Below are positions 1 through 64,000 of a stretch of 64,000 nucleotides of DNA, piece by piece; the stretch's first letter is position 1; every line of letters starts with the position of its first letter. Origin of the DNA: Escherichia coli. GTDB taxonomy: Bacteria; Pseudomonadota; Gammaproteobacteria; Enterobacterales; Enterobacteriaceae. The notes below the pieces were generated by a model. The model worked only from the letters and a program-made list of their open reading frames with translations, searched no databases and was not told the DNA's origin. The position numbers and the translations under genes are program-made. The stretch lies in NCBI RefSeq assembly GCF_029227855.1, contig NZ_CP074356.1. The stretch is one strand, 5' to 3'.

Positions 1-300
1 ACGGAGCCGGTGGTGGTGATGGATACCATTCTGGTAGTACGACCACGTCAGGTTCAGTTTAAATGGTCCTTCGACCAGGTGACAGGAACGGTAAGTAACA
101 CTGGCAACACATGGTTTAAGCTACTGATTAAGCCAGGATGTGATTCGACCGAAGAGGAAGGCGATGCCTGGTATCTACGTCCGGGAGAGGTGGTTCATCA
201 GCCTGAGTTACGTCAGCCGGGGAATCATTATCTGGTCTATAACGACAAATTCATTAAGATTAGCGATTCCTGTCCGGCTAAGCCCCCTTCGGCGGACTAA
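1..300 (+). CDS. ecpE: C-terminal part of the last gene of the E. coli common pilus (ecp) operon, EcpE-like; 5' end lies outside the window
   Basis: ORF open to the window edge; assignment rests on the conserved neighbourhood ecp-ykgJ-yagU-pao, not on a recognised motif. Confidence 0.4.
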
Positions 301-612
301 GACTTATCCATCGGTCAAGGGAAGAACTCCACCTCAGAGACTCAAAAATCGTTTAAATAATGTGGAAGCGATCGTCAATGTCACCTGTAACGATGGGCTT
401 TCTCATATGTACACCATAGTGTTCAGGAGACGCGGAAAGGTACCAGGCAGCCTGCTAACGAGTGGTTTATTCACGAATTAGTACGTAAAATCGGTAACGG
501 CTGGAAATCATTCAATACTCACACTATCGAAAGTTCCCCAGCCAACCGCGGTACGTTCTTACATACGATGTACCGCTGTTCTCTTTACGATTTATAGCTG
601 TACTGGTGAATT

Positions 613-942
613 ATGAGCAATCTGAATCCATGCATGACGTGTGGTGCCTGTTGTGCATTTTTCCGCGTCTCTTTTTACTGGGCCGAAGCCGACGATGCTG
701 GCGGTACCATTCCCGCCAGGCTCACTGAACAAATATCCCCTTTTCACCGATGCATGAGCGGTACCAATCAGAAAAACCCCCGATGTATTGCCCTTGCAGG
801 AACACCGGGCAAAAATGCCTGCTGCACGATATATAAAAATCGATCGTCCACGTGCAGAGAATTCGCCATGTCTGGTGAGAACGGAGTCGTCAATGAGGCT
901 TGCAATCGTGCAAGAGCTAAATACGGGCTGACACCGTTATAA
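613..942 (+). CDS. ykgJ: Cys-rich zinc/iron-chelating domain protein YkgJ (UPF0153 family)
   Basis: 109 aa; cysteine cluster [10 protein letters not shown] plus downstream Cys pairs; position between ecp and yagU. Confidence 0.75.
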
Positions 943-1146
943 ATATGCAATAATTAATTGCACTGCCCCGCCAGCTATAATCGCGGGGCTTCGTTTTTCA
1001 GGGATAACAAAACCCGAAACTTCTTCCATCTGCCAGCAACAATGCCTCTTCCTCTATAGTGTTCTCCGGATCTACAGCATCCTGAAGTAGCGCGATGTAC
1101 TCACGGGCTATCTGCTTCAGAAAGTAAAAAGCAATGTTTTTAACCT

Positions 1147-1180
1147 ATAAAAATGGCGCTGCATTTGCGCCATTTTTATT
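1147..1180. terminator. Bidirectional intrinsic terminator between convergent ykgJ and yagU
   Basis: Hairpin AAATGGCGC-loop-GCGCCATTT flanked by A-run and T-run. Confidence 0.5.
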
Positions 1181-1190
1181 ATTCAATGCA

Positions 1191-1805
1191 TTATCTGTTT
1201 GAGCCTAAAGGGATCTCAGGGTCTGGCTCATGAGTAATTCTGTTTCGTAAATCTCTGCGAATAATTTCAATGGACCAGAACCAGACTAAATGTCCAAAAA
1301 TTTCAGAAACATTCTCATACCACGGGAGATCAAACAGAGGTGGCGTCAGTCCCATGAGAGGGAATGAAATCATATGAACAAAAAGTTGGGCTAAAGCACC
1401 TGCCAGTAAGCCCTGCCAGAGTTTAATTTTTGGAAATACTTCAGCGACCACACAATAACCGACAGCAAACACTATCGAAAAGATAATGTGCGTAACACCA
1501 ACCCAGTTAAAGACATGCCCGGCAAAGGTATAAACAGCCGCATTGGGATCTGTCAGCCCCAACCAGTCTCGAAGAAAAATATACGGAGGATTGAGAAAAT
1601 TACGGGAGCAATCAATTTGCCCAGCAGCCCTGATTAATGATTCCGGGCCACACGCTGCATTAAACATATCCACCGGGCTACGTGGCGGCAATGGAACTTC
1701 AGCCCCCCACTTCACAAATGCGGAAACAACGCCAGCAATCAGCCCAATGAATGCAGCAAGACCATAACGTCTGCGGTTCGGTGGAGTTTGTTCAAATATA
1801 TTCAT
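1191..1805 (-). CDS. yagU: Inner membrane protein YagU (DUF1440 family)
   Basis: 204 aa hydrophobic protein; conserved position next to paoA. Confidence 0.75.
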
Positions 1806-2210
1806 ATCTACCCTGCTTGTACCATTATGTTATACACCTCTTCAGGAGTATTCATAAAATAAGACAAATGTAAAGAACTGTATTGTTTTGTATAATGCAA
1901 TGGTGACTAATCGCCAATGAATATAAGCACCATCATTTCTCCCTATTTTTATATTAAAAGTGACAACGATTTACAGGGTGATGCTGAGCTGACAATCACA
2001 GGTTTCCTTATCGGTTTTTGCATCGCACAACTAAAGCAATAAACTAGCTCCCGTCATCGGCGAATATGAATTAATTAGCCGGGCTCATAGCTGCATTCGC
2101 GTTTTAAGAATAATCCTCCTGCTCTCACCGACTATGCTTAACGTTTAAAAAAGCATCAGCACTCTCGCAACGCACTCTTATTTTCCCCTTTAGAATACCG
2201 GAGGCCTGGT

Positions 2211-2900
2211 ATGAGCAACCAAGGCGAATACCCCGAAGATAATCGGGTTGGGAAGCACGAGCCGCACGATTTTAGTTTGACCCGTCGCGATCTGATTAAA
2301 GTCAGCGCCGCAACGGCGGCGACCGCCGTGGTTTATCCTCATTCTACGCTTGCGGCAAGCGTTCCGGCAGCTACACCCGCGCCAGAGATAATGCCCCTGA
2401 CACTTAAGGTGAACGGCAAAACCGAGCAGTTGGACGTTGATACCCGAACCACGCTACTGGACGCTTTGCGTGAAAATCTGCATCTGATCGGTACCAAGAA
2501 AGGTTGCGATCACGGACAGTGCGGAGCCTGTACCGTGCTGGTCAATGGTCGAAGGCTTAATGCCTGCCTGACGCTTGCAGTCATGCATCAGGGGGCCGAG
2601 ATCACCACCATTGAAGGCCTGGGTTCACCAGACCATCTTCATCCTATGCAGGCGGCCTTTATCAGACATGATGGCTTCCAGTGCGGCTACTGCACCTCCG
2701 GGCAAATTTGCTCATCAGTAGCGGTGCTAAAAGAGATTCAGGACGGCATTCCCAGTCACGTCACGGTCGATTTGGTTTCCCCTCCAGAAAGAACTGCCGA
2801 TGAGATCCGTGAACGTATGAGCGGCAACATCTGTCGCTGTGGTGCATACGCTAACATCCTTGCCGCCATTGAAGACGCTGCGGGGGAGATAAAATCATGA
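2211..2900 (+). CDS. paoA: Periplasmic aldehyde oxidoreductase, 2Fe-2S ferredoxin subunit PaoA
   Basis: 229 aa; twin-arginine signal LTRRDLIK; two 2Fe-2S Cys clusters ([16 protein letters not shown]...CRCG). Confidence 0.9.
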
Positions 2901-3853
2901 AGGCGTTTACCTATGAACGTGTGAACACCCCTGCCGAGGCGGCACTTAGTGCTCAGCGCGTACCCGGCGCAAAATTTATCGCGGGCGGGACCAATCTGCT
3001 GGACCTGATGAAGCTGGAAATTGAAACGCCCACCCACCTTATCGATGTGAACGGGCTCGGGCTCGATAAGATTGAAGTGACCGACGCGGGTGGGCTGCGC
3101 ATCGGCGCACTGGTACGGAACACCGACCTGGCGGCTCACGAGCGCGTGCGTCGTGATTATGCGGTACTCTCCCGCGCCCTGCTCGCTGGCGCGTCTGGTC
3201 AGTTACGTAATCAGGCAACCACCGCAGGTAATCTGCTCCAGCGCACGCGCTGCCCCTATTTTTACGACACCAATCAGCCCTGCAATAAGCGCCTGCCCGG
3301 GAGCGGCTGCGCGGCACTTGAAGGCTTTAGCCGTCAGCACGCGGTGGTAGGCGTAAGCGAAGCCTGCATTGCCACCCATCCGAGCGATATGGCGGTCGCA
3401 ATGCGGTTGCTGGATGCGGTAGTGGAAACCATCACGCCGGAGGGAAAGACTCGCAGTATCACACTGGCTGATTTTTATCACCCTCCGGGAAAAACGCCGC
3501 ACATTGAAACCGCCCTGCTTCCCGGTGAGCTTATCGTTGCGGTGGCATTACCTCCGCCGCTCGGCGGAAAACATATCTACCGCAAGGTGCGCGATCGCGC
3601 CTCCTACGCCTTTGCCCTGGTATCGGTCGCGGCGATTATTCAGCCTGACGGCAGCGGGCGCGTCGCGCTGGGCGGAGTAGCACATAAGCCCTGGCGCATT
3701 GAGGCTGCGGATGCTCAGCTATCCCAGGGGGCGCAGGCCGTGTATGACGCGCTGTTCGCCAGCGCCCATCCCACCGCTGAAAACACCTTTAAACTCCTGT
3801 TGGCGAAGCGAACGCTTGCCTCCGTACTGGCTGAAGCGAGGGCACTGGCATGA
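2897..3853 (+). CDS. paoB: Periplasmic aldehyde oxidoreductase, FAD-binding subunit PaoB
   Basis: 318 aa; FAD-binding fold motif [11 protein letters not shown]; 4-nt overlap with paoA. Confidence 0.9.
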
Positions 3854-6048
3854 AATTTGATAAACCCGCAGGGGAAAACCCGATCGATCAGCTGAAGGTT
3901 GTCGGTCGTCCCCATGACCGCATCGACGGACCGCTGAAAACTACCGGCACGGCACGCTACGCCTACGAATGGCATGAAGAAGCCCCCAACGCCGCCTATG
4001 GTTATATCGTCAGTTCCGCCATTGCCAAAGGACGCCTCACCGCCCTTGATACGGACGCCGCGCAAAAAGCGCCGGGCGTACTGGCTGTCATTACCGCCAG
4101 TAACGCTGGGGCACTCGGCAAAGGCGACAAAAACACCGCCAGGCTGTTAGGCGGCCCCACTATTGAGCACTATCATCAGGCCATTGCGCTGGTAGTGGCT
4201 GAGACCTTCGAACAGGCGCGAGCGGCGGCCTCGCTGGTGCAGGCGCACTATCGCCGTAATAAAGGAGCTTACTCCCTGGCGGACGAGAAACAGGCCGTCA
4301 GTCAGCCGCCGGAAGACACGCCCGATAAAAATGTTGGTGACTTTGACGGGGCTTTCACCTCCGCTGCGGTAAAGATTGATGCTACCTACACGACCCCGGA
4401 CCAGAGCCATATGGCGATGGAGCCGCATGCCTCGATGGCCGTCTGGGATGGGAATAAGCTTACCCTCTGGACCTCAAATCAGATGATTGACTGGTGCCGC
4501 ACCGATCTGGCAAAAACGCTGAAAGTGCCCGTGGAGAATGTGCGTATTATCTCCCCGTATATCGGCGGAGGGTTTGGCGGCAAGCTGTTCCTGAGAAGCG
4601 ATGCGCTGCTGGCGGCCCTCGCCGCCCGTGCGGTGAAACGTCCGGTTAAAGTGATGCTCCCCCGCCCCACTATTCCCAATAACACCACGCACCGCCCCGC
4701 CACCCTTCAGCACCTGCGTATCGGTGCCGACCAGAGCGGGAAAATCACCGCTATCTCACATGAAAGCTGGTCCGGAAACCTGCCCGGCGGCACGCCGGAA
4801 ACGGCGGTACAGCAAAGCGAATTACTCTACGCAGGGGCAAACCGTCATACAGGCCTGCGGCTCGCCACGCTTGATTTGCCGGAAGGGAACGCCATGCGTG
4901 CGCCCGGCGAAGCCCCCGGTCTGATGGCGCTCGAAATCGCGATCGATGAACTGGCGGAAAAAGCGGGCATCGATCCCGTCGAGTTTCGCATCCTGAATGA
5001 CACTCAGGTTGACCCCGCCGATCCGACGCGCCGCTTCTCTCGCCGTCAGCTTATCGAGTGCTTGCGCACCGGAGCGGATAAATTTGGCTGGAAGCAGCGC
5101 AACGCCACACCCGGACAGGTGCGCGACGGGGAGTGGCTAGTCGGCCACGGCGTCGCAGCGGGCTTTCGCAATAATCTGCTGGAAAAATCGGGTGCGCGGG
5201 TTCATCTCGAACAAAACAGCACCGTTACCGTGGAAACGGACATGACCGATATTGGCACTGGCAGCTACACCATTCTGGCCCAGACGGCAGCGGAAATGCT
5301 TGGCGTACCGCTGGAGCAGGTTGCGGTTCACCTCGGCGATTCCAGTTTCCCGGTTTCTGCGGGGTCTGGTGGACAATGGGGCGCGAATACCTCCACCTCC
5401 GGCGTTTACGCCGCCTGTGTGAAGCTTCGCGAAATGATTGCCTCGGCAGTCGGGTTTGATCCTGAGCAGTCGCAGTTTGCCGACGGCAAGATTACCAACG
5501 GTACCCGAAGCGCCACGCTACGTGAGGCCACCGCAGGCGGTAGACTGACAGCGGAAGAGAGCATTGAATTCGGAACACTGAGCAAGGAGTACCAGCAATC
5601 GACCTTTGCCGGGCATTTTGTGGAGGTCAGCGTGCATAGCGCGACGGGAGAAGTTCGGGTCCGACGTATGCTCGCCGTGTGCGCAGCGGGGCGCATTCTG
5701 AATCCGAAAACCGCACGCAGCCAGGTCATTGGCGCAATGACTATGGGCATGGGCGCGGCACTGATGGAGGAGCTGGCGGTAGATGACCGTTTGGGCTACT
5801 TCGTTAATCACGATATGGCGGGGTATGAGGTGCCGATTCATGCGGATATCCCAAAACAGGAGGTGATTTTCCTGGATGATACCGACCCCATCTCCTCCCC
5901 GATGAAGGCCAAAGGTGTCGGTGAGCTGGGCCTGTGCGGCGTGAGCGCGGCTATCGCCAACGCGGTGTATAACGCCACCGGTATTCGGGTACGGGATTAT
6001 CCCATCACTCTGGATAAGCTGCTCGATAAACTGCCGGATGTGGTTTAA
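3850..6048 (+). CDS. paoC: Periplasmic aldehyde oxidoreductase, molybdopterin-binding subunit PaoC
   Basis: 732 aa xanthine dehydrogenase-family Mo subunit; coupled to paoB. Confidence 0.9.
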
Positions 6049-6057
6049 GGAGGAACA

Positions 6058-7014
6058 ATGTCATACTCGCTTTTTGACAAAGACGAGCACTGGCATAAGC
6101 CAGAGCAGGCGTTTCTCACCGATGACCACCGGACCATTCTGCGCTTCGCCGTAGAGGCGCTAATGTCCGGTAAAGGAGCGGTGCTGGTGACGCTGGTGGA
6201 GATACGCGGCGGCGCGGCGCGCCCGCTCGGGGCGCAGATGGTGGTGCGCGAAGATGGTCGTTACTGCGGTTTTGTCTCTGGCGGCTGCGTGGAGGCCGCT
6301 GCCGCTTTTGAAGCGCTGGAGATGATGGGCTCAGGCCGCGATCGCGAAATTCGCTATGGTGAAGGTTCGCCGTGGTTTGACATCGTTCTGCCCTGCGGCG
6401 GTGGGATCACGCTGACGCTCCATAAACTACGCTCGGCACAGCCTCTGCTCGCCGTGCTGAACCGCCTGGAACAGAGAAAACCGGCGGGTCTGCGCTACGA
6501 TCCGCAAGCTCAATCGCTGGTGTGCCTGCCCACGCAAACCCGGACGGGCTGGAATCTCAATGGCTTTGAGGTGGGGTTCAGACCATGCGTCAGTCTGATG
6601 ATTTACGGACGTTCTCTTGAGGCGCAGGCAACCGCGAGTCTTGCAGCAGCCACAGGCTATGACAGCCATATCTTCGATCTTTTTCCGGCCTCAGCCAGCG
6701 CTCAGATCGATACCGATACGGCGGTCATTTTGCTGTGCCATGATCTCAACCGGGAGCTGCCAGTGTTGCAGGCCGCGCGAGAGGCAAAACCCTTTTATCT
6801 CGGCGCATTGGGCAGCTATCGAACCCACACTTTACGTCTGCAAAAGCTCCACGAGCTGGGATGGTCCAGGGAGGAGACAGCGCAAATCCGGGCACCCGTC
6901 GGGATATTCCCCAAAGCCCGGGATGCGCATACTCTGGCACTCTCCGTGCTGGCAGAAGTCGCCTCTGTACGTCTCCATCAGGAGGAGGATTCATGCCTGC
7001 CCCCGTCGTCCTGA
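6058..7014 (+). CDS. paoD: Molybdenum cofactor insertion chaperone PaoD (XdhC family)
   Basis: 318 aa XdhC/CoxI-like protein directly after paoC. Confidence 0.85.
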   Translation: MSYSLFDKDEHWHKPEQAFLTDDHRTILRFAVEALMSGKGAVLVTLVEIRGGAARPLGAQMVVREDGRYCGFVSGGCVEAAAAFEALEMMGSGRDREIRYGEGSPWFDIVLPCGGGITLTLHKLRSAQPLLAVLNRLEQRKPAGLRYDPQAQSLVCLPTQTRTGWNLNGFEVGFRPCVSLMIYGRSLEAQATASLAAATGYDSHIFDLFPASASAQIDTDTAVILLCHDLNRELPVLQAAREAKPFYLGALGSYRTHTLRLQKLHELGWSREETAQIRAPVGIFPKARDAHTLALSVLAEVASVRLHQEEDSCLPPSS

Positions 7015-7094
7015 TCCTTGCGGCCGGGCGTGGAGAGCGCTTTCTCGCCTCCGGGGGAAATACCCATAAATTAAGAGAAAAATCTGCAGTAGCC
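7005..7094 (+). pseudogene. 5' remnant of a MobA/MocA-like nucleotidyltransferase gene (about 28 codons), coupled to the paoD stop
   Basis: ATG overlapping the paoD end encodes MPAPVVLILAAGRGERFLASGGNTHKL (ILAAGxGxR NTP-transferase motif); similarity then stops and the frame runs into the 3' end of the opposite-strand transporter gene. Confidence 0.4.
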
Positions 7095-7193
7095 GTTTTA
7101 GAAAATCACCTAAATCGTTTAAAAGAGCACCCAACCCATAGTGGGCGCTCATCGCCTTGTGTAACTTATTCAGCAACGCGCGCCCTCGCCGGA

Positions 7194-8387
7194 CTAAAGC
7201 GCACCGGCCTTCTGGCGTGCGGTAACAAAGGTCAGTACGCCAGCGCAAAGGAGCAGCACGCTACTCATAGCAAACGTGCTCTGCCAGCCAAGGCGGTCAA
7301 ATACGATGCCTCCTGCTGTTGATCCAAGGGCGATGGAGAGCTGAATCACCGCGACCATGAGCCCGCCTCCGGCTTCGGCGTTGTCAGGCAACGTACGCGC
7401 AATCCATGTCCACCATCCGGTTGGCGCGGCGGTGGCCAGCATGCCCCAGAGTCCTAACAGCAGCGAGACCGTCCAGACGTGATGCCCGGTCAGCATCAGA
7501 CCGATAGCAATGACGGCCATCAGTCCGGGTATGGCCATCAGCGTGGGGTAGAATTTTCTGTTGAGAAATGCCGAAACAACCAGCGTGCCAATAAAACCGG
7601 CCACGCCGATAATCAGCAAAATCAACGACAAGCCTAAGGAATTAACCCGTGTCACCGACTCCAGAAACGGGCGCACATAGGTGAATAGTGCAAACTGCCC
7701 CATGAAAAACAGGCAGCAGGCTATCATGCCGACCACAACCATGCGGCGGCTAAATAAGCGGAATACCGCGCCACATGAAGTGTGGCTTTTATTCGCATCC
7801 ATGCTTGGCAGGCTGATGCACTGCCAGATAAAGGCGACAACCGCGATGGGCACCAGGCACAAGAAAGCGCCTCGCCATCCGACCGTAGCCCCCAGATAGC
7901 TTCCCAGCGGTGCGGCCACGACCGTCGCCAGCGCATTACCGGCGTTGAAAATTGCCAGCGCACGCGTGACCTGATGCTGCGGCACCAGACGAATCGCCGT
8001 TGCCGCTGACATCGACCAGAATCCGCCAATAGCCACACCAATCATCGCACGACCGACCATATACATCAGATAACTGGAAGCCAGCGCAATAATAAGCCCC
8101 GATACGGCCATCAGAACCGTCATCCCCAGCAGCAGGAACTTACGATTCATCTTTCCAGCTAGCGTTGAAAGCGTCAGGCTGGTCAGAACCGCCAGCGCGC
8201 CGGAGATAGCAATCCCCTGCCCTGCCAGCCCCTCCGTCACGCCTAAATCGCGGGTAATCGGCGTGAGCAGGCTGACGGGCATAAATTCAGAAGCAATCAG
8301 CACAAACACGCACAGGGTCATGGCAAAAATACCGCCCCAGTATGCGCGCTGATGATGAGGTGATAGTGTTTGGCTTAGTGTCGACAT
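7194..8387 (-). CDS. Major facilitator superfamily transporter (12 predicted TM helices)
   Basis: 397 aa, hydrophobic throughout with MFS-like glycine-rich loops. Confidence 0.7.
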   Translation of the reverse strand: MSTLSQTLSPHHQRAYWGGIFAMTLCVFVLIASEFMPVSLLTPITRDLGVTEGLAGQGIAISGALAVLTSLTLSTLAGKMNRKFLLLGMTVLMAVSGLIIALASSYLMYMVGRAMIGVAIGGFWSMSAATAIRLVPQHQVTRALAIFNAGNALATVVAAPLGSYLGATVGWRGAFLCLVPIAVVAFIWQCISLPSMDANKSHTSCGAVFRLFSRRMVVVGMIACCLFFMGQFALFTYVRPFLESVTRVNSLGLSLILLIIGVAGFIGTLVVSAFLNRKFYPTLMAIPGLMAVIAIGLMLTGHHVWTVSLLLGLWGMLATAAPTGWWTWIARTLPDNAEAGGGLMVAVIQLSIALGSTAGGIVFDRLGWQSTFAMSSVLLLCAGVLTFVTARQKAGAL

Positions 8388-8462
8388 AGTGAAATTTCAC
8401 AAAGATCAGGATAAAAGCCACCAGCCTATGGCCGGTGGCTTTGCATCAATTCAGGAGAGGTT

Positions 8463-9620
8463 TTATTTCAGTTTGGTCTGGAAAAATTGTTCGAACTTCG
8501 CGAAAGGTATTTTTCCGGCCACGTTATCGTACAGGTCCACGTGATTTGCCCCTGGTACCACCACCAACTCTTTGTCTTTACTGCCAACCGCCTTGTAAGC
8601 ATCTTCAGCAAAATAGCGTGAATGTGCTTTCTCACCGGTCACAATCAGCGTCGGAATGGTGATTTCACTGGCGTAGCTCAACAGCGGCATATTCATAAAT
8701 GACAGCGGCATCGTTGCCGTCCACGCCCCGGTAGAGTTAACGGAACGTTCGTGGAAGCCGCGCGGCATGCGATAGTAGTCAAAGAACTCTTTCAGTACCG
8801 GATGAGGATTTGCCGGCAGCGTTTCTGGCAGAATGCGCTCGCCCGCACTGACCTTGCCGTTGCTGTCGACATTAATATCATGACCACCGTGAGCGAACGT
8901 TCCGCTCTGCGCATCCTTCCAGCGCTGTTCATTCAGATATTGCAGAACAGCACGACGGTCGGCGGTAGAATAACGGTCTTTGCCATCCCCCACACCATGG
9001 CCCATCGCCCGGCTCATGTCATACATCACGCTGGTAGCTACCGCTTTAACGCGGGTATCCATCGCCGCGTCGTTCAGCGCCATGCCGCCCCAGCCACAAA
9101 TACCGAGCAGCCCGATACGGTTGCGATCTACCTCTTTTTGCAGCCCTAAGAAATCCACTGCCGCGCTGAAATCTTCAGTGTTGATATCCGGTGAGGCGAC
9201 GTTTCGCGGATAGCCGCCGCTTTCCCCGGTGTAAGAAGGATCGAACGCCAGGGTAACAAACCCTCGTTCCGCCAGCGTCTGCGCATACAGGCCGCTGGAT
9301 TGCTCTTTCACCGCGCCAAATGACCCACTGACCGCAATCGCCGCCAGCTTGCGATCGCCACGGTCTTTAGGCAGGTAAAGATCGCCCACTAAGGTGATGC
9401 CATATCGGTTCGGGAACGAGACTTTACGGTGATCGACTTTCTGGCTCTCGGCGAACGTTTTATCCCATTTATCTGTCATGGACACAGGGGCATTAGGATT
9501 GGTTGAATCAGCATAACTCATTGTCGTGACTCCACTTAATGATGCGAAAAGCAGCATGGTCGGCATCGCGGTTTTTAGCGTGCGGGTGAAGGCTTTCATA
9601 AAAATCCCCATAAAAAACAA
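8463..9620 (-). CDS. Secreted alpha/beta-fold hydrolase; alternative start at 9599 (MKAF...)
   Basis: 385 aa; N-terminal signal peptide; nucleophile-elbow-like motif GICGWGG; upstream of the MFS gene on the same strand. Confidence 0.55.
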   Translation of the reverse strand: MFFMGIFMKAFTRTLKTAMPTMLLFASLSGVTTMSYADSTNPNAPVSMTDKWDKTFAESQKVDHRKVSFPNRYGITLVGDLYLPKDRGDRKLAAIAVSGSFGAVKEQSSGLYAQTLAERGFVTLAFDPSYTGESGGYPRNVASPDINTEDFSAAVDFLGLQKEVDRNRIGLLGICGWGGMALNDAAMDTRVKAVATSVMYDMSRAMGHGVGDGKDRYSTADRRAVLQYLNEQRWKDAQSGTFAHGGHDINVDSNGKVSAGERILPETLPANPHPVLKEFFDYYRMPRGFHERSVNSTGAWTATMPLSFMNMPLLSYASEITIPTLIVTGEKAHSRYFAEDAYKAVGSKDKELVVVPGANHVDLYDNVAGKIPFAKFEQFFQTKLK

Positions 9621-9785
9621 CAGAGAGATACAGGTTTCCGACGGACAACGCTGCGGTGCTTTACTTTGATGGGGTCATTATAGTGAGCAGAATTAGTGCT
9701 GATTAGGGGGCGATTAATGCTAAGATTAATACCATATTGTTATAAATTAATGTGGAGATTGCCGGCATGAAGGGGGGATGTTTCA

Positions 9786-10670
9786 ATGGCGAAAAGGGAG
9801 AACTACAACGAGCTGTACCTGTTTATGCAGGTGGTGCGGGAAGGCAGCTTTACCGCAGCGGCTCAGCGGCTGGGTCTTGCTCAGTCAGGAGTCAGCCGTT
9901 CTGTTCGCGAGCTTGAAGAAAGGCTGGGTGTCCAGCTGCTAGTGCGCACCACGCGTAAACTGTCGCTGACACAAGCAGGCGAGCAGCTCTACCAGAAGAC
10001 GGCATCTGGATTTGAAATGTTAGATCTTGGGCTTGCCACGCTGGCGCATTATCGAGAGACGCCCTCCGGCACGGTGCGTATCAATGCCAGCCAGCACGCG
10101 ATTGATAAATGCCTGCTGCCAAAGCTGGCGGTATTTAAACAGAGATATCCTGATATCCGGCTTGAACTGATAAATGAGAGCCGGTTCGTCGATATCATCG
10201 AGGAAAGATTCGATGCAGGTGTCCGCCTGGGGCCTGAAGTCGGCCAGGGTATGGTCGCGGTACGCATCACGCCCGATATGGAGATGGCAATTGTGGGGAC
10301 TCCGGAACATTTTCGTCGCTATGGTTTTCCGCAAACCCCGGCGGATTTAAAGGCGCATCCCTGTATCGCCTATCAGTTTGCCGACGGCAGCGTATACCAG
10401 TGGGAACTCAATCAGGATGATAAAAAAATCACTCATCGCCCTGAAGGGCAATGGGCCCTATCCGACAGCTATATGGAAGCAGAAGCCGCCCGGCTGGGCC
10501 TCGGATTGGCCTATGTTCCTGTTGAACTGGTCGCGGATGATTTAGAACACGGTAAGCTTATCAGGGTGTTGCAGCGTTACAGCCTGCGAATGGAGGGATT
10601 GTTTCTCTATTACCCTCATCGCAACGTCTCCCCCGCCCTGCGGATGGTCATTGATACATTGAAAATCTGA
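9786..10670 (+). CDS. LysR-family transcriptional regulator
   Basis: 294 aa; N-terminal HTH (FTAAAQRLGLAQSGVSRSVRELEERLGVQLL); divergent from the hydrolase-MFS pair. Confidence 0.85.
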   Translation: MAKRENYNELYLFMQVVREGSFTAAAQRLGLAQSGVSRSVRELEERLGVQLLVRTTRKLSLTQAGEQLYQKTASGFEMLDLGLATLAHYRETPSGTVRINASQHAIDKCLLPKLAVFKQRYPDIRLELINESRFVDIIEERFDAGVRLGPEVGQGMVAVRITPDMEMAIVGTPEHFRRYGFPQTPADLKAHPCIAYQFADGSVYQWELNQDDKKITHRPEGQWALSDSYMEAEAARLGLGLAYVPVELVADDLEHGKLIRVLQRYSLRMEGLFLYYPHRNVSPALRMVIDTLKI

Positions 10671-11103
10671 ACGTTAACAACGACCGACTCTTCACTGTGC
10701 AAAATTGTGTCAGGTAGTCCCTCTGCGTTCAATTCCAGGGTCTGCTTTGAGCGAGAAAGAGGGGACTATCCAGCAATGGAGATCACCCAAAAGAAAAAAC
10801 CACCTGGCTCCCTCGACAACCTTCATCCGGGCATTTAGCCTCAATCAACATTTTTATATCTGTCAGGTTACTTCATTATGAAAACTGATCATCATCGTTG
10901 TTTTTGTTGCAATAGTAGAATACGCGTATTTATTCCTCCATCTCTATTAATAACGGCAATAAACTGTTCACTTCACTGATATTTAAAATATGTATCCTTT
11001 TCAAGCTGTTCAGCGGCGTAAGAAAAAGTATTAATTATGAATTCGATGATTTAACCATATCTGTCTGATTGGTAATCATCCGTGATTAATGCTGGTCTAT
11101 TGA

Positions 11104-12024
11104 TTACGCCAGAACCCTCTCTAGCTTATTCACCGCCGCCACATACTTCGCCGGATTTTTATCTTTAAGCACCGCCAGATTGCGTTGCTTCCAGCGAATA
11201 GCCGGAAGATGCTGAATTTCAGGATAGCGATACCGCGACCAGTCAGGGCTGTTTTGCTTAAAACTGAGCAAGAACTCGCGATCCAGATCCGTAAGATGTG
11301 ACTTCAACGCCTGCGGCAGCAAAGTCGTTACTGACAGAAGCGATTCCAGCGACGTTTCCTGTTGCGTCATCCCTGAAAATTCCTGCGCGTACAACGTGGC
11401 GATCCGCTCTGTATCCCAGTTTGGAGCCAGCAACTCGGCGATGGGGCGGGGATGGCCTGCCAGATAACAAAGAAAACCGTCAAAGATCTCCCGCATCAGT
11501 CCCGGTTTCTCCAGCATATTCAGCACATCAAACAGATCGCGCGGGTGCTGACGATCAAGCGCAGCGCAGATTTTACCGCCATAAAGATCCGCCAGCGAGA
11601 CGACACTCATGGTGGTGAAGCCATACTCCATTTCCACACGTTCGCACACAGGCATTTCTGCCGGAGGCAACAACAGCCCGCGCCAGACCGGGCTAACCTC
11701 GATCTTAATCTTTGCATCAGCGGTATTCACAATGATGCGCTTTTCATCCGCTTTATTTTCCTGCCGAATCGCGGTGATCCCCGGTCTGCCGTTCAGCGAT
11801 GCAGTAATCCTCTTCAAAGCGTCGTTGATAGCCGCCAAATCAGTATCGCGATCCGCAAAGCTCTTGTACGCCAGATCAATATCCACCGACAGACGGGGAA
11901 AATCCTGCACAAACAAATTGATTGCGGTGCCGCCTTTCAACGCGAAACAGGACTCCTTCGCCACATACGGCAGAGCGGCCATCAACAGTTTGACCTGCCG
12001 GGCATAGCTATCACGCAGATCCAT
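11104..12024 (-). CDS. abiEii: AbiEii-type nucleotidyltransferase toxin (DUF1814 family)
   Basis: 306 aa; NTase motif GGTAINLF...RLSVDIDL; 14-nt overlap with upstream partner. Confidence 0.7.
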   Translation of the reverse strand: MDLRDSYARQVKLLMAALPYVAKESCFALKGGTAINLFVQDFPRLSVDIDLAYKSFADRDTDLAAINDALKRITASLNGRPGITAIRQENKADEKRIIVNTADAKIKIEVSPVWRGLLLPPAEMPVCERVEMEYGFTTMSVVSLADLYGGKICAALDRQHPRDLFDVLNMLEKPGLMREIFDGFLCYLAGHPRPIAELLAPNWDTERIATLYAQEFSGMTQQETSLESLLSVTTLLPQALKSHLTDLDREFLLSFKQNSPDWSRYRYPEIQHLPAIRWKQRNLAVLKDKNPAKYVAAVNKLERVLA

Positions 12025-12814
12025 CTTCGACTCCTTCCGGTTTAAATGCGCGTGGAACAGTAATTTGATAATCCGGCTCCAGCCAGCCGCCGGGTATGAT
12101 TTGCCGCTTTCCCGTACCTGTTTCTATACCGCTTTGATCAATATACTGAAAATAAGGGTGTCCATTACGCCGGGCAAGGTAAAGCATCACCCGGTTGGTT
12201 TTAACCGAATGGCTGGCGCGAAGCAGTGCCTGCAATTTGCGTGGGCTGAGAAGATTCAACCCCTGAAACAGAGCATCGGCATGTTCGAACGAGATTAACG
12301 AAGGAACGCCGCAGGCGATCTCATACGCGGCCAGTTCCGGAACACTGCCTGCTAACTGGCGGTCGCCAATTTTCAGTTCCGTAGTAAATGGCGTTACATC
12401 AGCGGTAAGGCCTGACGTATACAGCGTGACAAACGTTGCGGATTGTTCAAAGGCAGAAAACCATCCCGGCAGTTTGACGTAAGCCGGAAGCGCGAGCCAG
12501 ACCTGCGGCTTACCCTGTTCGGTATAGTGCGCATGACCCTGAAGCGCAAGGCTGGTTAGCCCCGCCACCCGAACAGGCTTTTCCCACTGCGATTGCAGGC
12601 AGTAAACCGCATCCACCCAATCCGGTTCACGACCCGTCCGGCAGTATACGCCGTGAGCGATCCGCCTGAGCCAGCCATTCTTCACATAGAGATAAGAGAG
12701 CTTACGATCTATGCCGTTGCGGGTAAGCCATGACTGGAGCAGCACCTGGCCGGGTAGCGTGTGCTGCATCAGCCAGTTTAGATAGTTTGGCAACTGTCGC
12801 CTCTGAATAGACAT
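12011..12814 (-). CDS. abiEi: AbiEi-type antitoxin / transcriptional regulator
   Basis: 267 aa; sits immediately upstream of and overlapping the NTase gene, the usual AbiE arrangement. Confidence 0.6.
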   Translation of the reverse strand: MSIQRRQLPNYLNWLMQHTLPGQVLLQSWLTRNGIDRKLSYLYVKNGWLRRIAHGVYCRTGREPDWVDAVYCLQSQWEKPVRVAGLTSLALQGHAHYTEQGKPQVWLALPAYVKLPGWFSAFEQSATFVTLYTSGLTADVTPFTTELKIGDRQLAGSVPELAAYEIACGVPSLISFEHADALFQGLNLLSPRKLQALLRASHSVKTNRVMLYLARRNGHPYFQYIDQSGIETGTGKRQIIPGGWLEPDYQITVPRAFKPEGVEDGSA

Positions 12815-13108
12815 TAGTACAAATATTTAAACCAGTGTAGATTCAGGGATACGCCACAGCAAGAAATAGTTTACTTATTCCTCATTTTGTCGACTAAAAA
12901 TCGACATTAAACAAAAAATTCAAACTTAATCACTTTCGGGAAAAATGTGACAAATATATGCTCGGACTGGTTGCGGGGAGCGTGTAACATGGATACAAAT
13001 CAAAATTATTGCCAGCCTCACTGATGGATTACTGGTGTCAAGAGCCCCCCTTCGGGCATGAAACGGCTGGCTAATTCTGTACAGACTGTAATCTAAGGAC
13101 GATAACGC

Positions 13109-14884
13109 ATGACATATCAGGCAATTTTCACTGGCTGGGATGATCTGACGATTGAAGACCTTCTGGTCGCTTACCGGAAAGCAAAAGCCGATAGCTTCTT
13201 TGAGAATACATTTCCTGTTGCTATCAAATTTGCCGAGTATGAGCAGGAATTACTTGAAAACCTGCAAAAACTCTTAGATCTTTTGCAGAGCGAAGATGGA
13301 TTCAGTAGCAATAAGAAGTTGATTGGCAAATTTCGTTTGTTACCGAAAAAATTAACCACAAAGAAAAAACATGAATCCCAAAATGGACACGTCCACTTTT
13401 CTAATCCTAAACGAGCAGCCGACCATTTATTTAATAATTTTGATCTGATACCAGAGTTTCGTATTATTGGTGACTTCCCGGTTGATAGTCACATTATCTC
13501 TGCACTATGGATTAACATGGTCGGGCATAAATTTGATGCCAGCTTAGATAACTGTTGCTATGGCGCGCGGCTAAAGCGTATTCGTAATGATGAATTATTT
13601 AGCGATGAGCAGGATAATCCATTCCATATCAGTGCCGTGGGTTCTTTTAGCCCCTACTTCCAGCCCTACCAAAAATGGCGTGGTGATGGCTTAAAAGCTA
13701 TACGTGACGAGTTGGAAAAAGATCGTGACATTATCGCCGCCTCACTGGATTTAAAAAGTTACTATCATTTTATTGATCCACTGGCTATAACCTCTGATGA
13801 TCTCTATAACACACTAAACATAAAACTGACTGAGGATGAAAAAGCGTTTACTGCACAGTTAGCAGTATTCTTAAAGCACTGGTCTGACGGCGCAGCGGCA
13901 TTTGGAAAGAAAATAGCGTACAAAACACCTGTTATTAATGGTGGTCTGGTCATTGGATTAACAGCCAGTCGGATCATTTCAAATATATTGCTACACCATT
14001 GGGATAAATTAGTCATTGAAAAACTATCACCAATTCACTACGGTCGTTATGTCGATGATATGTTCCTTGTAATACGCGATACAGGGACAATTACTAATAA
14101 TCACGAATTTATGTTATTGCTGCAAGATAGGCTTGGCAATGATTGCGTTTATTTGAAAAACGAGCAAAAACAAATATGGCAAATACAGCAGGGCGAGCAT
14201 TTCCAGGGTAAGACCACCATCCAGTTACAATCCGATAAGCAAAAACTTTTCGTGCTTCAAGGGAGGGCTGGAATAGACCTGCTCGACAGTATCGAAAAGG
14301 AGATCTACGAGCTTTCTAGTGAACACCGCTTGATGCCTTCACCGGATCAACTGGAACACTCCACCGCAGCTAAAGTCCTTTCCGCTGCCGGTAGTGTAGG
14401 TGAAAATGCCGATACTCTGCGCCGTGCGGATGGATTAACCATTCGTCGTTTGGGCTGGTCACTGCAATTACGCTACGTTGAAACACTGGCACGAGATCTG
14501 CCTCCAAGTGAATGGAAAGAACAGCGGGAAGAGTTTTATCAGTTTGCCTACAACCATATTCTTAGGGCTGATAATCTATTTGCACATTTTAGTTATCTGC
14601 CAAGGCTGCTTGGCTTTGCTATCAGTATGAATGAATGGCAGCACGCGGAAAAAATTGTACTTAAAGCTTACGAATCCATCAACCTGTTGGCATCGGTGAT
14701 TACTTCAGGTAAGGAAGTGAATATAAATGGTTGCAAAACTCGAGCAGTAAATGATCTTTGGCGCTGTATAAAAGGCACATTAAGCTGGCTATTTGTTGAT
14801 GCAGCGACACGATATTACAGTCCTGACAGATTATTTCTTGATAAACGTTCAAAGAAAGAAGAGTGCCTTGCGGATACATTTTAA
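13109..14884 (+). CDS. Reverse transcriptase (UG/Abi-type defence RT); likely the N-terminal part of an RT-nitrilase fusion interrupted at a T4 tract
   Basis: 591 aa; RT motifs in order: FRLLPKK (motif 1), LDLKSYYHFID (A), GGLVIGLTASRIISNIL (B'), YGRYVDDMFLV (C, YxDD); stop codon TAA begins inside TTTT at 14879-14882. Confidence 0.8.
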   Translation: MTYQAIFTGWDDLTIEDLLVAYRKAKADSFFENTFPVAIKFAEYEQELLENLQKLLDLLQSEDGFSSNKKLIGKFRLLPKKLTTKKKHESQNGHVHFSNPKRAADHLFNNFDLIPEFRIIGDFPVDSHIISALWINMVGHKFDASLDNCCYGARLKRIRNDELFSDEQDNPFHISAVGSFSPYFQPYQKWRGDGLKAIRDELEKDRDIIAASLDLKSYYHFIDPLAITSDDLYNTLNIKLTEDEKAFTAQLAVFLKHWSDGAAAFGKKIAYKTPVINGGLVIGLTASRIISNILLHHWDKLVIEKLSPIHYGRYVDDMFLVIRDTGTITNNHEFMLLLQDRLGNDCVYLKNEQKQIWQIQQGEHFQGKTTIQLQSDKQKLFVLQGRAGIDLLDSIEKEIYELSSEHRLMPSPDQLEHSTAAKVLSAAGSVGENADTLRRADGLTIRRLGWSLQLRYVETLARDLPPSEWKEQREEFYQFAYNHILRADNLFAHFSYLPRLLGFAISMNEWQHAEKIVLKAYESINLLASVITSGKEVNINGCKTRAVNDLWRCIKGTLSWLFVDAATRYYSPDRLFLDKRSKKEECLADTF

Positions 14885-16316
14885 TCATATTTCACAAAGT
14901 CTGACGAATCTAAAGGATTTACTGGATCTTCGCTTTGATTCAGCAGATTTTTATTTAAAAGCGCCATTGGTAGCTCGAGCTGATTTAGCAAAGGAACCTT
15001 ATAAACAGATCGTAAAGAGTCAGTCGGCAGAAAAACTTGTTAATCAGCGTGATAGTAAAAAAGAAGTTAAAATACTGAAATTAATGAGCGACTCATCGCT
15101 TATTGATATTGACGTTATTAAGCTATTTTTGAAATCAACCAAGAATACCCGACTGGAAAAAGTGGCTAAAGGAAATCGTAAGAACGAAAGTTACCTACCT
15201 TACATTTTCCCTACACGTCCTTTAACACCCGCTGAAATATCAGAACTGGCCCCCGAATGTGTTGGATTACCCTCCACATCCGACAAAAAACCAGATGAGA
15301 GACCGTCCACCATTTGGGCAAAATATACTCAAGCATTACGCGGAGTATGGATCAAACCGACGTTGCTAGCATCGGAGCAGGACTCAGATGAAGCGACAAA
15401 AAAAGCTCGGCCTAAGAAATTCATTCATATTGGCACAGACAGGAAACATAAAGTTGTCGTTGCGCTAACCAGCATTAAAACAGAGGAGGACGACTGGGCT
15501 AAAATGGCCTGCAATAAATCTAACTTGTCCCGTTCAAGGTACCAGCGGATTTCTGAACTGGTTAATGCAACATTGAAACTATCTCCTAAACCTGATTATG
15601 TTTTATTCCCTGAGCTTTCAATCCCGTTACGCTGGGTTAACAGTATTGCTGATCGTTTGAGTTCGGCGGGTATCAGTCTAATTGCGGGAACAGAATACCG
15701 CCACTTAGACGATAATCAACTGAAGAGTGAGGCCGTACTTGTCCTTTCAGATAACAGACTCGGCTATCCAGCGAGTGTCAAAATATGGCAACCCAAGCTG
15801 GAACCCGCCGTAGGTGAAGATGAGGCATTATTTTCAACTTATGGTAAGTCTTGGGATTCGACACTTAATGTTAAACAACGTAAGCCGGTATATATTCATC
15901 ACGGCGTCAATTTTGGCGTTATGATTTGCTCTGAACTCCAGAATAGTAAAGCGAGGATCCGTTTTCAGGGCGCACTCGATGCATTAATGGTATTGAGCTG
16001 GAATAAAGATCTAGATACGTTTGCATCGTTGATTGAATCAGCAGCGCTGGATATTCATGCCTATACTATTTTAGTGAATAACCGAAAATACGGCGATAGT
16101 CGCGTACGTTCCCCGGCAAAAGAACCCTTTATGCGTGATATTGCTCGTGTGAAGGGCGGTGATAATGACTTTGTGGTCGCTGCAACGCTGGATATCGACT
16201 CGTTAAGGGCATTTCAGAGCAGGGCAAAACGCTGGCCTAAAGGCGGCGATAAATTCAAACCGTTACCTGAAGGATTCCAGTTGGCAAAGAACCGCAAAAA
16301 GCTACCGCCAAAATAA
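14793..16316 (+). CDS. Nitrilase / CN-hydrolase domain protein; probable C-terminal part of the RT-nitrilase protein (frame +1 relative to the RT ORF)
   Basis: 507 aa as called (TTG start, no convincing RBS); nitrilase-like triad context YVLFPELSIP (Glu), VKIWQPK (Lys), GVMICSELQN (Cys); overlaps RT ORF by 92 nt. Confidence 0.75.
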   Translation: MLMQRHDITVLTDYFLINVQRKKSALRIHFNHISQSLTNLKDLLDLRFDSADFYLKAPLVARADLAKEPYKQIVKSQSAEKLVNQRDSKKEVKILKLMSDSSLIDIDVIKLFLKSTKNTRLEKVAKGNRKNESYLPYIFPTRPLTPAEISELAPECVGLPSTSDKKPDERPSTIWAKYTQALRGVWIKPTLLASEQDSDEATKKARPKKFIHIGTDRKHKVVVALTSIKTEEDDWAKMACNKSNLSRSRYQRISELVNATLKLSPKPDYVLFPELSIPLRWVNSIADRLSSAGISLIAGTEYRHLDDNQLKSEAVLVLSDNRLGYPASVKIWQPKLEPAVGEDEALFSTYGKSWDSTLNVKQRKPVYIHHGVNFGVMICSELQNSKARIRFQGALDALMVLSWNKDLDTFASLIESAALDIHAYTILVNNRKYGDSRVRSPAKEPFMRDIARVKGGDNDFVVAATLDIDSLRAFQSRAKRWPKGGDKFKPLPEGFQLAKNRKKLPPK

Positions 16317-16478
16317 GAAACTGATTTTCGCTATTAATAATCAGGGTATTTTTGCGTGAGATGTCGGTAAACATGATGTAGCCCTTGCCACTCATGACCA
16401 ATCGCAGTATCTTTCTCCCGCGCCTGCAAAATCAGGCGTCGGGATTAGCCTCCTGAAGAAATCTTATCGGCGACACAT

Positions 16479-16500
16479 GACGCGCCAGCGTCTTTTTTTG
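16479..16500 (+). terminator. Possible intrinsic terminator downstream of the nitrilase ORF
   Basis: Short GC hairpin GACGC-GCCA-GCGTC followed by T7. Confidence 0.3.
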
Positions 16501-16662
16501 TGTTGTTCGCACGGTTACATCTCAATGGTGGGCCGGGCGGGGGCGTCGCAAGACGCGCCAGTGTCCGATAAGGCTGGTAAGGCTAACCCTGCCCGGTTCC
16601 ACCACCCGCGAGATTAGCCTCTCCGGTGGTGGCTTGAACACCCACTTATCGGAGGTTGCCCT

Positions 16663-17133
16663 ATGGCTACAATCCTCACCACTGACAGCGATTTACTCGA
16701 TCTATTGACCGTCCCCTTCAATGCCACCACGGATTTCACTGTCCTTGCTGACTACTGCGCCCGCTTTGCCGAAACCCTGATTGAAACCGACGATCCAGCG
16801 CTACGACTGGCGCTCTGCGGGCGGCTTCACGCGGCTCTTGCGCTACTGCAACCCACACTACACGACCCCATCCCACCGCATCTTACCGAAAGCCTGACCG
16901 TGGATACCCTTCCCGCCACACCAGAGCACTTTATTTCCGAACCTGATTCCTTGTGCGAATACTGCCTCGCACTACTCCAGCTTCTGCTGGAACGTCCGGC
17001 GGAACCAAAAATGGAGCAAACCCTGACCGGGCTGCTGTGTGAGCTGGTCTGGTATTTCACGGAAGGACTCAAAGCCCCACGCTGGCTGCGTACCGCCGAC
17101 GGCGTAAAATTTATCAGCGAGGTGGCCGCATGA
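16663..17133 (+). CDS. Hypothetical protein, no recognisable domain
   Basis: 156 aa ORF with a good RBS (GGAGG); stop overlaps the start of the Ner-like fragment. Confidence 0.5.
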
Positions 17134-17270
17134 TGCAACAGGACTGGCATTCCGCCGACATTATTGCGGTGCTGAAAAAGCGGGGAACGCCTCTGGCGGC
17201 ACAGAGAAAAACTCATTGCGGAAGCGCTGTAAATATCGCCAGAAATCATCTGGCCTTCAAGGTACTTTGA
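17130..17270 (+). pseudogene. Ner/Nlp-like DNA-binding protein gene, internally deleted and frameshifted
   Basis: N-terminus [24 protein letters not shown] is Ner/Nlp-like; similarity then breaks, and a second Ner-like stretch (REKLIAEAL) appears in another frame. Confidence 0.5.
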
Positions 17271-17311
17271 TAGCAAAGGCAAGCAGGCTGGTTCAGTCCA
17301 GTGTTTCTCTT

Positions 17312-17410
17312 CTTGCATTTTCAGAAATGGGAGGCTGGGAGTCTATCGAAATGGTTCGTCGATATGCTCACCTCGCGCCTAATCACCTTACCGAACACGC
17401 ACGGCAAATA
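17312..17410 (+). pseudogene. C-terminal remnant of a tyrosine integrase gene
   Basis: Peptide [30 protein letters not shown] matches the conserved C-terminal region around the catalytic Tyr (RYAHL) of phage integrases; no upstream integrase sequence present. Confidence 0.55.
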
Positions 17411-17496
17411 GACTCAGTCCTGAACCCATCGGTCCCAAATTTGTCCCAGTCAAAAAATAAGGAAGGTACTAATGATGTGTAACTTATTGATTTTAA

Positions 17497-17572
17497 TGGT
17501 GCCGATAAGAGGAGTCGAACCTCCGACCTTCGCATTACGAATGCGCTGCTCTACCAACTGAGCTATATCGGC
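17497..17572 (-). tRNA. thrW: tRNA-Thr, anticodon CGU
   Basis: 76-nt cloverleaf GCCGATATAGCTCAGTTGGTAGAGCAGCGCATTCGTAATGCGAAGGTCGGAGGTTCGACTCCTCTTATCGGCACCA with encoded CCA; anticodon loop CATTCGTAATG. Confidence 0.9.
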
Positions 17573-17686
17573 CCTGAAAGGACATGTTCACGAACGTGAA
17601 TCACGGTGGACAAGGTTAAAACTAACCGGGCGATGCGTCAATGGCCTTGTGAATCAAATGGCTACTTTTGCATCACCCGGTTTTAT

Positions 17687-18940
17687 TTACGCACGAATGG
17701 TGTAATCACCAATGCCGATCCACTTGTAAGTGGTCAGTGCTTCCAGCCCCATTGGGCCACGCGCGTGGAGTTTTTGTGTGCTTACCGCCACTTCCGCACC
17801 CAGTCCAAACTGGCCGCCGTCGGTAAAACGCGTAGAGGCGTTAACGTAAACAGCGGACGAATCCACTTCGTTAACAAAACGCTGGGCGTTGCGCATATCG
17901 CGGGTCAGGATCGCATCGGAGTGTTGTGTGCCGTGTTCACGAATATGGGCGATGGCATCGTCAAGATCGCTGACGATTTTGACGTTCAAATCTAATGACA
18001 GAAACTCATCGTCATACTCTTCGGCTTTAACAGCCACCACCTTCGCGGGGCCTGCCTGCAACTGCGCCAGCGCAGCTACATCTGCGTGTAATGTCACGCC
18101 GCTTTCCGCCATTTGCTTGCTTAATGCGGGCAGGAAGCTATCGGCGATGTTTTTATTTACCAGCAACGTTTCTACCGTATTACATGTGCTCGGACGCTGA
18201 GTTTTCGCGTTGACAATTACTTTCAGGGCTTCAGCGATCTCTGCACTTTCATCAACGTAAATATGGCATACGCCTATACCGCCTGTGATCACCGGGATTG
18301 TCGACTGTTCGCGGCACAGCTTATGCAGGCCAGCGCCACCACGCGGGATCAGCATGTCGATGTATTTATCCATACGCAGCATTTCACTGACCAGCGCGCG
18401 GTCAGGATTATCAATCGCCTGTACTGCGCCTGCCGGTAAATCGCAGGATTTCAGGGCGTCCTGAATCACCGCCACCGTTGCAGCGTTAGTGCGACAGGTT
18501 TCTTTGCCACCACGCAGGATCACTGCGTTACCGGTTTTCAGGCACAGCGAAGCGACATCAACCGTCACGTTCGGGCGAGCTTCATAAATCACGCCAATCA
18601 CCCCCAGCGGTACGCGACGACGCTCCAGACGCAGACCGCTGTCCAGCACACCACCATCAATCACCTGCCCCACCGGATCGGCGAGGTTGCACACCTGGCG
18701 CACATCATCGGCAATGCCTTTCAGCCGTGCGGGCGTCAGTGCCAGACGGTCAAGCATCGCTTCGCTAAGGCCATTGGCACGCGCGTCAGCAACATCCTGG
18801 GCGTTAGCGTTGAGGATGATTTCGCTTTGTGCTTCCAGTTCATCGGCGATTTTTTCCAGCACGCGATTTTTTTCGCGACTGGAGAGTTGCGCTAATTTAT
18901 ACGAGGCTTGCTTCGCGGCAATGCCCATTTGTTCCAGCAT
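17687..18940 (-). CDS. proA: Gamma-glutamyl phosphate reductase
   Basis: 417 aa; aldehyde dehydrogenase-family catalytic Cys region; conserved proBA operon. Confidence 0.9.
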
Positions 18941-18951
18941 CGGCCAGCTCC

Positions 18952-20055
18952 TTAACGGGTAATCATGTCATCACGGTGAACGGCAACCGGGCCGTATTCA
19001 TATCCCAGTATTGCATCTATTTCTTGCGAGTGGTGTCCGGCAATACGGCGTAATGCATCGCTGTTGTAACGACTGACGCCGTGGGCGATATCGCGACCTT
19101 CGAGGTTACAAATGCGGATCACTTCACCACGCGAGAAGTTGCCAGTCACGCTTTTAATACCTTTCGGCAACAGGGAGCTGCCGCGTTCAAGAATGGCGGC
19201 GGTTGCCCCTTCATCTACCGTGATTTCACCCGCAGGTGGTGCACCGAAAATCCAGCGTTTACGGTTTTCAAGCGGGGTCGCCTGGGCATGGAACAGCGTA
19301 CCGACGGAAATGCCTTCCATCACGTCACCAATAACGCCCGGCTTGCTGCCCGCGGCAATAATGGTGTCGATACCCGCACGGCAAGCCACGTCCGCGGCCT
19401 GCAATTTGGTACTCATGCCGCCAGTTCCGAGGCCTGAAACGCTGTCGCCAGCAATCGCGCGCAGTGCGTCATCAATGCCGTAAACATCTTTAATCAGTTC
19501 TGCCTGCGGATTGCTGCGCGGGTCAGCGGTATACAAACCTTTTTGATCGGTCAGCAGCAACAGTTTATCGGCACCCGCCAGAATCGCCGCCAGCGCAGAA
19601 AGGTTATCGTTATCGCCGACCTTAATCTCTGCAGTCGCGACAGCATCGTTCTCATTGATTACCGGAACGATATTGTTATCGAGCAACGCACGCAGGGTGT
19701 CGCGGGCGTTCAGGAAGCGTTCACGGTCTTCCATATCAGCACGGGTCAGCAGCATTTGCCCGACGTGAATGCCATAAATAGAAAACAGCTGTTCCCACAG
19801 TTGAATCAGTCGACTCTGCCCTACCGCCGCCAGCAGTTGTTTCGAGGCGATAGTCGCTGGTAGTTCTGGGTAACCCAGGTGCTCACGTCCGGCGGCAATC
19901 GCGCCCGACGTCACAATAACAATCCGATGCCCGGCGGCATGTAACTGCGCGCACTGGCGAACGAGTTCAACAATATGGGCACGGTTCAGGCGGCGCGATC
20001 CGCCTGTTAGCACACTGGTGCCGAGTTTTACCACCAGCGTCTGGCTGTCACTCAT
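18952..20055 (-). CDS. proB: Glutamate 5-kinase
   Basis: 367 aa from [16 protein letters not shown]; the track ORF carries a 29-codon upstream extension that is probably not translated. Confidence 0.9.
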
Positions 20056-20243
20056 GATTCTCTGCCATTCAATTTTAGGAAAAATGATATCAAACGAACG
20101 TTTTAGCAGGACTGTCGTCGGTTGCCAACCATCTGCGAGCAAAGCATGGTGTTTTGTTGCGCGGGATCAGCAAGCGTAGCGGCAGTTGTTTACGCTTTTA
20201 TTACAGATTTAATAAATTACCACATTTTAAGAATATTATTAAT

Positions 20244-20267
20244 CTGTAATATATCTTTAACAATCTC
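20244..20267 (+). promoter_or_regulatory. Pho box (PhoB binding site) of the phoE promoter
   Basis: CTGTAATATATCTTTAACAATCTC about 80 nt upstream of the phoE start, resembling the CTGTCAT-type tandem Pho box. Confidence 0.5.
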
Positions 20268-20342
20268 AGGTTAAAAACTTTCCTGTTTTCAACGGGACTC
20301 TCCCGCTGAATATTCGCGCGTTAATTAAAATCAGGAATGAAA

Positions 20343-21398
20343 ATGAAAAAGAGCACTCTGGCATTAGTGGTGATGGGCATTGTGGCATCTGCATCCGTAC
20401 AGGCCGCAGAAATATATAACAAAGACGGTAATAAACTGGATGTCTATGGCAAAGTTAAAGCCATGCATTATATGAGTGATAACGACAGTAAAGATGGCGA
20501 CCAGAGTTATATCCGTTTTGGTTTTAAAGGCGAAACACAAATTAACGATCAACTGACGGGTTATGGTCGGTGGGAAGCGGAGTTTGCCGGTAATAAAGCG
20601 GAGAGTGATACTGCACAGCAAAAAACGCGTCTCGCTTTTGCCGGGTTGAAATATAAAGATTTGGGTTCTTTCGATTATGGTCGTAACCTGGGCGCGCTGT
20701 ATGACGTGGAAGCCTGGACCGATATGTTCCCGGAATTTGGTGGCGACTCCTCGGCGCAGACCGACAACTTTATGACCAAACGCGCCAGCGGTCTGGCTAC
20801 TTACCGTAACACCGACTTCTTCGGCGTTATCGATGGCCTGAACTTAACCCTGCAATATCAAGGGAAAAACGAAAACCGCGACGTTAAAAAGCAAAACGGC
20901 GATGGCTTCGGTACGTCATTGACATATGACTTTGGTGGCAGCGATTTCGCCATCAGTGGGGCCTATACCAACTCCGATCGCACTAACGAGCAGAACCTGC
21001 AAAGCCGTGGCACAGGCAAGCGTGCAGAAGCATGGGCAACAGGTCTGAAATACGATGCCAATAATATTTATCTGGCAACTTTCTATTCTGAAACACGCAA
21101 AATGACGCCAATAACTGGCGGCTTTGCCAATAAGACACAGAACTTTGAAGCGGTCGCTCAATACCAGTTTGACTTTGGTCTGCGTCCATCCCTGGGTTAT
21201 GTCTTATCGAAAGGGAAAGATATTGAAGGTATCGGTGATGAAGATCTGGTCAATTATATCGACGTCGGTGCTACATATTATTTCAACAAAAATATGTCAG
21301 CGTTTGTTGATTATAAAATCAACCAACTGGATAGCGATAATAAGCTGAACATCAATAATGATGATATTGTCGCGGTTGGCATGACCTATCAGTTTTAA
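20343..21398 (+). CDS. phoE: Phosphate-starvation outer membrane porin PhoE
   Basis: 351 aa from [21 protein letters not shown] (signal peptide); C-terminal porin Phe; the track ORF starts 2 codons earlier. Confidence 0.9.
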
Positions 21399-21405
21399 TG
21401 GATAT

Positions 21406-21428
21406 TGCCGGATGTGATGCATCCGGCA
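21406..21428. terminator. Bidirectional terminator hairpin between convergent phoE and crl
   Basis: Hairpin TGCCGGATG-loop-CATCCGGCA in a 38-nt intergenic gap. Confidence 0.5.
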
Positions 21429-21436
21429 CATTTCAC

Positions 21437-21895
<459 letters not shown>

Positions 21896-23140
21896 TTAAC
21901 ACAATCGTTTTTCAATCCAGTCGGTGATTTCCTGAAGACCTTTGTCAAAATTCCGATACACCGGGTTAAATGGGATCTCTAACAATTTACCGTCAGCAGA
22001 TGATGAGGTGATTAAGCGTGAGTCCTCTTCCGGGCTGAACGGATCGTTCTTCCAGTAGCCTGATAACATTGGCGTTGGGCAGCGACGTCCCAGCAATCCT
22101 TGCACTTTTAATGAATAGCGATTCAGCTCCACGCGCAACGCTTCGTCGGAAGCATCATGCATCCCCAAACGGCTCGCCAGAACGTCAAGATACATTTCCG
22201 GCACCTGTTGCTGGCACTTAAAATCACTCAACAGGGTATGAACTACCGGACCAAGACAGGCAACCGCTTTCAGACGCGGCGATTCAAGGTATGCCAGACG
22301 CACGGCAACGTTAGCGCCGAAACGGAAACCAAAGGCCGCGACGCGAGTGTGATCTACCCACGGTACGTTAGGCAGCGCCTTTAAGACGTGCTGATGCAAC
22401 AGGCTGGAGTCCTGGGTGAGCTTCCATTTTGAAGAAAAGCCCACCGACGGCATATCAATAGTCAGCATCGCAATGCCGCGCGGCGCAAAATAACGTTCAT
22501 ACAGGCTGTAATAGTCCGTCTGCATCGCATCCAGACCACCACACATTAATACTGTCGGGAACGGGCCATCGCCTTTCGGCATATGCAAAAAGCCGGTGAT
22601 GGGCGCACCGCCGGGTACGGTAAACTCCATCTGCCGCATGGTGCCCGGCAGACGCTGAGCGGCCTCTTCATAGGCGCGGTTTGACAAAGCCTGCGCTTGC
22701 TCGGCCAGGTCATCTCCTTTCAGATGAGGATAGGCGGCAATGTTGTACAACGTAGCCGCATGCAGCCAGTGACGACCACTGAGTTGCGGATCTTCTTCCG
22801 CACAGGCTTTTTGTTGCCACACCATCGCCTGGGTGGCCCACTCATAAATCCAGTTGCCACCACGGTAGCCAATCACCGTATCGTATAAATCATCGTCGGT
22901 ACGTTCGGCATCGCTCATCACAATACGTGCCTGGACGTCGAGGATTTCACGTGGGTCAATGCCGCGCCAGATCCACATCAGACGGTTAATCATGCGATAC
23001 CAGTGAGGGATGGTTTTACCATCAAGGGCCGACTGCACAGGCGGTTGTGCGCCGTGATTAAAGCGGCGGACTAGCGTCGAGGTTTCAGGATGTTTAAAGC
23101 GGGGTTTGAACAGGGTTTCGCTCAGGTTTGCCTGTGTCAT
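21896..23140 (-). CDS. frsA: Esterase FrsA
   Basis: 414 aa alpha/beta hydrolase; conserved synteny. Confidence 0.85.
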
Positions 23141-23231
23141 GGATGCAGCCTCCAGAATACTTACTGGAAACTATTGTAACCCGCCTGAAGTTAAAAAGAA
23201 CAACGCCCGGCAGTGCCAGGCGTTGAAAAGA

Positions 23232-23690
23232 TTAGCGACCGGAGATTGGCGGGACGAATACGACGCCCATATCCCACGGCTGTTCGATCCAGGTATCTTG
23301 CGGGATATCAACAACATAATCATCAACCAGCGGGCGACCAGCCGGTTTTGCGAAGATGGTGACAAAGTGCGCTTTTGGATACATTTCACGAATCGCAACC
23401 GCAGTACCACCGGTATCCACCAGGTCATCAATAACGATGAAGCCTTCGCCATCGCCTTCTGCGCGTTTCAGCACTTTAAGCTCGCGCTGGTTGTCGTGAT
23501 CGTAGCTGGAAATACAAACGGTATCGACATGACGAATACCCAGCTCACGCGCCAGTAACGCACCCGGTACCAGACCGCCACGGCTTACGGCAATAATGCC
23601 TTTCCATTGTTCAGAAGGCATCAGTCGGCTTGCGAGTTTACGTGCATGGATCTGCAACATGTCCCAGGTGACGATGTATTTTTCGCTCAT
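23232..23690 (-). CDS. gpt: Xanthine-guanine phosphoribosyltransferase
   Basis: 152 aa; PRPP-binding motif [11 protein letters not shown]. Confidence 0.9.
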
Positions 23691-23950
23691 GTGAAGTGTC
23701 CCAGCCTGTTTATCTACGGCTTAAAAAGTGTTCGAGGGGAAAATAGGTTGCGCGAGATTATAGAGATCTGGCGCACTAAAAACCAGTATTTCACATGAGT
23801 CCGCGTCTTTTTACGCACTGCCTCTCCCTGACGCGGGATAAAGTGGTATTCTCAAACATATCTCGCAAGCCTGTCTTGTGTTGACAACATTTTCTGCTAA
23901 CCCTGTGACCTGCAATACTGTTTTGCGGGTGATCGACAAGGAGACTTAAC

Positions 23951-25408
23951 GTGTCTGAACTGTCTCAATTATCTCCACAGCCGCTGTGGGATATTTTTGC
24001 CAAAATCTGTTCTATTCCTCACCCGTCCTATCATGAAGAGCAACTCGCTGAATACATTGTTGGTTGGGCAAAAGAGAAAGGTTTCCATGTCGAACGCGAT
24101 CAGGTAGGTAATATCCTGATTCGTAAACCTGCTACCGCAGGTATGGAAAATCGTAAACCAGTCGTCTTGCAGGCCCACCTCGATATGGTGCCGCAGAAAA
24201 ATAACGACACCGTGCATGACTTCACTAAAGATCCTATCCAGCCTTATATTGATGGCGAATGGGTTAAAGCGCGCGGCACCACGCTGGGTGCGGATAACGG
24301 CATTGGTATGGCGTCTGCGCTGGCGGTTCTGGCTGACGAAAACGTGGTTCACGGCCCGCTGGAAGTGCTGCTGACCATGACCGAAGAAGCCGGTATGGAT
24401 GGTGCTTTTGGCTTACAGAGCAACTGGTTGCAGGCTGATATTCTGATTAACACCGACTCCGAAGAGGAAGGTGAAATCTACATGGGTTGCGCGGGGGGTA
24501 TCGACTTCACCTCCAACCTGCATTTAGATCGTGAAGCGGTTCCAGCTGGTTTTGAAACCTTCAAGTTAACCTTAAAAGGCCTGAAAGGCGGTCACTCCGG
24601 CGGTGAAATCCACGTTGGCCTGGGTAATGCCAACAAACTGCTGGTGCGCTTCCTGGCGGGTCATGCAGAAGAGCTGGACCTGCGCCTTATCGATTTCAAC
24701 GGTGGCACACTGCGTAACGCCATCCCGCGTGAAGCCTTTGCGACCATTGCTGTCGCAGCTGATAAAGTCGACGCCCTGAAATCTCTGGTGAATACCTATC
24801 AGGAGATCCTGAAAAACGAGCTGGCAGAGAAAGAGAAAAATCTGGCATTGCTGCTGGACTCTGTTGCGAACGATAAAGCTGCCCTGATTGCGAAATCTCG
24901 CGATACCTTTATTCGTCTGCTGAACGCCACCCCGAACGGTGTGATCCGCAATTCCGATGTGGCAAAAGGTGTGGTGGAAACCTCCCTGAACGTCGGTGTG
25001 GTGACCATGACTGACAATAACGTAGAAATTCACTGCCTGATCCGTTCTCTGATCGACAGCGGTAAAGACTACGTGGTGAGCATGCTGGATTCGCTGGGTA
25101 AACTGGCTGGCGCGAAAACCGAAGCGAAAGGCGCATATCCTGGCTGGCAGCCGGACGCTAATTCTCCGGTGATGCATCTGGTACGTGAAACTTATCAGCG
25201 TCTGTTCAACAAGACGCCGAACATCCAGATTATCCACGCGGGCCTGGAATGTGGTCTGTTCAAAAAACCGTATCCGGAAATGGACATGGTTTCTATCGGG
25301 CCAACAATCACCGGTCCACACTCTCCGGATGAGCAAGTTCACATCGAAAGCGTAGGTCATTACTGGACACTGCTGACTGAGCTGCTGAAAGAAATTCCGG
25401 CGAAGTAA
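23951..25408 (+). CDS. pepD: Cytosol non-specific dipeptidase (aminoacyl-histidine dipeptidase)
   Basis: 485 aa M20-family peptidase; GTG start. Confidence 0.9.
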   Translation: MSELSQLSPQPLWDIFAKICSIPHPSYHEEQLAEYIVGWAKEKGFHVERDQVGNILIRKPATAGMENRKPVVLQAHLDMVPQKNNDTVHDFTKDPIQPYIDGEWVKARGTTLGADNGIGMASALAVLADENVVHGPLEVLLTMTEEAGMDGAFGLQSNWLQADILINTDSEEEGEIYMGCAGGIDFTSNLHLDREAVPAGFETFKLTLKGLKGGHSGGEIHVGLGNANKLLVRFLAGHAEELDLRLIDFNGGTLRNAIPREAFATIAVAADKVDALKSLVNTYQEILKNELAEKEKNLALLLDSVANDKAALIAKSRDTFIRLLNATPNGVIRNSDVAKGVVETSLNVGVVTMTDNNVEIHCLIRSLIDSGKDYVVSMLDSLGKLAGAKTEAKGAYPGWQPDANSPVMHLVRETYQRLFNKTPNIQIIHAGLECGLFKKPYPEMDMVSIGPTITGPHSPDEQVHIESVGHYWTLLTELLKEIPAK

Positions 25409-25420
25409 TTATTTGATTTG

Positions 25421-25452
25421 CTGCCGGATGGCGTTTAATCGCCTTCCGGCAG
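25421..25452. terminator. REP-like hairpin, probable pepD terminator
   Basis: CTGCCGGATGGCG...CGCCTTCCGGCAG palindrome immediately after the pepD stop. Confidence 0.45.
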
Positions 25453-25464
25453 TTTCATCCTTCA

Positions 25465-25853
25465 TTATCCTTCGATAAAAGCCATCCCTGTAAATGTCCG
25501 TCTCGGGTTGCCACGTTCAATCTGGTGATGGAACATTCGCCGCCGCGATTTCAGCACCGCGCTATTTTCCTGTTGCTGTTGTTCCAGCGTCCAGGCAATC
25601 AGCAATCGCGCCAGCCGCTTGTTAGCATGCCCAGAAACAAGTTTTTGCGCCCATGATGAGGCCGATACGGACTCGGACAAATCCACTGAATAGTGCCGCA
25701 CCAACTTTCGCTTAATGCCCATGCGTTATCGCCATCCAGAGAAATCAGCGCCGAACGCAGCGTGTCAGAGTAGCGGCCCGTTTCTGTTTCCAGCACCGTT
25801 ACCGCGACGTCTTGCCGGGTAAAAACGACCAACAGAGAATAACGCTGCGCCAA
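25465..25853 (-). pseudogene. prfH: Release-factor-homologue gene prfH, 5'-truncated and frameshifted
   Basis: Two overlapping ORF fragments in different frames, the downstream one ending in a release-factor-like C-terminus; no continuous frame; same location as K-12 prfH. Confidence 0.5.
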
Positions 25854-26019
25854 TCGGGTAGCCGCGTCCGGGGTGTAAATCTGGCATCCCTACTACGCGC
25901 TGCATGTTGGGTAAATTTGCCGTGGTGTGTAATTGTTGAATCGCTAAACTCTCGATCCACAGGTCATCAGATGCGATGGTAAATACCGCATCGGATAAGG
26001 GACGAATATATTTGCCCAT
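25813..26019 (-). pseudogene. ykfJ: RtcB-like RNA ligase gene remnant (N-terminal ~70 codons only)
   Basis: Fragment ...[19 protein letters not shown] resembles the RtcB N-terminal metal-binding region; frame then diverges. Confidence 0.5.
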
Positions 26020-26263
26020 GTATCATTCCATTTATACTCGTCATACTTCAAGTTGCATGTACTGCGACTCGAATTATTTAGAGTATATAAATATAAAAAT
26101 CAGGAAATGGCAGACGAATCCAGGGCAAGAAAAAAGAATTAATCCTGGAAAGGTCTGCAAAGAGTCATTGATAAAGGATTTGTCATGATTTACCTCCTTG
26201 CAGTTTGTGGAATAAGAAAACGCGCACATACCAGGCGGGCGTTATTTTCATTGCAAGCTGGAT

Positions 26264-26716
26264 TTAATGTTGCGGTTTATATCGCATAGAAAAATTAGTA
26301 AACCACGCTCCCCTGCATTCAACGCGCTGCTGCTTAACTGTCTGAAAACCATAACGTTCAAAAAAGGGTTTTGCGGTTATGCTGGCGTCCACTGTAAGTT
26401 CGGATTCAGACTTAATCAAAGGTTTTAACAAAGCGCTGGCAACCCCACGGCGGGTGTATTCAGGGTCAACAAATAACATATCGATATAGTGTTCAACGCA
26501 GGTAATAAAGCCGACCAGTTTTGCATTAATGACTGCAACCCGCACTTGTGATTTCGCGAGTTTCTCCTTCCAGCGAGATTCGTCAATCTGCGCCCAGGCG
26601 GCAATTTGTTGTGGTGAATAATGCTGACTGGCGGTCATCGTAACCGCTCTAATGAAAATAGCGCATAGTTGCTGAAAATCGCAAGGCTGATAATCTCTTA
26701 TTTGTATGTTATTCAT
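26264..26716 (-). CDS. yafP: GNAT-family N-acetyltransferase YafP
   Basis: 150 aa; last gene of the dinB-yafNOP operon. Confidence 0.8.
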   Translation of the reverse strand: MNNIQIRDYQPCDFQQLCAIFIRAVTMTASQHYSPQQIAAWAQIDESRWKEKLAKSQVRVAVINAKLVGFITCVEHYIDMLFVDPEYTRRGVASALLKPLIKSESELTVDASITAKPFFERYGFQTVKQQRVECRGAWFTNFSMRYKPQH

Positions 26717-26725
26717 AATATAAAT

Positions 26726-27124
26726 TCAAAAACGCATGCGAAACGCTTCTGCCATTTTTCCAATTTTATGCATTTGGTTGTTATCTCGAGCCAGTTTATG
26801 AGGTTCAGGCTTCAGAATGGCAATGAGCAACCATGCTTGCTCATCAAACGCCCCCTGACAATATACCAAATGCGCTTCGTCATTCGTTCTGCTGAATTGG
26901 CGCAACTGTGGCGGAAATGGATTATTCACATTTGCCAGATGAATATGAGCAACTCGCTCAAATTTGATTAATGGCCAGGTAAACAAGTCGTCGTAGAGTG
27001 CATCGCGACCAAATATATCTGGCAAAATACCGTCACGCTTATAGGAAATAAAATCCGCCGTTAACGCATCAAGTTCCTCTGCTGTAAGTTGCAGGCGAAT
27101 AAGTTTTGTTTTGAATACCCGCAT
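26726..27124 (-). CDS. yafO: Ribosome-dependent mRNA interferase toxin YafO
   Basis: 132 aa; follows yafN in the dinB operon. Confidence 0.8.
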   Translation of the reverse strand: MRVFKTKLIRLQLTAEELDALTADFISYKRDGILPDIFGRDALYDDLFTWPLIKFERVAHIHLANVNNPFPPQLRQFSRTNDEAHLVYCQGAFDEQAWLLIAILKPEPHKLARDNNQMHKIGKMAEAFRMRF

Positions 27125-27126
27125 CC

Positions 27127-27420
27127 TTATTCCTTAAAGTCATTGAAATCATCATCCGTCATATCATTAAGATATTGTTCAGCGCGGCGTGTAATTTCCT
27201 CTAATCTTGCAGCACTCGGACGGAAGCGCGCCTTTATGGGCTTTTTCTCCTCTTGTTCAGCAAGCATGTCCATTAACGCTTCGAATGCGCTGGCACTTAA
27301 GAGATATCCTGCGGGGCGATTATTAGAAAGAACCGCAACCGGTTGATCAATAAAGTATTTAGCTGGGTTTTTACGTAACTCAGTGATATTGACCGATTTT
27401 TCAGCGAGAATTCGATGCAT
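27127..27420 (-). CDS. yafN: Antitoxin YafN (Phd/YefM-like)
   Basis: 97 aa; immediately upstream of yafO. Confidence 0.8.
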   Translation of the reverse strand: MHRILAEKSVNITELRKNPAKYFIDQPVAVLSNNRPAGYLLSASAFEALMDMLAEQEEKKPIKARFRPSAARLEEITRRAEQYLNDMTDDDFNDFKE

Positions 27421-27471
27421 ACAGTGATCCCCTCATAATAATGCACACCAGAATAGACATAATAGTATACA

Positions 27472-28527
27472 TCATAATCCCAGCACCAGTTGTCTTTCCA
27501 TTTGAGGGTCAAGCAACGTCACATGCAGCCCCACCAGTCGCACACCGCGCCCGCCGCGGCGTTCATCCCAGGTTTTACGCGCGGTGGCGATTAGATCAGC
27601 TTTATTCAGCCGCGGCCAGACGTGCTCCTGAGTAGTTTGCTGAAAATCGTCGAACTTTAATTTCACCCCCTGGCGAGCAATCAGTAAATCAGGTTTTACT
27701 TTTGCCAGACGACGTTCAAGTTCCGGATACAGCCGCTCGATAATCGCTTCACATTCAGACCAGTGATGAATATCTTCCGCCATCGTGCGTTCCACGCCGA
27801 CAGATTTTCGCAACCGTTCGCTGTTAACGTCGCGCTCGTCAATCCCCTGACTACGCTCCCACAAAATGCGGCCAAATTTGCCAAAACGTTTGAGCAGAGT
27901 CACCAGATCACACTTTTGCACATCACCGCAGGTCCGCAGCCCCATCGCTTCCAGTTTTGCCGCCGAGACTTTGCCGACGCCGGGGATTTTTGCCAGCGGT
28001 AAGGTTTGTAAAAATGTCGGAACTTCTGCCGGCGTAATCACAAACTGGCCGTTGGGTTTATTCATGTCGGAGGCGATTTTGGCGAGAAACTTTACTGGTG
28101 CCACGCCCGCAGACGCCGTCAGTTGCAGCTCGTTGAAGATTGTCTGGCGGATTTCCTGGGCGATGAGGGTCGCAGAACCGTGGCAATGGACGCTATCAGT
28201 GACATCGAGATAGGCTTCATCCAGTGACAACGGTTCAATACGCGAGGTGTAGCGCGAGAAGATTTCACGGATATGATTTGAGGCTTCTTTGTAGGCGTCA
28301 AAGCGCCCCGGAAGCAAGGTGAGATGTGGGCATAATTTGAGCGCCATCCCTGTCGGCATAGCGCTACGTACGCCAAATTTACGCGCGGGATAATTGGCGG
28401 TGCTGATCACCCCCCGACGTTCGCGGCTGCCGCCAATAGCAATAGGGATATCGCGCAGGGCGGGATTGTCGCGCATCTCCACCGCTGCGAAAAAGCAGTC
28501 CATATCCACATGAATGATTTTACGCAT
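27472..28527 (-). CDS. dinB: DNA polymerase IV (Y-family translesion polymerase)
   Basis: 351 aa; N-terminal catalytic motif [17 protein letters not shown]. Confidence 0.95.
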
Positions 28528-28541
28528 TGCTCACCTCTCAA

Positions 28542-28561
28542 CACTGGTAAAGTATACAGTG
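28542..28561 (-). promoter_or_regulatory. LexA (SOS) box of the dinB promoter
   Basis: CACTGTATACTTTACCAGTG on the dinB strand (CTG-N10-CAG), 15-35 nt upstream of the dinB ATG. Confidence 0.7.
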
Positions 28562-28597
28562 ATTTCAGGGTTTGAGAAATGCGTAAAGATTCAGCAT

Positions 28598-29521
28598 CTA
28601 GCGCGTTCGCTGTGAAAGCACCTGCTGCTTATCCAGCTTTTGCACCAGCGGCTGCACCACTTTATCCCCATGCTGACCAAAGTATTGATACAGCGTATCG
28701 GACGCACTTTTGGTCAGCACCATAATCTCAATGCGTCGGTTGCCCGCGCTTTGCGGATTTTTCGCGTCCAGCAGCATCTGGTCCGCCATCGCGCTCACCT
28801 GCATCACTTTATCTTCCGGCATTCCGGCCTCTTCCAGCACCCGACGAGCCGAAAGCGCGCGATCGCCCGAAAGGTTCCAGTTGTTGTAGATATTGTTTTT
28901 GTAGGCCATCGCATCGGTATGCCCTGTAATAATAATTTTGTTATCGAGCGAGTCGAACACTGGCGCGAGCTCCACCAGCAAAGTTTTAAAGAACGGCATA
29001 ATCTGTGCGCTGCCGCGTTCAAACATATTGCGGTTCTGGTCATCTTTAATCAGCACGCGCAATCCCTGGGGAACAATCTCCATCTCCAGATTCGCTTCCA
29101 TATGTGCATCACGGGCAATGGTGTTGATACTGGTCGCCAGCTCGCCAAGCTCAGTAGCGGATTTCTTCTTCAGCAGCGCCGTTTTCTCATTGACGTCACG
29201 CGCTTTTTTCTCCGTCTCTTCCGGCACCGCCACGGTGGCAGGTTTTGGCGGATGAGACGGGCTGATTTTATTTAACGGCGACAACCCGCCGCCATTGAAA
29301 ATCGACTGCCCGTGCAGCGCGGCGATAATGCTTTCACGCTCGGATTTACTGACGCTGTTGACAATCCACAGCGTCATAAACAGCGCCATCATTGCCAAAG
29401 TAAAGTCGGCGAACGCCACCTTCCACGCCCCGCCGTGGTGCCCGGCATGATTCTTTTTGATCTGCCGCCGGACGATGGTGGTTTTTGCCCCACGCTCGCG
29501 GCGGTTGCCCGTCTTTCTCAT
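28598..29521 (-). CDS. lafU: Lateral flagellar motor stator protein LafU (MotB-like, OmpA-type C-terminal domain); upstream GTG at 29554 is an alternative start
   Basis: TM helix followed by a peptidoglycan-binding OmpA-like domain; directly downstream of the MotA-like gene. Confidence 0.8.
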   Translation of the reverse strand: MRKTGNRRERGAKTTIVRRQIKKNHAGHHGGAWKVAFADFTLAMMALFMTLWIVNSVSKSERESIIAALHGQSIFNGGGLSPLNKISPSHPPKPATVAVPEETEKKARDVNEKTALLKKKSATELGELATSINTIARDAHMEANLEMEIVPQGLRVLIKDDQNRNMFERGSAQIMPFFKTLLVELAPVFDSLDNKIIITGHTDAMAYKNNIYNNWNLSGDRALSARRVLEEAGMPEDKVMQVSAMADQMLLDAKNPQSAGNRRIEIMVLTKSASDTLYQYFGQHGDKVVQPLVQKLDKQQVLSQRTR

Positions 29522-29523
29522 GC

Positions 29524-30387
29524 TTATTCTTGCTCCAGCATCGCATTCACCCACGCGTCGAGGTTGGCGAAGGTCGGTTTAGATGCCAGATGCAGCAGCT
29601 TACGCCCGGCGTCCACCGCCAGCAGGGTCGGTTTGCCGCCTGCCTGCGCCACCAGCACGGTGCGCACGCATTCCAGCAAAGAATGTTCCGCCCGTGCCTG
29701 TTGTTCCATGGCGTTGGCAAGCGGGTCCATCAGGCAGTAGCAGATAAAGACGCCTAAAAACGTCCCCACCAGAGCCGCCGCCACTTTCAGGCCAATCAGG
29801 GCGATAGATCCATCAATCGACTGCATGGTGATGATGATGCCCAGCACCGCCGCGCAAATACCAAATCCCGGCATCGCTTCGGCAGTACGTTGCAGCGAGC
29901 GCGACGGCGTTAACAGGGACTCTTCCGCGGTGTCCAGTTCCTGATCGAGAGTGCCTTCCAGTTCATGGGCGTCAATCTTGCCCATCGCCATCAGGCGAAA
30001 GTTATCGGCAATAAAGGTCACCAGCCGCTTCTGGGTTAACACCAGCGGGTATTTCTGGAAAACGGTGCTCTCTTCCGGCTGCTCAATATGCTGATCCAGC
30101 ATGCGCAGGCCGCCGTTTTGTACCATTTCAAGCAACTCATACAGGCACATTAATAGCTGACGCTGAAACTCCGGCCCGAGCTGTTTTTTACTGATCACGC
30201 CTTTAATTTGATGGGCAATCTCTTTCAGCACATGTTTCGGGTTACCAATAATCATCGCCCCAAAACCGGCACCCAAAATAATGATCATCTCCGCCGGTTG
30301 CCAGATAGCCACTAATTGCCCGCCCGCTTCAAAATAACCGCCAAATACGCAGCCGAGCACCACCAGTAAACCTAATATTTTTTGCAT
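29524..30387 (-). CDS. lafT: Lateral flagellar motor stator protein LafT (MotA/PomA-like)
   Basis: 287 aa, four TM segments, MotA-like. Confidence 0.85.
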   Translation of the reverse strand: MQKILGLLVVLGCVFGGYFEAGGQLVAIWQPAEMIIILGAGFGAMIIGNPKHVLKEIAHQIKGVISKKQLGPEFQRQLLMCLYELLEMVQNGGLRMLDQHIEQPEESTVFQKYPLVLTQKRLVTFIADNFRLMAMGKIDAHELEGTLDQELDTAEESLLTPSRSLQRTAEAMPGFGICAAVLGIIITMQSIDGSIALIGLKVAAALVGTFLGVFICYCLMDPLANAMEQQARAEHSLLECVRTVLVAQAGGKPTLLAVDAGRKLLHLASKPTFANLDAWVNAMLEQE

Positions 30388-30399
30388 GATTTCTTCACT

Positions 30400-31116
30400 T
30401 TAATTCGGATAGACAAAATCACGAATTTTCTGCGCGATCTGTTTATTCAGTTGACAAATTCGGGCCTCGGTTAGCCCTAATACCAGCGCAATCTCTTTGA
30501 GATTCATCTCATGCTGGTAATACATGGAGAGGATCAGTTGCTCTTTTTCGCTTAATAGTGAAAGCGCGTGTTGCAGCATTTGCTGGGTGACAAACTGATC
30601 TTCCAGTTCCCTGCCAGCAAGTGGAATGCCTGGCCCTTCACCGTTCAGCAGTTCGTCCAGGCTGGCGAGCGTTTCCGCCCCTTCCAGTTGCTGATATTCG
30701 AGATAATCTTCATGCGAAATCCCTTCCACGGCCAGTTCTGACCACTCCGGTTCGTGCCCCAGTTTTTTGCGCGTCTCACGAATCAGATCTTTCATCTGAT
30801 GATATTTCTGTCGCAGCTGGCGCGGTCGCCAGTCGAGAGCGCGCAGCTCATCCAGGATCGCGCCGCGAATCCGGTGCACGGCATAGCCGGCAAAACCTTC
30901 GTCCGGCAGCCCATAGCGACGAATGGCATTAAGCAGCCCCATTAACGCCGTTTGTTCCATATCCTGACGATCAATAATGCAATTACACTGCGGGGCAAGT
31001 TGCCGCACCACTTTACGCACCAGTGGTAAATAGGCCTGCAAGTAGTGGCTCTCCTGCTGCGGGGTTAATACCGGCGTGGCAGCAAATTCTTCTGACTCGA
31101 ATACATCCTGTAGCAT
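30400..31116 (-). CDS. lafS: Lateral flagellar sigma-28-type sigma factor (FliA-like)
   Basis: 238 aa; sigma-70 family regions 2 and 4. Confidence 0.8.
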   Translation of the reverse strand: MLQDVFESEEFAATPVLTPQQESHYLQAYLPLVRKVVRQLAPQCNCIIDRQDMEQTALMGLLNAIRRYGLPDEGFAGYAVHRIRGAILDELRALDWRPRQLRQKYHQMKDLIRETRKKLGHEPEWSELAVEGISHEDYLEYQQLEGAETLASLDELLNGEGPGIPLAGRELEDQFVTQQMLQHALSLLSEKEQLILSMYYQHEMNLKEIALVLGLTEARICQLNKQIAQKIRDFVYPN

Positions 31117-31135
31117 GTTTATATCCGCCTGGTGA

Positions 31136-31603
31136 TTACTGGAAGACCACTTTTTTCACCAGCAAATCCTTATACGGTGCGCTCATTTTGCGACGTTGAA
31201 GATCTTTCTTTAACGCATCCGAAATCAGTTTGCGGATGGCGGATATTTTCATGCCGCGCAAATCTTCAAATTTCATTTCCGTCAGGCATTCAACTGCAAT
31301 ACTTTGATACAGCGGCTCCTGATGTTTTATTTTTTCCGCTTCTTTGTCACTGGCAACCACCATCACTAATTCCGCCGACAAATAATGGTCCGCGCCGTTG
31401 TTGTCATGCAAAGTGACAATGGTTTCCGGCAACGTCACAAACACGCTTTTGCTTTCATCCAGGGTTTCCACCGTTTCCGTCTGCGCGGCGGCAGTCGGTT
31501 TTCCTTTTCCGGCATAATGATGCCAGACACCCCATCCAGCTCCGGCCCCCACCACCAACGCCAGAACGGCGCTGACCACGCCCGCCACCACGATTTTCTT
31601 CAT
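31136..31603 (-). CDS. lafF: FliL-like flagellar basal-body-associated protein
   Basis: 155 aa; N-terminal TM helix plus FliL-like periplasmic domain. Confidence 0.7.
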   Translation of the reverse strand: MKKIVVAGVVSAVLALVVGAGAGWGVWHHYAGKGKPTAAAQTETVETLDESKSVFVTLPETIVTLHDNNGADHYLSAELVMVVASDKEAEKIKHQEPLYQSIAVECLTEMKFEDLRGMKISAIRKLISDALKKDLQRRKMSAPYKDLLVKKVVFQ

Positions 31604-31610
31604 ATTGCCT

Positions 31611-32672
31611 TTACACTTTGATCAAAACGGATTCGTTCTGTTGAAATTGAGGCGCATCATCAAGCTGTAAGGCGGCACTCACCTCTTCCTGCTGATGGCC
31701 CGACTGTTGTTGTTGCTGCGACTGCCCTTCGGAGGAAACCTGTACGTTCACCTCCATAAAATTTTGCGCCGTCAGATGCTGGCGGAGATCGTCGCTAAAC
31801 TGTTGTAACGCGCGGCAAACTTCACTTTGGTTCGCGCCGATGTGCACCATCAGTTTGCCGTTGTCGAGTTGTACGGCGATCTCGAGCTTGCCAAGCGACG
31901 GTGGATCGAGACGGATGGTGGAGATCTGCTGTTGTTTGTTGAGCTGAAAGTGGATCTGATCTTTCAAAAGCGTCGTTAGTTTCTCGCCCAGTTCGTCCAT
32001 CGAAAGCGTGGCTGGTTTGGCGACAATCTCCTGATGTTCGCTGACCAGATCCGGCGTCTTAACCTGCAACACCGCACGCGCAATAACCGGTTCGCTGTCC
32101 GGCACTTTTTCCGTTTTACGCTCGACCTGCGGGCGCGCGTTCACACGGGTTAGTTCAGGTTTCGGGCGAGCTGGCTGTGTTGAGACGCGCGGCTGCGTCG
32201 GTGCAATGGCATGTAAATCTTCACTGGCGTAAGTCGCCAGTCTGGCCTGCTGTTCAGGTTTCGCCTGCGGCAACTGACTGATCAGCTCCTGCAACTGCGG
32301 CGGCAACGGCGTGAGTTCCTGCTGCTGCGTCGGGCGTTGCGCCGCGTTTTGCACCACCGCTTTCGTCAATTGCTGGATAACCGGCGATGTTGCGACGTTT
32401 CGCGGCTGCGGCGTGTCCTGATGCGGCGCGGCAGGTTGCGGAAGTAACAGCGCCATTAGCGCCTGCATCGCCACCGGATCGTTCTCCTGCGGGCGCGTCG
32501 CCTGTTGCTGACTGGTTTTTGCGCTATGAACGCGCTCCGCCACCGCCGCGACCGCCATTTTCGGCAGGGTAAACGCGGGCGCGTTTTCACCGCTCACCGG
32601 CGGTAAAATATCCGCTTTCAGCGACGCTGTTTCCGCAAGCGTTCCGAGCGTGGCAAGCAATGCCGGATTCAT
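31611..32672 (-). CDS. lafE: Flagellar hook-length control protein (FliK-like)
   Basis: 353 aa; Pro/Gln-rich central region and FliK C-terminal domain (IRLDPPSLGKLEIAV...). Confidence 0.75.
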   Translation of the reverse strand: MNPALLATLGTLAETASLKADILPPVSGENAPAFTLPKMAVAAVAERVHSAKTSQQQATRPQENDPVAMQALMALLLPQPAAPHQDTPQPRNVATSPVIQQLTKAVVQNAAQRPTQQQELTPLPPQLQELISQLPQAKPEQQARLATYASEDLHAIAPTQPRVSTQPARPKPELTRVNARPQVERKTEKVPDSEPVIARAVLQVKTPDLVSEHQEIVAKPATLSMDELGEKLTTLLKDQIHFQLNKQQQISTIRLDPPSLGKLEIAVQLDNGKLMVHIGANQSEVCRALQQFSDDLRQHLTAQNFMEVNVQVSSEGQSQQQQQSGHQQEEVSAALQLDDAPQFQQNESVLIKV

Positions 32673-32980
32673 GACTTCTCCGAAAGTAAATTAACAATTG
32701 AGTAGGCGAGCACACCTTCCTGATGCCGCTGATGCTGTTCCATACGCGCTTTCAACACTTCTGCGCGCTGCTCGCGCCGTTTAATCAGGGCATTAAACGC
32801 GCCGTACAGCTGTGCCTTCACCGCATCCAACTGCGCCGCGTCGGTTTCCGCCGCCGCGTAATCGTGAAACTGGCGCATCAACTGCTGATGCAGTGCCGGA
32901 AGGCGTCGCCAGCGTTGCTTGTCGAGGGCTTCATTCATCGCCTCGACCAATGCGAAAAGTTGCCTGCGTTGTTTTTCCAT
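32669..32980 (-). CDS. lafD: FliT-like flagellar export chaperone (small helical protein)
   Basis: 103 aa helical protein between the FliS-like and FliK-like genes. Confidence 0.5.
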   Translation of the reverse strand: MEKQRRQLFALVEAMNEALDKQRWRRLPALHQQLMRQFHDYAAAETDAAQLDAVKAQLYGAFNALIKRREQRAEVLKARMEQHQRHQEGVLAYSIVNLLSEKS

Positions 32981-32984
32981 CGTC

Positions 32985-33377
32985 TTAACCCAGCTTGCCC
33001 GAAAGCCCTTCCCAGCCTTCGCGCAGGTTGCTTAAGATCAGCATCACTTCATCGATTTTCTCTGCCGACAATTCGCCGCTGGCTTCATACAATCGGTAAA
33101 CGCAGTGGTCATAGAGTCGCGAAAGGTTCACCACCAGCTCGCCGCCAGTTTCAAACTCCAGCGAACTGGTGAGCGCATTGAGAATGTCGATGCATTTATT
33201 GATGCTCTGGGCTTTCTTCTCGAAACGCCGCCCTTCAATATGGCTTTTGGCGCGTTCCAGCTCGTCCATCAGGCCAGAAAACAGCACCAGCACCAGTTCC
33301 AGAGGCGATGCCGCCGCAGTACGCGCCGCGAGATCGATCTCTTTATATTGCGAATAGCCGTCCTGTACTTGGTACAT
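32985..33377 (-). CDS. lafC: Flagellin-specific chaperone (FliS-like)
   Basis: 130 aa; FliS-like helical bundle. Confidence 0.75.
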   Translation of the reverse strand: MYQVQDGYSQYKEIDLAARTAAASPLELVLVLFSGLMDELERAKSHIEGRRFEKKAQSINKCIDILNALTSSLEFETGGELVVNLSRLYDHCVYRLYEASGELSAEKIDEVMLILSNLREGWEGLSGKLG

Positions 33378-33399
33378 CTTTAGGGATATTCCTTCTGAG

Positions 33400-34716
33400 T
33401 TACGCGAATGCCGCCATGCTGGCTTTCATGGTGTACACCTCGACCAGCGTGTTGGTGTACTCCTCGAGATAACGGTCGTAGTTGGCGTTATAGGTATCAG
33501 TAAGCTGATCGCCTTCGTCCTGAATTTTGCTCATCTGATCGTCAATGTTCTGCTGGCGCAGGGTGATGATGCCGTTGCTGGAGTCCGTGTAGGTGTTAAT
33601 CAGGTCGTCCATCTGCGCTACCATGCTGTTGTCGCCAACGAAAATAGAGGTCAGACCGTCAGGATTTTTCGCCATTTCGTCGTTGAACTGGTCGGAGTCA
33701 ATCTGTAAGTGGCCGTGAGAATCGAGGGTGATGCCATAGTCAACAATCGACACGCCGTTGTAGCTGACATGGGCGATGTCATCGAGCTGGTTCGCCAGTG
33801 AACTGAGTCCGGCGTCGCCTGCAAATACCCCGGCGCTGGTACTGTCATCACCGTGAGTGGTTAGCGAATCAACCGTATCGATCAGGGTGTTATAGGCATC
33901 GACAAAGGTCTGCACTTTCTCCTGGCTGGCGCTGGAATCTTCGCTAATGTTAAAGGTAGTGAGGTCGCTGTCAGAATCGCTGACTTCGGTGAAAGTCATG
34001 GTGACGCCGGGGATCACATCATCAAACGTATTGCTGCTGTTTGTGATCTCAGGCCCCGTGGCGCTGCCAAGATGAATAATCGCGTCCTGAGCGGAGGAAA
34101 CATCCGTGGCAACGGGCGCGCTGGTGCTATCGTTGCTGCCGTCATGCCCCGTTACGCTCACCGAAAATGCGCTCTGCGCCCCGGTGCTATCGGAGGTGAG
34201 CATAATCGTGGTGGTGCCGTCGGTTTTTACCAGTGCCGCCGACACGCCCGGATTGTCATCAGAGTCGTTAATCGCATTCACCAGCTCGCTGGCGTCGATA
34301 AAACCGTCGCCGTCACCGTTCTGATCTGCCGCCGACAGATCAATATCCATGGTGCTGTCGCCCATCGTCAGTTCAAAAGTGCCGGTGGCGGAAAAGGTGT
34401 CGTCGCCCATACTGAACGTGGTTTGCTGCCCCTGCGCCAGTTGCTCAACGAAAAACGAGTAGCTTCCCGCCTGTGCCTGCGAGTTAGCGGAAACGGTCGC
34501 CGAGTCATTATTGCTGGTGGCGGCAAACGTCACCGGGCCGTCAGTATCGCTGTTCAGCGCGTCAACGGCGCTCTGAAAATCGCTCAACGCTGAGCTGAGC
34601 GAGTCCAGGCCGCTGCTTTCAGCGTCCAGCTCGGTCTGCTTCTCCTGCAAATTTGCCGCCTGGGTGGCGACATCCGCATAAGCAATTTCTTGCGCAATGG
34701 TTCTTGGGTTAATCAT
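33400..34716 (-). CDS. lafB: Flagellar filament cap protein (FliD-like)
   Basis: 438 aa; position between flagellin and the FliS-like gene. Confidence 0.75.
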   Translation of the reverse strand: MINPRTIAQEIAYADVATQAANLQEKQTELDAESSGLDSLSSALSDFQSAVDALNSDTDGPVTFAATSNNDSATVSANSQAQAGSYSFFVEQLAQGQQTTFSMGDDTFSATGTFELTMGDSTMDIDLSAADQNGDGDGFIDASELVNAINDSDDNPGVSAALVKTDGTTTIMLTSDSTGAQSAFSVSVTGHDGSNDSTSAPVATDVSSAQDAIIHLGSATGPEITNSSNTFDDVIPGVTMTFTEVSDSDSDLTTFNISEDSSASQEKVQTFVDAYNTLIDTVDSLTTHGDDSTSAGVFAGDAGLSSLANQLDDIAHVSYNGVSIVDYGITLDSHGHLQIDSDQFNDEMAKNPDGLTSIFVGDNSMVAQMDDLINTYTDSSNGIITLRQQNIDDQMSKIQDEGDQLTDTYNANYDRYLEEYTNTLVEVYTMKASMAAFA

Positions 34717-34851
34717 TGATGACTCCGGGTAACGATGTCAGGTTAATGGCAAAAGGCGTGCCAATATTTTTTATGTGAATAATCAATAGATTGAAAAACA
34801 GGCGGAAATGACGTTTCCGGTCTGGCGGAAAAAAGCCTGCCGCAGAAAGCA

Positions 34852-34875
34852 CAACACCGCCTGCAGGCGGTGTTG
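34852..34875 (-). terminator. Intrinsic terminator downstream of lafA
   Basis: Perfect 10-bp stem CAACACCGCC-TGCA-GGCGGTGTTG, with a T-run on the lafA strand shortly after. Confidence 0.5.
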
Positions 34876-34920
34876 TTCGTGGCCGGGTAAGGCGTTTACG
34901 CCGCATCGGCAAGTCCGCCA

Positions 34921-35835
34921 TTACTGCAGCAGGCTGGAAACCATGCTGGACATGCTGTTGGACTGTTTCAGCATGGTGATGCCGGTCTGCATCAGCACCT
35001 GTTGTTTGGTCATGTTGGACGCTTCCGTCGCGTAGTCGGTATCCATGATGTTACCGATAGCAACTTCGGTGTTGTCCTGCATGCTGGTCAGGTTATTAGC
35101 CGTGTCGTTCAGACGGTTGATAGACGCACCCAGTTTGGACTGGATCTGAGACACGTCATCCATCGCGGTAGAGATGCTGGTGATCATCTGGTTAGCCGAG
35201 CCAGACGCAGTCAGCTCAGTACCGCCAGAAACGCCTGCGGTGCCCGTGGTGTCAGCCTGATCCGCACTAAAGGAGCTGCTGATAGCAGAAAGATCAGTCA
35301 CCAGGGTATTCAGCTGGCTTGAAATATTCACGGTCATGGTGTCGGAAGATTCCGCGCCCACCTGGAAAGTTACCGCGCTCTGGAACAGACCGTCAGTACC
35401 GGTGTTGCTGGTGCCGGAAACACCGAACAGGTTGGTGCCGCCGTAAGTGGTGTTTTGCAGCATGTCAGACATCTGCTGGCCCAGTTCGTCGTATTCGTCC
35501 TGCATCGCCTGCAGGTCGTCGTCGCTGTAGGTGCCGTTCGCTGCCTGAGTTGACAGGTCTTTCATACGACCCAGCACGTCAGACATTTCGTCGAACATGC
35601 TGTCAGCGGTTTGCAGCATCGCGGTGGCATCATTGATGTTGCTCAGCGCCACCCCCATACCGCTGGACTGTGCTGTCAGACGGTTAGCAATTTGTTTGCC
35701 TGCGGCGTCATCGGCAGAAGAGTTAATCCGGTTACCTGTCGCCAGGCGTTCCATAGATGTAGACAGAGAAGAGCTGCTTTTGCTGATTGCATTAACGGCG
35801 GCCATTGAGGCGTTATTGGTGTTAATAGATAACAT
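34921..35835 (-). CDS. lafA: Lateral flagellin
   Basis: Flagellin N-terminus MLSINTNNASMAAVNAI and C-terminal ...SLLQ; RBS AAGGAG; the track ORF has a 22-codon upstream extension. Confidence 0.9.
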   Translation of the reverse strand: MLSINTNNASMAAVNAISKSSSSLSTSMERLATGNRINSSADDAAGKQIANRLTAQSSGMGVALSNINDATAMLQTADSMFDEMSDVLGRMKDLSTQAANGTYSDDDLQAMQDEYDELGQQMSDMLQNTTYGGTNLFGVSGTSNTGTDGLFQSAVTFQVGAESSDTMTVNISSQLNTLVTDLSAISSSFSADQADTTGTAGVSGGTELTASGSANQMITSISTAMDDVSQIQSKLGASINRLNDTANNLTSMQDNTEVAIGNIMDTDYATEASNMTKQQVLMQTGITMLKQSNSMSSMVSSLLQ

Positions 35836-36271
35836 GATACTGCTCCTTGGGATTAATCGTTTTCGTTTCGATACCCTGTAAAAACGACACCTCGGGAGCA
35901 AACTTAAAACCGCCGTTAAAATTTTTTCGCCACGTATTATCCGATGCCACTTTTAGCTAAAAAAAAACAGAGTTTAAATTCAGATAAAAAGATTATTAGC
36001 AATATCTGCCACATGGCCAGGTATCAAAATATGTCTTTATCAATTGCTTGATATAGTTAAGATTATCATCAATTACCGCGTTTTCTTATCAATGTACTGA
36101 TGCCAAAATTTACATTGCGTTGCAAATAGTACACATTTGGCTATTGTACCTGTCCTGTCATTTCGTTACATTTCCACGCTATATAGTGATTAAGAATAAT
36201 CTTATCACCATAAAATTATTAATTATCACGCAGAAAAATCATCTTCTCAGGGACGTATAAGACTGTGCTTT

Positions 36272-37165
36272 ATGCAAAGCACTATCAGGAAACATTTATC
36301 CCTTGCTAAGGTAAACTCAACTATGAGTATTATTATCAACAACTGGCGGATGGACCCGTCGCTTAATGCCTTAATACATTGCGAAACGGGTGAAACACGT
36401 CGTCTCGGCGAATACCATTTTATTTTGCTGGAAACATTAGCAAAAAATGCCGATGTGGTTTTATCGCGATCTTATTTATGTGCCGAAGTATGGAAGAACC
36501 GCATTGTCGGCGGTAACAGCCTGCCGACGGCGATCCACGCTCTGCGCGTTGCCATTGATGATGACGGCAAGCAACAGAACATTATTAAAACTATCCCGAA
36601 AAAAGGGTACCTGTGCAATAAAGAGTATGTGTCTTTGCCGGAGTCATCGCCTGCGGAAGCGCTGATTATTACCGACCAGATACAGGAAACAGTACCAGAA
36701 GAGATATCTTCTACAACACCGCCTGTGCCTGTTAGAAAAAAACATAAAGGACTGATGGGGTTAGCGTTGACCGCGGCTGTTATATTTATTGGCTCGACCG
36801 TGGGGTATTCACACTTGAAAAGTACACCTGACGCCCCGCAACTGGTAAAAGAGTCAATTAACAGTCCAAGAATAAAAATATTTCATCTTAGTTCTGGAAA
36901 AGAAAATAATTCCGCACCGTTACTGTCACAAACCCTCGCACCAGGAAAAGACAAACTCGATAATTTATTGTCAGCGCATAATATGACAATGACAACCTAT
37001 TATAAATATGTTCGTAACCGACTGGAGAGTGATATTGTTCTGCGCAACCAGTGCAATGGTAGCTGGCAATTAACCTTTAATGTGGATGAGTGGCAGAATA
37101 GCGATATTAATAGCGCGATGTATCAGAATTTAGAGAAGTTGTTAAATACTGTGCAGAAATGCTGA
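36272..37165 (+). CDS. lafZ: Membrane-anchored transcriptional regulator with ToxR/CadC-type winged-helix DNA-binding domain; alternative start at 36323
   Basis: N-terminal OmpR/PhoB-type DNA-binding domain, one TM segment, C-terminal periplasmic domain. Confidence 0.65.
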   Translation: MQSTIRKHLSLAKVNSTMSIIINNWRMDPSLNALIHCETGETRRLGEYHFILLETLAKNADVVLSRSYLCAEVWKNRIVGGNSLPTAIHALRVAIDDDGKQQNIIKTIPKKGYLCNKEYVSLPESSPAEALIITDQIQETVPEEISSTTPPVPVRKKHKGLMGLALTAAVIFIGSTVGYSHLKSTPDAPQLVKESINSPRIKIFHLSSGKENNSAPLLSQTLAPGKDKLDNLLSAHNMTMTTYYKYVRNRLESDIVLRNQCNGSWQLTFNVDEWQNSDINSAMYQNLEKLLNTVQKC

Positions 37166-37178
37166 CGAGTGCCAATAT

Positions 37179-37215
37179 CAGCCGGATGCGACGCTAAAGG
37201 CGTCTTATCCGGCTG
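37179..37215. repeat. REP (repetitive extragenic palindrome) element between convergent lafZ and lafW
   Basis: CAGCCGGATGCGACGCTAAAGGCGTCTTATCCGGCTG matches the enterobacterial REP pattern. Confidence 0.6.
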
Positions 37216-37219
37216 ATAA

Positions 37220-38197
37220 TTACCCCAATAAATTCCTCACCGTCTGACTGGAAATTCGCGCCTGACCATTCACCGCCTGCAATAAAACTTGATAGTTATG
37301 ATTGGCGCTATCCAGCACGCCGCCGAGATTTTCCGACGCCTGCACGGCGCTTTCCGTTTGCGGGAAGCGCGACATGCCGTCGATCAACTGCCGCGCCTTT
37401 TCCTGCTGTACCGCCATCTGCACACGCTGCTGATTAATGCTTTCTAACGTCTGAGAAATCCCCGCTCCGCCCTGTTGCAGGCTTTGCACTAAGCGGTCCG
37501 CCTGCGACGGTTCGGCAAAGGTTTTTAGTGGCATAAACGCTGATTTATCACCATCGGTGCGCACGCTTAGGGTGCTTTCAATGTTGGGCCACTGTTTTTC
37601 AGTGGTGGAGAAACTTATACCATCGGCGTTTTGATGCATCTGCACGCCCACGCGGCGCAGGGCGTTGGTCAGCCGCGTCTGGTACTGCCCAGCGCTGTCA
37701 TCCTCAGACAGCATCACCGCCGAAAGCTGAGTCTGCCGCCCGTCAGAGACGCTGAACATGCGCGTTCCCGGCGTGGGATTGTGTACGAGATTCGCCAGAT
37801 CCGGCGAGTGAAAAGTCACCCGCGCTTCCCCCTGCAACACTGGCTGCAACTGGCGGTCCACCGCACCGCCGGAAAGCGCGGTGCGTTTGTCCAGCATCTG
37901 CATCAGCGCCGAACTCTGCGCCTGCCCGCCCTTACGCTGGCTATGACGATAATCGAGCAACTGCTGCTCCAGTTGCCCGAGATAGTGATCCGCCTGCTGC
38001 AACGTGGTGAGCTGGTCGTTAAGCTGCACGCTGTAACGCTGCGGGCGAGTGGTAATCAGCGGCGAGGCCGGATATTCACTCGCCGTCGCCGGGAGTTTTT
38101 GCCGCACCTCCTGAGTGGGCGCAACGGTTGACGACGATACCGCAACGCTATGCGCGCCGCCGGTGGCGAGTGACGAAGATGTAAATCCGACCTGCAT
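37220..38197 (-). CDS. lafW: Flag-2 lateral flagellar protein LafW (function unclear)
   Basis: 325 aa Gln/Ser-rich protein immediately downstream of lfgL on the same strand. Confidence 0.5.
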   Translation of the reverse strand: MQVGFTSSSLATGGAHSVAVSSSTVAPTQEVRQKLPATASEYPASPLITTRPQRYSVQLNDQLTTLQQADHYLGQLEQQLLDYRHSQRKGGQAQSSALMQMLDKRTALSGGAVDRQLQPVLQGEARVTFHSPDLANLVHNPTPGTRMFSVSDGRQTQLSAVMLSEDDSAGQYQTRLTNALRRVGVQMHQNADGISFSTTEKQWPNIESTLSVRTDGDKSAFMPLKTFAEPSQADRLVQSLQQGGAGISQTLESINQQRVQMAVQQEKARQLIDGMSRFPQTESAVQASENLGGVLDSANHNYQVLLQAVNGQARISSQTVRNLLG

Positions 38198-38213
38198 ACT
38201 GTTCCTGAAAGAG

Positions 38214-39167
38214 TTAGAGAACGCTGAACAAATTCAACTCACTCACTTTCGAGTAAGTCTTGAGGGTAGCTTCCATTGCTACTTCCAGTCCGGTAAAGGT
38301 GATCGACGCCGGGCCGTAATCGAGATCCTGTAATGAACCAATCAGCTCATCATTAGAGGTAGAGATATCGGTCTGCGCATCGCTCAACATCGACATGGTG
38401 TTCTGCGTCTCGCCGAGCGACGCAATCGAGGCGTTGAGGTTATCCGAGGCGGTGTCCACCACATCAACGGCGTTCTGAATATCGCTCTGCACCTGCGGAT
38501 CGGCCGGGTCAACGTTTGGGTCTTGCAACTCCTGGGAGAGCGAATTGAGCGTGTTGAGCACATCTAAATTGCTGCCGAAGAAATCGCTCGCCGCCACGTT
38601 GGTATCCACTTCCACGCCGTTCGACACCGTGGTCTGGCGGTGGTCGCTGTTGCCCTGATAGCTGTAGCTATCGGTCACGCCGTCGCCGTCATCGTCCACC
38701 GCCACAATCGGCGGCTGATCGTTGATAGTGCCGCCAAACACGTAGTGCCCGTCTTCGTCCTGATAGTTCAGCGCCGCGACCATTGATTCGGTGAGCGACT
38801 CAATATCCTGCCCGAGACTTGCGAGCGAATCGGCGGTATTGGTGCCATTCGCCGCTTCCAGCAGGTCGTCGCGCACCGCCAGCAGGCTGTTGTTGACGCC
38901 ATCAAGGATTGATTCCTGCTGACTTAACCCCGCCGACGCGGAGTCGATATTGCTCTGATACTGCTCAATCGCCGACTGTTGGCGGTTCAACTGGGTGATG
39001 CGCGTGGCGGCGATCGGGTCATCCGACGGCTGCAAAATCTGCTTGCCGGTTGCCATCTGCTCGACCACATGCGCCAGATCGCCGGAGAGATTATTAAAAC
39101 TTTGCGTCATCGAGACGTAGGTTTGTTGGGTGGTTACTTGCATTTTCGCGCTCCCGCTTAGCTGCAC
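38214..39167 (-). CDS. lfgL: Flagellar hook-associated protein 3 (FlgL-like)
   Basis: 317 aa; flagellin-like terminal helices; follows the FlgK-like gene. Confidence 0.75.
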   Translation of the reverse strand: MQLSGSAKMQVTTQQTYVSMTQSFNNLSGDLAHVVEQMATGKQILQPSDDPIAATRITQLNRQQSAIEQYQSNIDSASAGLSQQESILDGVNNSLLAVRDDLLEAANGTNTADSLASLGQDIESLTESMVAALNYQDEDGHYVFGGTINDQPPIVAVDDDGDGVTDSYSYQGNSDHRQTTVSNGVEVDTNVAASDFFGSNLDVLNTLNSLSQELQDPNVDPADPQVQSDIQNAVDVVDTASDNLNASIASLGETQNTMSMLSDAQTDISTSNDELIGSLQDLDYGPASITFTGLEVAMEATLKTYSKVSELNLFSVL

Positions 39168-40534
39168 ATTTCCAGCACCGAATCGAAAATCTCGGCCCCG
39201 GCGGAAATGACTTTCAGATTGGCTTCATAAATTTGTTGATAGGTGATCAGGTTAACCGCCTCTTCGTCCATGCTGACGCCGCTGACGCTGCTCTGCTGGT
39301 TTTGCGCTGCGGAATAGACATTGGACGCGGCATCGACTTCCGTCTGGTTTTGCTGGCTGTAAATGCCGATATTGCTGATGATTGACGAGCACGCCTGCCC
39401 GACCGTCACGCTGCCGAGGTTGGCTATTTCCAGCGGTTCGGTGGAGATATTGATCAGCGCCTGGAGGTTGTCGCTGTTGCCGCTTTCGTCCGGCGAACTG
39501 GAGAACGCCAGCTCATCGGCGGTGATATCCGGGTTAACGGTCAGCGGGCCATCGGCGTTGCTGGCGTCATAAATAAACAGCGGCTCGCCGGGGTTACCGT
39601 TGAGATCGTAGCCCTGCGCCAGCTGGTTGTTAACCGCATCGGCGAACTGCGACGCCATACTGTTGATGGTGTCGGTCAGCGGCGTCAGCACGTCGTTTTG
39701 ATAATCAAACAGTGCGCCTAATGAACCGCCGGTGTCGGTAGTCATCGTCGAGGTGGTGCCAGCGAAAGTCAGCGACATGGTCGGCGTGCCGTCGGCGTTG
39801 GTTTCCAGCTCGATGGTCGAGCTTTGCTGCCCGCTCACCAGCGGTTGACCGTTTTTCAGGGTAACGTTGTAGTTGCCCTGGTCGTCGATATTGACCTGCA
39901 CATCCATCATGCCGCTCAGTTCTTCCACCATCTGATCGCGGGCGTCGTACAGCGCGGAGGCGTTATCGCCGTTGGCTTCGGCCTGAGCGATTTGCTGGTT
40001 ATAGCTGGCGATGCCGCTGGTGAGCGTGTTGATTTGCGACACCATTGCCTGCTGCTGGCTGATGAGTTCCGTGCTTTGCGAGTCGATGTAATCCAGCGTG
40101 TTGTCGATACGCAGCGACAGCGCCCCGGCTTCGCTGATCACCTGCTCGCGCAGGGCGGAATCATCGGGGCTGGTGGTCGCTTCGTTAAGGGCGGCGAAGA
40201 AGTTATCGAACCCGCCGCTCAGGCTGCTGTTATCGTCGTTCAGTACCGCTTCCAGTTGCGTGAGATACCCCTGCTGGGTGCTGTAATAGCCGTAATCACT
40301 GGCGGCATACCACACCTGATTCACCTGATACTGGTTAGAGACGCGGCGAATGCTGTCGACCTGCACGCCGTTACCGGCGCTGTTCGGCGAACCACCGCTG
40401 GCGCCGATGGTGCTGATCTCCGCCACCTGGCGGGTGTAGCCCGTGGTCATGGCGTTGGCGGTGTTTTGCGCCGTGACGTTCAGCTCCACCTGCGCGGTTG
40501 ATGCGCCGCTGTAGCCGATGTTAATCATATCCAT
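39158..40534 (-). CDS. lfgK: Flagellar hook-associated protein 1 (FlgK-like)
   Basis: 458 aa; conserved N-terminal rod/hook-family motif. Confidence 0.8.
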   Translation of the reverse strand: MDMINIGYSGASTAQVELNVTAQNTANAMTTGYTRQVAEISTIGASGGSPNSAGNGVQVDSIRRVSNQYQVNQVWYAASDYGYYSTQQGYLTQLEAVLNDDNSSLSGGFDNFFAALNEATTSPDDSALREQVISEAGALSLRIDNTLDYIDSQSTELISQQQAMVSQINTLTSGIASYNQQIAQAEANGDNASALYDARDQMVEELSGMMDVQVNIDDQGNYNVTLKNGQPLVSGQQSSTIELETNADGTPTMSLTFAGTTSTMTTDTGGSLGALFDYQNDVLTPLTDTINSMASQFADAVNNQLAQGYDLNGNPGEPLFIYDASNADGPLTVNPDITADELAFSSSPDESGNSDNLQALINISTEPLEIANLGSVTVGQACSSIISNIGIYSQQNQTEVDAASNVYSAAQNQQSSVSGVSMDEEAVNLITYQQIYEANLKVISAGAEIFDSVLEMCS

Positions 40535-40610
40535 GTTGGATCCTTACCGGTAAATCGTGCCGGTTAAAAGCGGCGTTAGGTTGGGGATTCTTAAGTGGGA
40601 GGTGGTGCCC

Positions 40611-40910
40611 TCATTTATGCTTCGGCGACAACTGCTTCACAATCATCGCCGCGATCCCAATCCCGTGCTGCTGCGCCAGGGTGTTACACAACTCATCGTC
40701 ATAAAACCCCTGCATCATGCGCGCCGAATCGCTGTTAAACGGGTTATCTTTTGAATCAAACAACTCGTTGGTTTTACGCATCTCTTTGAGCATATTGCGT
40801 AAAAAAATCGCCTCAAACTGTTCGGCGGCCTGCCTGATATCATTGGCCTGAACCTTCGGCCCCATTAACGCATCGCTGCCGTCAATCCCGCCGCTGCCGT
40901 TAACTTTCAT
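40611..40910 (-). CDS. lfgJ: FlgJ-like rod-binding protein (rod-cap domain only, no muramidase domain)
   Basis: 99 aa; FlgJ N-terminal-like motif EAIFLRNMLKEMR. Confidence 0.65.
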   Translation of the reverse strand: MKVNGSGGIDGSDALMGPKVQANDIRQAAEQFEAIFLRNMLKEMRKTNELFDSKDNPFNSDSARMMQGFYDDELCNTLAQQHGIGIAAMIVKQLSPKHK

Positions 40911-42025
40911 CAGATCACCTCCAGGTCGGCATCCAGCGCGCCCGCCTCATGCAGCGCCTGCAAAATCGACATAATGTCATCCGGCGTCGCGCCTAAACTG
41001 TTCAGCGCATTGACCAGCGTTTTCAGGCTGCTCGACTCCGGCAAACTCACCACGCCCGGACGGGCATGATTCACCGCGATATTGCTCTGCGGCGTTACCG
41101 CCGTGCGCCCGCCCGCAAACGCATTCGGCTGGCTGACGTTGCTGGTTTCGTTAATCGAGACGGTCAAACTGCCGTGCGACACCGCCGCCGCGTGCAGCGC
41201 GACGCCATCGCCCATCACCACCGTGCCGGTACGCGAGTTAAACACCACGCGGGCGTGGATTTTCTCCGCCTGCACCTGTACGTCATCCAGTTGCGACATA
41301 AACGCCACCCGCGCGCCGGGGCTGGTCGGCGCACGCACAGTAACGTTGGTGGAACTCTGCGCCGTGGCAATGCCGCCAAACGAGGCGTTGATCGCCGCCG
41401 CAATGTTGTTGGCGTCTTTAAACGACGGGCGTTTCAGGTTGAGGGTGATGGTATCGCCCATCTGAAAATCGCTGGGGATCTCGCGCTCCACCGTTGCGCC
41501 GTTAGGAATTAACCCGGCGGTTGGTGTATTAACCGTTACGCTCGAGCCGCTTGCCCCGGTGGCATTCATCCCACCCACCACCACGCTGCCCTGCGCCAGG
41601 GCATATACTTCGCCATCCGCGCCGTGCAACTGCGTAAGCAATAAAGTGCCGCCGCGAATACTTTTGGCATCTCCAATCGACGAAACGGTGACATCAATAG
41701 TCTGCCCGCGCGAGTACATCGGCGGCAATGTGGCGCTCACCGCCACTGCGGCGACGTTTTTCACCTTCGGGTCGATTTTATTCGGCAACTGCACGCCAAA
41801 CTGGCGCAGCATATTGGTGATGGTCTGGTTGGTGAATTTGACCTGGTTTTTATCACCGGTACCGTCGAGGCCGACCACCAGGCTGTAGCCGACCAGTTGG
41901 TTTTCACGCACGCCCTGTACGTTAACCAGCGACTCCAGCGATTGCGCCAGCGCCACGCCGGGCAGCGTCAGACTTACGGCGATCGCTGCGGCCTTTATCC
42001 AGTTTTGCATTGCACTCTCCGGCAT
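40910..42025 (-). CDS. lfgI: Flagellar P-ring protein (FlgI-like)
   Basis: 371 aa with signal peptide. Confidence 0.85.
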
Positions 42026-42690
42026 TAAATCGGGAACAGAGGATGGTTAAACAACCGCGTCAGCCAGCCTGCGGCGTTGGCGTCGCTTAACGCGCCGCGT
42101 CCGGCATAGGAGATGCGGGCGTCGGCGATCCGCTGGGAGGAAACCGAGTTATCGTTCTGGATATCATCGGCGCGCACAAGGCCGCTTAAACGGATGTACT
42201 CATCGCCCTGGTTGAGGGTGAGCCATTTTTCGCCGCGAATTTCCAGGATGCCGTTGGGCTGCACCGCATGGACGGAAACAGTGATCTCCCCGCGCAGGCT
42301 GTTCTGCTGCTGGGAAGTGGCGCTGCCGTCAAAGTCGCGGTTCGCGTCGATGGAGCCGGAAAGCTTATCTTTGGTGTGACCAAAAATCGTCGGCGCGCCG
42401 ATGTTGACGGTGTTGTTTTTGCCGAAGTTGGTTTTCGCCTGTTTGCTCGACTGGGTGGATTCTTCGAGGATCACCGTCAGGATATCGCCCACGCGGTAAG
42501 CTCGCCGGTCGGCGGTGAGCGACCAGTTGTAGCCGGTTTCAAACACGCCCCCGGCACGCCCGTCTGCCGGAGGCGGCTCTTCGGTTTTCGGTGGCGCAAA
42601 GTATGCGTCGTCTTTTTTGACCAGAATGGCCTGCGATTCACACCCGCTAAGCAGGGGAAACAGCGCCACCAGCCAGAGATAATTTTTCAC
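42025..42690 (-). CDS. lfgH: Flagellar L-ring lipoprotein (FlgH-like)
   Basis: 221 aa; lipobox LLSGC. Confidence 0.85.
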
Positions 42691-42728
42691 GTTCTGCCTG
42701 TTTTAAATACAGTGAGTTATGCGCTTTT

Positions 42729-42766
42729 GTAGGTCGGATAAGACGCGTCAGCGTCGCATCCGACAT
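42729..42766. repeat. REP element inside the flagellar operon, between lfgG and lfgH
   Basis: GTAGGTCGGATAAGACGCGTCAGCGTCGCATCCGACAT, REP-type palindrome. Confidence 0.6.
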
Positions 42767-42772
42767 TTCGCC

Positions 42773-43558
42773 TTACAGCGTCTGGCTGATGTACTGCAAC
42801 ATATCGTCCGCCGCCGACACCATTTTGGCGTTCATCTCGTACGCGCGTTGCACCGTAATCATCGCCACCATTTCGTTGACGATATCCACGTTCGATCCTT
42901 CCAGCGCGTTGTCCTGCAAGGTGCCAAGCCCATCTTCACCCGGCACCCCTTCGGTCGGCTGGCCGCTGGCGGCGGTTTCCAGATAGAGGTTGTCACCCTC
43001 GGCAGAAAGCCCCGCCGGGTTAGCGAAGTTAACCAGCGTCAGTTGCCCTAACTCGGTCACGTCGCTGTCGCCAGGTAAGATCGCCGTCACCGTGCCGTCC
43101 TCACCAAAAGCAACATTAGTCGCCCCCGCCGGAACGTCGATTTCCGGCTGTAACGGCAAGCCTTGCGAGTTGGTCAGCACGCCGTCGGCGTTCACCTGCA
43201 AGTTGCCGTCGCGGGTATAGGCGATATCGCCGTTGGCCTTTTGCACCTGCAAAAACCCCTGCCCCATAATGGCGACATTCATCGCGTTGTCGGTGGTTTC
43301 AACGTTGCCTTCGGTGAAGGTTTTCTGAGTGCCGACAATGCGCACGCCGCTACCGAATTGCAGCCCGGTCGGCATGATGTTGTTCTGGTCGAGCATCGCG
43401 CCCGGCGCTTCCTGGGTCTGGTAGAACAGATCCTGAAACATCACCCGGTCGCGCTTGAAGCCGGTGGTGTTAACGTTGGCGATGTTGTTGGCAATCGCGC
43501 TCATTTCAGCATCCTGCGCCGAGAGGCCGGTTTTGCTGATCCATAATGCTGCGTTCAT
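42773..43558 (-). CDS. lfgG: Flagellar distal rod protein (FlgG-like)
   Basis: 261 aa; rod-family N-terminal motif and C-terminal ...AYEMNAKM. Confidence 0.85.
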   Translation of the reverse strand: MNAALWISKTGLSAQDAEMSAIANNIANVNTTGFKRDRVMFQDLFYQTQEAPGAMLDQNNIMPTGLQFGSGVRIVGTQKTFTEGNVETTDNAMNVAIMGQGFLQVQKANGDIAYTRDGNLQVNADGVLTNSQGLPLQPEIDVPAGATNVAFGEDGTVTAILPGDSDVTELGQLTLVNFANPAGLSAEGDNLYLETAASGQPTEGVPGEDGLGTLQDNALEGSNVDIVNEMVAMITVQRAYEMNAKMVSAADDMLQYISQTL

Positions 43559-43584
43559 GGTGGTTTATTCCCTGGTGTCTGTTA

Positions 43585-44322
43585 TCACGAGCCGCGCAAT
43601 AAGCGGTTGCCCGCGTCGCTGATATCTTCGGCGGTTTTCATCATCTTGATCTGCGCCTCAAACTGGCGGTTCATGGCGATGGACGACATCATTTCGCTCA
43701 CCGCCGAGACGTTGCTGCCTTCGAGAAAACCGCCACTGACTTTGATATTTTCATCGCGCTGGGCCGGAACGCCGTCGGCAGTTATCAGCATCCCTTCAGG
43801 ATTTTTCGCCAGGTTAGCAACCGGAATATCCACCAGCTTCAGGCGGTCGATATCCATCGTCGCGGTCACGTCGCCGTCATCGGGCGTCACCGACAGCGTG
43901 CCGTCGCTGCCAAACGAGGCGATGGCGTTCGGCGGCAGAATGATCGGCCCGTTATCCCCCAGCACCAGATTGCCGTCGATGGTCAGTTGCCCCTGGTCAT
44001 CCTGCTGAATGTTGCCGTTGCGGGTGTAGACTTCGTTGCCGTTTTTATCCTGCACCGCAATGTAACCCGCGCCCTGAATCGCCACGTCCAGCGGGCGTTC
44101 GGTTTTCTCCGCAACACCGGTGCTGTCGTTCACGCCGCTGGCCCCTTCCTGCGCCATATAGCGCGTGTCGAAGCCGCCGCCTTTCACCTTGTCGTTGGTC
44201 GCCATCGCCATATCGGCACGAAAACCATTGGTGTTGACGTTCGCCAGGTTATTGGCGCTAATTTGCTGCTCGTACAGAGTCTGAGAAGCCCCACTCAGGG
44301 CGGTATAAATCAGGCGATCCAT
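43585..44322 (-). CDS. lfgF: Flagellar proximal rod protein (FlgF-like)
   Basis: 245 aa rod-family protein. Confidence 0.8.
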   Translation of the reverse strand: MDRLIYTALSGASQTLYEQQISANNLANVNTNGFRADMAMATNDKVKGGGFDTRYMAQEGASGVNDSTGVAEKTERPLDVAIQGAGYIAVQDKNGNEVYTRNGNIQQDDQGQLTIDGNLVLGDNGPIILPPNAIASFGSDGTLSVTPDDGDVTATMDIDRLKLVDIPVANLAKNPEGMLITADGVPAQRDENIKVSGGFLEGSNVSAVSEMMSSIAMNRQFEAQIKMMKTAEDISDAGNRLLRGS

Positions 44323-45524
44323 TACATTGCCTGGAACAGCGCGTCATCGAGCTGCGTGCTGGTAGCGATAACTTTGGTGTTGGCCTGATAGTTACGCTGG
44401 GCGGTCATCAGGTTGACCAGTTCGCTGGTGATATCGACGTTAGAGCTTTCGAGCACGCCGGACGACAGCGTGCCGCAGGTGCCGGAGCCGGGAACGCCAA
44501 TCAGCGGGGTGCCGGACTCGCCCGTTTGTACCCACGCGGTGCCGCTCACTGCCTCCAGGCCGTTTTCATTCGGGAAAGTCGCCAGCACCACCTGCCCCTG
44601 CAACATGCGCTCGCCGTTGCTGTAGGTGGCGTAAACTTTGCCATCGTCATCAACCTGCACACCGTTTTGCGTTGCGGAGGCGTAGCCGTTGGCAGCGTTG
44701 GTGGTGACCGAGAAGTCCGAGCCGTATTGCGTACAAGTGGTGTAATCGACGGTTAAGTCGATGGGTGCGGCGGCGTCGGTCTGAAACTCAATGGTCTGTG
44801 GCGTGGTTGGCGAGGTCAGCTTCCCGGTATTCGGGTCGAAAGTTAAGGTCGTCGCCGGAACGCCAGTCTGCTGCTGACCGTCGAAGGTGTACTGCACTTC
44901 CCAGGTGTTTTCGCTGGTTTTGGTGAAATACTGGCATACCGAGTGTTCGTTACCTAATGAGTCATACACCGTGGTGGTGTAGCTGTCGGTGTACGAGCTG
45001 CTGTTGGTGGCGTCGAACGGTACGGTTGTACGGTCGATAGCTTCATCGCTGGCGTTGAAGTTAGCGGTAAAGGTCAGGCTGCTGCTGGCCTGCGCCGGGA
45101 TATTGCCGGTTTTGATCTGGATATCGGTGACCGTACCGGTTTGCAAAGTGCCGCTGTCATCGACCGGATACCCCTGCAAATAAGCGCCCGAGGCGTTGAC
45201 GATATAGCCGTTTTTGTCGGTTTCAAACGATCCGGCGCGGGTATAAGAAATGTTGCCCGCGCTGTCGCAGGTAACAAAAAAGCCATCGTTGTTAATCGCT
45301 AAATCGAGCGCGTTACCGGTGGAGACCAGCGAACCGCCACGCGAAATGCTCTGCGCGGTGCCTGCCACGCTGACGCCCATCGCCTGACTTCCGGCATACA
45401 TGGCGGAAAACTGGGTGGTCATCGACTTATAGCCCACCGTTCCGGCGTTGGCGATGTTGTTACTGATCCCGTCCAGCTGTTCGTTAACGGCATTCAGCCC
45501 CGTTGCGGCAATTTCATAACTCAT
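44322..45524 (-). CDS. lfgE: Flagellar hook protein (FlgE-like)
   Basis: 400 aa; conserved termini. Confidence 0.85.
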   Translation of the reverse strand: MSYEIAATGLNAVNEQLDGISNNIANAGTVGYKSMTTQFSAMYAGSQAMGVSVAGTAQSISRGGSLVSTGNALDLAINNDGFFVTCDSAGNISYTRAGSFETDKNGYIVNASGAYLQGYPVDDSGTLQTGTVTDIQIKTGNIPAQASSSLTFTANFNASDEAIDRTTVPFDATNSSSYTDSYTTTVYDSLGNEHSVCQYFTKTSENTWEVQYTFDGQQQTGVPATTLTFDPNTGKLTSPTTPQTIEFQTDAAAPIDLTVDYTTCTQYGSDFSVTTNAANGYASATQNGVQVDDDGKVYATYSNGERMLQGQVVLATFPNENGLEAVSGTAWVQTGESGTPLIGVPGSGTCGTLSSGVLESSNVDITSELVNLMTAQRNYQANTKVIATSTQLDDALFQAM

Positions 45525-45547
45525 TGTTTCGTCCTGTTAATTGATTC

Positions 45548-46261
45548 TTACGCCACATCACTGTCGGCATCGGGTACGCCAAACTGGCTAATCATGGTGA
45601 ACGGCACTTCGCCCACGCCTGCAACATTGAGCACCGGAGAGCTGCCGTCGAGCGGGATGCGTACATCTTCCACTTCGCCGGAAACTTCAATCGGCACCTC
45701 TTCTTCCCCGGTGTTGGTCACCACCGAGACGTCGTAATCACCCGGCGGGATACCGTAATCCGCCGGATTAATCGAGAAATCCACCTGGCCTGGCCCGACG
45801 GACGAACTGCCTTCCGGGATCAGCGACACCGTATAGTCATCGCCTGCGGCATCGGTAAAGTGGAGATCGGCGGTGGTACAGGCGTCGTCAAGCGTGGCGC
45901 GACCATTAATGGTCTGGTCGCTCACCTGCAAGGCGGTGGTCTGCACCATAATGTCGTCACCCACCAGGTTGCCGAGCGCCATTACCTGAATGTTGCTCAT
46001 CAGCACCGCGTTGGTGTTGGCCTGCACGCTCATCTCTTCCATCATCGCCACCTGCGCCATCGACGAAAGCTGGTCGATGTATTCGGTGGCGTCAGTCGGG
46101 TCGGTCGGGTCCTGGTTTTGGATCTCGGCGACAAACAGCGTCAGGAAGGTATCGACGGGCGAGCTATCGCTGCTGCTTGTCGTGTCGCTGGCCGCCACGT
46201 TGTTGCTTTCCGCCGTGGCGGTCGGCTGCGGCGATTGCGCATTCAGCGCCAGGGTATTCAT
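45548..46261 (-). CDS. lfgD: Flagellar hook-capping / assembly protein (FlgD-like)
   Basis: 237 aa; FlgD N-terminal motif FLTLFVAEIQNQDP. Confidence 0.8.
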   Translation of the reverse strand: MNTLALNAQSPQPTATAESNNVAASDTTSSSDSSPVDTFLTLFVAEIQNQDPTDPTDATEYIDQLSSMAQVAMMEEMSVQANTNAVLMSNIQVMALGNLVGDDIMVQTTALQVSDQTINGRATLDDACTTADLHFTDAAGDDYTVSLIPEGSSSVGPGQVDFSINPADYGIPPGDYDVSVVTNTGEEEVPIEVSGEVEDVRIPLDGSSPVLNVAGVGEVPFTMISQFGVPDADSDVA

Positions 46262-46692
46262 CAGGCTTCTCCCAGTTTCAGCAGGCTTTGCTGCATACTT
46301 TTCACGTTGTTGAGCACATCGACGTTGGTTTCAAAATCGCGCGAGGCCGACATCATGTCCGCCATCTGTTCCACCACGTTGACGTCGGGATACCAGACAT
46401 CTCCGTTAGCATCCGCCAGCGGCGAATGCGGTTCATAGCGTTTCACCGCCCCGCCGGTTTGCAGCACGTCCTGCACCTGCACGCTGGCACCGTCAATGGC
46501 ATGGCGATGTGTACCCGCCAGCAAGCTGTGGTGATACACCGCCGCAAACACCGGGCTGCGCGCTTTATACGCCTGCGCCTCGCTGCTGGCGGGTGCATTG
46601 GCATTCGCCAGGTTACTGGCAACGGTATTCAGACGTAGCGTTTGCGCTGTCATCGCCGAACCGGAAATCTGATAGATATCAGTAAATGACAT
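46261..46692 (-). CDS. lfgC: Flagellar proximal rod protein (FlgC-like)
   Basis: 143 aa rod protein. Confidence 0.85.
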   Translation of the reverse strand: MSFTDIYQISGSAMTAQTLRLNTVASNLANANAPASSEAQAYKARSPVFAAVYHHSLLAGTHRHAIDGASVQVQDVLQTGGAVKRYEPHSPLADANGDVWYPDVNVVEQMADMMSASRDFETNVDVLNNVKSMQQSLLKLGEA

Positions 46693-46694
46693 GC

Positions 46695-47030
46695 TTATTT
46701 CCCTTCAATGGCCTCTCTGATGCCGCTGATTTGCAGATTCAGGAAGGTCAGACTGCTTTGATAATCCATACTATTTTGTGAAAACCGCGCCTGTTCGCTG
46801 TTCAGCTCCACGGTGTTGCCATCTTCCGACGGCTGCATCGGCACGCGGTACTGGACATCCACCGCCGCGTTATTTGCCCGTTGCATCTCCCTGGCAAAAT
46901 CAATATCTTTAGCCTTGAAATTTGGCGTATCGACGTTCGCCAGATTCGCAGTCAGTAGCTCGGTCCTCTCAAGACGTAACTTCACTGCCTGCGGATGTAC
47001 TCCCAATGCCTGTTGAAAACTGATCCCCAT
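46695..47030 (-). CDS. lfgB: Flagellar proximal rod protein (FlgB-like); upstream in-frame ATG at 47060 is probably not used
   Basis: Rod motif LTANLANVDTPNFKAKDIDFA; start at 47030 has an RBS and lies downstream of the sigma-54-type promoter. Confidence 0.8.
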   Translation of the reverse strand: MGISFQQALGVHPQAVKLRLERTELLTANLANVDTPNFKAKDIDFAREMQRANNAAVDVQYRVPMQPSEDGNTVELNSEQARFSQNSMDYQSSLTFLNLQISGIREAIEGK

Positions 47031-47066
47031 TTCCTGCGTCACTCCTGCTTCAATCCGCATACGCTA

Positions 47067-47082
47067 GGCAATTACCGTGCCA
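47067..47082 (-). promoter_or_regulatory. Sigma-54 (-24/-12) promoter of the lfgB rod/hook operon
   Basis: Minus strand reads TGGCACGGTAATTGCC, a near-perfect match to TGGCACG-N4-TTGC, about 35 nt upstream of the proposed lfgB start. Confidence 0.55.
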
Positions 47083-47090
47083 TTTTTTAA

Positions 47091-47849
47091 GTGACTGATG
47101 AGAAAGGGTTTATGAGTTTTCAATTTTGCAGGCGGAAGTTTTATTTCCTCCTGGCGCTGGCCTTACCGGGCTACGCCGCCGTCTACCCCGTGCAACACAG
47201 CGCGCGGGAACAAGTCAACGCCCAGGTGCTGAATGCCGCGAGCCAGCAGATTGAATCGCTGGCGCAGCAGCGGCAGTGGCATGACTATCGCTACACCTTT
47301 AAGGTCTACATTCCCTCGCAGATTGCGACCGCTGCGCCCTGTGCTGCGGCACCCGGCGTCACGCTGACGTCGCCTGTGGACATCGCCCTCAACCGCATGA
47401 ACTTCACCGTCAGTTGCCCGCAAAGCTGGCAGATGAACGTGGCGGTGCGCCCGGATGTGCTGGTGCCGGTGGTGATGACAAAGTCACTGGTTGCCCGCGA
47501 TACGCCGCTCACGGCGAATGATGTGGAGCTGAAGCCCTACAACGTCAGCGCCCAGCGTCGCGATGTGTTGATGGAGCTTGATGACGCAATTGGTTTAAGC
47601 AGTAAGCACGCGCTGCAGCCGGGCAGGCCAATCACCAAAGAAGAGCTGGTCTCTCCGGTACTGATCGAGCGCGATCAGCCGGTGATGATTGTTTACCAGA
47701 ACGCGGGGATCACCGCCTCGATGCCCGGCGTGGCGCTGAAAAATGGCCGCAAAGGCGAGATGGTGAAAGTACGTAACGCAAGCAGCCAGCGGGTCATCAG
47801 CGCGATGGTGGCGGAAAGCGGCGTGGTGACAACGGTAAGCGCGGAGTAA
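47091..47849 (+). CDS. lfgA: Flagellar P-ring assembly chaperone (FlgA-like); alternative start at 47112
   Basis: 252 aa with signal peptide; divergent from lfgB. Confidence 0.75.
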   Translation: MTDEKGFMSFQFCRRKFYFLLALALPGYAAVYPVQHSAREQVNAQVLNAASQQIESLAQQRQWHDYRYTFKVYIPSQIATAAPCAAAPGVTLTSPVDIALNRMNFTVSCPQSWQMNVAVRPDVLVPVVMTKSLVARDTPLTANDVELKPYNVSAQRRDVLMELDDAIGLSSKHALQPGRPITKEELVSPVLIERDQPVMIVYQNAGITASMPGVALKNGRKGEMVKVRNASSQRVISAMVAESGVVTTVSAE

Positions 47850-47863
47850 TTTGCGCAGGCGAT

Positions 47864-47871
47864 TAAAGTTT
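47864..47871 (+). promoter_or_regulatory. Candidate sigma-28-type -35 element upstream of lfgM
   Basis: Exact TAAAGTTT about 60 nt upstream of the lfgM start; no matching GCCGATAA-type -10 found at the standard spacing. Confidence 0.25.
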
Positions 47872-47929
47872 TGCCGCCTGTTAACCGCTTTACCGGAGTA
47901 ACACACCTTCAAACAGAGACGAGGTTGCG

Positions 47930-48205
47930 ATGAAAATCACCCCGACTATGCCAGGCAATCGCCCGACAGCCACAACGGCAGGCTCCAGCCAGCCGAGCAA
48001 AACTACGGCGACCACCACGACGCTGAGCGCCGACGACATTACCCAGGCGGGATTGCAGTCTGCCCAGCAAACGCTGAACGACCAGCAAGAGAGCGATATC
48101 GACAGCGATAAAGTGGCGCAAATGCAGGCGATGCTGGCCTCCGGCAGCCTGCAAGTGGACACCGAACAGTTAGCCAGCGACATGCTGAGTTTTTTCCAGA
48201 ACTAA
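47930..48205 (+). CDS. lfgM: Anti-sigma-28 factor (FlgM-like)
   Basis: 91 aa Ser/Thr/Gln-rich protein immediately before the FlgN-like gene. Confidence 0.7.
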   Translation: MKITPTMPGNRPTATTAGSSQPSKTTATTTTLSADDITQAGLQSAQQTLNDQQESDIDSDKVAQMQAMLASGSLQVDTEQLASDMLSFFQN

Positions 48206-48217
48206 GAGGCCGATGAA

Positions 48218-48646
48218 GTGAGTATCCGGTTACAACAGGTGAAGGCGTTGTTGCAGGGAATTCGTGACGATGACGCGCTGTATGATTCCCTGCGCGAACT
48301 TCTCCAGCGTCAGCGGATCTGCATGATTCGCCGCGCCAGCGAAGAGCTGCTGGCGGTAAACGAGGAGATAACCCATCACTATGAGCAGTTGCATGGGCAT
48401 AGCCATCAGCGGCACAGCCTGCTGAAAATGCTTAATGTCAGTGTAAATCGTGACGGTCTGGCGCAGGTTTTTGCCTGGCTTCCGGCGGTACAAAAAGCGG
48501 CAGCACAACAGTTGTGGCAACGCCTTGAGCAAAAAGCGGAACGCTGCAAAGCCTACAACGACAAAAACGGCGAGCTGTTGATTCGCCAGTATGAATTTAT
48601 TCAGTCTTTTTTAGGTAGCGAAGCTGATTTTCTCTATCAGGAATAA
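48218..48646 (+). CDS. lfgN: Flagellar export chaperone (FlgN-like)
   Basis: 142 aa helical protein after the FlgM-like gene. Confidence 0.65.
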   Translation: MSIRLQQVKALLQGIRDDDALYDSLRELLQRQRICMIRRASEELLAVNEEITHHYEQLHGHSHQRHSLLKMLNVSVNRDGLAQVFAWLPAVQKAAAQQLWQRLEQKAERCKAYNDKNGELLIRQYEFIQSFLGSEADFLYQE

Positions 48647-48773
48647 CGCGAATACCTTCCCCCATCGCGGAAATGGATTTTCCGCCTGATTCACAATCCT
48701 TTGTTTTTGATTATAAAAATTCCCGGCACGCTTATTGCACATTCCGCAAAGTAATAAAGACTGGAAGCCACCT

Positions 48774-49703
48774 ATGAGTTTTATTGAATGTTACGAACCG
48801 GAATACGTGCGCAATTTTATGACGCAATATCCCGATTCGCCTTTGTACATCCGCAAGGTGTGGAAAAACGAGATTCGCCAGAGCCTGATGCTGACAGAGC
48901 CAGAAAGCTGCGAAGCGGTGCTCAACGATGCCAGGGCCTTTGATTTACAGCTCACCTACCGCCCGGCGGAAGATAATGCCGCAGAACTCTCCGCGCGCGA
49001 TGCGATAGTAAACCAGGTCATTTTGAGCACCCTTACGCTCCCCGATTTACCCCCGGAGCTTTCACTGTACGCCGTCGGGATTTTGCTCTCCCGCGCCAGC
49101 AAAATGCCGGGCAGAGACGGAGATATTCTTGCCCGCTTGACGACGCTGCCACAGGCGCTGGCCGCTCATGCACAAAAAGGCACGCTACAGGCACAGTTCG
49201 CCCAGTTGCCGCCTGTACCACAGCTGGCGCGCCAACTGGTGACGCTGCTCGGCAGTTGTGCGTTTGACTGGTCGATTCTGCCGGAAAGCCCGCGCAAAAC
49301 TTCCCTGCCGTTGCAGATGCCTTTGCTGGCGCTACATGACGCCAACAGCGAAGCCCTGTTGCAACAGCAGCTTCAGGCACAGTGGCAAACCACCTGGCAA
49401 CAGCATTTTGCCACCGCGCCCTGGATGATGTGTAACTGGCTGATTTACCGCGTTTACCATGAGGTGATTGGACAGGCAGACGGAGCAGATTATTGCCCGC
49501 TGGTGTGCGATTTTTATTTTATCCGCACGTTAATCAGTTTATGGACGCTGGATGGTTCTCCGCTGCGGAAGGAGGATATTTTCGCCCTTTTTGCGGTGTT
49601 TGAACGCTGGCGAGAGAGTGAAAATGCGCTGTTTATTCGCCAGCAAATTCAGTCGTTATGTGCCGCCGACCCGCTGCTTTCAGCGTTTTCGCTGCTGACG
49701 TGA
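48774..49703 (+). CDS. Flag-2-associated hypothetical protein
   Basis: 309 aa from MSFIECYEPE with RBS GGAAG; no recognisable domain; track ORF starts at 48735. Confidence 0.5.
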   Translation: MSFIECYEPEYVRNFMTQYPDSPLYIRKVWKNEIRQSLMLTEPESCEAVLNDARAFDLQLTYRPAEDNAAELSARDAIVNQVILSTLTLPDLPPELSLYAVGILLSRASKMPGRDGDILARLTTLPQALAAHAQKGTLQAQFAQLPPVPQLARQLVTLLGSCAFDWSILPESPRKTSLPLQMPLLALHDANSEALLQQQLQAQWQTTWQQHFATAPWMMCNWLIYRVYHEVIGQADGADYCPLVCDFYFIRTLISLWTLDGSPLRKEDIFALFAVFERWRESENALFIRQQIQSLCAADPLLSAFSLLT

Positions 49704-49720
49704 AGCCGCTCTCGATCGGT

Positions 49721-49751
49721 CCCCTCGCCCCTTCGGGGAGAGGGTGAGGGG
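49721..49751. repeat. GC-rich imperfect palindrome (CCCCTCGCCCC..GGGGAGAGGGTGAGGGG)
   Basis: Shares the GGGGAGAGGGT..GAGGGG motif, in inverted orientation, with the element at 59434-59472. Confidence 0.4.
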
Positions 49752-49809
49752 CAAAGCACGCACAGCCCTCCTTACCCATCAAATTAACCCCTTAACTCAC
49801 CTAAACACC

Positions 49810-52281
49810 ATGCCAACACCAACCCTCATCAAAACACTCGCCACTCACCGCGAAAAACCGTTCGTCAGCGTCGTCACGCCCACATGGAACCGTAGCGCAT
49901 TCCTGCCGTACCTGCTCTATATGTACCGCTATCAGGATTACCCGGCAGACCGCCGCGAACTGGTCATCCTCGACGACTCGCCGCAAAGCCATCAACACAT
50001 CATCGACCGCCTGACCAATGGCACACCGGAAGCCTTTAACATCCGCTATATTCATCACCCGGAAAAACTGCCACTGGGCAAAAAACGCAACATGCTCAAC
50101 GAACTGGCGAGCGGCGAATACATCCTCTGCATGGACGATGACGACTACTACCCGGCAGATAAAATCTCTTACGCCATCGCCATGATGCAAAAACACCGGG
50201 CGCTCATCTCCGGTTCCGACCAGATCCCCATCTGGTACAGCCACATCAATCGCATCTTCCAAAGCCGCAGCTTTGGCTCACATAACATCCTCAACGGCAC
50301 CTTTTGCTATCACCGTAACTACCTGAAAAAGCACCGTTACGACGATGATTGTAATTTAGGCGAAGAGAAAAGTTTCACCAACAATTTCAGCGTTAACCCG
50401 CTACAACTGCCCGGCGAGCGCACGATTCTGTGTATCTCGCACAGTCACAACACCTTTGATAAAGATTTTATTCTCGGGGCTAGCACGCCAGTAAACGCGG
50501 CGCTTACGGATATCGTCCGCGATCCGCTGCTGCGCAATGCTTATCTGAGTCTGCATAACGCCACTCATCACCAGGCGATCGATCAGGTCGTACTGATCAA
50601 TCTGGATAAACGCCCGGATCGCTTACAGCAGATCCGTGAAGAACTCACATTGCTGTATATTCCGCCTGAGAAGATCACCCGCCTTGCCGCCAGTGAAAAT
50701 GAAAACGGTCAACGGGGTCGCCGCCAGTCACACTTGCAGGCGCTGCGCCTGGCGCAACAGCACGGCTGGCAAAACTACCTGCTGCTGGAAGATGACGCAG
50801 TTATTCTCAAGCAGGAGAAACATATTCAGGTACTGAACACGCTGCTCGCGAGCCTGGCGAAAATTCCCTGGCAGGTGATGATCCTTGGCGGCGAAATTTC
50901 GCAGGGAACGATGCTAAAAAGTTTGCCGGGGCTGGTGCACGCGCGGGACTGCCGCAAAGTGTGCGCTTATCTGGTGAACAGTCGCTACTACCCGCAACTG
51001 GCGCAGCAGATGAGCCACAATGAACACTCGCTGGAAGACGGCTGGCAGCCGCTGCTACGCGCCGACAAATGGCTGGCCTGTTACCCGAGCCTTAGTTATC
51101 AGCGACCGGGCTTTAGTGATATCGAGAAAAAAGTGACCGACAACATTGCTCACTATTTCAATAAGTTACCCGTTATCACAAAGCCATCCGCATTACCCAT
51201 CGCCGACACCATCGGCTTTTTTATGGAAACCTCCTTCCACTACGCGCTCTACCGCCCAATCATCACTGCTCTACAGGTGCAGGGGCAGAGCTGCACGCTG
51301 GTGATCAATGACCGCGTGTTTAAACCGTTTCTTGATGAGATGCTGGAAACACTGAAAAACATCGACGATCCGCAGCTTAAAGGAATGCGCTTATCTGAAA
51401 TGCAGGCACACGGTCAGCGGGTGAAATGCCTGGTCAGCCCCTACCACACGCCCGCGCTCAATGGCCTGGCAGCGGTGAACGTTCGCGCCATGTACGGCTT
51501 AGCCAAAGAGACGTGGAACCACGCCGACTGGAACCGTTTTTATCAACGCATTTTGTGTTACAGCCACTACAGCCAGCGGGCGCTGGCGCATTTCGGCAAT
51601 GCAAAAGCAGTCGGCAACCCGCGCTTCGACGCCTGGCATAACGGCACGTTTGCCCGCACTCTGCCGGAAAATATTCAACCCGATTCCCGTAAACCTACGG
51701 TGCTCTATGCCCCCACGTTTGGCGCATTAAGCTCCCTGCCCCACTGGGCAGAAAAATTAGGCCGCTTAAGTGGCAATGTGAATCTGATTTGCAAACTGCA
51801 CCACGGCACCTGCTCGCGCCCGGAAGAAGCGGCATCGCTGGCCCTGGCGCGCAGGCATTTAAAACAGCGCACCGACTCCGCCCGCCACACGCTGGCGCTG
51901 CTGGCAAAGGCCGATTACGTGCTGACCGATAACAGCGGCTTTATTTTCGATGCTATTCACGTTGATAAGCGGGTGATCCTGCTCGACTTTCCGGGCATGG
52001 CAGCGTTGCTCGACGGTGAGAAAAGTTACTCCACGCCGGAGAGCGCCGATCAGCAAATCCGCGAAATATTGCCGGTGGCTCATGATATGGCAGAGTTGCG
52101 TTACTTGTTGTCAGAGGCGTTTGACTGGGGGGCGGTGCAGGCGCGGCTTACGAAGATTCGCCATCACTATTGCGATGCGTTTATGGATGGCAAAGCGGGA
52201 GAACGGGCGGCGATGGTGATTGTGGAGGCGCTGGCGGACAAGGAATCGTCAGGGATATGTCGATATAATTCGATTTTTTAA
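49810..52281 (+). CDS. Multidomain glycosyltransferase: GT2 domain, GT25-like domain, and C-terminal CDP-glycerol glycerophosphotransferase (TagB/TagF-like) domain
   Basis: GT-A signature VSVVTPTWNR...ILDDSP with a DDDDYY acidic motif; middle LINLDKRPDRL; C-terminal VLYAPTFG (TagF-type YAPT motif); track ORF starts at 49744 inside the GC-rich repeat. Confidence 0.65.
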   Translation: MPTPTLIKTLATHREKPFVSVVTPTWNRSAFLPYLLYMYRYQDYPADRRELVILDDSPQSHQHIIDRLTNGTPEAFNIRYIHHPEKLPLGKKRNMLNELASGEYILCMDDDDYYPADKISYAIAMMQKHRALISGSDQIPIWYSHINRIFQSRSFGSHNILNGTFCYHRNYLKKHRYDDDCNLGEEKSFTNNFSVNPLQLPGERTILCISHSHNTFDKDFILGASTPVNAALTDIVRDPLLRNAYLSLHNATHHQAIDQVVLINLDKRPDRLQQIREELTLLYIPPEKITRLAASENENGQRGRRQSHLQALRLAQQHGWQNYLLLEDDAVILKQEKHIQVLNTLLASLAKIPWQVMILGGEISQGTMLKSLPGLVHARDCRKVCAYLVNSRYYPQLAQQMSHNEHSLEDGWQPLLRADKWLACYPSLSYQRPGFSDIEKKVTDNIAHYFNKLPVITKPSALPIADTIGFFMETSFHYALYRPIITALQVQGQSCTLVINDRVFKPFLDEMLETLKNIDDPQLKGMRLSEMQAHGQRVKCLVSPYHTPALNGLAAVNVRAMYGLAKETWNHADWNRFYQRILCYSHYSQRALAHFGNAKAVGNPRFDAWHNGTFARTLPENIQPDSRKPTVLYAPTFGALSSLPHWAEKLGRLSGNVNLICKLHHGTCSRPEEAASLALARRHLKQRTDSARHTLALLAKADYVLTDNSGFIFDAIHVDKRVILLDFPGMAALLDGEKSYSTPESADQQIREILPVAHDMAELRYLLSEAFDWGAVQARLTKIRHHYCDAFMDGKAGERAAMVIVEALADKESSGICRYNSIF

Positions 52282-52355
52282 ACATGTCGTTGGAATACGT
52301 TTATGCCATCGACATGTTTTAGGGATATGTCGAAAAAACGCGATTTTTTAAACAT
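52251..52355. repeat. Two 35-nt direct repeats flanking a hairpin at the 3' end of the glycosyltransferase gene
   Basis: AGGGATATGTCGA...CGATTTTTTAAACAT at 52251-52285 and 52321-52355; between them the inverted repeat AAACATGTCG...CGACATGTTT. Confidence 0.5.
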
Positions 52356-52410
52356 ATTTAACATAGCCAAACGGCAGACGGCATCATCTTCTCTCACCGC
52401 GGGAATTAAA

Positions 52411-52815
52411 TCAGTAGGTGGCTGATTTACCCCTAATCACCTCAATGATCCCCGTCGTCGATACCGATGGCGTACGGGGAAAATAGACCACCTCACAGAC
52501 ACACGAGAAATCGTCAAACTTCCCCGCCCAGTCATCGCCCATCACCAAAATATCCGCACCGTACCCCCGCAAATACTCCGCTTTCTGCTCCAGCGATTCC
52601 TCCAGAAATACGCCCTCCACGCACGCCAGCCCGGCGATAATCGCCATGCGGTCATCCTGATGGTAAACCGGTGCCCTGCCCTTTTTGGCGATGTTCAAGG
52701 CATCGGACGATACGCCGACCAGCAACCGTTCGCCCAGCGTGCGGGCGCGTTGTAAAAGGCGCAGATGACCGACGTGAAACACATCAAAGGTGCCGAAGGT
52801 GATGACCGTTTTCAT
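52411..52815 (-). CDS. Glycerol-3-phosphate cytidylyltransferase-like protein (TagD family)
   Basis: 134 aa; HxGH nucleotidyltransferase motif FGTFDVFHVGH; directly downstream of lfiJ on the same strand. Confidence 0.7.
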   Translation of the reverse strand: MKTVITFGTFDVFHVGHLRLLQRARTLGERLLVGVSSDALNIAKKGRAPVYHQDDRMAIIAGLACVEGVFLEESLEQKAEYLRGYGADILVMGDDWAGKFDDFSCVCEVVYFPRTPSVSTTGIIEVIRGKSATY

Positions 52816-52817
52816 CG

Positions 52818-53252
52818 CTACTCCGCTAATTTATGCCGTAGCCAGCACTGAACGGCAATGTCATCCACCGCTTTTTGCGCTTTCGCCGTGGCGCTTTCCT
52901 GCTGCTCGCGGCGTTTGTCGTCCAGCGTCAGGACCACCACTTTCTCTTCGCACGCCGCCGCCGTCAGGTTTTTCTGCATTCGCGTGGCTTTGATGTTAGC
53001 CAGCGTTTTTTCCTGTTCCTGCCAGGCGATCACCTTGCGCAGGGTGCCTTTGTAGCCGCTGACGTTTTTCAGTGATTCCACCGACGCCGCCGCGCCCGCA
53101 GACGTTTTCTCTACCAGGTAGCCTAACGCCTTGATATTGTTGTCATAGCCCGCGCAGATCTGTTTTTGCTTTGCCAGCTCGACAGTTTTGTCTTTGACCG
53201 ATTTATCCCGCAGGCGCTGCAACTGCGCCAGGGTGTCGATGATTTGTCGCAT
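52818..53252 (-). CDS. lfiJ: Flagellar export protein (FliJ-like)
   Basis: 144 aa coiled-coil protein after the FliI-like ATPase. Confidence 0.7.
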   Translation of the reverse strand: MRQIIDTLAQLQRLRDKSVKDKTVELAKQKQICAGYDNNIKALGYLVEKTSAGAAASVESLKNVSGYKGTLRKVIAWQEQEKTLANIKATRMQKNLTAAACEEKVVVLTLDDKRREQQESATAKAQKAVDDIAVQCWLRHKLAE

Positions 53253-53254
53253 GG

Positions 53255-54592
53255 TTACTGTTCTGCCTTTTTGGCACCAGGAAAGAGGATTTGCAGGCGG
53301 CTTTGCACCAGTTCCAGGGAGGCGGGTTCGCGCATCTCCTGGCGCAAAAATCGCTCGATAGCCGGGAACATTTTTACCGCTTTGTCGACGCTGGCGTCGG
53401 CACCTGCCACGTAGCCGCCGAGCGGGATCAGCGGTTTGATCTCCATATACGCGGCGTAGTTTTGCTTTAACGCACGGGCGGATTGCTGATGTTCCAGGCT
53501 GGTCACCTGATTCATGCAGCGGCTGATCGACTGGCCGATATCAATGGCCGGATAGTGCCCCGCTTCCGCCAGTTTGCGGGTTAATACGATATGCCCGTCC
53601 AGCACCGCACGGGCGCAGTCGACAATCGGATCTTGCTGGTCGTCGCCTTCCGCCAGCACGGTGTAGATTGCGGTCATCGATCCCGTGCTTTCGTTGTTGC
53701 CTGCGCTTTCGACCAGCTTGGGGATCATGCCGAATGCCGATGGCGGATAACCTTTGGTGGCGGGCGGTTCGCCGAGCGAGAGGGCAATTTCCCGCTGCGC
53801 CATCGCGTAGCGGGTCAGGGAATCCACCAGCAGTAAAACGTGATGCCCACGGTCGCGAAACCAGGCGGCGATGGAGTGGCACAGTTCGGTGGCTTTCAGG
53901 CGCATCAGCGGCGATTCATCGGCGGGCGCGACAACAACGATAGACTTTGCCAGCCCGTCCGCGCCCAGCGAGTGGTCGATAAACTCTTTCACTTCGCGCC
54001 CGCGTTCGCCAATCAGCCCGACCACCACAATGCCGGCTTTGGTCTGGCGGGTGATCATCCCCAGCAGCACGCTTTTCCCGACGCCACTGCCCGCCATCAG
54101 CCCGACGCGCTGGCCTTTGCCGATGGTCAGTAGGCCGTTGATCGCTTTCACGCCCACGTCCAGCGGTTCGTCCACTGAACGGCGGGTTAAGGGATTAACC
54201 GAGGGCGGTAGCGGCGGCAGAAGGTCGTTGCCGTTCAGGCGGCCTTTGCCATCCAGCGGTTCGCCGAGGCCATTCACCACGCGGCCTAACCAGCTTTCGC
54301 CAATCAGGATGTCGTGGGCTTTTTCTTCCGGGAAGACGCGCGCCCCCGCCATCAGGCCGACCGGCTGTTTAAAGGGCATTAAGTAGGTGATATCGCGATT
54401 AAAGCCCACGGCCTGCGCGTCGATAAGCGTGTGATTGGCGCTTTCGATGCGGCACAGCTGCCCGGTCATTAGCGGGCAGCCGACACTCTCCAGCAGGATG
54501 CCGTTTAGGCGCACCAGCCGCCCGGCGACGCGGGCCAGCGGGATCGACTCCAGCGAGCGCAGCGCGTTATCGAAAGCGGAAAAATCACTCAC
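53255..54592 (-). CDS. lfiI: Flagellum-specific ATPase (FliI-like)
   Basis: 445 aa; Walker A GSGVGKS; F1-ATPase-like fold. Confidence 0.9.
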   Translation of the reverse strand: MSDFSAFDNALRSLESIPLARVAGRLVRLNGILLESVGCPLMTGQLCRIESANHTLIDAQAVGFNRDITYLMPFKQPVGLMAGARVFPEEKAHDILIGESWLGRVVNGLGEPLDGKGRLNGNDLLPPLPPSVNPLTRRSVDEPLDVGVKAINGLLTIGKGQRVGLMAGSGVGKSVLLGMITRQTKAGIVVVGLIGERGREVKEFIDHSLGADGLAKSIVVVAPADESPLMRLKATELCHSIAAWFRDRGHHVLLLVDSLTRYAMAQREIALSLGEPPATKGYPPSAFGMIPKLVESAGNNESTGSMTAIYTVLAEGDDQQDPIVDCARAVLDGHIVLTRKLAEAGHYPAIDIGQSISRCMNQVTSLEHQQSARALKQNYAAYMEIKPLIPLGGYVAGADASVDKAVKMFPAIERFLRQEMREPASLELVQSRLQILFPGAKKAEQ

Positions 54593-55295
54593 CCTGAGAC
54601 TCCGGCGTTAGGGTTTCTTTCAGTGCGGTCATGCACTGTTCCAGGCGATGCTCGCAGCCGATATCCAGTTCTGATTTATCAGTGATCACCCGGCATTCCC
54701 CCGGCGGCAGATCCGGCGAAGGCGTCAGCCCCCATTCACTGACCTTTTCCGGCACCGCGTCGCGCAGGCGGTTAAATTCTTCCGTGCTCAGCATTACTTG
54801 CAGGGTCTCCGGCATCGCCGGGAAGGCCGCCAGTGCCTCTTCCACCAGCGCCAGCAACTGCGTCGGTTGCAGCGCCAGTTCGCAGCGGATCACCTGGCGG
54901 GTGACTTTTTCCACCAGTTGCAACAAATCTTCCCGCTGTTTACGTTCGATATGGGCGAGGAAGTCGTTCACTTTTCCGGTGATGGCTTCCAGCGGCTGCG
55001 CCGCCTCAACAAACTGTTTGCGCCCTTCATGCTGCCCGGCGAGGCTGCCTTCGGTGTAACCCTGGCGTCGCCCCTCGGCAAAACCTTGCTGATGACCTTC
55101 GCTAAAGCCCTGCTCCTGACCTTCGGTCATTCCCTGAGCAAAGCCTTTTTGCAGCCCTTCCTGAAAACCGTCCATCAACTGGCGCTGGTAATCGGCGGCG
55201 CTGATGCTGGCGGTGAGCGGTTCTCCGGTCACCGCACGCTGGCGCGGCGGGAAACGATGCAGGCGATAGCGCCCGCGCAGTGTTTCAATGGTCAT
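54585..55295 (-). CDS. lfiH: Flagellar assembly protein (FliH-like)
   Basis: 236 aa; overlaps the lfiI start. Confidence 0.7.
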   Translation of the reverse strand: MTIETLRGRYRLHRFPPRQRAVTGEPLTASISAADYQRQLMDGFQEGLQKGFAQGMTEGQEQGFSEGHQQGFAEGRRQGYTEGSLAGQHEGRKQFVEAAQPLEAITGKVNDFLAHIERKQREDLLQLVEKVTRQVIRCELALQPTQLLALVEEALAAFPAMPETLQVMLSTEEFNRLRDAVPEKVSEWGLTPSPDLPPGECRVITDKSELDIGCEHRLEQCMTALKETLTPESQGE

Positions 55296-55298
55296 GGG

Positions 55299-56309
55299 TT
55301 ACTCCGCCGTCTGTTCCGCAAAGAGCTGTAGCTGAATTTCGCCCGCCTCTTCCAGTTCACGGGCGATGCCCATGATTTCGCGGCGGATCTGTTCGATACG
55401 GCTGACCGGTACCGGCCCCAGACGCGCGGTAATGGCTTCCAGTTGCTGCGCCTGACGTTTTGGCATTACCGCGTAAATCGAGCGGCGCAGCAGGGCTTCG
55501 GTGCCTTTCAGCGCCACCGCCCAGTCTTCCATCGGCACTTCGTCAAGCAGACGTCGACGCACCTCTTCGTTCTGGCGGCTGAGGATAAAGAAGTCGTACA
55601 TCTCATCCTGAAGCTGCTCCAGCACCTCTTCGTCGCGCTCGCGCATCTGGTCGAGGATCACCTGCTGGTTGCCCTGGAAGCGGTTGACGATATCCGCCGC
55701 CTGTTTGATGCCTTTCACCTTCGAGCCGTGTTCCGAAAGCACCGACAGGCCGCGTTCGATCAGCCTGTCCAGTTCATCCACCACGTCGCGGTTGACGTCG
55801 TTGAGTTTCGCCACCCGATAGAGAATTTCGTTTTGCACCGATTCATTGAGATACGAGAGCACCGCCGCCGAGATTTCCGGCGTCAGAAACGCGAGGAACA
55901 CCGCCTGCAATTGCAGATGCTCTTCGGAAATCAGCATCGCTAACTGGCGCGGTTCCACCCATTGCAGGCGCGCCATCCGCGAGCGGATCTCATCGCCGTA
56001 GATGCCATTGATCACGCTGCTGGCGATCTCGGTGCCGAGGGCTTTGTTAAGAATGCCCTGCAACATGGATCGCGATGCGCCGTTGATCCCGCTCTGTTCG
56101 CGGAACTCGTCAAAGAAGTTATTGATCACTTTGCGCGCCATGCTGGTTTTAACGCCGGAAAGCCGCGCCATGTTTTCGCTCAGGCGCACCACTTCTTCGC
56201 GGCTGAGTTTTTGCATCACCGTCGCCGCCGCTTCTTCGCCAAGGCACAGCAGCAGGATCGCCGCCTGTTCCAGGTAGCTGTTGCTCTTATTTGTTGTCAA
56301 TTCGCTCAT
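55299..56309 (-). CDS. lfiG: Flagellar motor switch protein (FliG-like)
   Basis: 336 aa; FliG middle and C-terminal domains. Confidence 0.85.
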   Translation of the reverse strand: MSELTTNKSNSYLEQAAILLLCLGEEAAATVMQKLSREEVVRLSENMARLSGVKTSMARKVINNFFDEFREQSGINGASRSMLQGILNKALGTEIASSVINGIYGDEIRSRMARLQWVEPRQLAMLISEEHLQLQAVFLAFLTPEISAAVLSYLNESVQNEILYRVAKLNDVNRDVVDELDRLIERGLSVLSEHGSKVKGIKQAADIVNRFQGNQQVILDQMRERDEEVLEQLQDEMYDFFILSRQNEEVRRRLLDEVPMEDWAVALKGTEALLRRSIYAVMPKRQAQQLEAITARLGPVPVSRIEQIRREIMGIARELEEAGEIQLQLFAEQTAE

Positions 56310-57933
56310 TGCTGGTGATCCATTGTCTGAGAACTTCGGCTACGCGATCGGTGTCGCTCATGGCCAGTTTTTGCAGGAACTCGAGTTTCACTTCGAGGCC
56401 GGAACTCTGGGACGGCAGGCTGTCATCGCCGGGCAGCGACGGCAGGTCGACGTTTTTGCGCTCCTCTTCCGGCATGGCAATCCACGGTTCGCTGACAGCT
56501 TCCGGTTCTGGTGTGATAACCGGCGCACGCACCGCCGTCAGGCGTTTCATTACCGGGCGCACCACAAAGAACAGCAACAACAGCGCCAGCAGGCCGCAGC
56601 CAATCAGGCGTACCCAGGCCAGCACGCTGTCATCTTTCCACAGCGGAATAATTGGTTCGACCGGCACCGCCTGCGGGACAAAGTTAAGCAGCGATAAGGT
56701 GAGATTGTCACCGCGCTGGACGTCGATCCCGGCGGCATTGTTCAGCAACGCGGTCAGTTGCGCAGTCTGCTCCGGCTTCCAGTTTTTCAGCGCCGGGGCG
56801 TTTTGATTGAGCACCACCGCCACGTTGAGGCGTTTCACCGCAAAACCAGGATGCTGAATATGCTGGACGCTGCGGTCGTAAGAGTAATCGCGCTTGCTTT
56901 CGCTGTGTTTGGATAACGCTTCCGGTGAGCGGTTTTCTTCCGTACCGTTGGTCATCTGATTCGCCGCAACTGGCGGACGGTTGCTGAGTGAACCGGGCAC
57001 GCCCATCGCCACCTGATTGGTGTCGCTGTCCAGCACGCTCTCTTCGCGGTTGATTTTCGGCGCGTCGCCGTAGTGTTCCTGGGTTTCGTCGATGGTACTG
57101 AGGTCGAGATCCGGCATCACGCTGACGCGGTAATTCCCCGTACCAACCAGCGAATCCAGCACGTTCGCCACGCTGGCGCGGGTTTTGTCCTGAATATCTT
57201 TGAGGATCTGATCGCGTTTACGGGTTGCGGCAGAAACCGCCTCGCCTGCGCCAATGCCGTCGGTCAGCAGATTTCCCGCCTGATCGACGACGCTGACTTT
57301 GCTGGCCTGTAGCCCCGGAATACTGCCGGACACCAGATGCATAATGGCGTTGACCTGGTCCATATTCAGCTTCGCGCCATAGTGCAGGCGCACCACTACC
57401 GAGGCGCTGTTTTGTGGCTCATCGCTGACCACAAACGAGCTTTCTTCGTTGAGCGCCAGATGCACCCGTGCGCTCTCCACCGCGTCCAGCGACATAATGC
57501 TCTGCGCCAGCTCCCCTTCGAGGCTGCGTTTGTAGCGCACGTTCTGCACGAACTGGCTGCTGCCGAGCACTTCGTCTTTGTCCATCAGCTCGTAGCCGCT
57601 GGGCAATATCGCCTGCACACCTTTGGCGGCAAGGGTCATGCGCGTTTTCGACAGTTCACCTTCCGGCACCAGTATCTGCCCGCTCTGCGGGTCGATGCGA
57701 TAGCTGAGCTTTTCGCCGTCCAGCACGGTGACAATCTGCGACACGGGCAGATTTTCCTGGCGTCCGTAGAGCGAGACGTAGCCGCGATTACCGGTCCACA
57801 GCACACTAACGATAATCGCCGTTGCCGCCACGGCAAGCCCCACTCCCGCCATCAACGCCCAGCGTTTGTTATCTGCGAGGCGCAGTCGAAACGCCGGAAA
57901 CGCCTGGGTTAACTTCTTTATTTGTGCATTCAT
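56287..57933 (-). CDS. lfiF: Flagellar MS-ring protein (FliF-like)
   Basis: 548 aa; two TM segments flanking a large periplasmic region. Confidence 0.85.
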   Translation of the reverse strand: MNAQIKKLTQAFPAFRLRLADNKRWALMAGVGLAVAATAIIVSVLWTGNRGYVSLYGRQENLPVSQIVTVLDGEKLSYRIDPQSGQILVPEGELSKTRMTLAAKGVQAILPSGYELMDKDEVLGSSQFVQNVRYKRSLEGELAQSIMSLDAVESARVHLALNEESSFVVSDEPQNSASVVVRLHYGAKLNMDQVNAIMHLVSGSIPGLQASKVSVVDQAGNLLTDGIGAGEAVSAATRKRDQILKDIQDKTRASVANVLDSLVGTGNYRVSVMPDLDLSTIDETQEHYGDAPKINREESVLDSDTNQVAMGVPGSLSNRPPVAANQMTNGTEENRSPEALSKHSESKRDYSYDRSVQHIQHPGFAVKRLNVAVVLNQNAPALKNWKPEQTAQLTALLNNAAGIDVQRGDNLTLSLLNFVPQAVPVEPIIPLWKDDSVLAWVRLIGCGLLALLLLFFVVRPVMKRLTAVRAPVITPEPEAVSEPWIAMPEEERKNVDLPSLPGDDSLPSQSSGLEVKLEFLQKLAMSDTDRVAEVLRQWITSNERIDNK

Positions 57934-57937
57934 AGGG

Positions 57938-58279
57938 TTAGATCGACATACTCATCAGATCGTTAAATCCGGTGGCGATTTTGTTGCGCACCTGCACCAG
58001 CGCGGAGAACGAGAGCGACGCCTGCTGGCTGGCGATCATCGCACCTGCCAGGTCATCACTTTTGCCCGTGTCGACAGCCGTTTGCTGCTGCTCTGCCACC
58101 TGCTGGAACTGGTCTACGTGACCGAGCGCGCCACTCATAATGCGGTTAAACGAAACGTCAGGATTGGTGGAACTGAAGGTCATGGCGGGCAGCACCGGCG
58201 CCTGGGCGTTGGCCTGCATCCGCTGCACGTCCTGCATGATTTGCGCCTGCATGGTGCTGTTGATTGTGGTAATGCTCAT
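57938..58279 (-). CDS. lfiE: Flagellar hook-basal body protein (FliE-like)
   Basis: 113 aa; first gene after the regulator. Confidence 0.75.
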   Translation of the reverse strand: MSITTINSTMQAQIMQDVQRMQANAQAPVLPAMTFSSTNPDVSFNRIMSGALGHVDQFQQVAEQQQTAVDTGKSDDLAGAMIASQQASLSFSALVQVRNKIATGFNDLMSMSI

Positions 58280-58293
58280 TTTTAACTTCCGGG

Positions 58294-59280
58294 TCAGGAG
58301 AAAACTTCGATACCTTGCTTGCGCATGGAGGCCAGTCGATAGCGCAGTGCGCGCGGGGTAATGCCTAACAGGTTGGCGATTTTGCTGCGGTTGCCCTGAT
58401 ATTTACGCATCAGGTCGGCGATATATTGATATTGCGCGCTTCGTCCGTGCTGGCCTAAATCGCAGGTTTCAGCAATGTGGACGGCGGGCTGAACAGGCCA
58501 TTGCAGTTCGCTGCGGTCGGCAACGTCCGTTTCCGGCAGGCCTAAGGCGTCCGGGTAAATTACGCCGTCGCGGTTTAAAATCATTCCCCGCTGAATGGCG
58601 TTCTCCAGCTGGCGCACGTTGCCGGGCCAGCGGTAATTGAGCAGCGCCCGGCGGGTAGATTCTGAAAGGGTGATATTTTTCACCAGCACCGTGGAGTATT
58701 TTTTAATAAATGACTCTGCCAGCGGAATAATATCGTTCAGACGTTCACGCAGCGGCGGCATGGTAATAGGGATTACCGCAAGACGATAATAGAGATCTTC
58801 ACGAAAACGCCCTTCGGCGACTTCCTGCTCAAGGTTTTTATTGGTACAGGCAATCAGGCGAAAATTGAGTTTAATTTGTCGGTTGCTGCCTAATCGCTCA
58901 ACCTGCTGTTCCTGCAATACGCGTAATATTTTGACCTGTAGCGCCAGCGGCATATCGCCAATTTCATCGAGCAATAAGGAGCCGTTATTCGCCAGTTCCA
59001 TTTTTCCTGGCACGCTGGCAATTGCGCCGGTAAATGCACCTTTGTCGTAGCCAAATAAGGTAGATTCCAGCATATTTTCCGGGATCGCCGCGCAGTTCAC
59101 GCCGACATAGGGTGCGCTTTCATTTTCACCAAAGGCTACGGTGTGAATATATTTTGCCACGCACTCTTTGCCCGCGCCGGTTTCGCCCTGAATGAGCACC
59201 GGCACGTTAAAGGCGGCGACACGCTTTGCCAGAGTAAAAGCGTTAATGCTGGAAGCGGCAGTTGCAATAAGTTCAGACAT
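58294..59280 (-). CDS. lafK: Sigma-54-dependent transcriptional activator (AAA+ domain plus C-terminal HTH; no receiver domain in the called ORF)
   Basis: Walker A GETGAGKE, GAFTGA motif, C-terminal Fis-type HTH; the ORF starts directly at the AAA+ domain. Confidence 0.8.
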   Translation of the reverse strand: MSELIATAASSINAFTLAKRVAAFNVPVLIQGETGAGKECVAKYIHTVAFGENESAPYVGVNCAAIPENMLESTLFGYDKGAFTGAIASVPGKMELANNGSLLLDEIGDMPLALQVKILRVLQEQQVERLGSNRQIKLNFRLIACTNKNLEQEVAEGRFREDLYYRLAVIPITMPPLRERLNDIIPLAESFIKKYSTVLVKNITLSESTRRALLNYRWPGNVRQLENAIQRGMILNRDGVIYPDALGLPETDVADRSELQWPVQPAVHIAETCDLGQHGRSAQYQYIADLMRKYQGNRSKIANLLGITPRALRYRLASMRKQGIEVFS

Positions 59281-59433
59281 AGGGTGAACGATATAAGTAG
59301 CGACAGAAAACAGGATGTTCTGAAGCGTATCACCGGCGGGATTAACAAGTTCGAATTAAACGATAATAAAAATATTATTTGATGGTAAACAATGAGTTAG
59401 ATATTAATACTGTTAATTGCGACATCTGTGATG

Positions 59434-59472
59434 CCCCCTCACCCTAACCCTCTCCCCGGATGGGGCTAGGGG
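59434..59472. repeat. GC-rich imperfect palindrome (CCCCCTCACCCTAACCCTCTCCCC..GGGGCTAGGGG)
   Basis: Inverted copy of the motif at 49721-49751, in the lafK-lfiM divergent intergenic region. Confidence 0.4.
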
Positions 59473-59652
59473 ACAGACCGCAGACTGATTGGCGAAAATC
59501 ACTCCCATTAAGCAATTAATCGATTAATTATTTTTTCATCCTATTAATAATTTGCCCCTTTCACTCCCCCTCTATTTAATACCTCACCTTGTGTCACTGC
59601 CGGATTTGCGTGCACAAAATCGCCCATACCATTACAGCAGAGAAAGTAAGCC

Positions 59653-60504
59653 ATGCTGAAGTACAGTAAAACGCCAGGCATCTTTAAATTAGAAGGTAAT
59701 CGGCTCGGACGCCCCTACCATCGCCTGCCGACCCTGTTTACGGGGAATTTTGACGTGATTGATTCGCATCTGGGCAGCTACTTTCTCAAAAAGCATCGCA
59801 GCAATATCACCTTAAAAAAGATTGGCTGCGAAATGGATATTATTAATAAAAACGCCGAACTGATGGTTTCCCAGGTCGGGCATCTGGCGTTTGATATTGA
59901 TCGCTCCTTGCTGTTAATGCTGCTGGGCAATTTTTATGGTCTGGAGTCGTCTCTTGAAGAGGCGAAAGCCCATAACGGGTTGCCGACCAAAACCGAAACG
60001 CGTTTAAAAAACCGTCTGGCGCTGGATATCTGCACGCTGATATTTAATCTGCAAACCTCCGGTATTGCGCTGAAATTAAAACTGGACAGCAGCACGGTGA
60101 TTACCCACTGGGCGTATCAATTAACCTTTACCCTTGCGGACGATGAAGAGAGCAGTTTTCGTATTTTGCTCGACGACGCCCACACCGATTTTATTTTGAA
60201 TCTGATCCGCCACAGCGAGCACAGTAAACCGCAGCAGGTGGCGAAATCCGTTAATAAACCGGCCCTGATTAAAGAAATCATCCGCTCCCTGCCGCTGACC
60301 CTGAACGTCAAAATCGCCGAACTGTCGCTGAATGTCGCGGATCTCACGCAGATAAAAGCCGGGGATATTTTACCCATCTCGCTGGGAGAAACGTTCCCGG
60401 TGGCGATTGGGCAATCTGAATTATTTAGCGCCCTGATTGTGGAAGACAAAGACAAACTGTTTTTGTCGGAGCTGGCGGGCAAAAATGAGAATAGCCATGA
60501 GTAA
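59653..60504 (+). CDS. lfiM: Flagellar motor switch protein (FliM-like, short form)
   Basis: 283 aa; first gene of the fliMNPQR-flhBA-type operon. Confidence 0.75.
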   Translation: MLKYSKTPGIFKLEGNRLGRPYHRLPTLFTGNFDVIDSHLGSYFLKKHRSNITLKKIGCEMDIINKNAELMVSQVGHLAFDIDRSLLLMLLGNFYGLESSLEEAKAHNGLPTKTETRLKNRLALDICTLIFNLQTSGIALKLKLDSSTVITHWAYQLTFTLADDEESSFRILLDDAHTDFILNLIRHSEHSKPQQVAKSVNKPALIKEIIRSLPLTLNVKIAELSLNVADLTQIKAGDILPISLGETFPVAIGQSELFSALIVEDKDKLFLSELAGKNENSHE

Positions 60505-60868
60505 GCAAGAAGATATTTTAGCCGGGGATTTTGGCCTCACCGATGAAGTTGCGCCTGTCGCGAAATCCGCCGACGCTGAAACGCTGGTCACCCGCCTGGA
60601 AGACCGCTTTTCCGACTCGATGACGCTGTTGAAACGCATTCCGGTGACCTTAACGCTGGAAGTGTCGTCGGTGGAAATTATGTTAGCCGACCTGCTAAAC
60701 ATCGACGACGACACGGTGATTGAGCTGGATAAACTCGCCGGGGAGCCGCTGGATATTAAAGTGAACAATATCCTGCTGGGCAAAGCAGAAGTGGTGGTGG
60801 TCAACGAGAAGTACGGCCTGCGCGTGCTGGAGTTTAACACCCGCGATATCAACGACCTGGCACCATGA
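60497..60868 (+). CDS. lfiN: Flagellar motor switch protein (FliN-like)
   Basis: 123 aa from MSKQEDIL; SpoA-type C-terminal domain; start overlaps the lfiM stop; track ORF starts at 60437. Confidence 0.75.
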   Translation: MSKQEDILAGDFGLTDEVAPVAKSADAETLVTRLEDRFSDSMTLLKRIPVTLTLEVSSVEIMLADLLNIDDDTVIELDKLAGEPLDIKVNNILLGKAEVVVVNEKYGLRVLEFNTRDINDLAP

Positions 60869-61617
60869 AACGCCGCACTCAACTGACGCTCGGCCTTGGG
60901 CTGCTGGCGCTTGCGCCGCTGGCGTTAGCCCAGGGTGGCGATATTGCGCTGCTTAACGTGGTCACCCACGGCAACACTCAGGAGTACAGCGTCAAAATCC
61001 AGGTGCTGATTCTGATGACCCTCGTCGGTTTGCTGCCGACGATGGTGCTGATGATGACCTGCTTTACGCGCTTTATTATCGTGCTGTCGCTGCTGCGCCA
61101 GGCGCTGGGGCTGCAACAAACGCCGCCAAACCGCATTCTGATTGGTATTGCGCTCTCCCTCACCATGCTGGTGATGCGCCCTATTTGGCTCAATATTTAC
61201 GACCACGCGGTGGTGCCGTTTGAAAACGATCAGATTACCCTAACCGATGCGTTAAACACCGCCGCGACGCCGCTGAAACGCTTTATGCTGGCGCAGACCG
61301 ACAAAAAAGCGATGGCGCAAATCATGACCATCGGCGGCGCGAAGGGCAATGCCGCCGACCAGGATCTCACGATTGTGGTGCCTGCCTATGTGTTGAGCGA
61401 ACTGAAAACCGCTTTCCAGATTGGCTTTATGATTTACATCCCGTTTCTGGTTATCGACCTGATTGTCGCCAGCGTACTGATGGCGATGGGGATGATGATG
61501 CTGTCGCCGCTGATTGTTTCGCTGCCCTTTAAACTGATGCTGTTTGTGCTGATCGACGGCTGGTCGCTGACCATCGGCACGCTCACCACCAGCATTCGCG
61601 GGCTGGGGCTGGGCTGA
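60865..61617 (+). CDS. lfiP: Flagellar export apparatus protein (FliP-like)
   Basis: 250 aa membrane protein with signal sequence. Confidence 0.9.
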   Translation: MKRRTQLTLGLGLLALAPLALAQGGDIALLNVVTHGNTQEYSVKIQVLILMTLVGLLPTMVLMMTCFTRFIIVLSLLRQALGLQQTPPNRILIGIALSLTMLVMRPIWLNIYDHAVVPFENDQITLTDALNTAATPLKRFMLAQTDKKAMAQIMTIGGAKGNAADQDLTIVVPAYVLSELKTAFQIGFMIYIPFLVIDLIVASVLMAMGMMMLSPLIVSLPFKLMLFVLIDGWSLTIGTLTTSIRGLGLG

Positions 61618-61619
61618 TT

Positions 61620-61892
61620 ATGTTGACCGTAGACGTAGCCGCCGACATTGTCGCCAGCGGCATTAAAGTAGTGATTTTGCTGGTTTCGGTACTGGTAGTG
61701 CCAAGCTTGCTGGTTGGCCTGCTGGTGAGCGTGTTCCAGGCGGTGACGCAGATTAACGAACAGACCCTGAGTTTTTTGCCGAGGCTGATTGTCACGCTGG
61801 TGGTGCTGGGCGTGTGCGGTAAATGGATGATTATCCAGTTGCATGATCTGTGCATTCATCTGTTTACCCAGGCCGCCCTGCTGGTGCATTAA
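61620..61892 (+). CDS. lfiQ: Flagellar export apparatus protein (FliQ-like)
   Basis: 90 aa, two TM helices. Confidence 0.85.
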   Translation: MLTVDVAADIVASGIKVVILLVSVLVVPSLLVGLLVSVFQAVTQINEQTLSFLPRLIVTLVVLGVCGKWMIIQLHDLCIHLFTQAALLVH

Positions 61893-61893
61893 G

Positions 61894-62676
61894 ATGCGCA
61901 CAAGCGACGTTACGCAACTGATGGATCTGGCGCTGGGGCTGTGGTTTCCCTTCGTGCGCATTATGGCGTTTCTGCGCTATGTGCCGGTGCTGGATAACAG
62001 CGCCCTGACCGTGCGCGTGCGGATTATTTTGTCGCTGGCGCTGGCAATCATCATCACGCCGTTGATCCCCCATCCCATTCCCCACGATCTGCTTTCACTC
62101 AACAGCCTGATCCTGACGGTGGAGCAAATTTTATGGGGCATGTTGTTCGGGCTGATGTTTCAGTTTCTGTTTCTCGCGCTACAACTGGCCGGACAAATTC
62201 TCTCGTTCAATATGGGGATGAGCATGGCGGTGATGAACGACCCGAGCAGCGGCGCATCGACCACCGTGCTGGCGGAGTTAATCAACGTCTATGCGATCCT
62301 GCTGTTTTTTGCCATGGACGGGCATCTGCTGCTGGTAAGCGTGCTGTATAAGGGCTTCACCTACTGGCCGATTGGTAACGCGCTGCATCCGCAAACCCTG
62401 CGCACCATCGCGCTGGCCTTTAGCTGGGTGCTGGCGTCCGCATCACTGCTGGCGCTGCCGACCACCTTCATCATGCTGATTGTGCAGGGCTGCTTTGGCC
62501 TGCTCAACCGCATCGCGCCGCCGCTGAACCTCTTTTCGCTCGGCTTTCCCATCAACATGCTGGCGGGGCTGGTTTGCTTTGCCACCCTGCTCTACAACCT
62601 GCCGGATCACTATCTGCATCTGGCGAATTTTGTGTTGCAGCAACTCGACGCGCTGAAAGGTCACTATGGCGGATAG
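61894..62676 (+). CDS. lfiR: Flagellar export apparatus protein (FliR-like)
   Basis: 260 aa multi-TM protein from MRTSDVTQL; track ORF starts at 61843. Confidence 0.8.
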   Translation: MRTSDVTQLMDLALGLWFPFVRIMAFLRYVPVLDNSALTVRVRIILSLALAIIITPLIPHPIPHDLLSLNSLILTVEQILWGMLFGLMFQFLFLALQLAGQILSFNMGMSMAVMNDPSSGASTTVLAELINVYAILLFFAMDGHLLLVSVLYKGFTYWPIGNALHPQTLRTIALAFSWVLASASLLALPTTFIMLIVQGCFGLLNRIAPPLNLFSLGFPINMLAGLVCFATLLYNLPDHYLHLANFVLQQLDALKGHYGG

Positions 62677-63805
62677 CAGCAGCGAAGAAAAAACAGAGAA
62701 ACCCTCGGCGCAAAAGCTGCGTAAAGCGCGTGAAGAGGGGCAACTGCCGCGCTCGAAGGATATGGGGCTGGCAGCGAGCCTGTTTGCAGCGTTTGTGGTG
62801 ATCTCCAGCAGTTTTCCGTGGTATGCCGATTTTGTGCGCGAGAGTTTTATCAGCGTGCATCAGTACGCGCAGGAGATTAATAACCCGCAGGTGATCGGTC
62901 AGTTTCTGCGCCACCACCTGTTAATTCTCGGCAAGTTTATCCTTACGTTGCTGCCGATGCCCGCCGCCGCGCTGCTCTCTTCGCTGGTGCCGGGCGGCTG
63001 GCTGTTTCTGCCGAAAAAAATCCTCCCGGATTTCAGCAAAATTAGCCCGTTAAAAGGCATTGGGCGTCTGTTTTCCAGTGAACATCTGGCGGAAACGGGA
63101 AAGATGACGGTGAAGTCTGCCGTGGTGCTGGTGATGCTGTGGGTAAGCCTGCGCAATAACTTTGCCGCCTTTCTCGGCCTGCAGGCGCTGCCGTTCAAAC
63201 TGGCGATGAATGACGGTTTGTCGCTCTACGCCAGCGTGATGCGCAACTTTGTCATCCTGTTTATTTTCTTTGCGCTTCTCGACGTGCCGCTGGCGAAAGC
63301 CCTGTTCACCAAAGGGCTGAAGATGACCAAACAAGAACTGAAAGAAGAGTACAAAAATCAGGAAGGCAAGCCGGAAGTGAAGGCGCGCGTGCGGCGGCTG
63401 CAACGGCAGCTGGCGATGGGGCAAATTCGCAAAGTGGTGCCAAAGGCCAACGTGGTGATCACCAACCCGACCCACTACGCCGTGGCGTTGCAGTATGACC
63501 AGTCGCGTGCCGCCGCGCCGTTTGTGGTGGCGAAAGGCACCGATGAAATCGCCCTCTATATTCGCCAGGTCGCTGCTGAAAGTCAGGTGGAAGTGGTCGA
63601 GTTCCCGCGGCTGGCGCGCTCGGTTTACTATACCACTCAGGTGAATCAGCAAATTCCTTTTCAGCTTTACCGGGCTATCGCCCACGTTCTGACCTACGTC
63701 CTGCAAATGAAACACTGGCGCGAGGGCGCACAGCCGCGCCCGGCCCTGAACAGACATATTTCCATTCCCAAAGAGGTGCTTAAACTGGATGGCGAAAACA
63801 ACTAA
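62666..63805 (+). CDS. lfhB: Flagellar export apparatus switch protein (FlhB-like)
   Basis: 379 aa; NPTH autocleavage motif (VVITNPTHYAVAL). Confidence 0.9.
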   Translation: MADSSSEEKTEKPSAQKLRKAREEGQLPRSKDMGLAASLFAAFVVISSSFPWYADFVRESFISVHQYAQEINNPQVIGQFLRHHLLILGKFILTLLPMPAAALLSSLVPGGWLFLPKKILPDFSKISPLKGIGRLFSSEHLAETGKMTVKSAVVLVMLWVSLRNNFAAFLGLQALPFKLAMNDGLSLYASVMRNFVILFIFFALLDVPLAKALFTKGLKMTKQELKEEYKNQEGKPEVKARVRRLQRQLAMGQIRKVVPKANVVITNPTHYAVALQYDQSRAAAPFVVAKGTDEIALYIRQVAAESQVEVVEFPRLARSVYYTTQVNQQIPFQLYRAIAHVLTYVLQMKHWREGAQPRPALNRHISIPKEVLKLDGENN

Positions 63806-64000
63806 ATCGTTCCTCGCGCTGCTGCGCGGCGGCAATCTCGGCGTGCCGCTGGTCATTCTATGCATTCTGGCAATGGTTATTCTGCCGCTGCCGCCTGCGC
63901 TGCTGGATATTCTGTTCACCTTCAACATTGTGCTGGCGGTGATGGTGCTGCTGGTGGCGGTGTCAGCGAAAAGGCCGCTGGAATTCAGCCTGTTCCCGAC
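63789..64000 (+). CDS. lfhA: Flagellar export gate protein (FlhA-like), N-terminal part; 3' end outside window
   Basis: MAKTTKSFLALLRGGNLGVPLVILCILAMVILPLPP..., FlhA-like N-terminal TM region; start overlaps the lfhB end. Confidence 0.85.
   Translation, partial: MAKTTKSFLALLRGGNLGVPLVILCILAMVILPLPPALLDILFTFNIVLAVMVLLVAVSAKRPLEFSLFP

Follow-up and report, generated by a model that had tools for sequence, protein, structure and literature searches.

[quoted passage not shown]

The intergenic gap in front of lfgM, the gene for the anti-sigma-28 factor of the second flagellar system of Escherichia coli (Flag-2), contains a two-block element at 47864-47892 (+ strand) that probably serves the lfgM-lfgN operon as its class-3 (late) promoter, with the lateral sigma factor LafS as the sigma subunit of the RNA polymerase that reads it. 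Coordinates refer throughout to the whole 64-kb stretch of DNA that was analysed (the window). The candidate promoter, PlfgM, would be made up of a -35 element TAAAG (lateral form TTAAG), a 15-nt gap and a -10 element ACCGCTTT (lateral form GYCGYTTT), with transcription starting near 47899, and the same type of promoter would drive lafA (flagellin) and lfgKL (hook-filament junction).

RefSeq annotation and the open reading frames agree that the window carries the E. coli Flag-2 (lateral flagella) locus. A genome comparison revealed 100% identity to E. coli JNEC-KY178 over bases 47000-49000, a stretch present in 1279 of 5426 complete E. coli genomes. The order of genes is lafU, lafT, lafS (30400-31116, - strand), lafF to lafB, lafA for the lateral flagellin (34921-35835, -) with lafZ adjacent, then lafW, lfgL, lfgK (39158-40534, -) and lfgJ to lfgB (to 47030, -). 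These are followed by lfgA for the P-ring chaperone (47112-47849, +; FlgA by family models, TAA stop at 47847-47849), lfgM (91 aa, 47930-48205, +), lfgN for an FlgN-type export chaperone (48218-48646, +; PF05130, 69.9 bits), a lysine-N-methylase gene (lafV), a glycosyltransferase gene, lfiJ to lfiE, lafK, and lfiM to lfhA. Gene coordinates of the best-matching RefSeq record were replaced by the open reading frame coordinates of the window; the shift between the two is 1 base left of about 47000 and about 15 bases around lfhB. The first-pass annotation of this DNA had called the gene behind the element FlgM-like, and the family models agree: LfgM is assigned to FlgM with 39.9 bits against PF04316 (cut-off 25) and 49.7 bits against TIGR03824 (cut-off 40.75). 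The lfgM-lfgN gap measures 12 nt, and lfgN is probably co-transcribed with lfgM. At the other end of the locus, lafT starts 12 nt past lafS, and lafF and lafS are separate genes with a 19-nt gap (30400-31603); many E. coli database entries (P0001-P0017) call the two as one 400-aa open reading frame with an FliL domain and a sigma factor.

The upstream block, TAAAGTTT, occupies 47864-47871 on the + strand, 15 nt past the lfgA stop codon, and its first and last bases lie 66 and 58 nt from the lfgM ATG (47930), in agreement with the distance of about 60 nt given earlier. Its core TAAAG (47864-47868) would fall at positions -35 to -31. A 12-nt spacer, TGCCGCCTGTTA (47872-47883, +), separates it from the -10 element ACCGCTTTA (47884-47892, +), which would occupy -15 to -7 with C at -11; the 8-mer part of this element, ACCGCTTT (47884-47891), would span -15 to -8. 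The -11 register was set by aligning GYCG with GCCG, with the canonical (-15)GCCGATAA(-8) as reference (PMC12784957). With the end of the -10 8-mer placed at -8, as in canonical sigma-28 promoters, transcription is predicted to start at about 47899 +/-2 (47897-47901, +), which would give lfgM a 5' UTR of about 31 nt, with a predicted GAGG Shine-Dalgarno sequence at about 47921.

The site had at first been described as an exact sigma-28 -35 hexamer that lacks a matching -10. The canonical GCCGATAA is indeed absent at N11, where the DNA reads AACCGCTT (1/8 matches); one base further on, at N12, it reads ACCGCTTT (4/8 matches to GCCGATAA), which is a -10 of the lateral type, so the description held for the canonical box and failed for the lateral one. 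The -35 match was likewise correct in its letters, although TAAAG is better read as a one-base variant of the lateral TTAAG, placed one position upstream of the canonical register, and it is because of this offset that no -10 was seen at N11. The substitution that turns TTAAG into TAAAG at the lfgM site is common to Escherichia and Citrobacter. As a bare 8-mer, TAAAGTTT is no better than chance: the window contains two copies where 1.50 are expected, the second of them inside dinB, and at least two copies occurred in 40 of 100 shuffles.

We then compared all Flag-2 intergenic regions, each oriented toward its downstream gene, and found three alike, those upstream of lafA (tTTAAGTTT-n11-GTCGTTTTTA), lfgK (cTTAAGAAT-n12-GCCGCTTTTA) and lfgM (tTAAAGTTT-n12-ACCGCTTTA), with T(T/A)AAG-N14/15-GYCGYTTT in common. 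The sites before lafA and lfgK, named PlafA (gttTTAAGTTT-n11-GTCGTTTTTAC; 35878-35910, -) and PlfgK (cacTTAAGAAT-n12-GCCGCTTTTAA; 40564-40597, -), lie about 43 nt upstream of lafA and 30 nt upstream of lfgK, and both are kept across genera. Among the three E. coli sites PlfgM is the weakest, having A in place of T in its -35 and in place of G at -15. The first-pass annotation had suggested that the lateral sigma factor may recognise a divergent -10 and that the upstream regions of lafA, lafT and lfgM be aligned for a consensus. The shared T(T/A)AAG-N15-GYCGYTTT bears out such a -10, whose dependence on LafS would follow from the reading given below; as for the alignment, lafA and lfgM do share the motif, while the region upstream of lafT has no match at 8 bits or more and lfgK supplies the third member.

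A lateral weight matrix (matrix 1) was derived from 32 sites, none of them from Escherichia; scanned over both strands of the 64-kb window, it ranked PlfgK (27.5 bits), PlafA (25.7 bits) and PlfgM (21.3 bits) first to third; the fourth match reached 12.3 bits and the best of 30 dinucleotide shuffles 20.1 bits. As a guard against circularity, a second matrix was built from lafA and lfgK sites only, with no lfgM sites (matrix 2), and it gave PlfgK 28.0, PlafA 24.8 and PlfgM 14.5 bits, the last again at rank 3 in the window. A score of 14.5 bits is ordinary for a 128-kb search, in which the simulated maximum averages 13.6, and it corresponds to a region-wise p of about 6e-4 within the 150 nt upstream of lfgM. 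In 14 of the 14 genera tested, the top match of matrix 2 upstream of lfgM was the orthologous site, with scores of up to 26.8 bits and a region-wise p below 6e-5 in several genera. Under matrix 2, PlfgM stands only with the positional prior and with conservation.

Conservation was followed through a genome scan with LfgI, which yielded 74 loci, among them about 30 Enterobacterales Flag-2 loci whose LfgM is between 97% and about 32% identical to that of the window. All of these approximately 30 loci have the two blocks, T(T/A)AAG and G(C/T)CG(C/T)TTT(T)A, 14-15 nt apart, before lfgM, lfgK and lafA, and the sequence around the blocks is not alignable between genera. Before lfgM the motif was found in Escherichia, Pseudocitrobacter, Citrobacter, Phytobacter, Enterobacter, Leminorella, Rosenbergiella, Tatumella and others, and the position orthologous to the PlfgM -35 reads TTAAG or TAAAG in about 25 species, with TTAAG in most genera. 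Matches of at least 17 bits in the 21-kb Enterobacterales loci lie almost solely before lfgM, lfgK and the flagellin gene or genes; two matches depart from this pattern, one being an additional, weaker site at 161 nt before lafA (L015) and the other a site within lfgA (L029). Of the alphaproteobacterial loci recovered with the same query, 27 of 28 have no match of at least 17 bits, and the sole match (L056, 17.2 bits) does not precede any mapped flagellar gene. A closer footprint alignment of eight sequences (four E. coli strains, three other Escherichia species and Pseudocitrobacter) showed CGATTAAAGTTTTGCC and ACCGCTTTAC to be invariant in 8/8, with variation in the spacer, the upstream flank and the 5' UTR. 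The spacer reads TGCCCCACATTC in E. whittamii, and its length is held at 11-12 nt between species. In Escherichia sp. MOD1-EC7003 (L006), a gene for a 474-aa C5 DNA cytosine methyltransferase sits between lfgA and lfgM (1640-3600), homology to the window restarts a few bases before the -35, and the promoter blocks are kept directly past the insertion, as expected if lfgM there carries its own promoter. Conservation among these relatives is in part shared descent.

These data bear on whether the element is a promoter at all. The first-pass annotation had allowed that the 8-mer is there by chance, in which case lfgM would be transcribed only by read-through from the lfgA promoter. Three results point that way: a bare TAAAGTTT is expected 1.5 times per window, no canonical -10 follows it, and the matrix 2 score of PlfgM is unremarkable genome-wide. 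However, chance would have to account for two blocks kept in about 25 species while their flanks diverged, for the same motif before lafA and lfgK, for region-wise p values that are about 6e-4 for the E. coli site and fall below 6e-5 in several genera, and for a promoter kept where an insertion splits lfgA from lfgM. We therefore regard a chance origin as extremely unlikely, in view of conservation and of the motif shared with lafA and lfgK. Toward lfgA itself we found no conserved sigma-54 or LafS-type promoter, the conserved sigma-54 box in the lfgB-lfgA gap pointing to lfgB. A scan of 46900-48400 for sigma-70 promoters and terminators returned no promoter and no terminator in the lfgA-lfgM gap (47850-47929), and folding of the RNA from 47850-47960 gave -22.2 kcal/mol with z = 0.03 against shuffles, i.e. 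no structure. A terminator or RNA element in the gap thus finds no support in the terminator scan or in this z of 0.03. Just before the lfgA start lies a block, TTTTAAGTGAyTGATGAGAAA (47078-47105, +), that is kept in Escherichia and Citrobacter and occurs in weaker versions elsewhere; possible roles are that of the lfgA promoter and that of a site for an activator or IHF acting on the divergent lfgB promoter.

If PlfgM is a late promoter, the presence of a second flagellar system raises the question of which sigma factor reads it. The canonical sigma-28 promoter is TAAA-N15-GCCGATAA, and the P. aeruginosa open complex has (-15)GCCGATAA(-8) as its -10 and (-36)TCTAAAG(-30) as its -35, with the non-template A-11 flipped into sigma region 2 (PMC12784957). 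In the lateral motif TAAG-N15-GYCGYTTT, the GYCG block is as far from the -35 as is the canonical GCCG, but C or T stands at -11 in place of the flipped A-11 of GCCGATAA, and TTT in place of TAA. PlfgM itself has the TAAA(G) of a canonical FliA promoter, one base upstream of the canonical register, and at N11 it lacks GCCGATAA with the CGA core. A FliA matrix, derived from the 52 sites that ChIP-seq assigns to FliA in E. coli K-12 (PMC4183435 Table 2), gave 2.4 bits for PlfgM, 4.5 for PlafA and 9.0 for PlfgK, compared with a median of 17.1 for the ChIP sites and 26.2 for the Flag-1 flgMN promoter (TAAAGATT-N11-GCCGATAA). The reverse test showed the same separation, with the FliA sites at a median of -1.9 bits under the lateral matrix. 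A scan of the window for TAAAGTTT-N10-12-GCCGATAA found 12/16 at best and nothing convincing before any Flag-2 gene. Inside lafT there is a perfect canonical -10, GCCGATAAC (30001-30028, -), which has no -35, reaches 12.7 bits under the FliA matrix and is probably there by chance.

It follows that transcription of lfgM by the FliA of Flag-1 through the exact FliA-type -35, which would couple the two flagellar systems, is very unlikely. It is true that TAAAGTTT equals the FliA -35 consensus and that FliA tolerates varied -35 boxes and relies mainly on the -10 (PMC4183435 Table 2). Yet PlfgM scores only 2.4 bits against the median of 17.1 for ChIP-bound sites, its -10 lacks TAA and carries C at -11, a position taken by A in 48 of 52 FliA sites, its -35 is one base out of the canonical register, and most other genera have TTAAG rather than TAAAG. 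FliA accepts TTAAGTTT as a -35 at ycgR (PMC4183435), so that the discrimination between PlfgM and FliA sites lies in the -10. Because the -10 of PlfgM is without the CGA core, including the flipped -11 A needed by FliA, FliA should not fire PlfgM; LafS in turn should not fire FliA promoters, and the two promoter sets would thus be insulated from each other, as far as promoter sequences can indicate.

The presumed reader of the three promoters is LafS, an intact lateral sigma factor of the FliA/WhiG family with 238 aa, encoded at 30400-31116 (-). It scores 444.9 bits against the NF009091 equivalog model (cut-off 339) and 196.2 against the canonical FliA model NF005413, below its cut-off of 201, and it matches the E. 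coli sigma-28 structure chain 6pmi_F at 7.6e-31. Relative to the sigma-28 factors of E. coli and P. aeruginosa, LafS keeps Y76, R80, D87, D93, R97 and Q228; at three DNA-contact positions (Pseudomonas numbering), the A/V, R and R of FliA are replaced by R95, Q101 and H104 in LafS and the proteins nearest to it. In the Pseudomonas sigma-28 structure (PMC12784957), R101 and R104 touch the template strand, at -14 and -12. When 121 representative sigma-28 sequences were compared, Q101 and H104 occurred together almost only in LafS-like top hits. Three further features, A224, C227 and a specificity loop shorter by one residue, looked clade-specific among 15 aligned sequences and proved not to be so among the 121 representatives. 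The differences at R95, Q101 and H104 are suggestive only as a basis of specificity.

In Plesiomonas, deletion of fliA_L lowers fliC_L, flgMN_L and flgKL_L, flgMN_L forms one FliA_L-dependent unit, and in EMSA FliA_L bound no promoter (PMC11242183). The fliC_L, flgKL_L and flgMN_L set matches the late set proposed here. To our knowledge, free sigma factors do not bind DNA, and the negative FliA_L EMSA therefore carries no information. We infer that LafS reads PlafA, PlfgK and PlfgM from their sigma-28-family layout, from their classic late targets and from the presence of a sigma-28 paralogue in the locus.

The sigma-54 boxes of the locus are distinct from these sites and located elsewhere. 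Exact boxes, TGGCAC-N5-TTGC, precede lfgB (47068-47082, -) and lafB (34749-34763, -), and a box with one mismatch, CGGCACGCTTATTGC, precedes lafV (48724-48738, +); the lfgB box is kept in 12 genera. An early/late split from LafK/sigma-54 to sigma-28 is the expected hierarchy (PMC3930126; PMC3658858). Around the lfgA-lfgM gap, between 47292 and 48504, there is no sigma-54 box with two or fewer mismatches. A G-rich palindromic repeat, CCCCTC..GGGGAGAGGGT(TA)GGGTGAGGGG, occurs in the lafV-glycosyltransferase gap (49720-49755) and in the lafK-lfiM gap (59430-59480); in two Pseudocitrobacter species (L003, L005) the same repeat lies just upstream of PlfgK, with the promoter undisturbed.

That the two blocks are instead the site of another regulator, such as LafZ or LafK, or of a different sigma factor is highly improbable. 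The link to LafS is drawn indirectly, FliA_L of Plesiomonas bound no promoter in EMSA, and the locus encodes a regulator, LafZ, whose target may be such a site, all of which leaves room for this reading. In contrast, the layout is that of sigma-28 promoters, with two blocks at a fixed N15, 25-90 nt before start codons and always on the coding strand; TAAG and GCCG are common to it and the canonical sigma-28 consensus; the three targets are classic sigma-28 late genes that match the FliA_L regulon; the sigma-54 boxes lie elsewhere, and the sigma-70 scan was empty. A promoter read by LafS remains the preferred explanation.

The reading of PlfgM as a LafS promoter is also in keeping with other lateral systems. 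Studies of Vibrio, Aeromonas and Plesiomonas lead one to expect a class-3 promoter before lateral flgM. The lateral class III genes of V. parahaemolyticus, A. hydrophila and P. shigelloides stand under the same hierarchy, early LafK/sigma-54 followed by late lateral sigma-28, with the same late set (lafA/fliC_L, flgKL_L, flgMN_L), and the same -10 type is present in the lafA promoters of Aeromonas, Vibrio, Photobacterium and Shewanella. In V. parahaemolyticus, A. hydrophila and P. shigelloides the role of the lateral sigma factor has been tested, whereas for the E. coli locus it is deduced here from sequence. Plesiomonas in addition has fliD to lafTU under FliA_L, while in E. coli there is only the sigma-54 box before lafB. 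Outside the Enterobacterales, the motif precedes lafA in Shewanella (TTCAG..GTCGTTTTA), two Photobacterium species, Metapseudomonas otitidis, Aeromonas hydrophila (TCAAG-N15-GTCGCTTCT) and a Vibrio species (TTAAT-N15-TCCGCCTCT), and in some betaproteobacteria it precedes flagellin, flgM and flgK genes. The same motif, as TTAAG-N15-GYCGCYT (L032 16592/18521, L034 16489, L037 2871/11415, L038 2865/11415, L045 8735), was observed before the flagellins of Comamonas testosteroni, before a gene for an 89-aa FlgM-like protein and flgK in Craterilacuibacter, and before flgK of an uncultured proteobacterium. With the sites in Comamonas, Craterilacuibacter and the uncultured proteobacterium, the promoter type extends beyond 'lateral' systems, and outside the Enterobacterales, too, the motif appears to track the sigma clade. 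It is possible, though we put it forward with some doubt, that LafS and its relatives form a sub-family of sigma-28 in which R95/Q101/H104 co-occur with a GYCGYTTT -10 that has a pyrimidine at -11, where a flipped adenine is otherwise near-universal, and which would make the two flagellar sigma factors of one cell mutually orthogonal. Such a sub-family would range over the lateral systems of Enterobacterales, Vibrionaceae, Aeromonas and Shewanella and some betaproteobacterial flagellar systems.

Whether a LafS-type promoter is active in this strain is a separate matter, as Flag-2 may be cryptic or defective in many strains of E. coli. Partial deletions or mutations of the locus are common among E. 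coli strains (PMC6993521), and lfhB (62666-63805 in the window; 44681-45819 in L001) is annotated as frameshifted in the best-matching RefSeq strain, in line with an inactive relic. In the window, however, lfhB is an intact 379-aa open reading frame, lafS, lfgM, lfgN and the three promoters are intact as well, and neither block varies among the eight aligned sequences, four from E. coli and four from relatives, which come from a region present in 1278 E. coli genomes. We consider a relic unlikely; it is in any case compatible with the LafS promoter proposed above, bearing on the activity of the element and not on its identity.

PlfgM closely parallels the Flag-1 flgMN promoter of E. coli and Salmonella. 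Both stand directly upstream of the anti-sigma gene at the end of lfgA or flgA, both have the two-block layout of the sigma-28 family with a TAAAG -35, and both would place the anti-sigma factor under its own sigma factor, along with flagellin and flgKL. They differ in the -10, which is ACCGCTTT and not GCCGATAA in PlfgM, with a pyrimidine at the presumed -11 and a spacing one base longer, in the presumed reader, LafS as opposed to FliA, and in position, the Flag-1 flgMN promoter lying inside flgA and PlfgM in an intergenic gap. In the mechanism that we propose, LfgM would hold LafS until the hook-basal body exports LfgM, and the freed LafS would then fire PlafA, PlfgK and PlfgM, the last of which would replenish the anti-sigma factor. 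Since lfgM encodes the anti-sigma factor, PlfgM would close a negative feedback loop, with the same feedback logic as for flgM under FliA in Flag-1. The loop, the start site, the insulation of the two systems and LafS as the reader are all inferred from sequence.

In the open full-text literature covered by our searches, we found no description of a lateral sigma-28 consensus or of these motif strings, and a comparative paper on Flag-2 makes no mention of promoters (PMC6993521). If the consensus is already contained in the older Vibrio or Aeromonas papers, the present result amounts to the routine annotation of a known promoter class. For E. coli, it assigns a concrete candidate promoter and a predicted start to the anti-sigma gene of the second flagellar system, and the working consensus for three Flag-2 late promoters would allow the LafS regulon to be predicted in hundreds of Enterobacterales genomes. 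It also offers a natural system in which to ask how a -10 without A at -11 is melted by a group-3 sigma factor, and a possible explanation of how two sigma-28 paralogues may work in one cell without cross-activating each other's late genes.

Follow-up and report, generated by a model that had tools for sequence, protein, structure and literature searches.

Introduction

Variable region 1 (VR1) of the Enterobacterales Flag-2 locus, located between lfiJ and lfgN, was described by De Maayer, Pillay and Coutinho in 2020 (PMC6993521). GT2-1 (828 aa, 222 strains), TagD (133 aa, 235 strains) and LafV, a predicted methylase found in 342 of 592 strains, were listed there, and teichoic-acid-type glycopolymers were proposed as part of the flag-2 flagellin glycan. 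GT2-1 was given only as pfam00535 in that listing, and TagB appeared in just 65 strains, far fewer than TagD. In the model for C. difficile, the glycosyltransferase CD0240 adds a core GlcNAc, the proposed cytidylyltransferase CD0242 makes the CDP donor, and the TagF-like CD0244 transfers a phospho-substituent; only GlcNAc is left on FliC when CD0244 is lost (PMC10714395). FgtA (PA1091) of P. aeruginosa PAO1 is described as a fusion of a glycosyltransferase (GT) and a TagF-like phosphotransferase for b-type flagellin, whose glycan is a deoxyhexose with a phosphodiester-linked moiety (PMC10714395). The methylase FliB depends on a C17/C22/C26/C27 motif, mutation of which abolishes activity, and its catalytic site has no structural mapping (PMC8598068).

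Here, we analysed a 64-kb stretch of E. coli DNA (the window), in which VR1 of the Flag-2 (lateral flagellar) locus occupied positions 48774-52815, flanked by lfgN and lfiJ. Three genes were present, encoding a LafV-like protein, an 823-aa transferase and a TagD-like cytidylyltransferase. We propose, with moderate confidence, that this trio O-glycosylates the lateral flagellin LafA in the cytoplasm, within its Ser/Thr-rich central part, and adds glycerol-phosphate taken from CDP-glycerol. Domain identities, gene linkage, covariation and purifying selection were established directly. The gene set and the idea of a teichoic-acid-like flagellin glycan were already in De Maayer et al. 2020 (PMC6993521), whose interpretation was also that of an earlier note on this DNA; the novelty is therefore modest.

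Results

Conservation of the region

The same region was found in 1250 of 5426 complete E. coli genomes, showing that the arrangement was not due to chance. All three genes were under purifying selection, with dN/dS values of 0.07-0.10 for the TagD-like gene, 0.11-0.15 for the transferase and 0.14-0.30 for the lafV-like gene; neighbouring flagellar genes gave comparable values. If Flag-2 is cryptic, the module could be silent or without function in E. coli today: in EC958, the one strain tested, Flag-2 expression was not seen under the conditions used, LafA being absent on western blot (PMC4637896), and lfgC is frameshifted in E. coli 042. However, lfgC was intact in this window (143 aa), and both the selection on the module and its conservation across genomes argue against this reading, which we regard as unlikely.

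The TagD-like gene and its operon

The TagD-like gene (52411-52815, minus strand, 134 aa) was the last cistron of the series lafK-lfiE-F-G-H-I-J, the place that the earlier note had given it. The first gene of the operon, lafK (58294..59280, minus strand), encoded a sigma-54-dependent activator (Pfam Sigma54_activat, E 6.9e-64, and HTH_8). The stop codon of the fliJ-like lfiJ (52818..53252, minus strand; Pfam FliJ, TIGR02473) lay 2 nt before the TagD-like ATG (junction TAG-CG-ATG), and GGAG was present 5 nt upstream of this ATG. This junction gives translational coupling of the TagD-like gene to lfiJ.

The protein matched B. subtilis TagD (1COZ) over the full length with 46% identity (E 3.5e-32), and TarD (2B7L) also over the full length (E 4e-27). 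However, its TIGR01518 score was 112 bits, below the equivalog cut-off of 165.4, and two residues of the B. subtilis enzyme were changed, K46 to Gly and W74 to Leu, indicating that another phospho-alcohol substrate is possible. The architecture would then be the same, the TagD-like enzyme activating a different phospho-alcohol or phospho-amino compound and the TagF-like domain transferring that group. CDP-threonine has been proposed for C. difficile (PMC10714395), and in related loci the GT core is accompanied by different activating cassettes, namely an IspD-like enzyme, HAD and methyltransferase in Burkholderia and an NTP-transferase, GATase and PPDK-like enzyme in Plesiomonas. By contrast, HxGH, K44, R55, GDDW and RTxxxSTT were all kept, the module held no extra biosynthetic gene for an unusual substrate, and the next family, ethanolamine-phosphate cytidylyltransferase, matched far more weakly than TagD (E 1.8e-15, partial coverage). 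A different donor is thus rather improbable, and CDP-glycerol is the donor that we prefer.

Domain architecture of the transferase

The transferase gene (49810-52281, plus strand) encoded 823 aa from ATG, and the annotation of E. coli JNEC-KY178, 99.7% identical, has the same start. The earlier note had proposed GT2, GT25-like and TagB/TagF-like domains in one protein, and all three were supported. The GT2 (GT-A) domain (residues 1-255; 49810..50574, plus strand) was recognised outright by profile search (Pfam PF00535, E 8.3e-18, residues 20-134); it carried a DDDD motif at 109-112, with D109-D112 near-invariant, and its PDB sequence matches were GT2 enzymes, AvpGT and TarS among them. The calls of a GT25-like and a TagF-like domain were under the Pfam cut-offs for this transferase, though they were backed by orthologues, profile searches and the predicted fold. 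The GT25-like domain, a second GT-A domain (residues 256-462; 50575..51195, plus strand), had an EDD motif at 327-329. The divergent TagF-like GT-B domain (residues 463-823 and the stop codon; 51196..52281, plus strand) had the conserved motifs GNPRFD (602-607), YAPTFG (633-638), KLHHGT (662-667) and TDNSGFIFD (706-714). H664 aligned with TagF H584 (HMMER), while H546 aligned with TagF H444 in a single hhalign alignment (probability 94%). The latter position was His in no genera other than Escherichia and Pseudocitrobacter; most TagD-linked orthologues had Tyr there. In our reading, the published TagB and TagD strain counts would differ because GT2-1 hides the TagF-like and GT25-like domains.

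Among PDB sequences, the C-domain profile matched the capsule polymerase Cps3D best (2.8e-11), and the order of GT-A followed by TagF-like domain was that of the polymerising CslB, Cps1B, Cps12B and Ccs2 (PMC5974469). By alternating GT-A and TagF-like action, the transferase could accordingly be a polymerase that builds a teichoic-acid-like poly(glycosyl-glycerol-phosphate) on flagellin or lipid. However, neither kps capsule-export genes nor a TPR domain was found here (ORF list, Pfam). Flagellin is exported unfolded via the narrow type III channel, and the known flagellin glycans are, to our knowledge, short, both of which weigh against a polymer. The characterised flagellar analogue CD0244 adds a single phospho-substituent (PMC10714395), and we give polymerisation little credence beside a short glycan.

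The LafV-like protein

The ORF upstream of the transferase (48774-49703, plus strand, 309 aa from ATG) had been called unassigned in the earlier note, a label that no longer holds: it belongs to the known LafV family of FliB_C-only proteins, with homologues of 307-315 aa having PF27117 FliB_C as the only domain. RefSeq names the protein lysine-N-methylase. An active LafA lysine-N-methylase independent of the glycosyltransferase, as annotated in RefSeq and by De Maayer et al., would fit the homology to FliB over its C-terminal two thirds (NF038110, E 3.6e-11) and the unmapped FliB catalytic site. However, the NF038110 score of 43 bits was below the NCBIfam cut-off of 85, the match covered only profile positions 105-367 of 373, and the CX4CX3CC [4Fe-4S] motif was not found in the LafV-like protein. 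LafA lysines were present only at residues 19, 47, 92, 234, 277 and 290, leaving none between 93 and 233, a stretch that covers the presumably exposed region. Because of the missing cysteine motif and this lysine-free stretch, the LafV-like protein is probably not a methylase, and the methylase annotation appears doubtful. In 35 of 38 loci, a FliB_C-domain partner and the GT core were no more than 300 bp apart; this speaks against independent action, and it is this linkage that suggests a role as a glycosyltransferase accessory. The AF2 model of the protein had a pLDDT of 93, and no PDB fold match was obtained for it.

Covariation and flagellar linkage

The comparative set comprised 38 loci with the GT core across Enterobacterales and Burkholderia, many of them from Escherichia or Citrobacter. 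The TagD-like gene was present in 22 of the 38, and all 22 had an intact TagF-like domain or gene; among loci with no TagF-like part, it occurred in 0 of 6 (Fisher p = 7e-4, in a test that ignores phylogeny). In three loci (L009, L027 and L029) with a fused domain, VR1 fully visible and no TagD, the TagF motifs were degenerate (APKLD, APSLD or APALN; QH or HN in place of HH; GDNRALLFD). One exception, L026, had intact motifs with no TagD in view, and L021 and L022 were not judged. The parts of the fused enzyme were encoded separately elsewhere: in Paramixta, the genes after fliJ came in the order GT (478 aa), FliB_C, TagD and Glyphos_transf (414 aa), and a stand-alone copy of the transferase C-domain (364-368 aa, E 1e-131) accompanied TagD in Rahnella and Erwinia oleae. 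The confinement of TagD-like genes to loci with a TagF-like part supports the CDP-glycerol pathway logic of the earlier note, with LafA as the presumed target and a putative product.

All 38 loci were flagellar. A flagellin gene was directly downstream of the module in Burkholderia oklahomensis, and in L025 the module lay between two flagellin genes. VR1 has been called a cargo-gene hotspot (PMC6993521), its GC content fell to 0.52-0.56 from 0.57-0.62 in the flanks, and the usual targets of the GT25 and TagF families are LPS or teichoic acids; the trio might thus be horizontally acquired, non-flagellar cargo in a recombination hotspot, modifying LPS, ECA or another envelope glycan. This is very unlikely given the constant flagellar setting of the GT core in Enterobacterales and Burkholderia, its adjacent FliB_C-domain partner in 35 of 38 loci and the translational coupling of the TagD-like gene to lfiJ. 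Moreover, a 19-residue hydrophobic segment was absent from all three VR1 proteins, and no lipid-carrier or flippase genes were among the ORFs called in the window.

Promoter candidate

The lafV-like ATG was preceded at 35 nt by a sigma-54-type promoter-like site, GGCACGcttaTTGCA (48725..48739, plus strand), an exact match to GGCAC-N5-TTGC. The window had just two further exact matches, both on the minus strand and at flagellar operons: 47068-47081, just upstream of lfgB, and 34749-34762, just upstream of a fliD-like gene. The number of matches was not significant (at least three in 13 of 100 shuffles), so the positions alone are suggestive.

Presumed substrate and proposed mechanism

The presumed substrate, LafA (34921..35835, minus strand, 304 aa from ATG; Pfam Flagellin_N and Flagellin_C), had 34% Ser+Thr in its centre (136-235). 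We infer the donor, acceptor, order of steps and product of the module as follows. The TagD-like enzyme, judged by its identity to TagD, would convert CTP and sn-glycerol-3-phosphate to CDP-glycerol. Unfolded or chaperoned LafA would be the target of the transferase in the cytoplasm before export, the GT2 and GT25-like domains placing one or two sugars onto Ser/Thr of its central region. The TagF-like domain would then place the glycerol-phosphate of CDP-glycerol on a hydroxyl of the sugar, with release of CMP, and the end product would be a short O-glycan with a phosphodiester cap. The FliB_C-only protein may assist the glycosyltransferase, e.g., in flagellin recognition or scaffolding, rather than act as a FliB-type methylase. 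Expression would be tied to flagellar assembly, with the TagD-like gene ending lafK-lfiEFGHIJ, and the lafV-like and transferase genes following lfgAMN behind the sigma-54-like promoter.

Comparison with known systems

The locus and genes were those of the described Flag-2 VR1, in which LafV is a predicted methylase, whereas the LafV-like protein here had no Fe-S motif (PMC6993521). It was homologous to the C-terminal FliB_C part of Salmonella FliB, and both are encoded in flagellar loci; in contrast to FliB, it was without the first ~100 residues, which include the Fe-S motif, and its presumed substrate has the lysine-free stretch. TagD and TagF of B. subtilis and S. epidermidis are wall teichoic acid enzymes, but a lipid-linked teichoic acid cannot be the acceptor here; the TagF membrane-association region was absent from the transferase, and the H444 position was variable in its family. 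The best fold match of transferase residues ~1-470 was human COLGALT1/GLT25D1 (GT25), a tandem GT-A enzyme whose second domain is GT25 and which glycosylates a protein, the likeness lying in the fold and not in the sequence (13-17% identity, with a sequence E of 0.77). COLGALT1 uses a hydroxylysine acceptor and has a first GT-A domain without catalytic function; in the transferase, both GT-A domains kept their acidic motifs.

TagF-like capsule polymerases are also Gram-negative, multidomain GT and TagF-like proteins, several of which use CDP-glycerol (PMC5974469). However, they polymerise, belong to group 2 capsule loci, are usually >1000 aa and have a TPR domain, whereas the transferase here had two GT-A domains, no TPR and a flagellar rather than a capsule context. 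P. aeruginosa FgtA is described, like the transferase here, as a single GT/TagF-like polypeptide; its accessory genes (PA1088-PA1090) and substituent differ from those of this module. The type A cluster CD0240-CD0244 of C. difficile 630 is described as combining, within a flagellar locus, a flagellin O-GT, a proposed cytidylyltransferase for a CDP-activated donor and a TagF-like phosphotransferase that would attach a phosphodiester-linked group to the flagellin sugar (PMC10714395, PMC4441256). That cluster has a proposed CDP-threonine donor, a methyltransferase and a HAD-type enzyme, whereas in the E. coli module the TagD-like enzyme stands alone, the transferase domains are fused in one polypeptide that includes an additional GT25-like domain, and a FliB_C protein is the partner.

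Gene layout, prevalence and upstream elements

The window holds an Escherichia Flag-2 locus, which encodes lateral flagella. The module lies between lfgN and lfiJ and consists of a lafV-like ORF (48774-49703, + strand, 309 aa), a transferase ORF known as GT2-1 (49810-52281, + strand, 823 aa) and a TagD-like ORF (52411-52815, - strand, 134 aa). On one side lfgA, lfgM and lfgN are encoded on the + strand, and on the other lfiJ, lfiI, lfiH, lfiG, lfiF, lfiE and lafK on the - strand. The RefSeq products were "hypothetical protein" or "lysine-N-methylase" for the lafV-like gene, "glycosyltransferase" for the transferase gene, and "adenylyltransferase/cytidyltransferase family protein" or "FAD synthase family protein" for the TagD-like gene. 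GC content within the module was 0.52-0.56, slightly below that of the flanks (0.57-0.62). The ATG of the TagD-like gene is located 2 nt past the lfiJ stop codon (TAG-CG-ATG) and is preceded by GGAG 5 nt upstream, indicating that the gene is the last, translationally coupled cistron of lafK-lfiE..J; its placement at the end of this operon in the earlier note was therefore borne out.

Over 48000-53300, identity was 99.7% with E. coli JNEC-KY178 and about 95% with E. coli 042. Of 5426 complete E. coli genomes, 1250 (~23%) had this region at a coverage of at least 80%, among them EAEC 042. When compared with four Escherichia/Pseudocitrobacter orthologues, the transferase had a dN/dS of 0.11-0.15, the TagD-like gene one of 0.07-0.10 and the lafV-like gene one of 0.14-0.30, and neighbouring flagellar genes (e.g., lfgA, lfgN) gave similar values. 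ST131 strains carry flag-2, and flag-2 was not expressed in E. coli EC958 under the conditions tested (PMC4637896); the latter favors the view that the module is a silent relic, which we consider improbable.

A sigma-54-type site, GGCACGcttaTTGCA (48725-48739), was found 35 nt upstream of the lafV-like ATG. Two other exact GGCAC-N5-TTGC sites were located at 47068-47081 (- strand), just upstream of lfgB, and at 34749-34762 (- strand), upstream of a fliD-like gene. Three exact matches in the whole 64-kb window are not a significant count, and their positions alone are suggestive. The sigma-54 activator LafK is encoded in the window (58294-59280, - strand), and sigma-54 control of the lafV-like gene is suggested by the motif and its position. 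Scans for sigma-70 promoters and terminators gave nothing above shuffled sequences. The lafV-GT intergenic region (49704-49809), which is longer in E. coli 042, contains a GC-rich element of about 50 nt, cccctcgccccttcggggagagggtgagggg. Unannotated, this element was found in 2437 of 5426 E. coli genomes at 1-4 copies each; folding predictions gave it no unusual stability (z -0.74), and a role as a specific regulatory structure was rejected in favor of a dispersed repeat.

Domains of the 823-aa transferase

The earlier note had read the transferase as a combination of GT2, GT25-like and TagF-like domains. Only the first passed Pfam directly: GT2 (PF00535) scored 65.3 bits against a gathering cut-off of 23.3 (E 8.3e-18, residues 20-134), whereas Glyphos_transf (PF04464) fell short of its cut-off of 22.1 with 16.7 bits (residues 597-723), and GT25 (PF01755) had no match to the whole protein at E <= 0.01 and scored 13.5 bits, below its cut-off of 24, on the middle domain alone. 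Because of these sub-threshold and missing matches, the three-domain claim was tested by further routes. Full-length searches of PDB sequences, with phmmer and with a profile built from the 823-aa protein, matched the GT2 region only, so that domain-wise profiles and fold searches were needed.

Among 35 family members, Pfam matches were obtained for GT2 in 33, for Glyphos_transf in 17 (E <= 0.01, best 2.1e-8) and for GT25 in 4 (best 1.1e-6), and NCBI names one orthologue a bifunctional GT2/glycerophosphotransferase. The AlphaFold2 model (pLDDT 79.5) resolved three domains at approximately 1-250, 258-455 and 463-813. The GT2 domain has the DxD metal/nucleotide-sugar motif in a GT-A fold, and the GT-A fold of the middle domain, which bears an acidic EDD motif, most resembles those of solved GT25 enzymes; the acidic residues are kept in both (D109-D112 and E327-D328-D329). 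Six scanned stand-alone relatives of the middle domain (213-233 aa), which matched a middle-domain HMM at 1e-35 to 1e-62, all scored above the GT25 cut-off (33-41 bits). The C-domain (residues 463-823) has a GT-B fold and the C-lobe motifs common to TagF, TarL and Cps3D. Its profile matched PDB sequences of Cps3D (2.8e-11), TarL (2e-8) and TagF (9e-6), with alignments spanning the GxPRxD, YAPT and TDxSS motifs. The GT25-like and TagF-like parts were thus upheld by family members, stand-alone relatives, predicted structure and the C-domain profile, but not by this protein's own Pfam scores. The annotation as GT2-1 or glycosyltransferase calls for correction: the enzyme comprises three domains, GT2, GT25-like and TagF-like.

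TagF H584 aligned with H664 in a KLHHGT motif, and H664 was conserved in all TagD-linked loci. TagF H444 aligned with H546 (hhalign, probability 94%), a position occupied by Tyr in 26 of the 31 homologues aligned; H571, close by, is another nearly invariant His. An earlier candidate for the H444 equivalent, Y562, came from a MAFFT alignment that combined the C-domain with two stand-alone TagF-like proteins, and was dropped in favor of H546 since that alignment misplaced the N-lobe, a choice that carries some uncertainty. The title of PDB entry 3L7M ("H548A") was not followed, as the deposited sequence has His changed to Ala at TagF residue 584, in agreement with the H584 given in the literature (PMC5974469).

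The combination of GT-A and TagF-like domains raises the possibility that the 823-aa enzyme polymerizes, as the GT-A/TagF-like capsule polymerases do (PMC5974469). Group 2 capsule polymerases of the TagF-like type are encoded in capsule (kps-type) loci and usually carry a TPR domain. By contrast, the module has no kps-type capsule context, being flanked by lfgN and lfiJ, and all 823 residues are assigned to the three catalytic domains, leaving no room for a TPR domain. We therefore give the polymerase little weight. A related reading, in which a processive 823-aa enzyme would build a teichoic-acid-like poly(glycosyl-glycerol-phosphate) chain on lateral flagellin with the FliB_C-only protein as flagellin-recognition subunit, is likewise given a low probability. 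If true, a Gram-negative flagellar filament would carry a teichoic acid linked to protein, and FliB_C would be a module common to flagellin methylases and flagellin glycosyltransferases.

The TagD-like protein

Residues 1-129 of the TagD-like protein are collinear with residues 1-128 of B. subtilis TagD (1COZ; 46% identity, E 3.5e-32). The match to S. aureus TarD was end to end (E 4e-27), and other cytidylyltransferases gave far weaker matches. The gene annotated as "FAD synthase family" is thus TagD-like. The motifs HxGH (H14/H17), K44, R55, GDDW and RTPSVSTT (RTxxxSTT) are kept. Compared with B. subtilis TagD, K46 is replaced by Gly, with K45 and R47 on either side, and W74 by Leu; mutagenesis implicates K44 and K46 of the B. 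subtilis enzyme in glycerol-3-phosphate binding. The TIGR01518 equivalog for glycerol-3-phosphate cytidylyltransferase scored 112.3 bits, below its cut-off of 165.4. The TagD/TarD match and the kept motifs make CDP-glycerol synthesis the likeliest activity, though not a proven one given the changed K46 and W74 and the sub-cut-off score. Activation of another CDP-linked donor by this enzyme appears quite unlikely.

The lafV-like protein and LafA

The 309-aa ORF, which the earlier note had left unassigned, belongs to the LafV family, as shown by a FliB profile match and by the homologues found, all of which are 307-315 aa long and carry Pfam FliB_C only. The NCBIfam FliB model NF038110 gave E 3.6e-11 and 43.2 bits, below the equivalog cut-off of 85, and covered only profile positions 105-367 of 373. 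FliB activity needs an N-terminal CX4CX3CC [4Fe-4S] motif formed by C17, C22, C26 and C27 (PMC8598068). Neither the 309-aa sequence nor any of the Escherichia and Citrobacter homologues has this motif. The predicted structure (pLDDT 93) starts with a small beta-sheet and continues as a helical bundle; a PDB fold search returned no significant relative (best E 0.16), and the fold gives no function.

The lateral flagellin gene lafA (34921-35835, - strand) encodes a protein with lysines only at positions 19, 47, 92, 234, 277 and 290, and none between 93 and 233. LafA thus has no lysine in its presumably exposed region, where a FliB substrate would carry them, and 34% of its region 136-235 is Ser/Thr. 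The partial FliB match below cut-off, the missing Fe-S motif segment and the lysine pattern of LafA together indicate that the "lysine-N-methylase" annotation is probably wrong, and that LafV is a true methylase is unlikely. Between the lafA region and an lfgL-like gene, the window also holds a 325-aa ORF (37220-38197, - strand) with no Pfam match.

Comparison of loci

The survey covered the gene neighborhoods of homologues and 65 loci, one genome per species, and a scan with local HMMs yielded 38 loci bearing the GT2+GT25 core (L-numbers denote loci of the genomes compared). FliJ or FlgN was found near 35 of the 38, and the other three had flagellin or motAB genes; a non-flagellar cargo module, such as one for LPS or capsule, is, with such neighbors, very improbable. 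A FliB_C gene lay within 300 bp of the GT core in 35 of the 38 loci. In Paramixta the order was fliJ - GT (478 aa) - FliB_C - TagD-like - Glyphos_transf (414 aa), and in Rahnella and Erwinia oleae the E. coli-type C-domain was a separate gene of 364-368 aa adjoining the TagD-like gene, showing that the E. coli 823-aa protein is a gene fusion.

A TagD-like gene was present in 22 of the 38 core loci, all 22 with intact TagF-like motifs, whereas the six loci lacking any TagF-like part had no TagD-like gene (Fisher p = 7e-4, with no correction for shared ancestry). Loci with a KpsS/C-like C-terminal domain in place of the TagF-like one also had no TagD. Three loci with the fused domain and a fully visible VR1 (Atlantibacter L009, Leminorella L027 and L029, the last from a Citrobacter-labelled genome) had no TagD, and their motifs had decayed. 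One exception, L026, had intact motifs yet no TagD in view; L021 and L022 were kept outside this judgement because the other edge of the region lay beyond the locus. The evidence that CDP-glycerol would be the donor of the TagF-like domain is indirect, namely this covariation.

In L009 (7001-9466), L027 (10001-12472) and L029 (9989-12451) the TagF-like domain is full length and reads APKLD, QH/HN and GDNRALLFD at the motifs; it may be a pseudo-enzyme or a repurposed domain. L021, titled Chryseobacterium sp. 18061, holds an Enterobacteriaceae-type flag-2 locus with the layout of L022 (Citrobacter sp. 18056, from the same study), and the record is probably mislabelled or contaminated. In Enterobacteriaceae bacterium RIT691 (L025, 7205-14481), the order is TagD - FliB_C - fused GT, with flagellin genes of about 302 aa on both sides. 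A GT25-like plus canonical TagF-like fusion of 616-632 aa occurs in Pantoea wallisii (L037, 9947-11842) and an Enterobacteriaceae MAG (L046, 9977-11824), and none of the Flag-2 markers used was found within 10 kb of it. A Plesiomonas sp. MAG (L006, 8001-15618) carries an 841-aa fused homologue with a GNTKYD motif variant near motAB, next to NTP_transferase, GATase/Peptidase_C26 and PPDK_N/PEP-utilizer genes, a trio that we take to resemble the Cj1416/Cj1417/Cj1418 phosphoramidate pathway of C. jejuni. In many Akkermansia MAGs (L063, L065-L069, L071, L072, L074), a distant GT25-like gene is directly preceded by two adjacent ORFs of about 384 and 139 aa with cytidylyltransferase-like N-termini.

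The Burkholderia oklahomensis locus (L004, 8001-14617) contained, in this order, a GT core, FliB_C, a methyltransferase, a HAD hydrolase, an IspD-like nucleotidyltransferase, Glyphos_transf, a 300-aa flagellin and motAB. These patterns suggest a modular system in which a conserved pair of GT core and FliB_C is combined with exchangeable donor cassettes: TagD with TagF-like; HAD, nucleotidyltransferase and methyltransferase with TagF-like; or KpsS/C-like.

Proposed mechanism

In the model that we favor, the TagD-like enzyme would make CDP-glycerol, the two GT-A domains would assemble a short O-glycan, linked to Ser/Thr, on LafA while it is still cytoplasmic, the TagF-like domain would cap a sugar with glycerol-phosphate, and the FliB_C-only protein would aid the transferase. 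None of the three module proteins has a hydrophobic segment, which favors cytoplasmic action and makes a membrane or periplasmic site unlikely. Domain identities, linkage, covariation and selection were observed; which donor and acceptor are used, in what order the steps run and what product results are inferred. We hold the model as a whole with moderate confidence.

If the module is active, lateral flagella would bear anionic glycerol-phosphate epitopes, and filament assembly, surface behavior, phage adsorption and immune recognition could be affected. To our knowledge, no Escherichia flagellin has yet been shown to be glycosylated; the module is a plausible, predicted first case, and one foreseen earlier.

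Comparison with known systems

The region was described as VR1 by De Maayer et al. (2020), who counted GT2-1 (828 aa) in 222 strains, TagD in 235, TagB1-8 in 65 and LafV in 342 of 592, and who proposed teichoic-acid-type glycopolymers as part of the flag-2 flagellin glycan (PMC6993521). The glycosylation idea of the earlier note was therefore correct but already published. New here are the GT25-like and TagF-like domains within GT2-1; a TagF-like domain hidden there would account for the large excess of TagD-like genes over recognized TagB genes in flag-2 loci. The covariation of TagD presence with the integrity of the TagF-like motifs, the occurrence of the fused transferase as split genes, and a LafV that travels with the glycosyltransferase core and has no methylase Fe-S motif are also new.

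In the revised scheme for the type A system of C. difficile, CD0240 adds GlcNAc, CD0242 is proposed to synthesize a CDP-linked donor, and the TagF-like CD0244 is the proposed transferase of the phospho-substituent; P. aeruginosa FgtA joins GT and TagF-like parts in one fusion (PMC10714395). The E. coli module likewise places GT, cytidylyltransferase and TagF-like functions in a flagellar locus, its likeness to CD0244 and FgtA being one of gene set and published description. The Burkholderia oklahomensis locus has the same enzyme set as cd0240-cd0244 and by this analogy suggests that a Burkholderia lateral flagellin bears a type-A-like glycan. The module would belong with the flagellin phospho-glycan systems.

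Follow-up and report, generated by a model that had tools for sequence, protein, structure and literature searches.

Two BoxC repeat copies at independently variable intergenic sites in the Flag-2 flagellar locus of Escherichia coli

Two palindromic elements in the Flag-2 locus

The window, which is the whole 64-kb stretch of Escherichia coli DNA analysed here, carries a Flag-2 flagellar locus (Table 1), and two GC-rich palindromic elements lie in its spacers. Read directly from the sequence, the first (site 1) is CCCCTCGCCCC-TTC-GGGGAGAGGGTGAGGGG on the + strand at 49721-49751, and the second (site 2) is CCCTAGCCCC-ATCC-GGGGAGAGGGTTAGGGTGAGGGG on the - strand at 59472-59435. They are the only two copies of the palindrome in the 64 kb. 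The coordinates and inverted orientation given by the first-pass annotation hold, as does its remark that site 1 is without the TTAGGG block; open reading frames and annotation place both elements in spacers, as it had also proposed.

Site 1 begins 18 nt past the TGA stop codon (49701-49703) of its upstream neighbour, the lysine-N-methylase gene, and ends 59 nt before the ATG (49810) of its downstream neighbour, the glycosyltransferase gene. The methylase gene belongs to the Flag-2 variable region VR1, a known integration hot spot (PMC6993521). Site 2 lies inside the 372-nt spacer from which lafK (start 59280, - strand) and lfiM (start 59653, + strand) are transcribed divergently, 154-192 nt upstream of the lafK start codon and 181-219 nt upstream of that of lfiM. 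Between the two sites, the genes lfiJ-lfiE form the conserved core of Flag-2 cluster 1.

A candidate sigma-54 site precedes the methylase gene (48724-48739); provided that it is active, site 1 would be transcribed inside a methylase-glycosyltransferase unit. Across the window the sigma-54 pattern is not in excess (19 found versus 27.5 expected from shuffles), and a search for it in the lafK-lfiM spacer returned no site. Three matches with one mismatch sit just upstream of flagellar genes.

Table 1 Features at and around the two elements (positions counted from the first letter of the window)
Feature	Coordinates	Strand	Basis
Sigma-54-type promoter-like site CGGCACGCTTATTGCA, 1 mismatch, upstream of methylase gene	48724..48739	+	Pattern scan, consensus match only
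Lysine-N-methylase gene (FliB/LafV-like)	48774..49703	+	RefSeq annotation of 99.9% identical locus
Extended repeat unit, site 1	49708..49765	+	Type-A 5' flank GCTCTCGATCGGT, core, 3' flank CAAAGCACGCACAG
BoxC/TMECO type-A copy with 6-nt deletion (TTAGGG), site 1	49721..49751	+	Sequence, full-length same-site copies, K-12 Table 1 of PMC4666352
GT2-family glycosyltransferase gene, 823 aa	49810..52281	+	Pfam PF00535, E = 8e-18; annotation
Cytidylyltransferase-like (TagD-like) gene, last VR1 gene before lfiJ	52411..52815	-	Pfam PF01467, E = 2e-19
lfiJ-lfiI-lfiH-lfiG-lfiF-lfiE (FliJ/I/H/G/F/E homologues)	52818..58279	-	ORFs, annotation, synteny in 42 loci
lafK, sigma-54-dependent activator	58294..59280	-	Pfam PF00158, E = 7e-64; HTH_8 domain
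Allele-specific cassette, ~117 nt, BoxC plus unique flanks, site 2	59400..59516	.	Alignments with REP-pair (BIME) alleles
Full-length BoxC/TMECO type-A copy, loop 2 = TTA, site 2	59434..59472	-	Sequence, regex scan, 23 MG1655 copies
lfiM (FliM-like), divergent from lafK	59653..60504	+	Annotation

Both elements are members of the BoxC family

Through the sequence string GGGAGAGGG, we traced the elements in the literature to BoxC, a dispersed intergenic repeat of E. coli that has also been published as PIT (potential intrastrand triplex), TMECO and HPGQ (PMC4666352, PMC5100583). The BoxC unit spans about 37 nt, or about 50-60 nt when its conserved flanks are counted. A C-rich block is followed, after a short loop, by the G-rich block complementary to it; a second loop, which is TTA in type A and CCG in type B, then leads to the third block, again G-rich. 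The consensus is CCCTC(G/T)CCC(C) - loop - GGG(G)AGAGGG - TTA or CCG - GGGTGAGGG(G). Its core is the HPG1 motif GGGAGAGGGTTAGGGTGAGGG of PMC5100583.

Site 2 satisfies all three blocks of this consensus, reading CCCTAGCCCC ATCC GGGGAGAGGG TTA GGGTGAGGGG (59472-59435, - strand). Compared with MG1655 TMECO no. 23, it carries one substitution, which falls in block 1 (CCCTAGCCCC), and one extra loop base, giving a first loop of 4 nt. Site 1 retains blocks 1 and 2 and the TGAGGGG tail and is missing TTAGGG, so that it departs from the full consensus and corresponds to type A minus TTAGGG (Table 1 of PMC4666352). Undeleted copies found at this position in E. coli TUM14759 and E. whittamii show that site 1 is a deletion derivative of a BoxC member. 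Its flanks are also family sequence: the 5' flank (GACCGATCGAGCAC on the other strand) recurs beside a type-A copy at hrpB-mrcB in K-12, the 3' flank resembles CATCAGCGCGCAC, which follows a type-B copy in K-12, and other lineages have both flanks in their site-1 modules. The flanks of site 2 are divergent, and BLAST coverage by other BoxC copies ends at about 59419-59483.

The 10-mer GGGGAGAGGG is by itself not over-represented (3 matches in the window versus 2.0 expected), which would fit a chance match of GC-rich sequence. The significance is thus carried by the full-length element: a 23-nt pattern with up to two mismatches had one match in the window and none in 100 shuffles. Moreover, both sites fit a catalogued multi-copy family over about 30-37 nt, and site 1 does so in its flanks too, which makes coincidence vanishingly improbable. 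An Rfam scan of 47000-61000 at E <= 1 gave two matches only, both at chance level and to eukaryotic families.

The first-pass annotation had offered dispersed intergenic repeats as one reading, and this proved right. MG1655 has 23 BoxC copies. A 125-nt query around site 2 matched 5399 of 5426 complete E. coli genomes at a median of 13 places, and a 115-nt paired module matched 4977 of the 5426 at a median of 14 places, with only 41 of its 62,998 places (<0.1%) on plasmids. The motif is therefore widespread at unrelated sites and almost all of them are chromosomal; the listed matches elsewhere were all free of annotated features. The site-2 query had 10 places in JNEC-KY178, which is 99.99% identical to positions 1-49868 of the window. 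Two copies in 64 kb exceed the genome density (10-23 per ~5 Mb; Poisson P ~0.01-0.03 by our own estimate), so BoxC may be somewhat enriched locally in the Flag-2 region.

The likeness to BoxC thus extends from the three-block sequence, with the type-A loop TTA at site 2, to the strictly intergenic position, the roughly 10-25 chromosomal copies per genome, the inverted type-A/type-B pairs with a conserved spacer found at site 1 in sister lineages, and the degenerate or deleted copies and local variability already published. The differences are not in kind: the site-1 copy is a 6-nt deletion derivative which, by its sequence, keeps the hairpin only, and site 2 has the block-1 substitution and the 4-nt first loop. 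We conclude with high confidence that both elements are separate copies of this already known repeat. We know of no protein partner, transposase or regulatory role of BoxC, and of no mechanism by which it spreads. The RefSeq records that we examined leave the BoxC copies without annotation.

The intervening 9.7 kb is collinear across Flag-2 loci

The first-pass annotation had also suggested that the two copies might be what a past rearrangement or insertion involving the intervening 9.7 kb left behind. That the copies are inverted, are the sole two in 64 kb and include one within the VR1 hot spot would fit ends or scars of an inversion, an insertion or a composite-transposon-like movement of the block. 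However, the window from 49000 to 60000 is collinear in 1260 E. coli genomes, most of which have at site 2 not BoxC but a REP pair. Similarly, the order lfiPNM, lafK-lfiEFGHIJ, VR1, lfgNMA is identical, and gene orientation constant, in 42 Enterobacterales Flag-2 loci spanning Escherichia to Yersinia, Tatumella and Rosenbergiella. BoxC is present in few of these 42; most are without it, and the order also holds in those that have none at either site. We found no variation in presence or orientation of the segment with junctions at the repeats. Nor does the block fit a known module, since it takes in both variable VR1 genes and the conserved cluster-1 operon; the two copies also differ in phylogenetic spread. 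Movement of the block is therefore very improbable, and the two observations that the first-pass annotation had said would refute it, a motif widespread at unrelated sites and a collinear segment, have both been made. The intervening 9.7 kb is not a unit, and the copies are not a pair bounding a moved or inverted segment. The rearrangement idea holds only on a local scale, each site having small changes of its own that range from tens of nt to about 130 nt. An unannotated BoxC copy can be taken for mobile DNA or for a rearrangement, and the importance of the identification lies mainly in correct annotation.

Site 1 varies in copy number, orientation and length

The methylase-glycosyltransferase spacer holds one, two or three BoxC copies depending on the lineage, and is also occupied in Escherichia sp. 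E1V33, E. whittamii and three Pseudocitrobacter loci. The copy in TUM14759 and E. whittamii is single and undeleted. In the window, a lineage-specific 6-nt deletion (TTAGGG) has removed loop 2 and one G-tract, a loss that may have come about by slippage between tandem AGGGT repeats.

In sister lineages, site 1 has a paired module, about 140 nt long, with inverted repeats at its outer ends (CTGTGCGCGC... / ...GCGCGCACAG). The module of NY1601 is the reverse complement of that of P. vendiensis (alignment score 195, versus 46 in the same orientation). The module appears to have been inverted where it stands, through recombination between these repeats; the sequence flanking it is the same in both orientations, and in-place inversion thus fits better than re-insertion. 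With its outer inverted repeats and its two orientations at one site, the paired module resembles MITE-like elements such as ERIC/IRU. It differs from these in that the outer flanks are unchanged after the flip and that inspection of the alignments by eye revealed no evident target-site duplication at either site; the window, moreover, has a single BoxC copy at each site.

Site 2 is occupied by BoxC or by unrelated sequence

In the lafK-lfiM divergent control region, the site-2 slot has a conserved AT-rich block on either side. Of the 1284 E. coli genomes that have Flag-2, 57 contain BoxC in this slot, and the other E. coli Flag-2 loci examined (~96%) have a REP pair there; in Citrobacter it contains unique sequence and in Pseudocitrobacter faecalis a 6-unit REP array. 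A search of all E. coli genomes for a BoxC-free allele, using the joined unique flanks, gave 57 matches, all containing BoxC. No second locus with these flanks was found in the E. coli collection, and they were absent from 80 of 80 loci of other species.

REP/BIME elements are, like BoxC, short, GC-rich, palindromic, dispersed and intergenic, and in most Flag-2 loci a REP pair takes up exactly this slot, but their sequence is unrelated. REPs are served by a dedicated transposase family (RAYT/TnpA-REP), and proteins that partner with them are known; we know of no BoxC counterpart to either. We considered and rejected REP identity for both elements, neither of which has the REP consensus (a GCCGGATG...CATCCGGC-type palindrome ending in GGCCTAC): site 2 has no similarity to the REP pair aligned in the same slot in other E. 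coli, and site 1 was judged from its sequence alone, the REP regex scan having covered the spacers of other species only. The observed alleles point to turnover between BoxC and REP occupancy, probably by replacement; an assignment of the ancestral allele rests on parsimony across a recombining locus.

Structure and possible effects in cis

When single-stranded, the BoxC unit can form a hairpin and, according to published work, an intrastrand triplex or G-quadruplex in vitro. On its lafK-sense strand, site 2 has four tracts of three or more G; site 1 has three such tracts. In folding calculations of Watson-Crick pairing only, site 2 did better than shuffled sequence (z = -2.0 for one strand and -2.6 for the other) and site 1 did not (z = -0.2). 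The Watson-Crick hairpin of site 1 is kept (CCCCTCGCCCC / TTC / GGGGAGAGGGG...). Site 1 should have lost its capacity for a triplex or G-quadruplex, keeping only the hairpin.

One or both copies might have an effect in cis. The hairpin of site 1, transcribed into RNA, would then stabilise or attenuate a methylase-glycosyltransferase transcript, and site 2 would serve the master regulator lafK and lfiM as a hairpin/G-quadruplex switch within their divergent control region. Consistent with such a role, site 1 lies between co-oriented genes downstream of the sigma-54-like site and its hairpin survives the deletion, site 2 has the G-tracts and the favourable fold, and Kaplan et al. (PMC5100583) proposed regulatory or terminator roles for the family. 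However, scans for intrinsic terminators (a GC-rich hairpin with a T-run) and for sigma-70-like promoters found none at either element, where the hairpin is followed by CAAAGCAC at site 1 and by CATCACAG at site 2 on the lafK-sense strand. The Rfam result and the fold of site 1 also argue against function, and a required role for site 2 is hard to reconcile with what other Flag-2 loci have in its place: in about 96% of the E. coli loci an unrelated REP pair, and in Citrobacter unique sequence. Earlier PIT studies, summarised in PMC4666352, found neither promoter or terminator activity nor an effect in vivo, Holder et al. (PMC4666352) found no link to gene class or gene distance, and our literature search found no newer functional work on BoxC elements. 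An effect in cis is accordingly unlikely, and we infer that the copies lack function.

Less likely again is that competition between BoxC and REP for the site-2 slot, together with an invertible site-1 cassette, makes BoxC a driver of heritable variation in lateral-flagella expression. Were this so, the BoxC allele would give lafK, the master regulator, a sequence able to form a G-quadruplex or hairpin on its sense strand, about 150-190 nt upstream, and could thereby alter Flag-2 expression relative to the REP allele, and the paired site-1 module could be an invertible MITE-like cassette inside a flagellin-modification operon.

Local instability at two independent sites

Site 1 is occupied across Escherichia and Pseudocitrobacter and site 2 in 57 of 1284 E. 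coli loci, a distribution from which the two copies appear to have had different, independent histories. The two sites are independent hot spots of polymorphism, both of them small. Both copies sit in spacers that tolerate insertion, and their visible effect is local instability. Raised variability and degenerate copies have been reported for TMECO loci, and our findings agree with this published link to local instability and add no new principle. The Flag-2 locus provides two clean natural examples of structure-prone repeats changing over time, with one slot holding BoxC, a REP pair, a REP array or unique sequence according to lineage.

Two copies of a dispersed repeat

By sequence, the GC-rich palindrome is present at both positions described in the first-pass annotation, and the TTAGGG block is absent from site 1, as reported there. 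The full-length pattern had no occurrences in 100 dinucleotide-preserving shuffles, and a regex scan found no further copies in the 64 kb; the 10-mer core alone was at chance level (3 matches versus 2.0 expected). Relative to the genome-wide density, two copies within 10 kb are a mild excess (estimated Poisson P ~0.01–0.03). Two papers retrieved in a literature search for the sequence itself identify the family. Holder et al. (2015) renamed the motif, earlier called BoxC and PIT, as TMECO, with 23 copies in MG1655, all TMECO copies intergenic, a second loop that is either TTA (type A) or CCG (type B), and an inverted type-A/type-B pair at five sites (PMC4666352). In Kaplan et al. (2016) this core, GGGAGAGGGTTAGGGTGAGGG, appears as a hairpin/G-quadruplex motif, with the fabI downstream region among its sites (PMC5100583). 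Compared with TMECO copy no. 23 of MG1655, site 2 has one substitution and one additional loop base; site 1 is a type-A element minus six bases, and direct alignment showed that the sequences flanking site 1 recur beside the BoxC copies of the K-12 hrpB–mrcB pair. Sites 1 and 2 are two independent copies of an already known dispersed repeat.

Features discussed in the text
Feature	Position	Strand	Sequence or remark
Site 1	49721-49751	+	CCCCTCGCCCC-TTC-GGGGAGAGGGTGAGGGG
Site 2	59472 to 59435	-	CCCTAGCCCC-ATCC-GGGGAGAGGG-TTA-GGGTGAGGGG
Lysine-N-methylase gene	48774-49703		neighbour of site 1
GT2 glycosyltransferase gene	49810-52281		other neighbour of site 1
lafK	58294-59280	-	site 2 in divergent spacer with lfiM
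lfiM	59653-60504	+	site 2 in divergent spacer with lafK
AT-rich block beside site-2 slot	59360-59399		…GATAATAAAAATATTATT…AAACAATGAGTTA
AT-rich block beside site-2 slot	59517-59560		TTAATTATTTTTT…ATTAATAATTTGC
Site-2 cassette	59400-59516		~117 nt; BoxC plus flanks found nowhere else in E. coli
Sigma-54-type promoter-like site	34748-34763	-	one mismatch
Sigma-54-type promoter-like site	47067-47082	-	one mismatch
Sigma-54-type promoter-like site	48724-48739	+	one mismatch

The first-pass annotation had read the elements either as dispersed intergenic repeats or as traces of a past rearrangement or insertion. Genome-wide searches bear out the former reading, the motif being widespread. A 115-nt query comprising the paired module of NY1601 had matches in 4,977 of 5,426 complete E. 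coli genomes (median 14 places per genome), and only 41 of 62,998 places were on plasmids. A 125-nt query around site 2 matched 5,399 genomes (median 13 places; 10 in JNEC-KY178) and, because matches elsewhere cover only ~59419–59483, that stretch is the repeated unit. Similar elements also occur in Pseudocitrobacter, other Escherichia species and some Pseudomonas loci. A further inverted BoxC pair (CCG-loop copy +, TTA-loop copy −) lies at 296–382 of L023, a Pseudocitrobacter vendiensis locus, ~4.3 kb past lfiP, a position that probably places it near the lfhA end of Flag-2; in the window's orientation it would fall beyond position 64000.

The bracketed segment is not a unit

The region 49000–60000 is collinear in 1,260 E. 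coli genomes. From species-representative genomes we retrieved 80 loci that encode LfiG relatives; 42 of these are Enterobacterales loci, and 16 window proteins were mapped onto those 42. The order and orientations of lfiP-N-M, lafK-lfiE-F-G-H-I-J, VR1 and lfgN-M-A were identical in all 42, from Escherichia and Citrobacter to Yersinia, Tatumella and Rosenbergiella, and the content of VR1 was the only variable part. BoxC is wholly absent from most of these loci. With the motif widespread and the segment collinear, the reading as a trace of a rearrangement is refuted. VR1, the variable region between lfiJ and lfgN (De Maayer et al., PMC6993521), is made up here of the methylase, glycosyltransferase and TagD-like genes. 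We also rejected the bracketed 9.7 kb as an evolutionary module, because it takes in both VR1 cargo genes and the conserved cluster-1 operon. The copies at sites 1 and 2 differ in phylogenetic spread, and each spacer accepts other fillers too.

Among the fetched records, L029, titled Chryseobacterium sp. 18061, is probably mislabelled or contaminated: its contig carries an Enterobacteriaceae-type Flag-2 locus whose gene layout is that of L028, a Citrobacter isolate of the same project, with similar protein identities.

Turnover at site 1

Throughout the Escherichia-type Flag-2 clade the methylase–glycosyltransferase spacer contains BoxC, in varying states. E. whittamii and E. coli TUM14759 have one full type-A copy. 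The window and JNEC-KY178 have the same copy shortened by a 6-nt deletion, and the window's spacer is matched at ≥99% identity by only three records. NY1601, ATCC 8739 and Escherichia sp. E1V33 carry an inverted pair (type A −, type B +), the opposite inverted pair is found in Pseudocitrobacter faecalis and P. vendiensis, and a Pseudocitrobacter MAG has three copies. About 616 genomes match with a spacer 72 nt longer, like that of NY1601, and we infer that they carry the type A −/type B + pair.

The modules of NY1601 and P. vendiensis are reverse complements of each other (alignment score 195, versus 46 in the same orientation). Since the sequence on either side of the module has not changed and the apparent breakpoints lie within the outer inverted repeats CTGTGCGCGC / GCGCGCACAG, the paired module appears to have flipped in place rather than to have been re-inserted. 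As the 6-nt loss falls between the tandem AGGGT repeats within GAGGGTTAGGGTG, slippage between these repeats may have produced it. By sequence, the window's copy retains the hairpin; having only three G-tracts and no second loop, it should have lost triplex/quadruplex formation.

A hypervariable slot between lafK and lfiM

Site 2 lies in a 372-nt spacer, and its version in the window is found in only 57 of the 1,284 E. coli genomes matching the lafK–lfiM region. The same slot holds a classical REP pair (BIME) in the other genomes aligned, among them an ST131 strain, an APEC strain, Escherichia sp. E1V33, Escherichia sp. MOD1-EC7003, P. vendiensis and a 'Citrobacter' MAG. The P. faecalis spacer (L008 6127–7014) is 888 nt long and holds six tandem REP pairs in the slot, that is, 12 REP units with ~100-nt periodicity. 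In Citrobacter species the blocks ...AAACAATGAGTTA and TTAATTATTTTTT... enclose ~90 nt of unique, unrelated sequence.

Flanking the slot on both sides, these AT-rich blocks are conserved between Escherichia and Citrobacter (comparison loci L012, L013 and L031). They probably represent the true control sequences of lafK and lfiM; scans for sigma-70 and sigma-54 consensus sequences found none in either block. No BoxC-free version of the site-2 allele was found in the E. coli collection: a query made of the flanks alone returned these 57 genomes again, each with BoxC between the flanks. By parsimony, the REP state would be older than BoxC at site 2 in this clade, an order made uncertain by recombination. 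The slot evidently accepts whatever fills it, and this speaks against a required function for the site-2 copy.

Functional signals

Neither a T-run after either element, nor a sigma-70-like promoter at either site, nor an Rfam match was found. Site 1 folds no better than shuffles (z = −0.2) and site 2 somewhat better (z = −2.0 and −2.6 on the two strands). The three sigma-54-like sites lie just upstream of the fliD-like, lfgB-like and methylase genes, and LafK/sigma-54 control of these units would fit them; across the window the pattern is not enriched over shuffles. As a consensus match, the site upstream of the methylase gene suggests that site 1 may be transcribed within a methylase–glycosyltransferase unit. 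Earlier PIT studies, as summarized in PMC4666352, detected neither promoter nor terminator activity, nor any in vivo effect, and Holder et al. reported TMECO without a link to gene class and with local variability higher than at control sites (PMC4666352). The polymorphism at sites 1 and 2 fits this published picture, to which only descriptive details of repeat turnover are added here.

Genomic context

The window is an E. coli chromosomal region running through ecpE, the pao genes, proBA, phoE and dinB to the Flag-2 lateral-flagella locus; strain JNEC-KY178 is 99.99% identical to positions 1–49868. Relative to strain JNEC-KY178 (L001 3811–6297), otherwise 99.9% identical, the window's glycosyltransferase gene is shorter by 15 nt (5 codons). 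Its last codons and TAA stop are spanned by the first of two 35-nt direct repeats (52251–52285 and 52321–52355; 89% identity, 70 nt apart), the second lying in the convergent spacer ahead of the TagD-like gene. Because other lineages have 1.2–5.7 kb of extra sequence between these genes, the repeats could be the scar left in VR1 by a deletion or recombination. flhB, annotated as frameshifted in JNEC-KY178, is an intact 379-aa ORF in the window (62666–63805). Finally, an island at ~11100–17600, beside a tRNA-Thr gene by the JNEC-KY178 annotation (L086 11138–17606), carries an AbiEii/AbiEi toxin–antitoxin pair, an ash-family gene and an integrase remnant, and an RNA-directed DNA polymerase gene overlapping a carbon–nitrogen hydrolase (nitrilase-family) gene; the whole has the appearance of a defence island that includes a reverse-transcriptase system.

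Follow-up and report, generated by a model that had tools for sequence, protein, structure and literature searches.

A repeat and hairpin element in the Flag-2 locus of Escherichia coli: probable orphaned operator array of a lost SoFic-type fic gene

Two tandem repeats of 35 nt, with a hairpin between them, are situated at the 3' end of a glycosyltransferase gene in the Flag-2 locus of Escherichia coli, and the question arises what this arrangement is and how it came to be there. The 64-kb stretch of DNA analysed here (the window) represents E. coli Flag-2, variable region VR1; it is identical (100%) to E. coli JNEC-KY178 and shares 96% identity with the Flag-2 locus of strain 042. Judging from sequence comparisons, the element is very probably the orphaned upstream array, a candidate operator, of a fic gene of the SoFic type (Fic being an AMP-transferase), which was once located between the Flag-2 genes for a glycosyltransferase (GT) and a cytidylyltransferase (CT).

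The element and its neighbours

The GT ORF of VR1, with a GT2 domain, extends from 49744 to 52281 on the plus strand. The CT gene, encoding a TagD-like glycerol-3-phosphate cytidylyltransferase, is located at 52411–52815 on the minus strand, as are fliJ/I/H/G, and the repeats thus lie between convergent transcription units of Flag-2, as a first-pass annotation of this DNA had stated. The tandem repeats and the central inverted repeat described there were also found: the direct repeats at 52251–52285 and 52321–52355 are 35 nt long, identical in 31 of 35 positions and separated by 70 nt from start to start, and the inverted repeat consists of two arms of 18 nt (52280–52297 and 52302–52319) with 89% complementarity, the outer 10 bp of which, AAACATGTCG/CGACATGTTT, pair perfectly. 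A degenerate consensus of the repeats had no matches in the 64-kb window other than these two copies, and none at all in 100 dinucleotide-preserving shuffles. Rich in AT, present in a single copy and linked to fic, the element is larger than 52251–52355, with homology to fic loci reaching position 52417.

Repeat copy 1 does supply the final ~10 codons and the TAA stop codon (52279–52281) of the GT ORF, whose product ends with ...ADKESSGICRYNSIF*; the last 16 codons are unlike those of the common allele. The ORF runs into the array since positions 52249–52251 read TCA in the window, versus TAA in Pseudocitrobacter faecalis. A short, variable C-terminal tail on GT, which results from this mutation of the GT stop codon, is the sole visible effect of the repeats, and the variable C-terminus of GT is accounted for in this way. 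A local tandem duplication of the GT 3' end was considered as the origin of the repeats and rejected, since Tandem Repeats Finder did not report it in the window and a period of 70 nt was evident only in fic-linked arrays.

A family of 70-nt repeats upstream of SoFic-type fic genes

In E. coli islands and in Pantoea, Cedecea, Klebsiella and Edwardsiella, relatives of the element with 75–84% identity immediately precede a fic gene encoding 358 aa. The 358-aa Fic protein matches the SoFic equivalog NF046030 and contains the domains Fic_N, Fic and SoFic-like_C. The window element consists of two units of this 70-nt repeat family, which is otherwise found directly upstream of SoFic-type fic, and contains six alternating half-sites of the form ATGTCGA or TCGACAT, the latter also as degenerate TAAACAT. 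Part A of unit 1 (repeat copy 1, 52251–52285) carries S1, ATGTCGA, at 52257–52263 and S2, TAAACAT, at 52279–52285, which contains the GT stop codon. Part B of unit 1 (the central hairpin, 52286–52320) carries the degenerate S3, ACGTTTA, at 52297–52303 and S4, TCGACAT, at 52309–52315; the hairpin originates from pairing of S2 plus GTCG with S4. Part A of unit 2 (repeat copy 2, 52321–52355) carries S5, ATGTCGA, at 52327–52333 and S6, TAAACAT, at 52349–52355. All six positions are therefore filled, two ATGTCGA sites and TCGACAT being intact, two being TAAACAT variants and S3 being the most degenerate. S1 to S6 aligned column for column, with the same spacing, with the arrays of 12 fic-linked loci, and in an alignment of 15 sequences the invariant columns were almost all in the half-sites and the flanking A/T tracts.

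In intact loci, the array comprises 2.5 to 8.5 copies of the 70-nt unit and extends up to the ATG of fic. Part A reads ATGTCGATAAAA-N5-TTTTTTAAACAT and part B ..ACATGTTTAT-N3-ATCGACAT.., the orientation and spacing of half-sites being > N15-16 < N11-12 > N3-4 < N11 > N15 <. The B unit nearest to fic is a predicted sigma-70 promoter with a -35 box TTGACA or GTGACA and a -10 box TAnnnT, the latter ending 33–35 nt before the ATG; the 17-nt spacer is formed by a tight palindrome, tgtcgat-nnn-atcgaca. In EC1515, the promoter scan called GTGACA-17-TATGAT. Another candidate promoter, with a -35 box TCGACA and a -10 box GATAAA inside the A units, was dropped because the TTGACA/TAnnnT pair flanking the tight palindrome is better conserved.

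Upstream of fic, the same arrangement of half-sites recurred in taxa ranging from Enterobacterales to Bacteroidota. A genome-wide pattern scan yielded 120 loci, 41 of them with a SoFic homologue (45–96% aa identity) in the locus; these loci hold three motif elements by construction, and independent support comes from additional sites, from the -35 and -10 boxes and from a sample selected by protein. In the inspected loci with a SoFic homologue the match was directly upstream of fic, and extra half-sites occurred beyond the pattern; over the 41 loci, the consensus around the tight palindrome was TTGACA for the -35 box and TAnnnT for the -10 box. In the protein-selected sample, which was from plasmids, the architecture was upstream of 5 of 5 fic genes whose products had at least 53% identity, and of 1 of 5 at 41–47%. 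P. folii and Malikia possess a half-site cluster downstream of fic, for which the simple model does not account. C. youngae and a pseudogene locus of P. silvicola have orphan arrays of the same kind as the window.

Deletion scars and state of the site in E. coli

Array and intact fic are present between the same GT and CT genes in P. faecalis (locus L095), in locus L105 and in nine complete E. coli genomes, for example EC1515. At the orthologous site in the window, no fic ORF follows the array, only scraps, and no other fic homologue was found in the 64 kb. At the junction of the first deletion (52356–52358), the nucleotides ATT, with which part B of unit 2 begins, are fused to an internal part of fic; about 1.0 kb is missing here, comprising B2 with the promoter, A3 and the greater part of fic. 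The first coding remnant (52359–52396, plus strand) corresponds to Fic residues ~316–327 and is identical in 34 of 36 positions to L105 6841–6876 (compare EC1515 4443–4478); tblastn placed Fic amino acids 316–327 at 52360–52395. A deletion of ~75 nt separates it from the second remnant (52399–52417, plus strand), which is the last 19 nt of fic, GCGGGAATTAAATCAGTAG, including the TAG stop codon at 52415–52417, and is identical in P. faecalis, L105 and EC1515. The last codons and the TGA stop (52411–52413) of CT overlap this retained 3' end. Since the window contains two coding scraps of fic, the second with its stop codon, the region is a remnant of fic deletion; B2, A3 and almost the whole of fic were lost in the two events, of ~1.0 kb and ~75 nt, and A1-B1-A2 and the two scraps were left. 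Both junctions are common to E. coli 042, AHB5 and the window.

The promoter scan called no sigma-70 promoter in the window element, whose only remaining B unit (B1) reads GGAATA-17-TGTTTT; the promoter is missing because the promoter-bearing B2 was deleted with the gene.

The fic deletion remnant was detected in about 107 of 5426 E. coli genomes. A comparison of copy numbers among Flag-2 loci, as suggested by the first-pass annotation, was decisive: the repeats are carried by ~107 of roughly 1245 Flag-2-bearing E. coli (a denominator obtained by subtraction), whereas the other sampled Flag-2 loci lack them and mostly have a BIME at the spot. JNEC-KY178 and ten other sampled remnant-carrying genomes possess a single array-like place each. 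An array is the usual marker of fic, and as no second one was detected in the genome of the window strain, a SoFic-type gene is probably lacking elsewhere in it. Up to nine such places per genome, which at first sight suggested a dispersed E. coli repeat or MITE, appear to be shifted alignments to multi-unit fic-linked arrays (FORC_069, 8.5 units) and not dispersed copies. Between strains, the remnant is conserved in 101 of 105 positions (96%), which is close to the 96.3% identity of the mostly coding flanks (window versus 042, over 1501 nt); relaxed constraint is therefore not evident.

Predicted regulation by Fic and alternative explanations

Dimeric SoFic of Shewanella binds sequence-specifically to the first 100 bp upstream of its own ATG (bioRxiv 10.64898/2026.07.09.737422); the preprint places binding within these 100 bp, defines no motif and did not include transcription or regulation in its assays. 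The sequence of the bound 100-bp fragment (Suppl. Table S2 of the same preprint) contains the same half-sites as found here. A second Fic protein with an HTH domain, CccR, represses its own gene via inverted repeats near the -35 and -10 boxes (PMC9755527). From binding of the homologous 100-bp fragment by SoFic and the precedent of CccR, it can be predicted that Fic dimers would bind to the half-sites of the array through their C-terminal winged-HTH domain and that Fic bound there would repress its own promoter in the manner of CccR. Autorepression of fic would fit, since SoFic is reported to be specific for the 100 bp upstream of its own ATG. In FORC_069, fic is preceded by a HipB-like HTH gene, which was considered as the source of the binding protein; it is not kept beside fic in other taxa, which leaves Fic itself as the only co-inherited candidate. 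The suggestion of the first-pass annotation that the repeats are a pair of protein-binding sites thus came closest, inasmuch as clusters of operator half-sites are predicted; they belong, however, to the deleted fic gene and not to the GT or flagellar operons. With no promoter remaining and no second array detected in the genome of the strain, the repeats most likely do nothing now.

The fragment of S. oneidensis (SoFic, mloA, SO_4266; fragment F1) shares with the element the protein family NF046030 and the half-sites, and has the promoter TTTACA-17-TAAGCT and TTTAAAC before the ATG; in contrast, Shewanella has a single set of sites and no 70-nt tandem array, while the window copy is devoid of gene and promoter. 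The promoter PcccR belongs to CccR, a toxin/regulator of Yersinia pseudotuberculosis (PMC9755527), which is likewise a class II Fic protein with a C-terminal HTH domain and as a dimer represses its own gene from widely spaced inverted repeats over the -35 and -10 boxes. The motif of CccR, however, is AGATAATCAT-N26-ATGATAATCT, with one pair of sites, compared to at least six ATGTCGA-type half-sites here, which are often tandemly amplified; this operator is absent from 52200–52450, CccR is only ~29% identical to SoFic, and the window has lost the gene itself. By analogy, the window element would resemble the CccR operator in mechanism only. Autoregulated toxin-antitoxin promoters with multiple palindromic operators would be similar in that a toxic enzyme is kept low by its own product on repeated palindromes, as is proposed here, although here there is no separate antitoxin, the inhibitory helix and the DNA-binding domain being in one polypeptide. 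The BIME/REP sequences at the same intergenic spot (e.g., in O111:H- 11128) are also palindromic, repeated DNA and an alternative filler between the same convergent genes, but they are unrelated in sequence, GC-rich and dispersed genome-wide.

The hairpin is unlikely to represent a Rho-independent terminator, possibly one acting in both directions, between the convergent GT and CT–fliJ units, with the repeats being incidental. Its position between convergent genes would be suitable, and it is stable on both strands (minimum free energy of the whole region -29.5 kcal/mol for the plus and -39.7 kcal/mol for the minus strand, with z-scores of about -3); however, a U-tract is absent after the stem on both strands, which continue with UAGGGAU (plus) and AAAAAAUCG (minus), the site was not called by the terminator scan, homologous arrays show 70% pairing in the stem, which is often interrupted, and most of the sampled Flag-2 loci are without the element and have a BIME instead. 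The earlier proposal of a terminator plus duplication was therefore abandoned, as was that of a small RNA. The notion that the region is a small RNA or a cis-acting RNA structure, e.g., a 3'-UTR element of the GT mRNA, can draw on a predicted fold better than that of shuffled sequences and is nevertheless very improbable: Rfam gave no match at the gathering score and just noise at E<=10, and the scan called no promoter-like site. Helix 2 is 70% paired in 15 homologues, with double-sided changes in three pairs versus 2.8 in shuffles, i.e., no excess of compensatory changes, and every stem reuses one 7-mer, as expected of protein half-sites and not of a defined RNA fold.

A mobile or self-propagating repeat, such as a MITE, a REP-like sequence or a CRISPR-like mini-array with 35-nt repeats and a 35-nt spacer, is scarcely conceivable, in spite of a 35/35/35 layout that looks like repeat-spacer-repeat and of related copies in other genomes. 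Genomes carry more than one copy only where fic is present, the other copies are all tied to fic, terminal inverted repeats and a target duplication were not seen, and the flanking fic scraps point to arrival together with fic; moreover, there are just two repeats, the "spacer" has homologues in different species, and the neighbouring genes are for flagella and glycosylation, with no cas genes. A present function in binding was likewise given little probability. The orphan array could still be a platform for a SoFic-type Fic acting in trans, as a roadblock or decoy, and so link the glycosylation genes of Flag-2 to a mobile Fic; the occupied half-sites, the circulation of SoFic-type fic genes on E. 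coli islands and Salmonella plasmids, and the 96% conservation of the remnant would be in favour. Against it are the absence of a second array in 11 of 11 sampled remnant-carrying genomes, the lack of a promoter or a regulated gene downstream of the sites, where both neighbours end, and the orphans in C. youngae and P. silvicola, which suggest recurrent simple decay. There is a similarly slight chance that the array was retained as a docking site for Fic proteins acquired with islands or IncF/pESI-like plasmids, modulating read-through or convergent transcription of the flagellin-glycosylation genes, or that 70-nt arrays are recombination hot spots which drive repeated gain and loss of fic cassettes in Flag-2 VR1.

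With the element regarded as the orphaned array of a lost fic gene, Flag-2 VR1 would formerly have held a fic cargo gene, and the odd succession of repeat, hairpin and repeat is explained as a scar. E. coli is polymorphic at this site, with three states: intact fic, fic remnant, or BIME only. A by-product is a precise candidate operator and promoter for autoregulation of SoFic-type Fic; a paper defining an ATGTCGA-type motif upstream of SoFic-type fic was not found in the literature searched. The architecture conserved upstream of these genes across several phyla, namely TTGACA-17-TAnnnT with half-sites on its flanks and a tight ATGTCGAT-N3-ATCGACAT palindrome within the spacer, coincides with the fragment which is reportedly bound by SoFic. 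For research on Fic proteins, this should provide an operator model testable at the level of base pairs, together with a natural promoter-less operator allele as a control.

Anatomy and setting of the repeats

The two 35-nt copies (52251-52285 and 52321-52355) are identical at 31/35 positions and lie 70 nt apart. A degenerate consensus of the repeat had no further match in the 64-kb window, and 0/100 dinucleotide-preserving shuffles matched it. The first-pass annotation had described these repeats with a 10-bp inverted repeat between them, which was confirmed (arms 52280-52297 and 52302-52319, outer 10 bp perfect). It had also placed the element at the 3' end of a glycosyltransferase gene, between convergent genes of the flagellar cluster. 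This holds as well: the glycosyltransferase (GT) ORF of 845 codons, with a GT2 domain (49744-52281, + strand), ends in ...ADKESSGICRYNSIF and a stop at 52279-81, all supplied by copy 1, and is opposed by a TagD-like cytidylyltransferase gene (CT; 52411-52815, - strand), followed by fliJ, fliI, fliH and fliG. Upstream of GT, a 322-aa ORF (48735-49703, + strand) is weakly FliB-like (NF038110, 43 bits, below cutoff); its counterpart in strain EC1515 is annotated as lysine-N-methylase. Rfam matches at gathering score were IS009 RNA, isrK plus C4 antisense RNA, and tRNA, at 985-1185 (-), 16420-16609 (+) and 17500-17572 (-), respectively; the isrK/C4 pair adjoining a tRNA hints that a P4-like or prophage island lies upstream of Flag-2.

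The repeats belong to a 70-nt unit of part A, ATGTCGATAAAA-N5-TTTTTTAAACAT, and part B, ..ACATGTTTAT-N3-ATCGACAT.., which from these sequences reads as four half-sites of a single motif, ATGTCGA or its complement TCGACAT, with TAAACAT and ATGTTTA as degenerate forms. The window retains A1-B1-A2 with six half-sites in alternating orientation (52257-63, 52279-85, 52297-303, 52309-15, 52327-33, 52349-55); the inverted repeat is site 2 plus GTCG pairing with site 4.

Intact fic genes and the origin of the window allele

A search with a 271-nt query spanning the element returned relatives of 75-78% identity upstream of a gene for a 358-aa "protein adenylyltransferase Fic". At the fic-linked loci inspected the unit stood in tandem and the array finished exactly at the fic ATG, with 8.5 units in E. 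coli FORC_069, 2.5 each in strain S10, Pantoea At-9b and Cedecea, and about 1.5 in Pseudomonas silvicola. The product matches the equivalog NF046030 of SoFic, the Fic AMP-transferase of Shewanella oneidensis, contains Fic_N, Fic and SoFic-like C-terminal winged-HTH domains, and is 100% identical to PDB 9vjc except for the catalytic His. The FORC_069 array (1018-1606 of its locus) has a 140-nt super-period at 96% identity; the neighbouring HipB-like HTH gene is preceded by a second, unrelated tandem array of three 59-60-nt copies (204-379).

Among the hits of a scan of one genome per species for TCGACA-N10-18-TGTCGA-N12-18-WAAACAT were Pseudocitrobacter faecalis DSM 27453 and a MAG labelled Pseudocitrobacter. 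In both, a 2.5-unit array and an intact 358-aa fic lie between GT and CT, and the flanks on either side share 87-95% identity with the window. The 3' end of fic, ...GCGGGAATTAAATCAGTAG, is kept verbatim at 52399-52417, overlapping the CT stop, and fic codons ~316-327 match 52359-52396 (34/36 identical to the MAG). With the intact gene at the orthologous site and two scraps retained, it follows that the window allele arose when two deletions (~1.0 kb and ~75 nt) took out B2, A3 and nearly all of fic. E. coli 042 and isolate AHB5 have both of the window's junctions, which makes this a single event. The GT stop TAA of P. faecalis, immediately before the array, is TCA in the window, so that here the ORF extends into copy 1; the GT tails read EALG in O111, EALVGRKP in P. 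faecalis, ...SSGICR in 042 and ...SSGICRYNSIF in the window.

A probable conserved operator upstream of SoFic-type fic

A SoFic homologue (45-96% aa identity) was encoded at 41/120 pattern-hit loci, spanning Gamma-, Beta-, Alpha- and Deltaproteobacteria, Verrucomicrobiota, Lentisphaerae and Bacteroidota; at those inspected, the match lay directly upstream of fic, with extra half-sites beyond the pattern's requirement. In ten plasmid loci picked by protein similarity only, the architecture was present in 5/5 at ≥53% Fic identity and in 1/5 at 41-47%. Upstream of more distant Fic-wHTH genes (L136-L139, products with 42-47% identity to the E. coli Fic), ATGTCGA sites are lacking and different palindromes are repeated, e.g., CCTATGCA/TGCATAGG four times in an Azotobacter salinestris plasmid (L138, ~470-570). 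This suggests subfamily-specific operators, as co-evolution of operator and winged HTH would predict. In 15 aligned enterobacterial arrays the invariant columns fell nearly all in the half-sites and flanking A/T tracts, the spacers being variable.

When the 41 loci were anchored on site 4, sigma-70 boxes appeared outside the search pattern, with a -35 consensus of T24 T30 G27 A38 C29 A29 and a -10 consensus of T36 A38 T27 n n T33 (counts out of 41), separated by 17 nt, which are the tight palindrome tgtcgat-nnn-atcgaca. This promoter (TTGACA, 17 nt, TAnnnT) stands about 35-75 nt before the fic ATG in fic loci L002-L134 and S. oneidensis, with 33-35 nt from the -10 end to the ATG in most of the 41; in EC1515 a promoter scan independently called GTGACA-17-TATGAT. 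The ATG comes right after the last half-site, TAAAC(AT), or overlaps it, and no Shine-Dalgarno sequence precedes the ATG in these loci or in the S. oneidensis DNA.

No neighbouring gene was conserved across the fic loci inspected, which leaves Fic as the only co-inherited candidate binder. CccR, a Fic-HTH protein of Y. pseudotuberculosis, acts as a dimeric repressor of its own promoter via inverted repeats near -35 and -10 (PMC9755527), and a preprint reports sequence-specific binding of SoFic, as a dimer but not as a monomer, to the 100 bp immediately before its start codon (bioRxiv 10.64898/2026.07.09.737422). The sequence in Supplementary Table S2 of that preprint, ...TAAACATGTTTTCTTTACATGTCGATTGAATCGACATAAGCTC...TATTATGTCGATAAAAGAAGGTTTTTTTAAAC[ATG], has the same half-sites and promoter geometry as the fic arrays. 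Since the preprint (July 2026) gives binding without a motif definition or transcription test, binding of Fic to these half-sites and autorepression are well supported rather than demonstrated; the literature searched yielded no paper describing this operator. The element is a decayed example of a type already known, the operator through which an HTH-bearing Fic enzyme regulates its own gene. Autoregulation leaves unexplained Pseudomonas folii (L073, 3290-3400) and Malikia spinosa (L079, 2770-2870), where an ATGTCGA cluster directly follows the fic stop and the GC-rich region upstream of fic has no half-sites.

Present role and distribution

A terminator, a small RNA or protein-binding sites had been offered as explanations of the element. 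The hairpin folds with z about -3, and neither strand has a U-tract after the stem, which speaks against a terminator. For a small RNA, Rfam gave no match to the element, and across homologues the hairpin was 70% paired, with pairs changed on both sides numbering 3 vs 2.8 in shuffles. Binding sites fared better, given the six half-sites and the concentration of invariant columns in such sites in the 15-array alignment, with Fic as the probable binder. The first-pass interpretation is upheld in part, for binding sites but not for a terminator or a small RNA. Promoter function is limited to the B unit nearest fic, which the window has lost; the surviving B1 reads GGAATA-17-TGTTTT, no promoter-like site was called within 52251-52355, and the nearest call, TTAACA-18-CATCAT (52358-52387), lies inside the fic scrap. 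The window strain and 10 other sampled remnant carriers each have a single array-like place and hence no cognate fic array. Taken together, the remnant most likely has no present function and merely adds a short, strain-variable GT tail.

Survival of operators after loss of fic appears to be a repeated outcome: P. silvicola has its array before a fic pseudogene, a decaying copy; Photorhabdus and Halomonas have multi-site clusters without detectable fic; and in Citrobacter youngae ATCC 29220 (L053, 4735-4845) a hipBA pair is directly followed by an orphan 1.5-unit array with no fic. There, TAAACATAT precedes sequence that contains ..ACGGCATCAGCC.., reminiscent of the window's fic scrap.

The region matches E. 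coli JNEC-KY178 at 100% identity and the strain 042 Flag-2 locus at 96%. The element sits between lfiJ and lfgN in variable region VR1, which has been described as a hot spot for cargo and glycosylation genes (PMC6993521). In 042, the Flag-2 gene flgC (lfgC) is annotated as frameshifted (L001, 670-1103). Comparison of Flag-2 loci, proposed in the first-pass annotation, showed that most lack the repeats: only 107/5426 complete E. coli genomes cover the 271-nt query at ≥80%, and in the remaining Flag-2 loci sampled the alignment ends at window position 52234. In O111:H- 11128, GT ends ...EALG and BIME/REP fills the gap to CT. Nine complete E. coli genomes, e.g., EC1515, EC974, UCPROB-001/002, 4FM and AHM8C212RI, have the array and intact fic at the GT-CT site. 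AHM8C212RI (L129, 1342-2839) represents a fourth allele, in which GT is separated from the array and fic by two hypothetical genes plus a frameshifted fragment of TagD; VR1 has thus been remodelled more than once. The element itself is of low interest; of moderate interest are two by-products, a model of the conserved SoFic operator and promoter, and the polymorphism of Flag-2 VR1 for three fic states.
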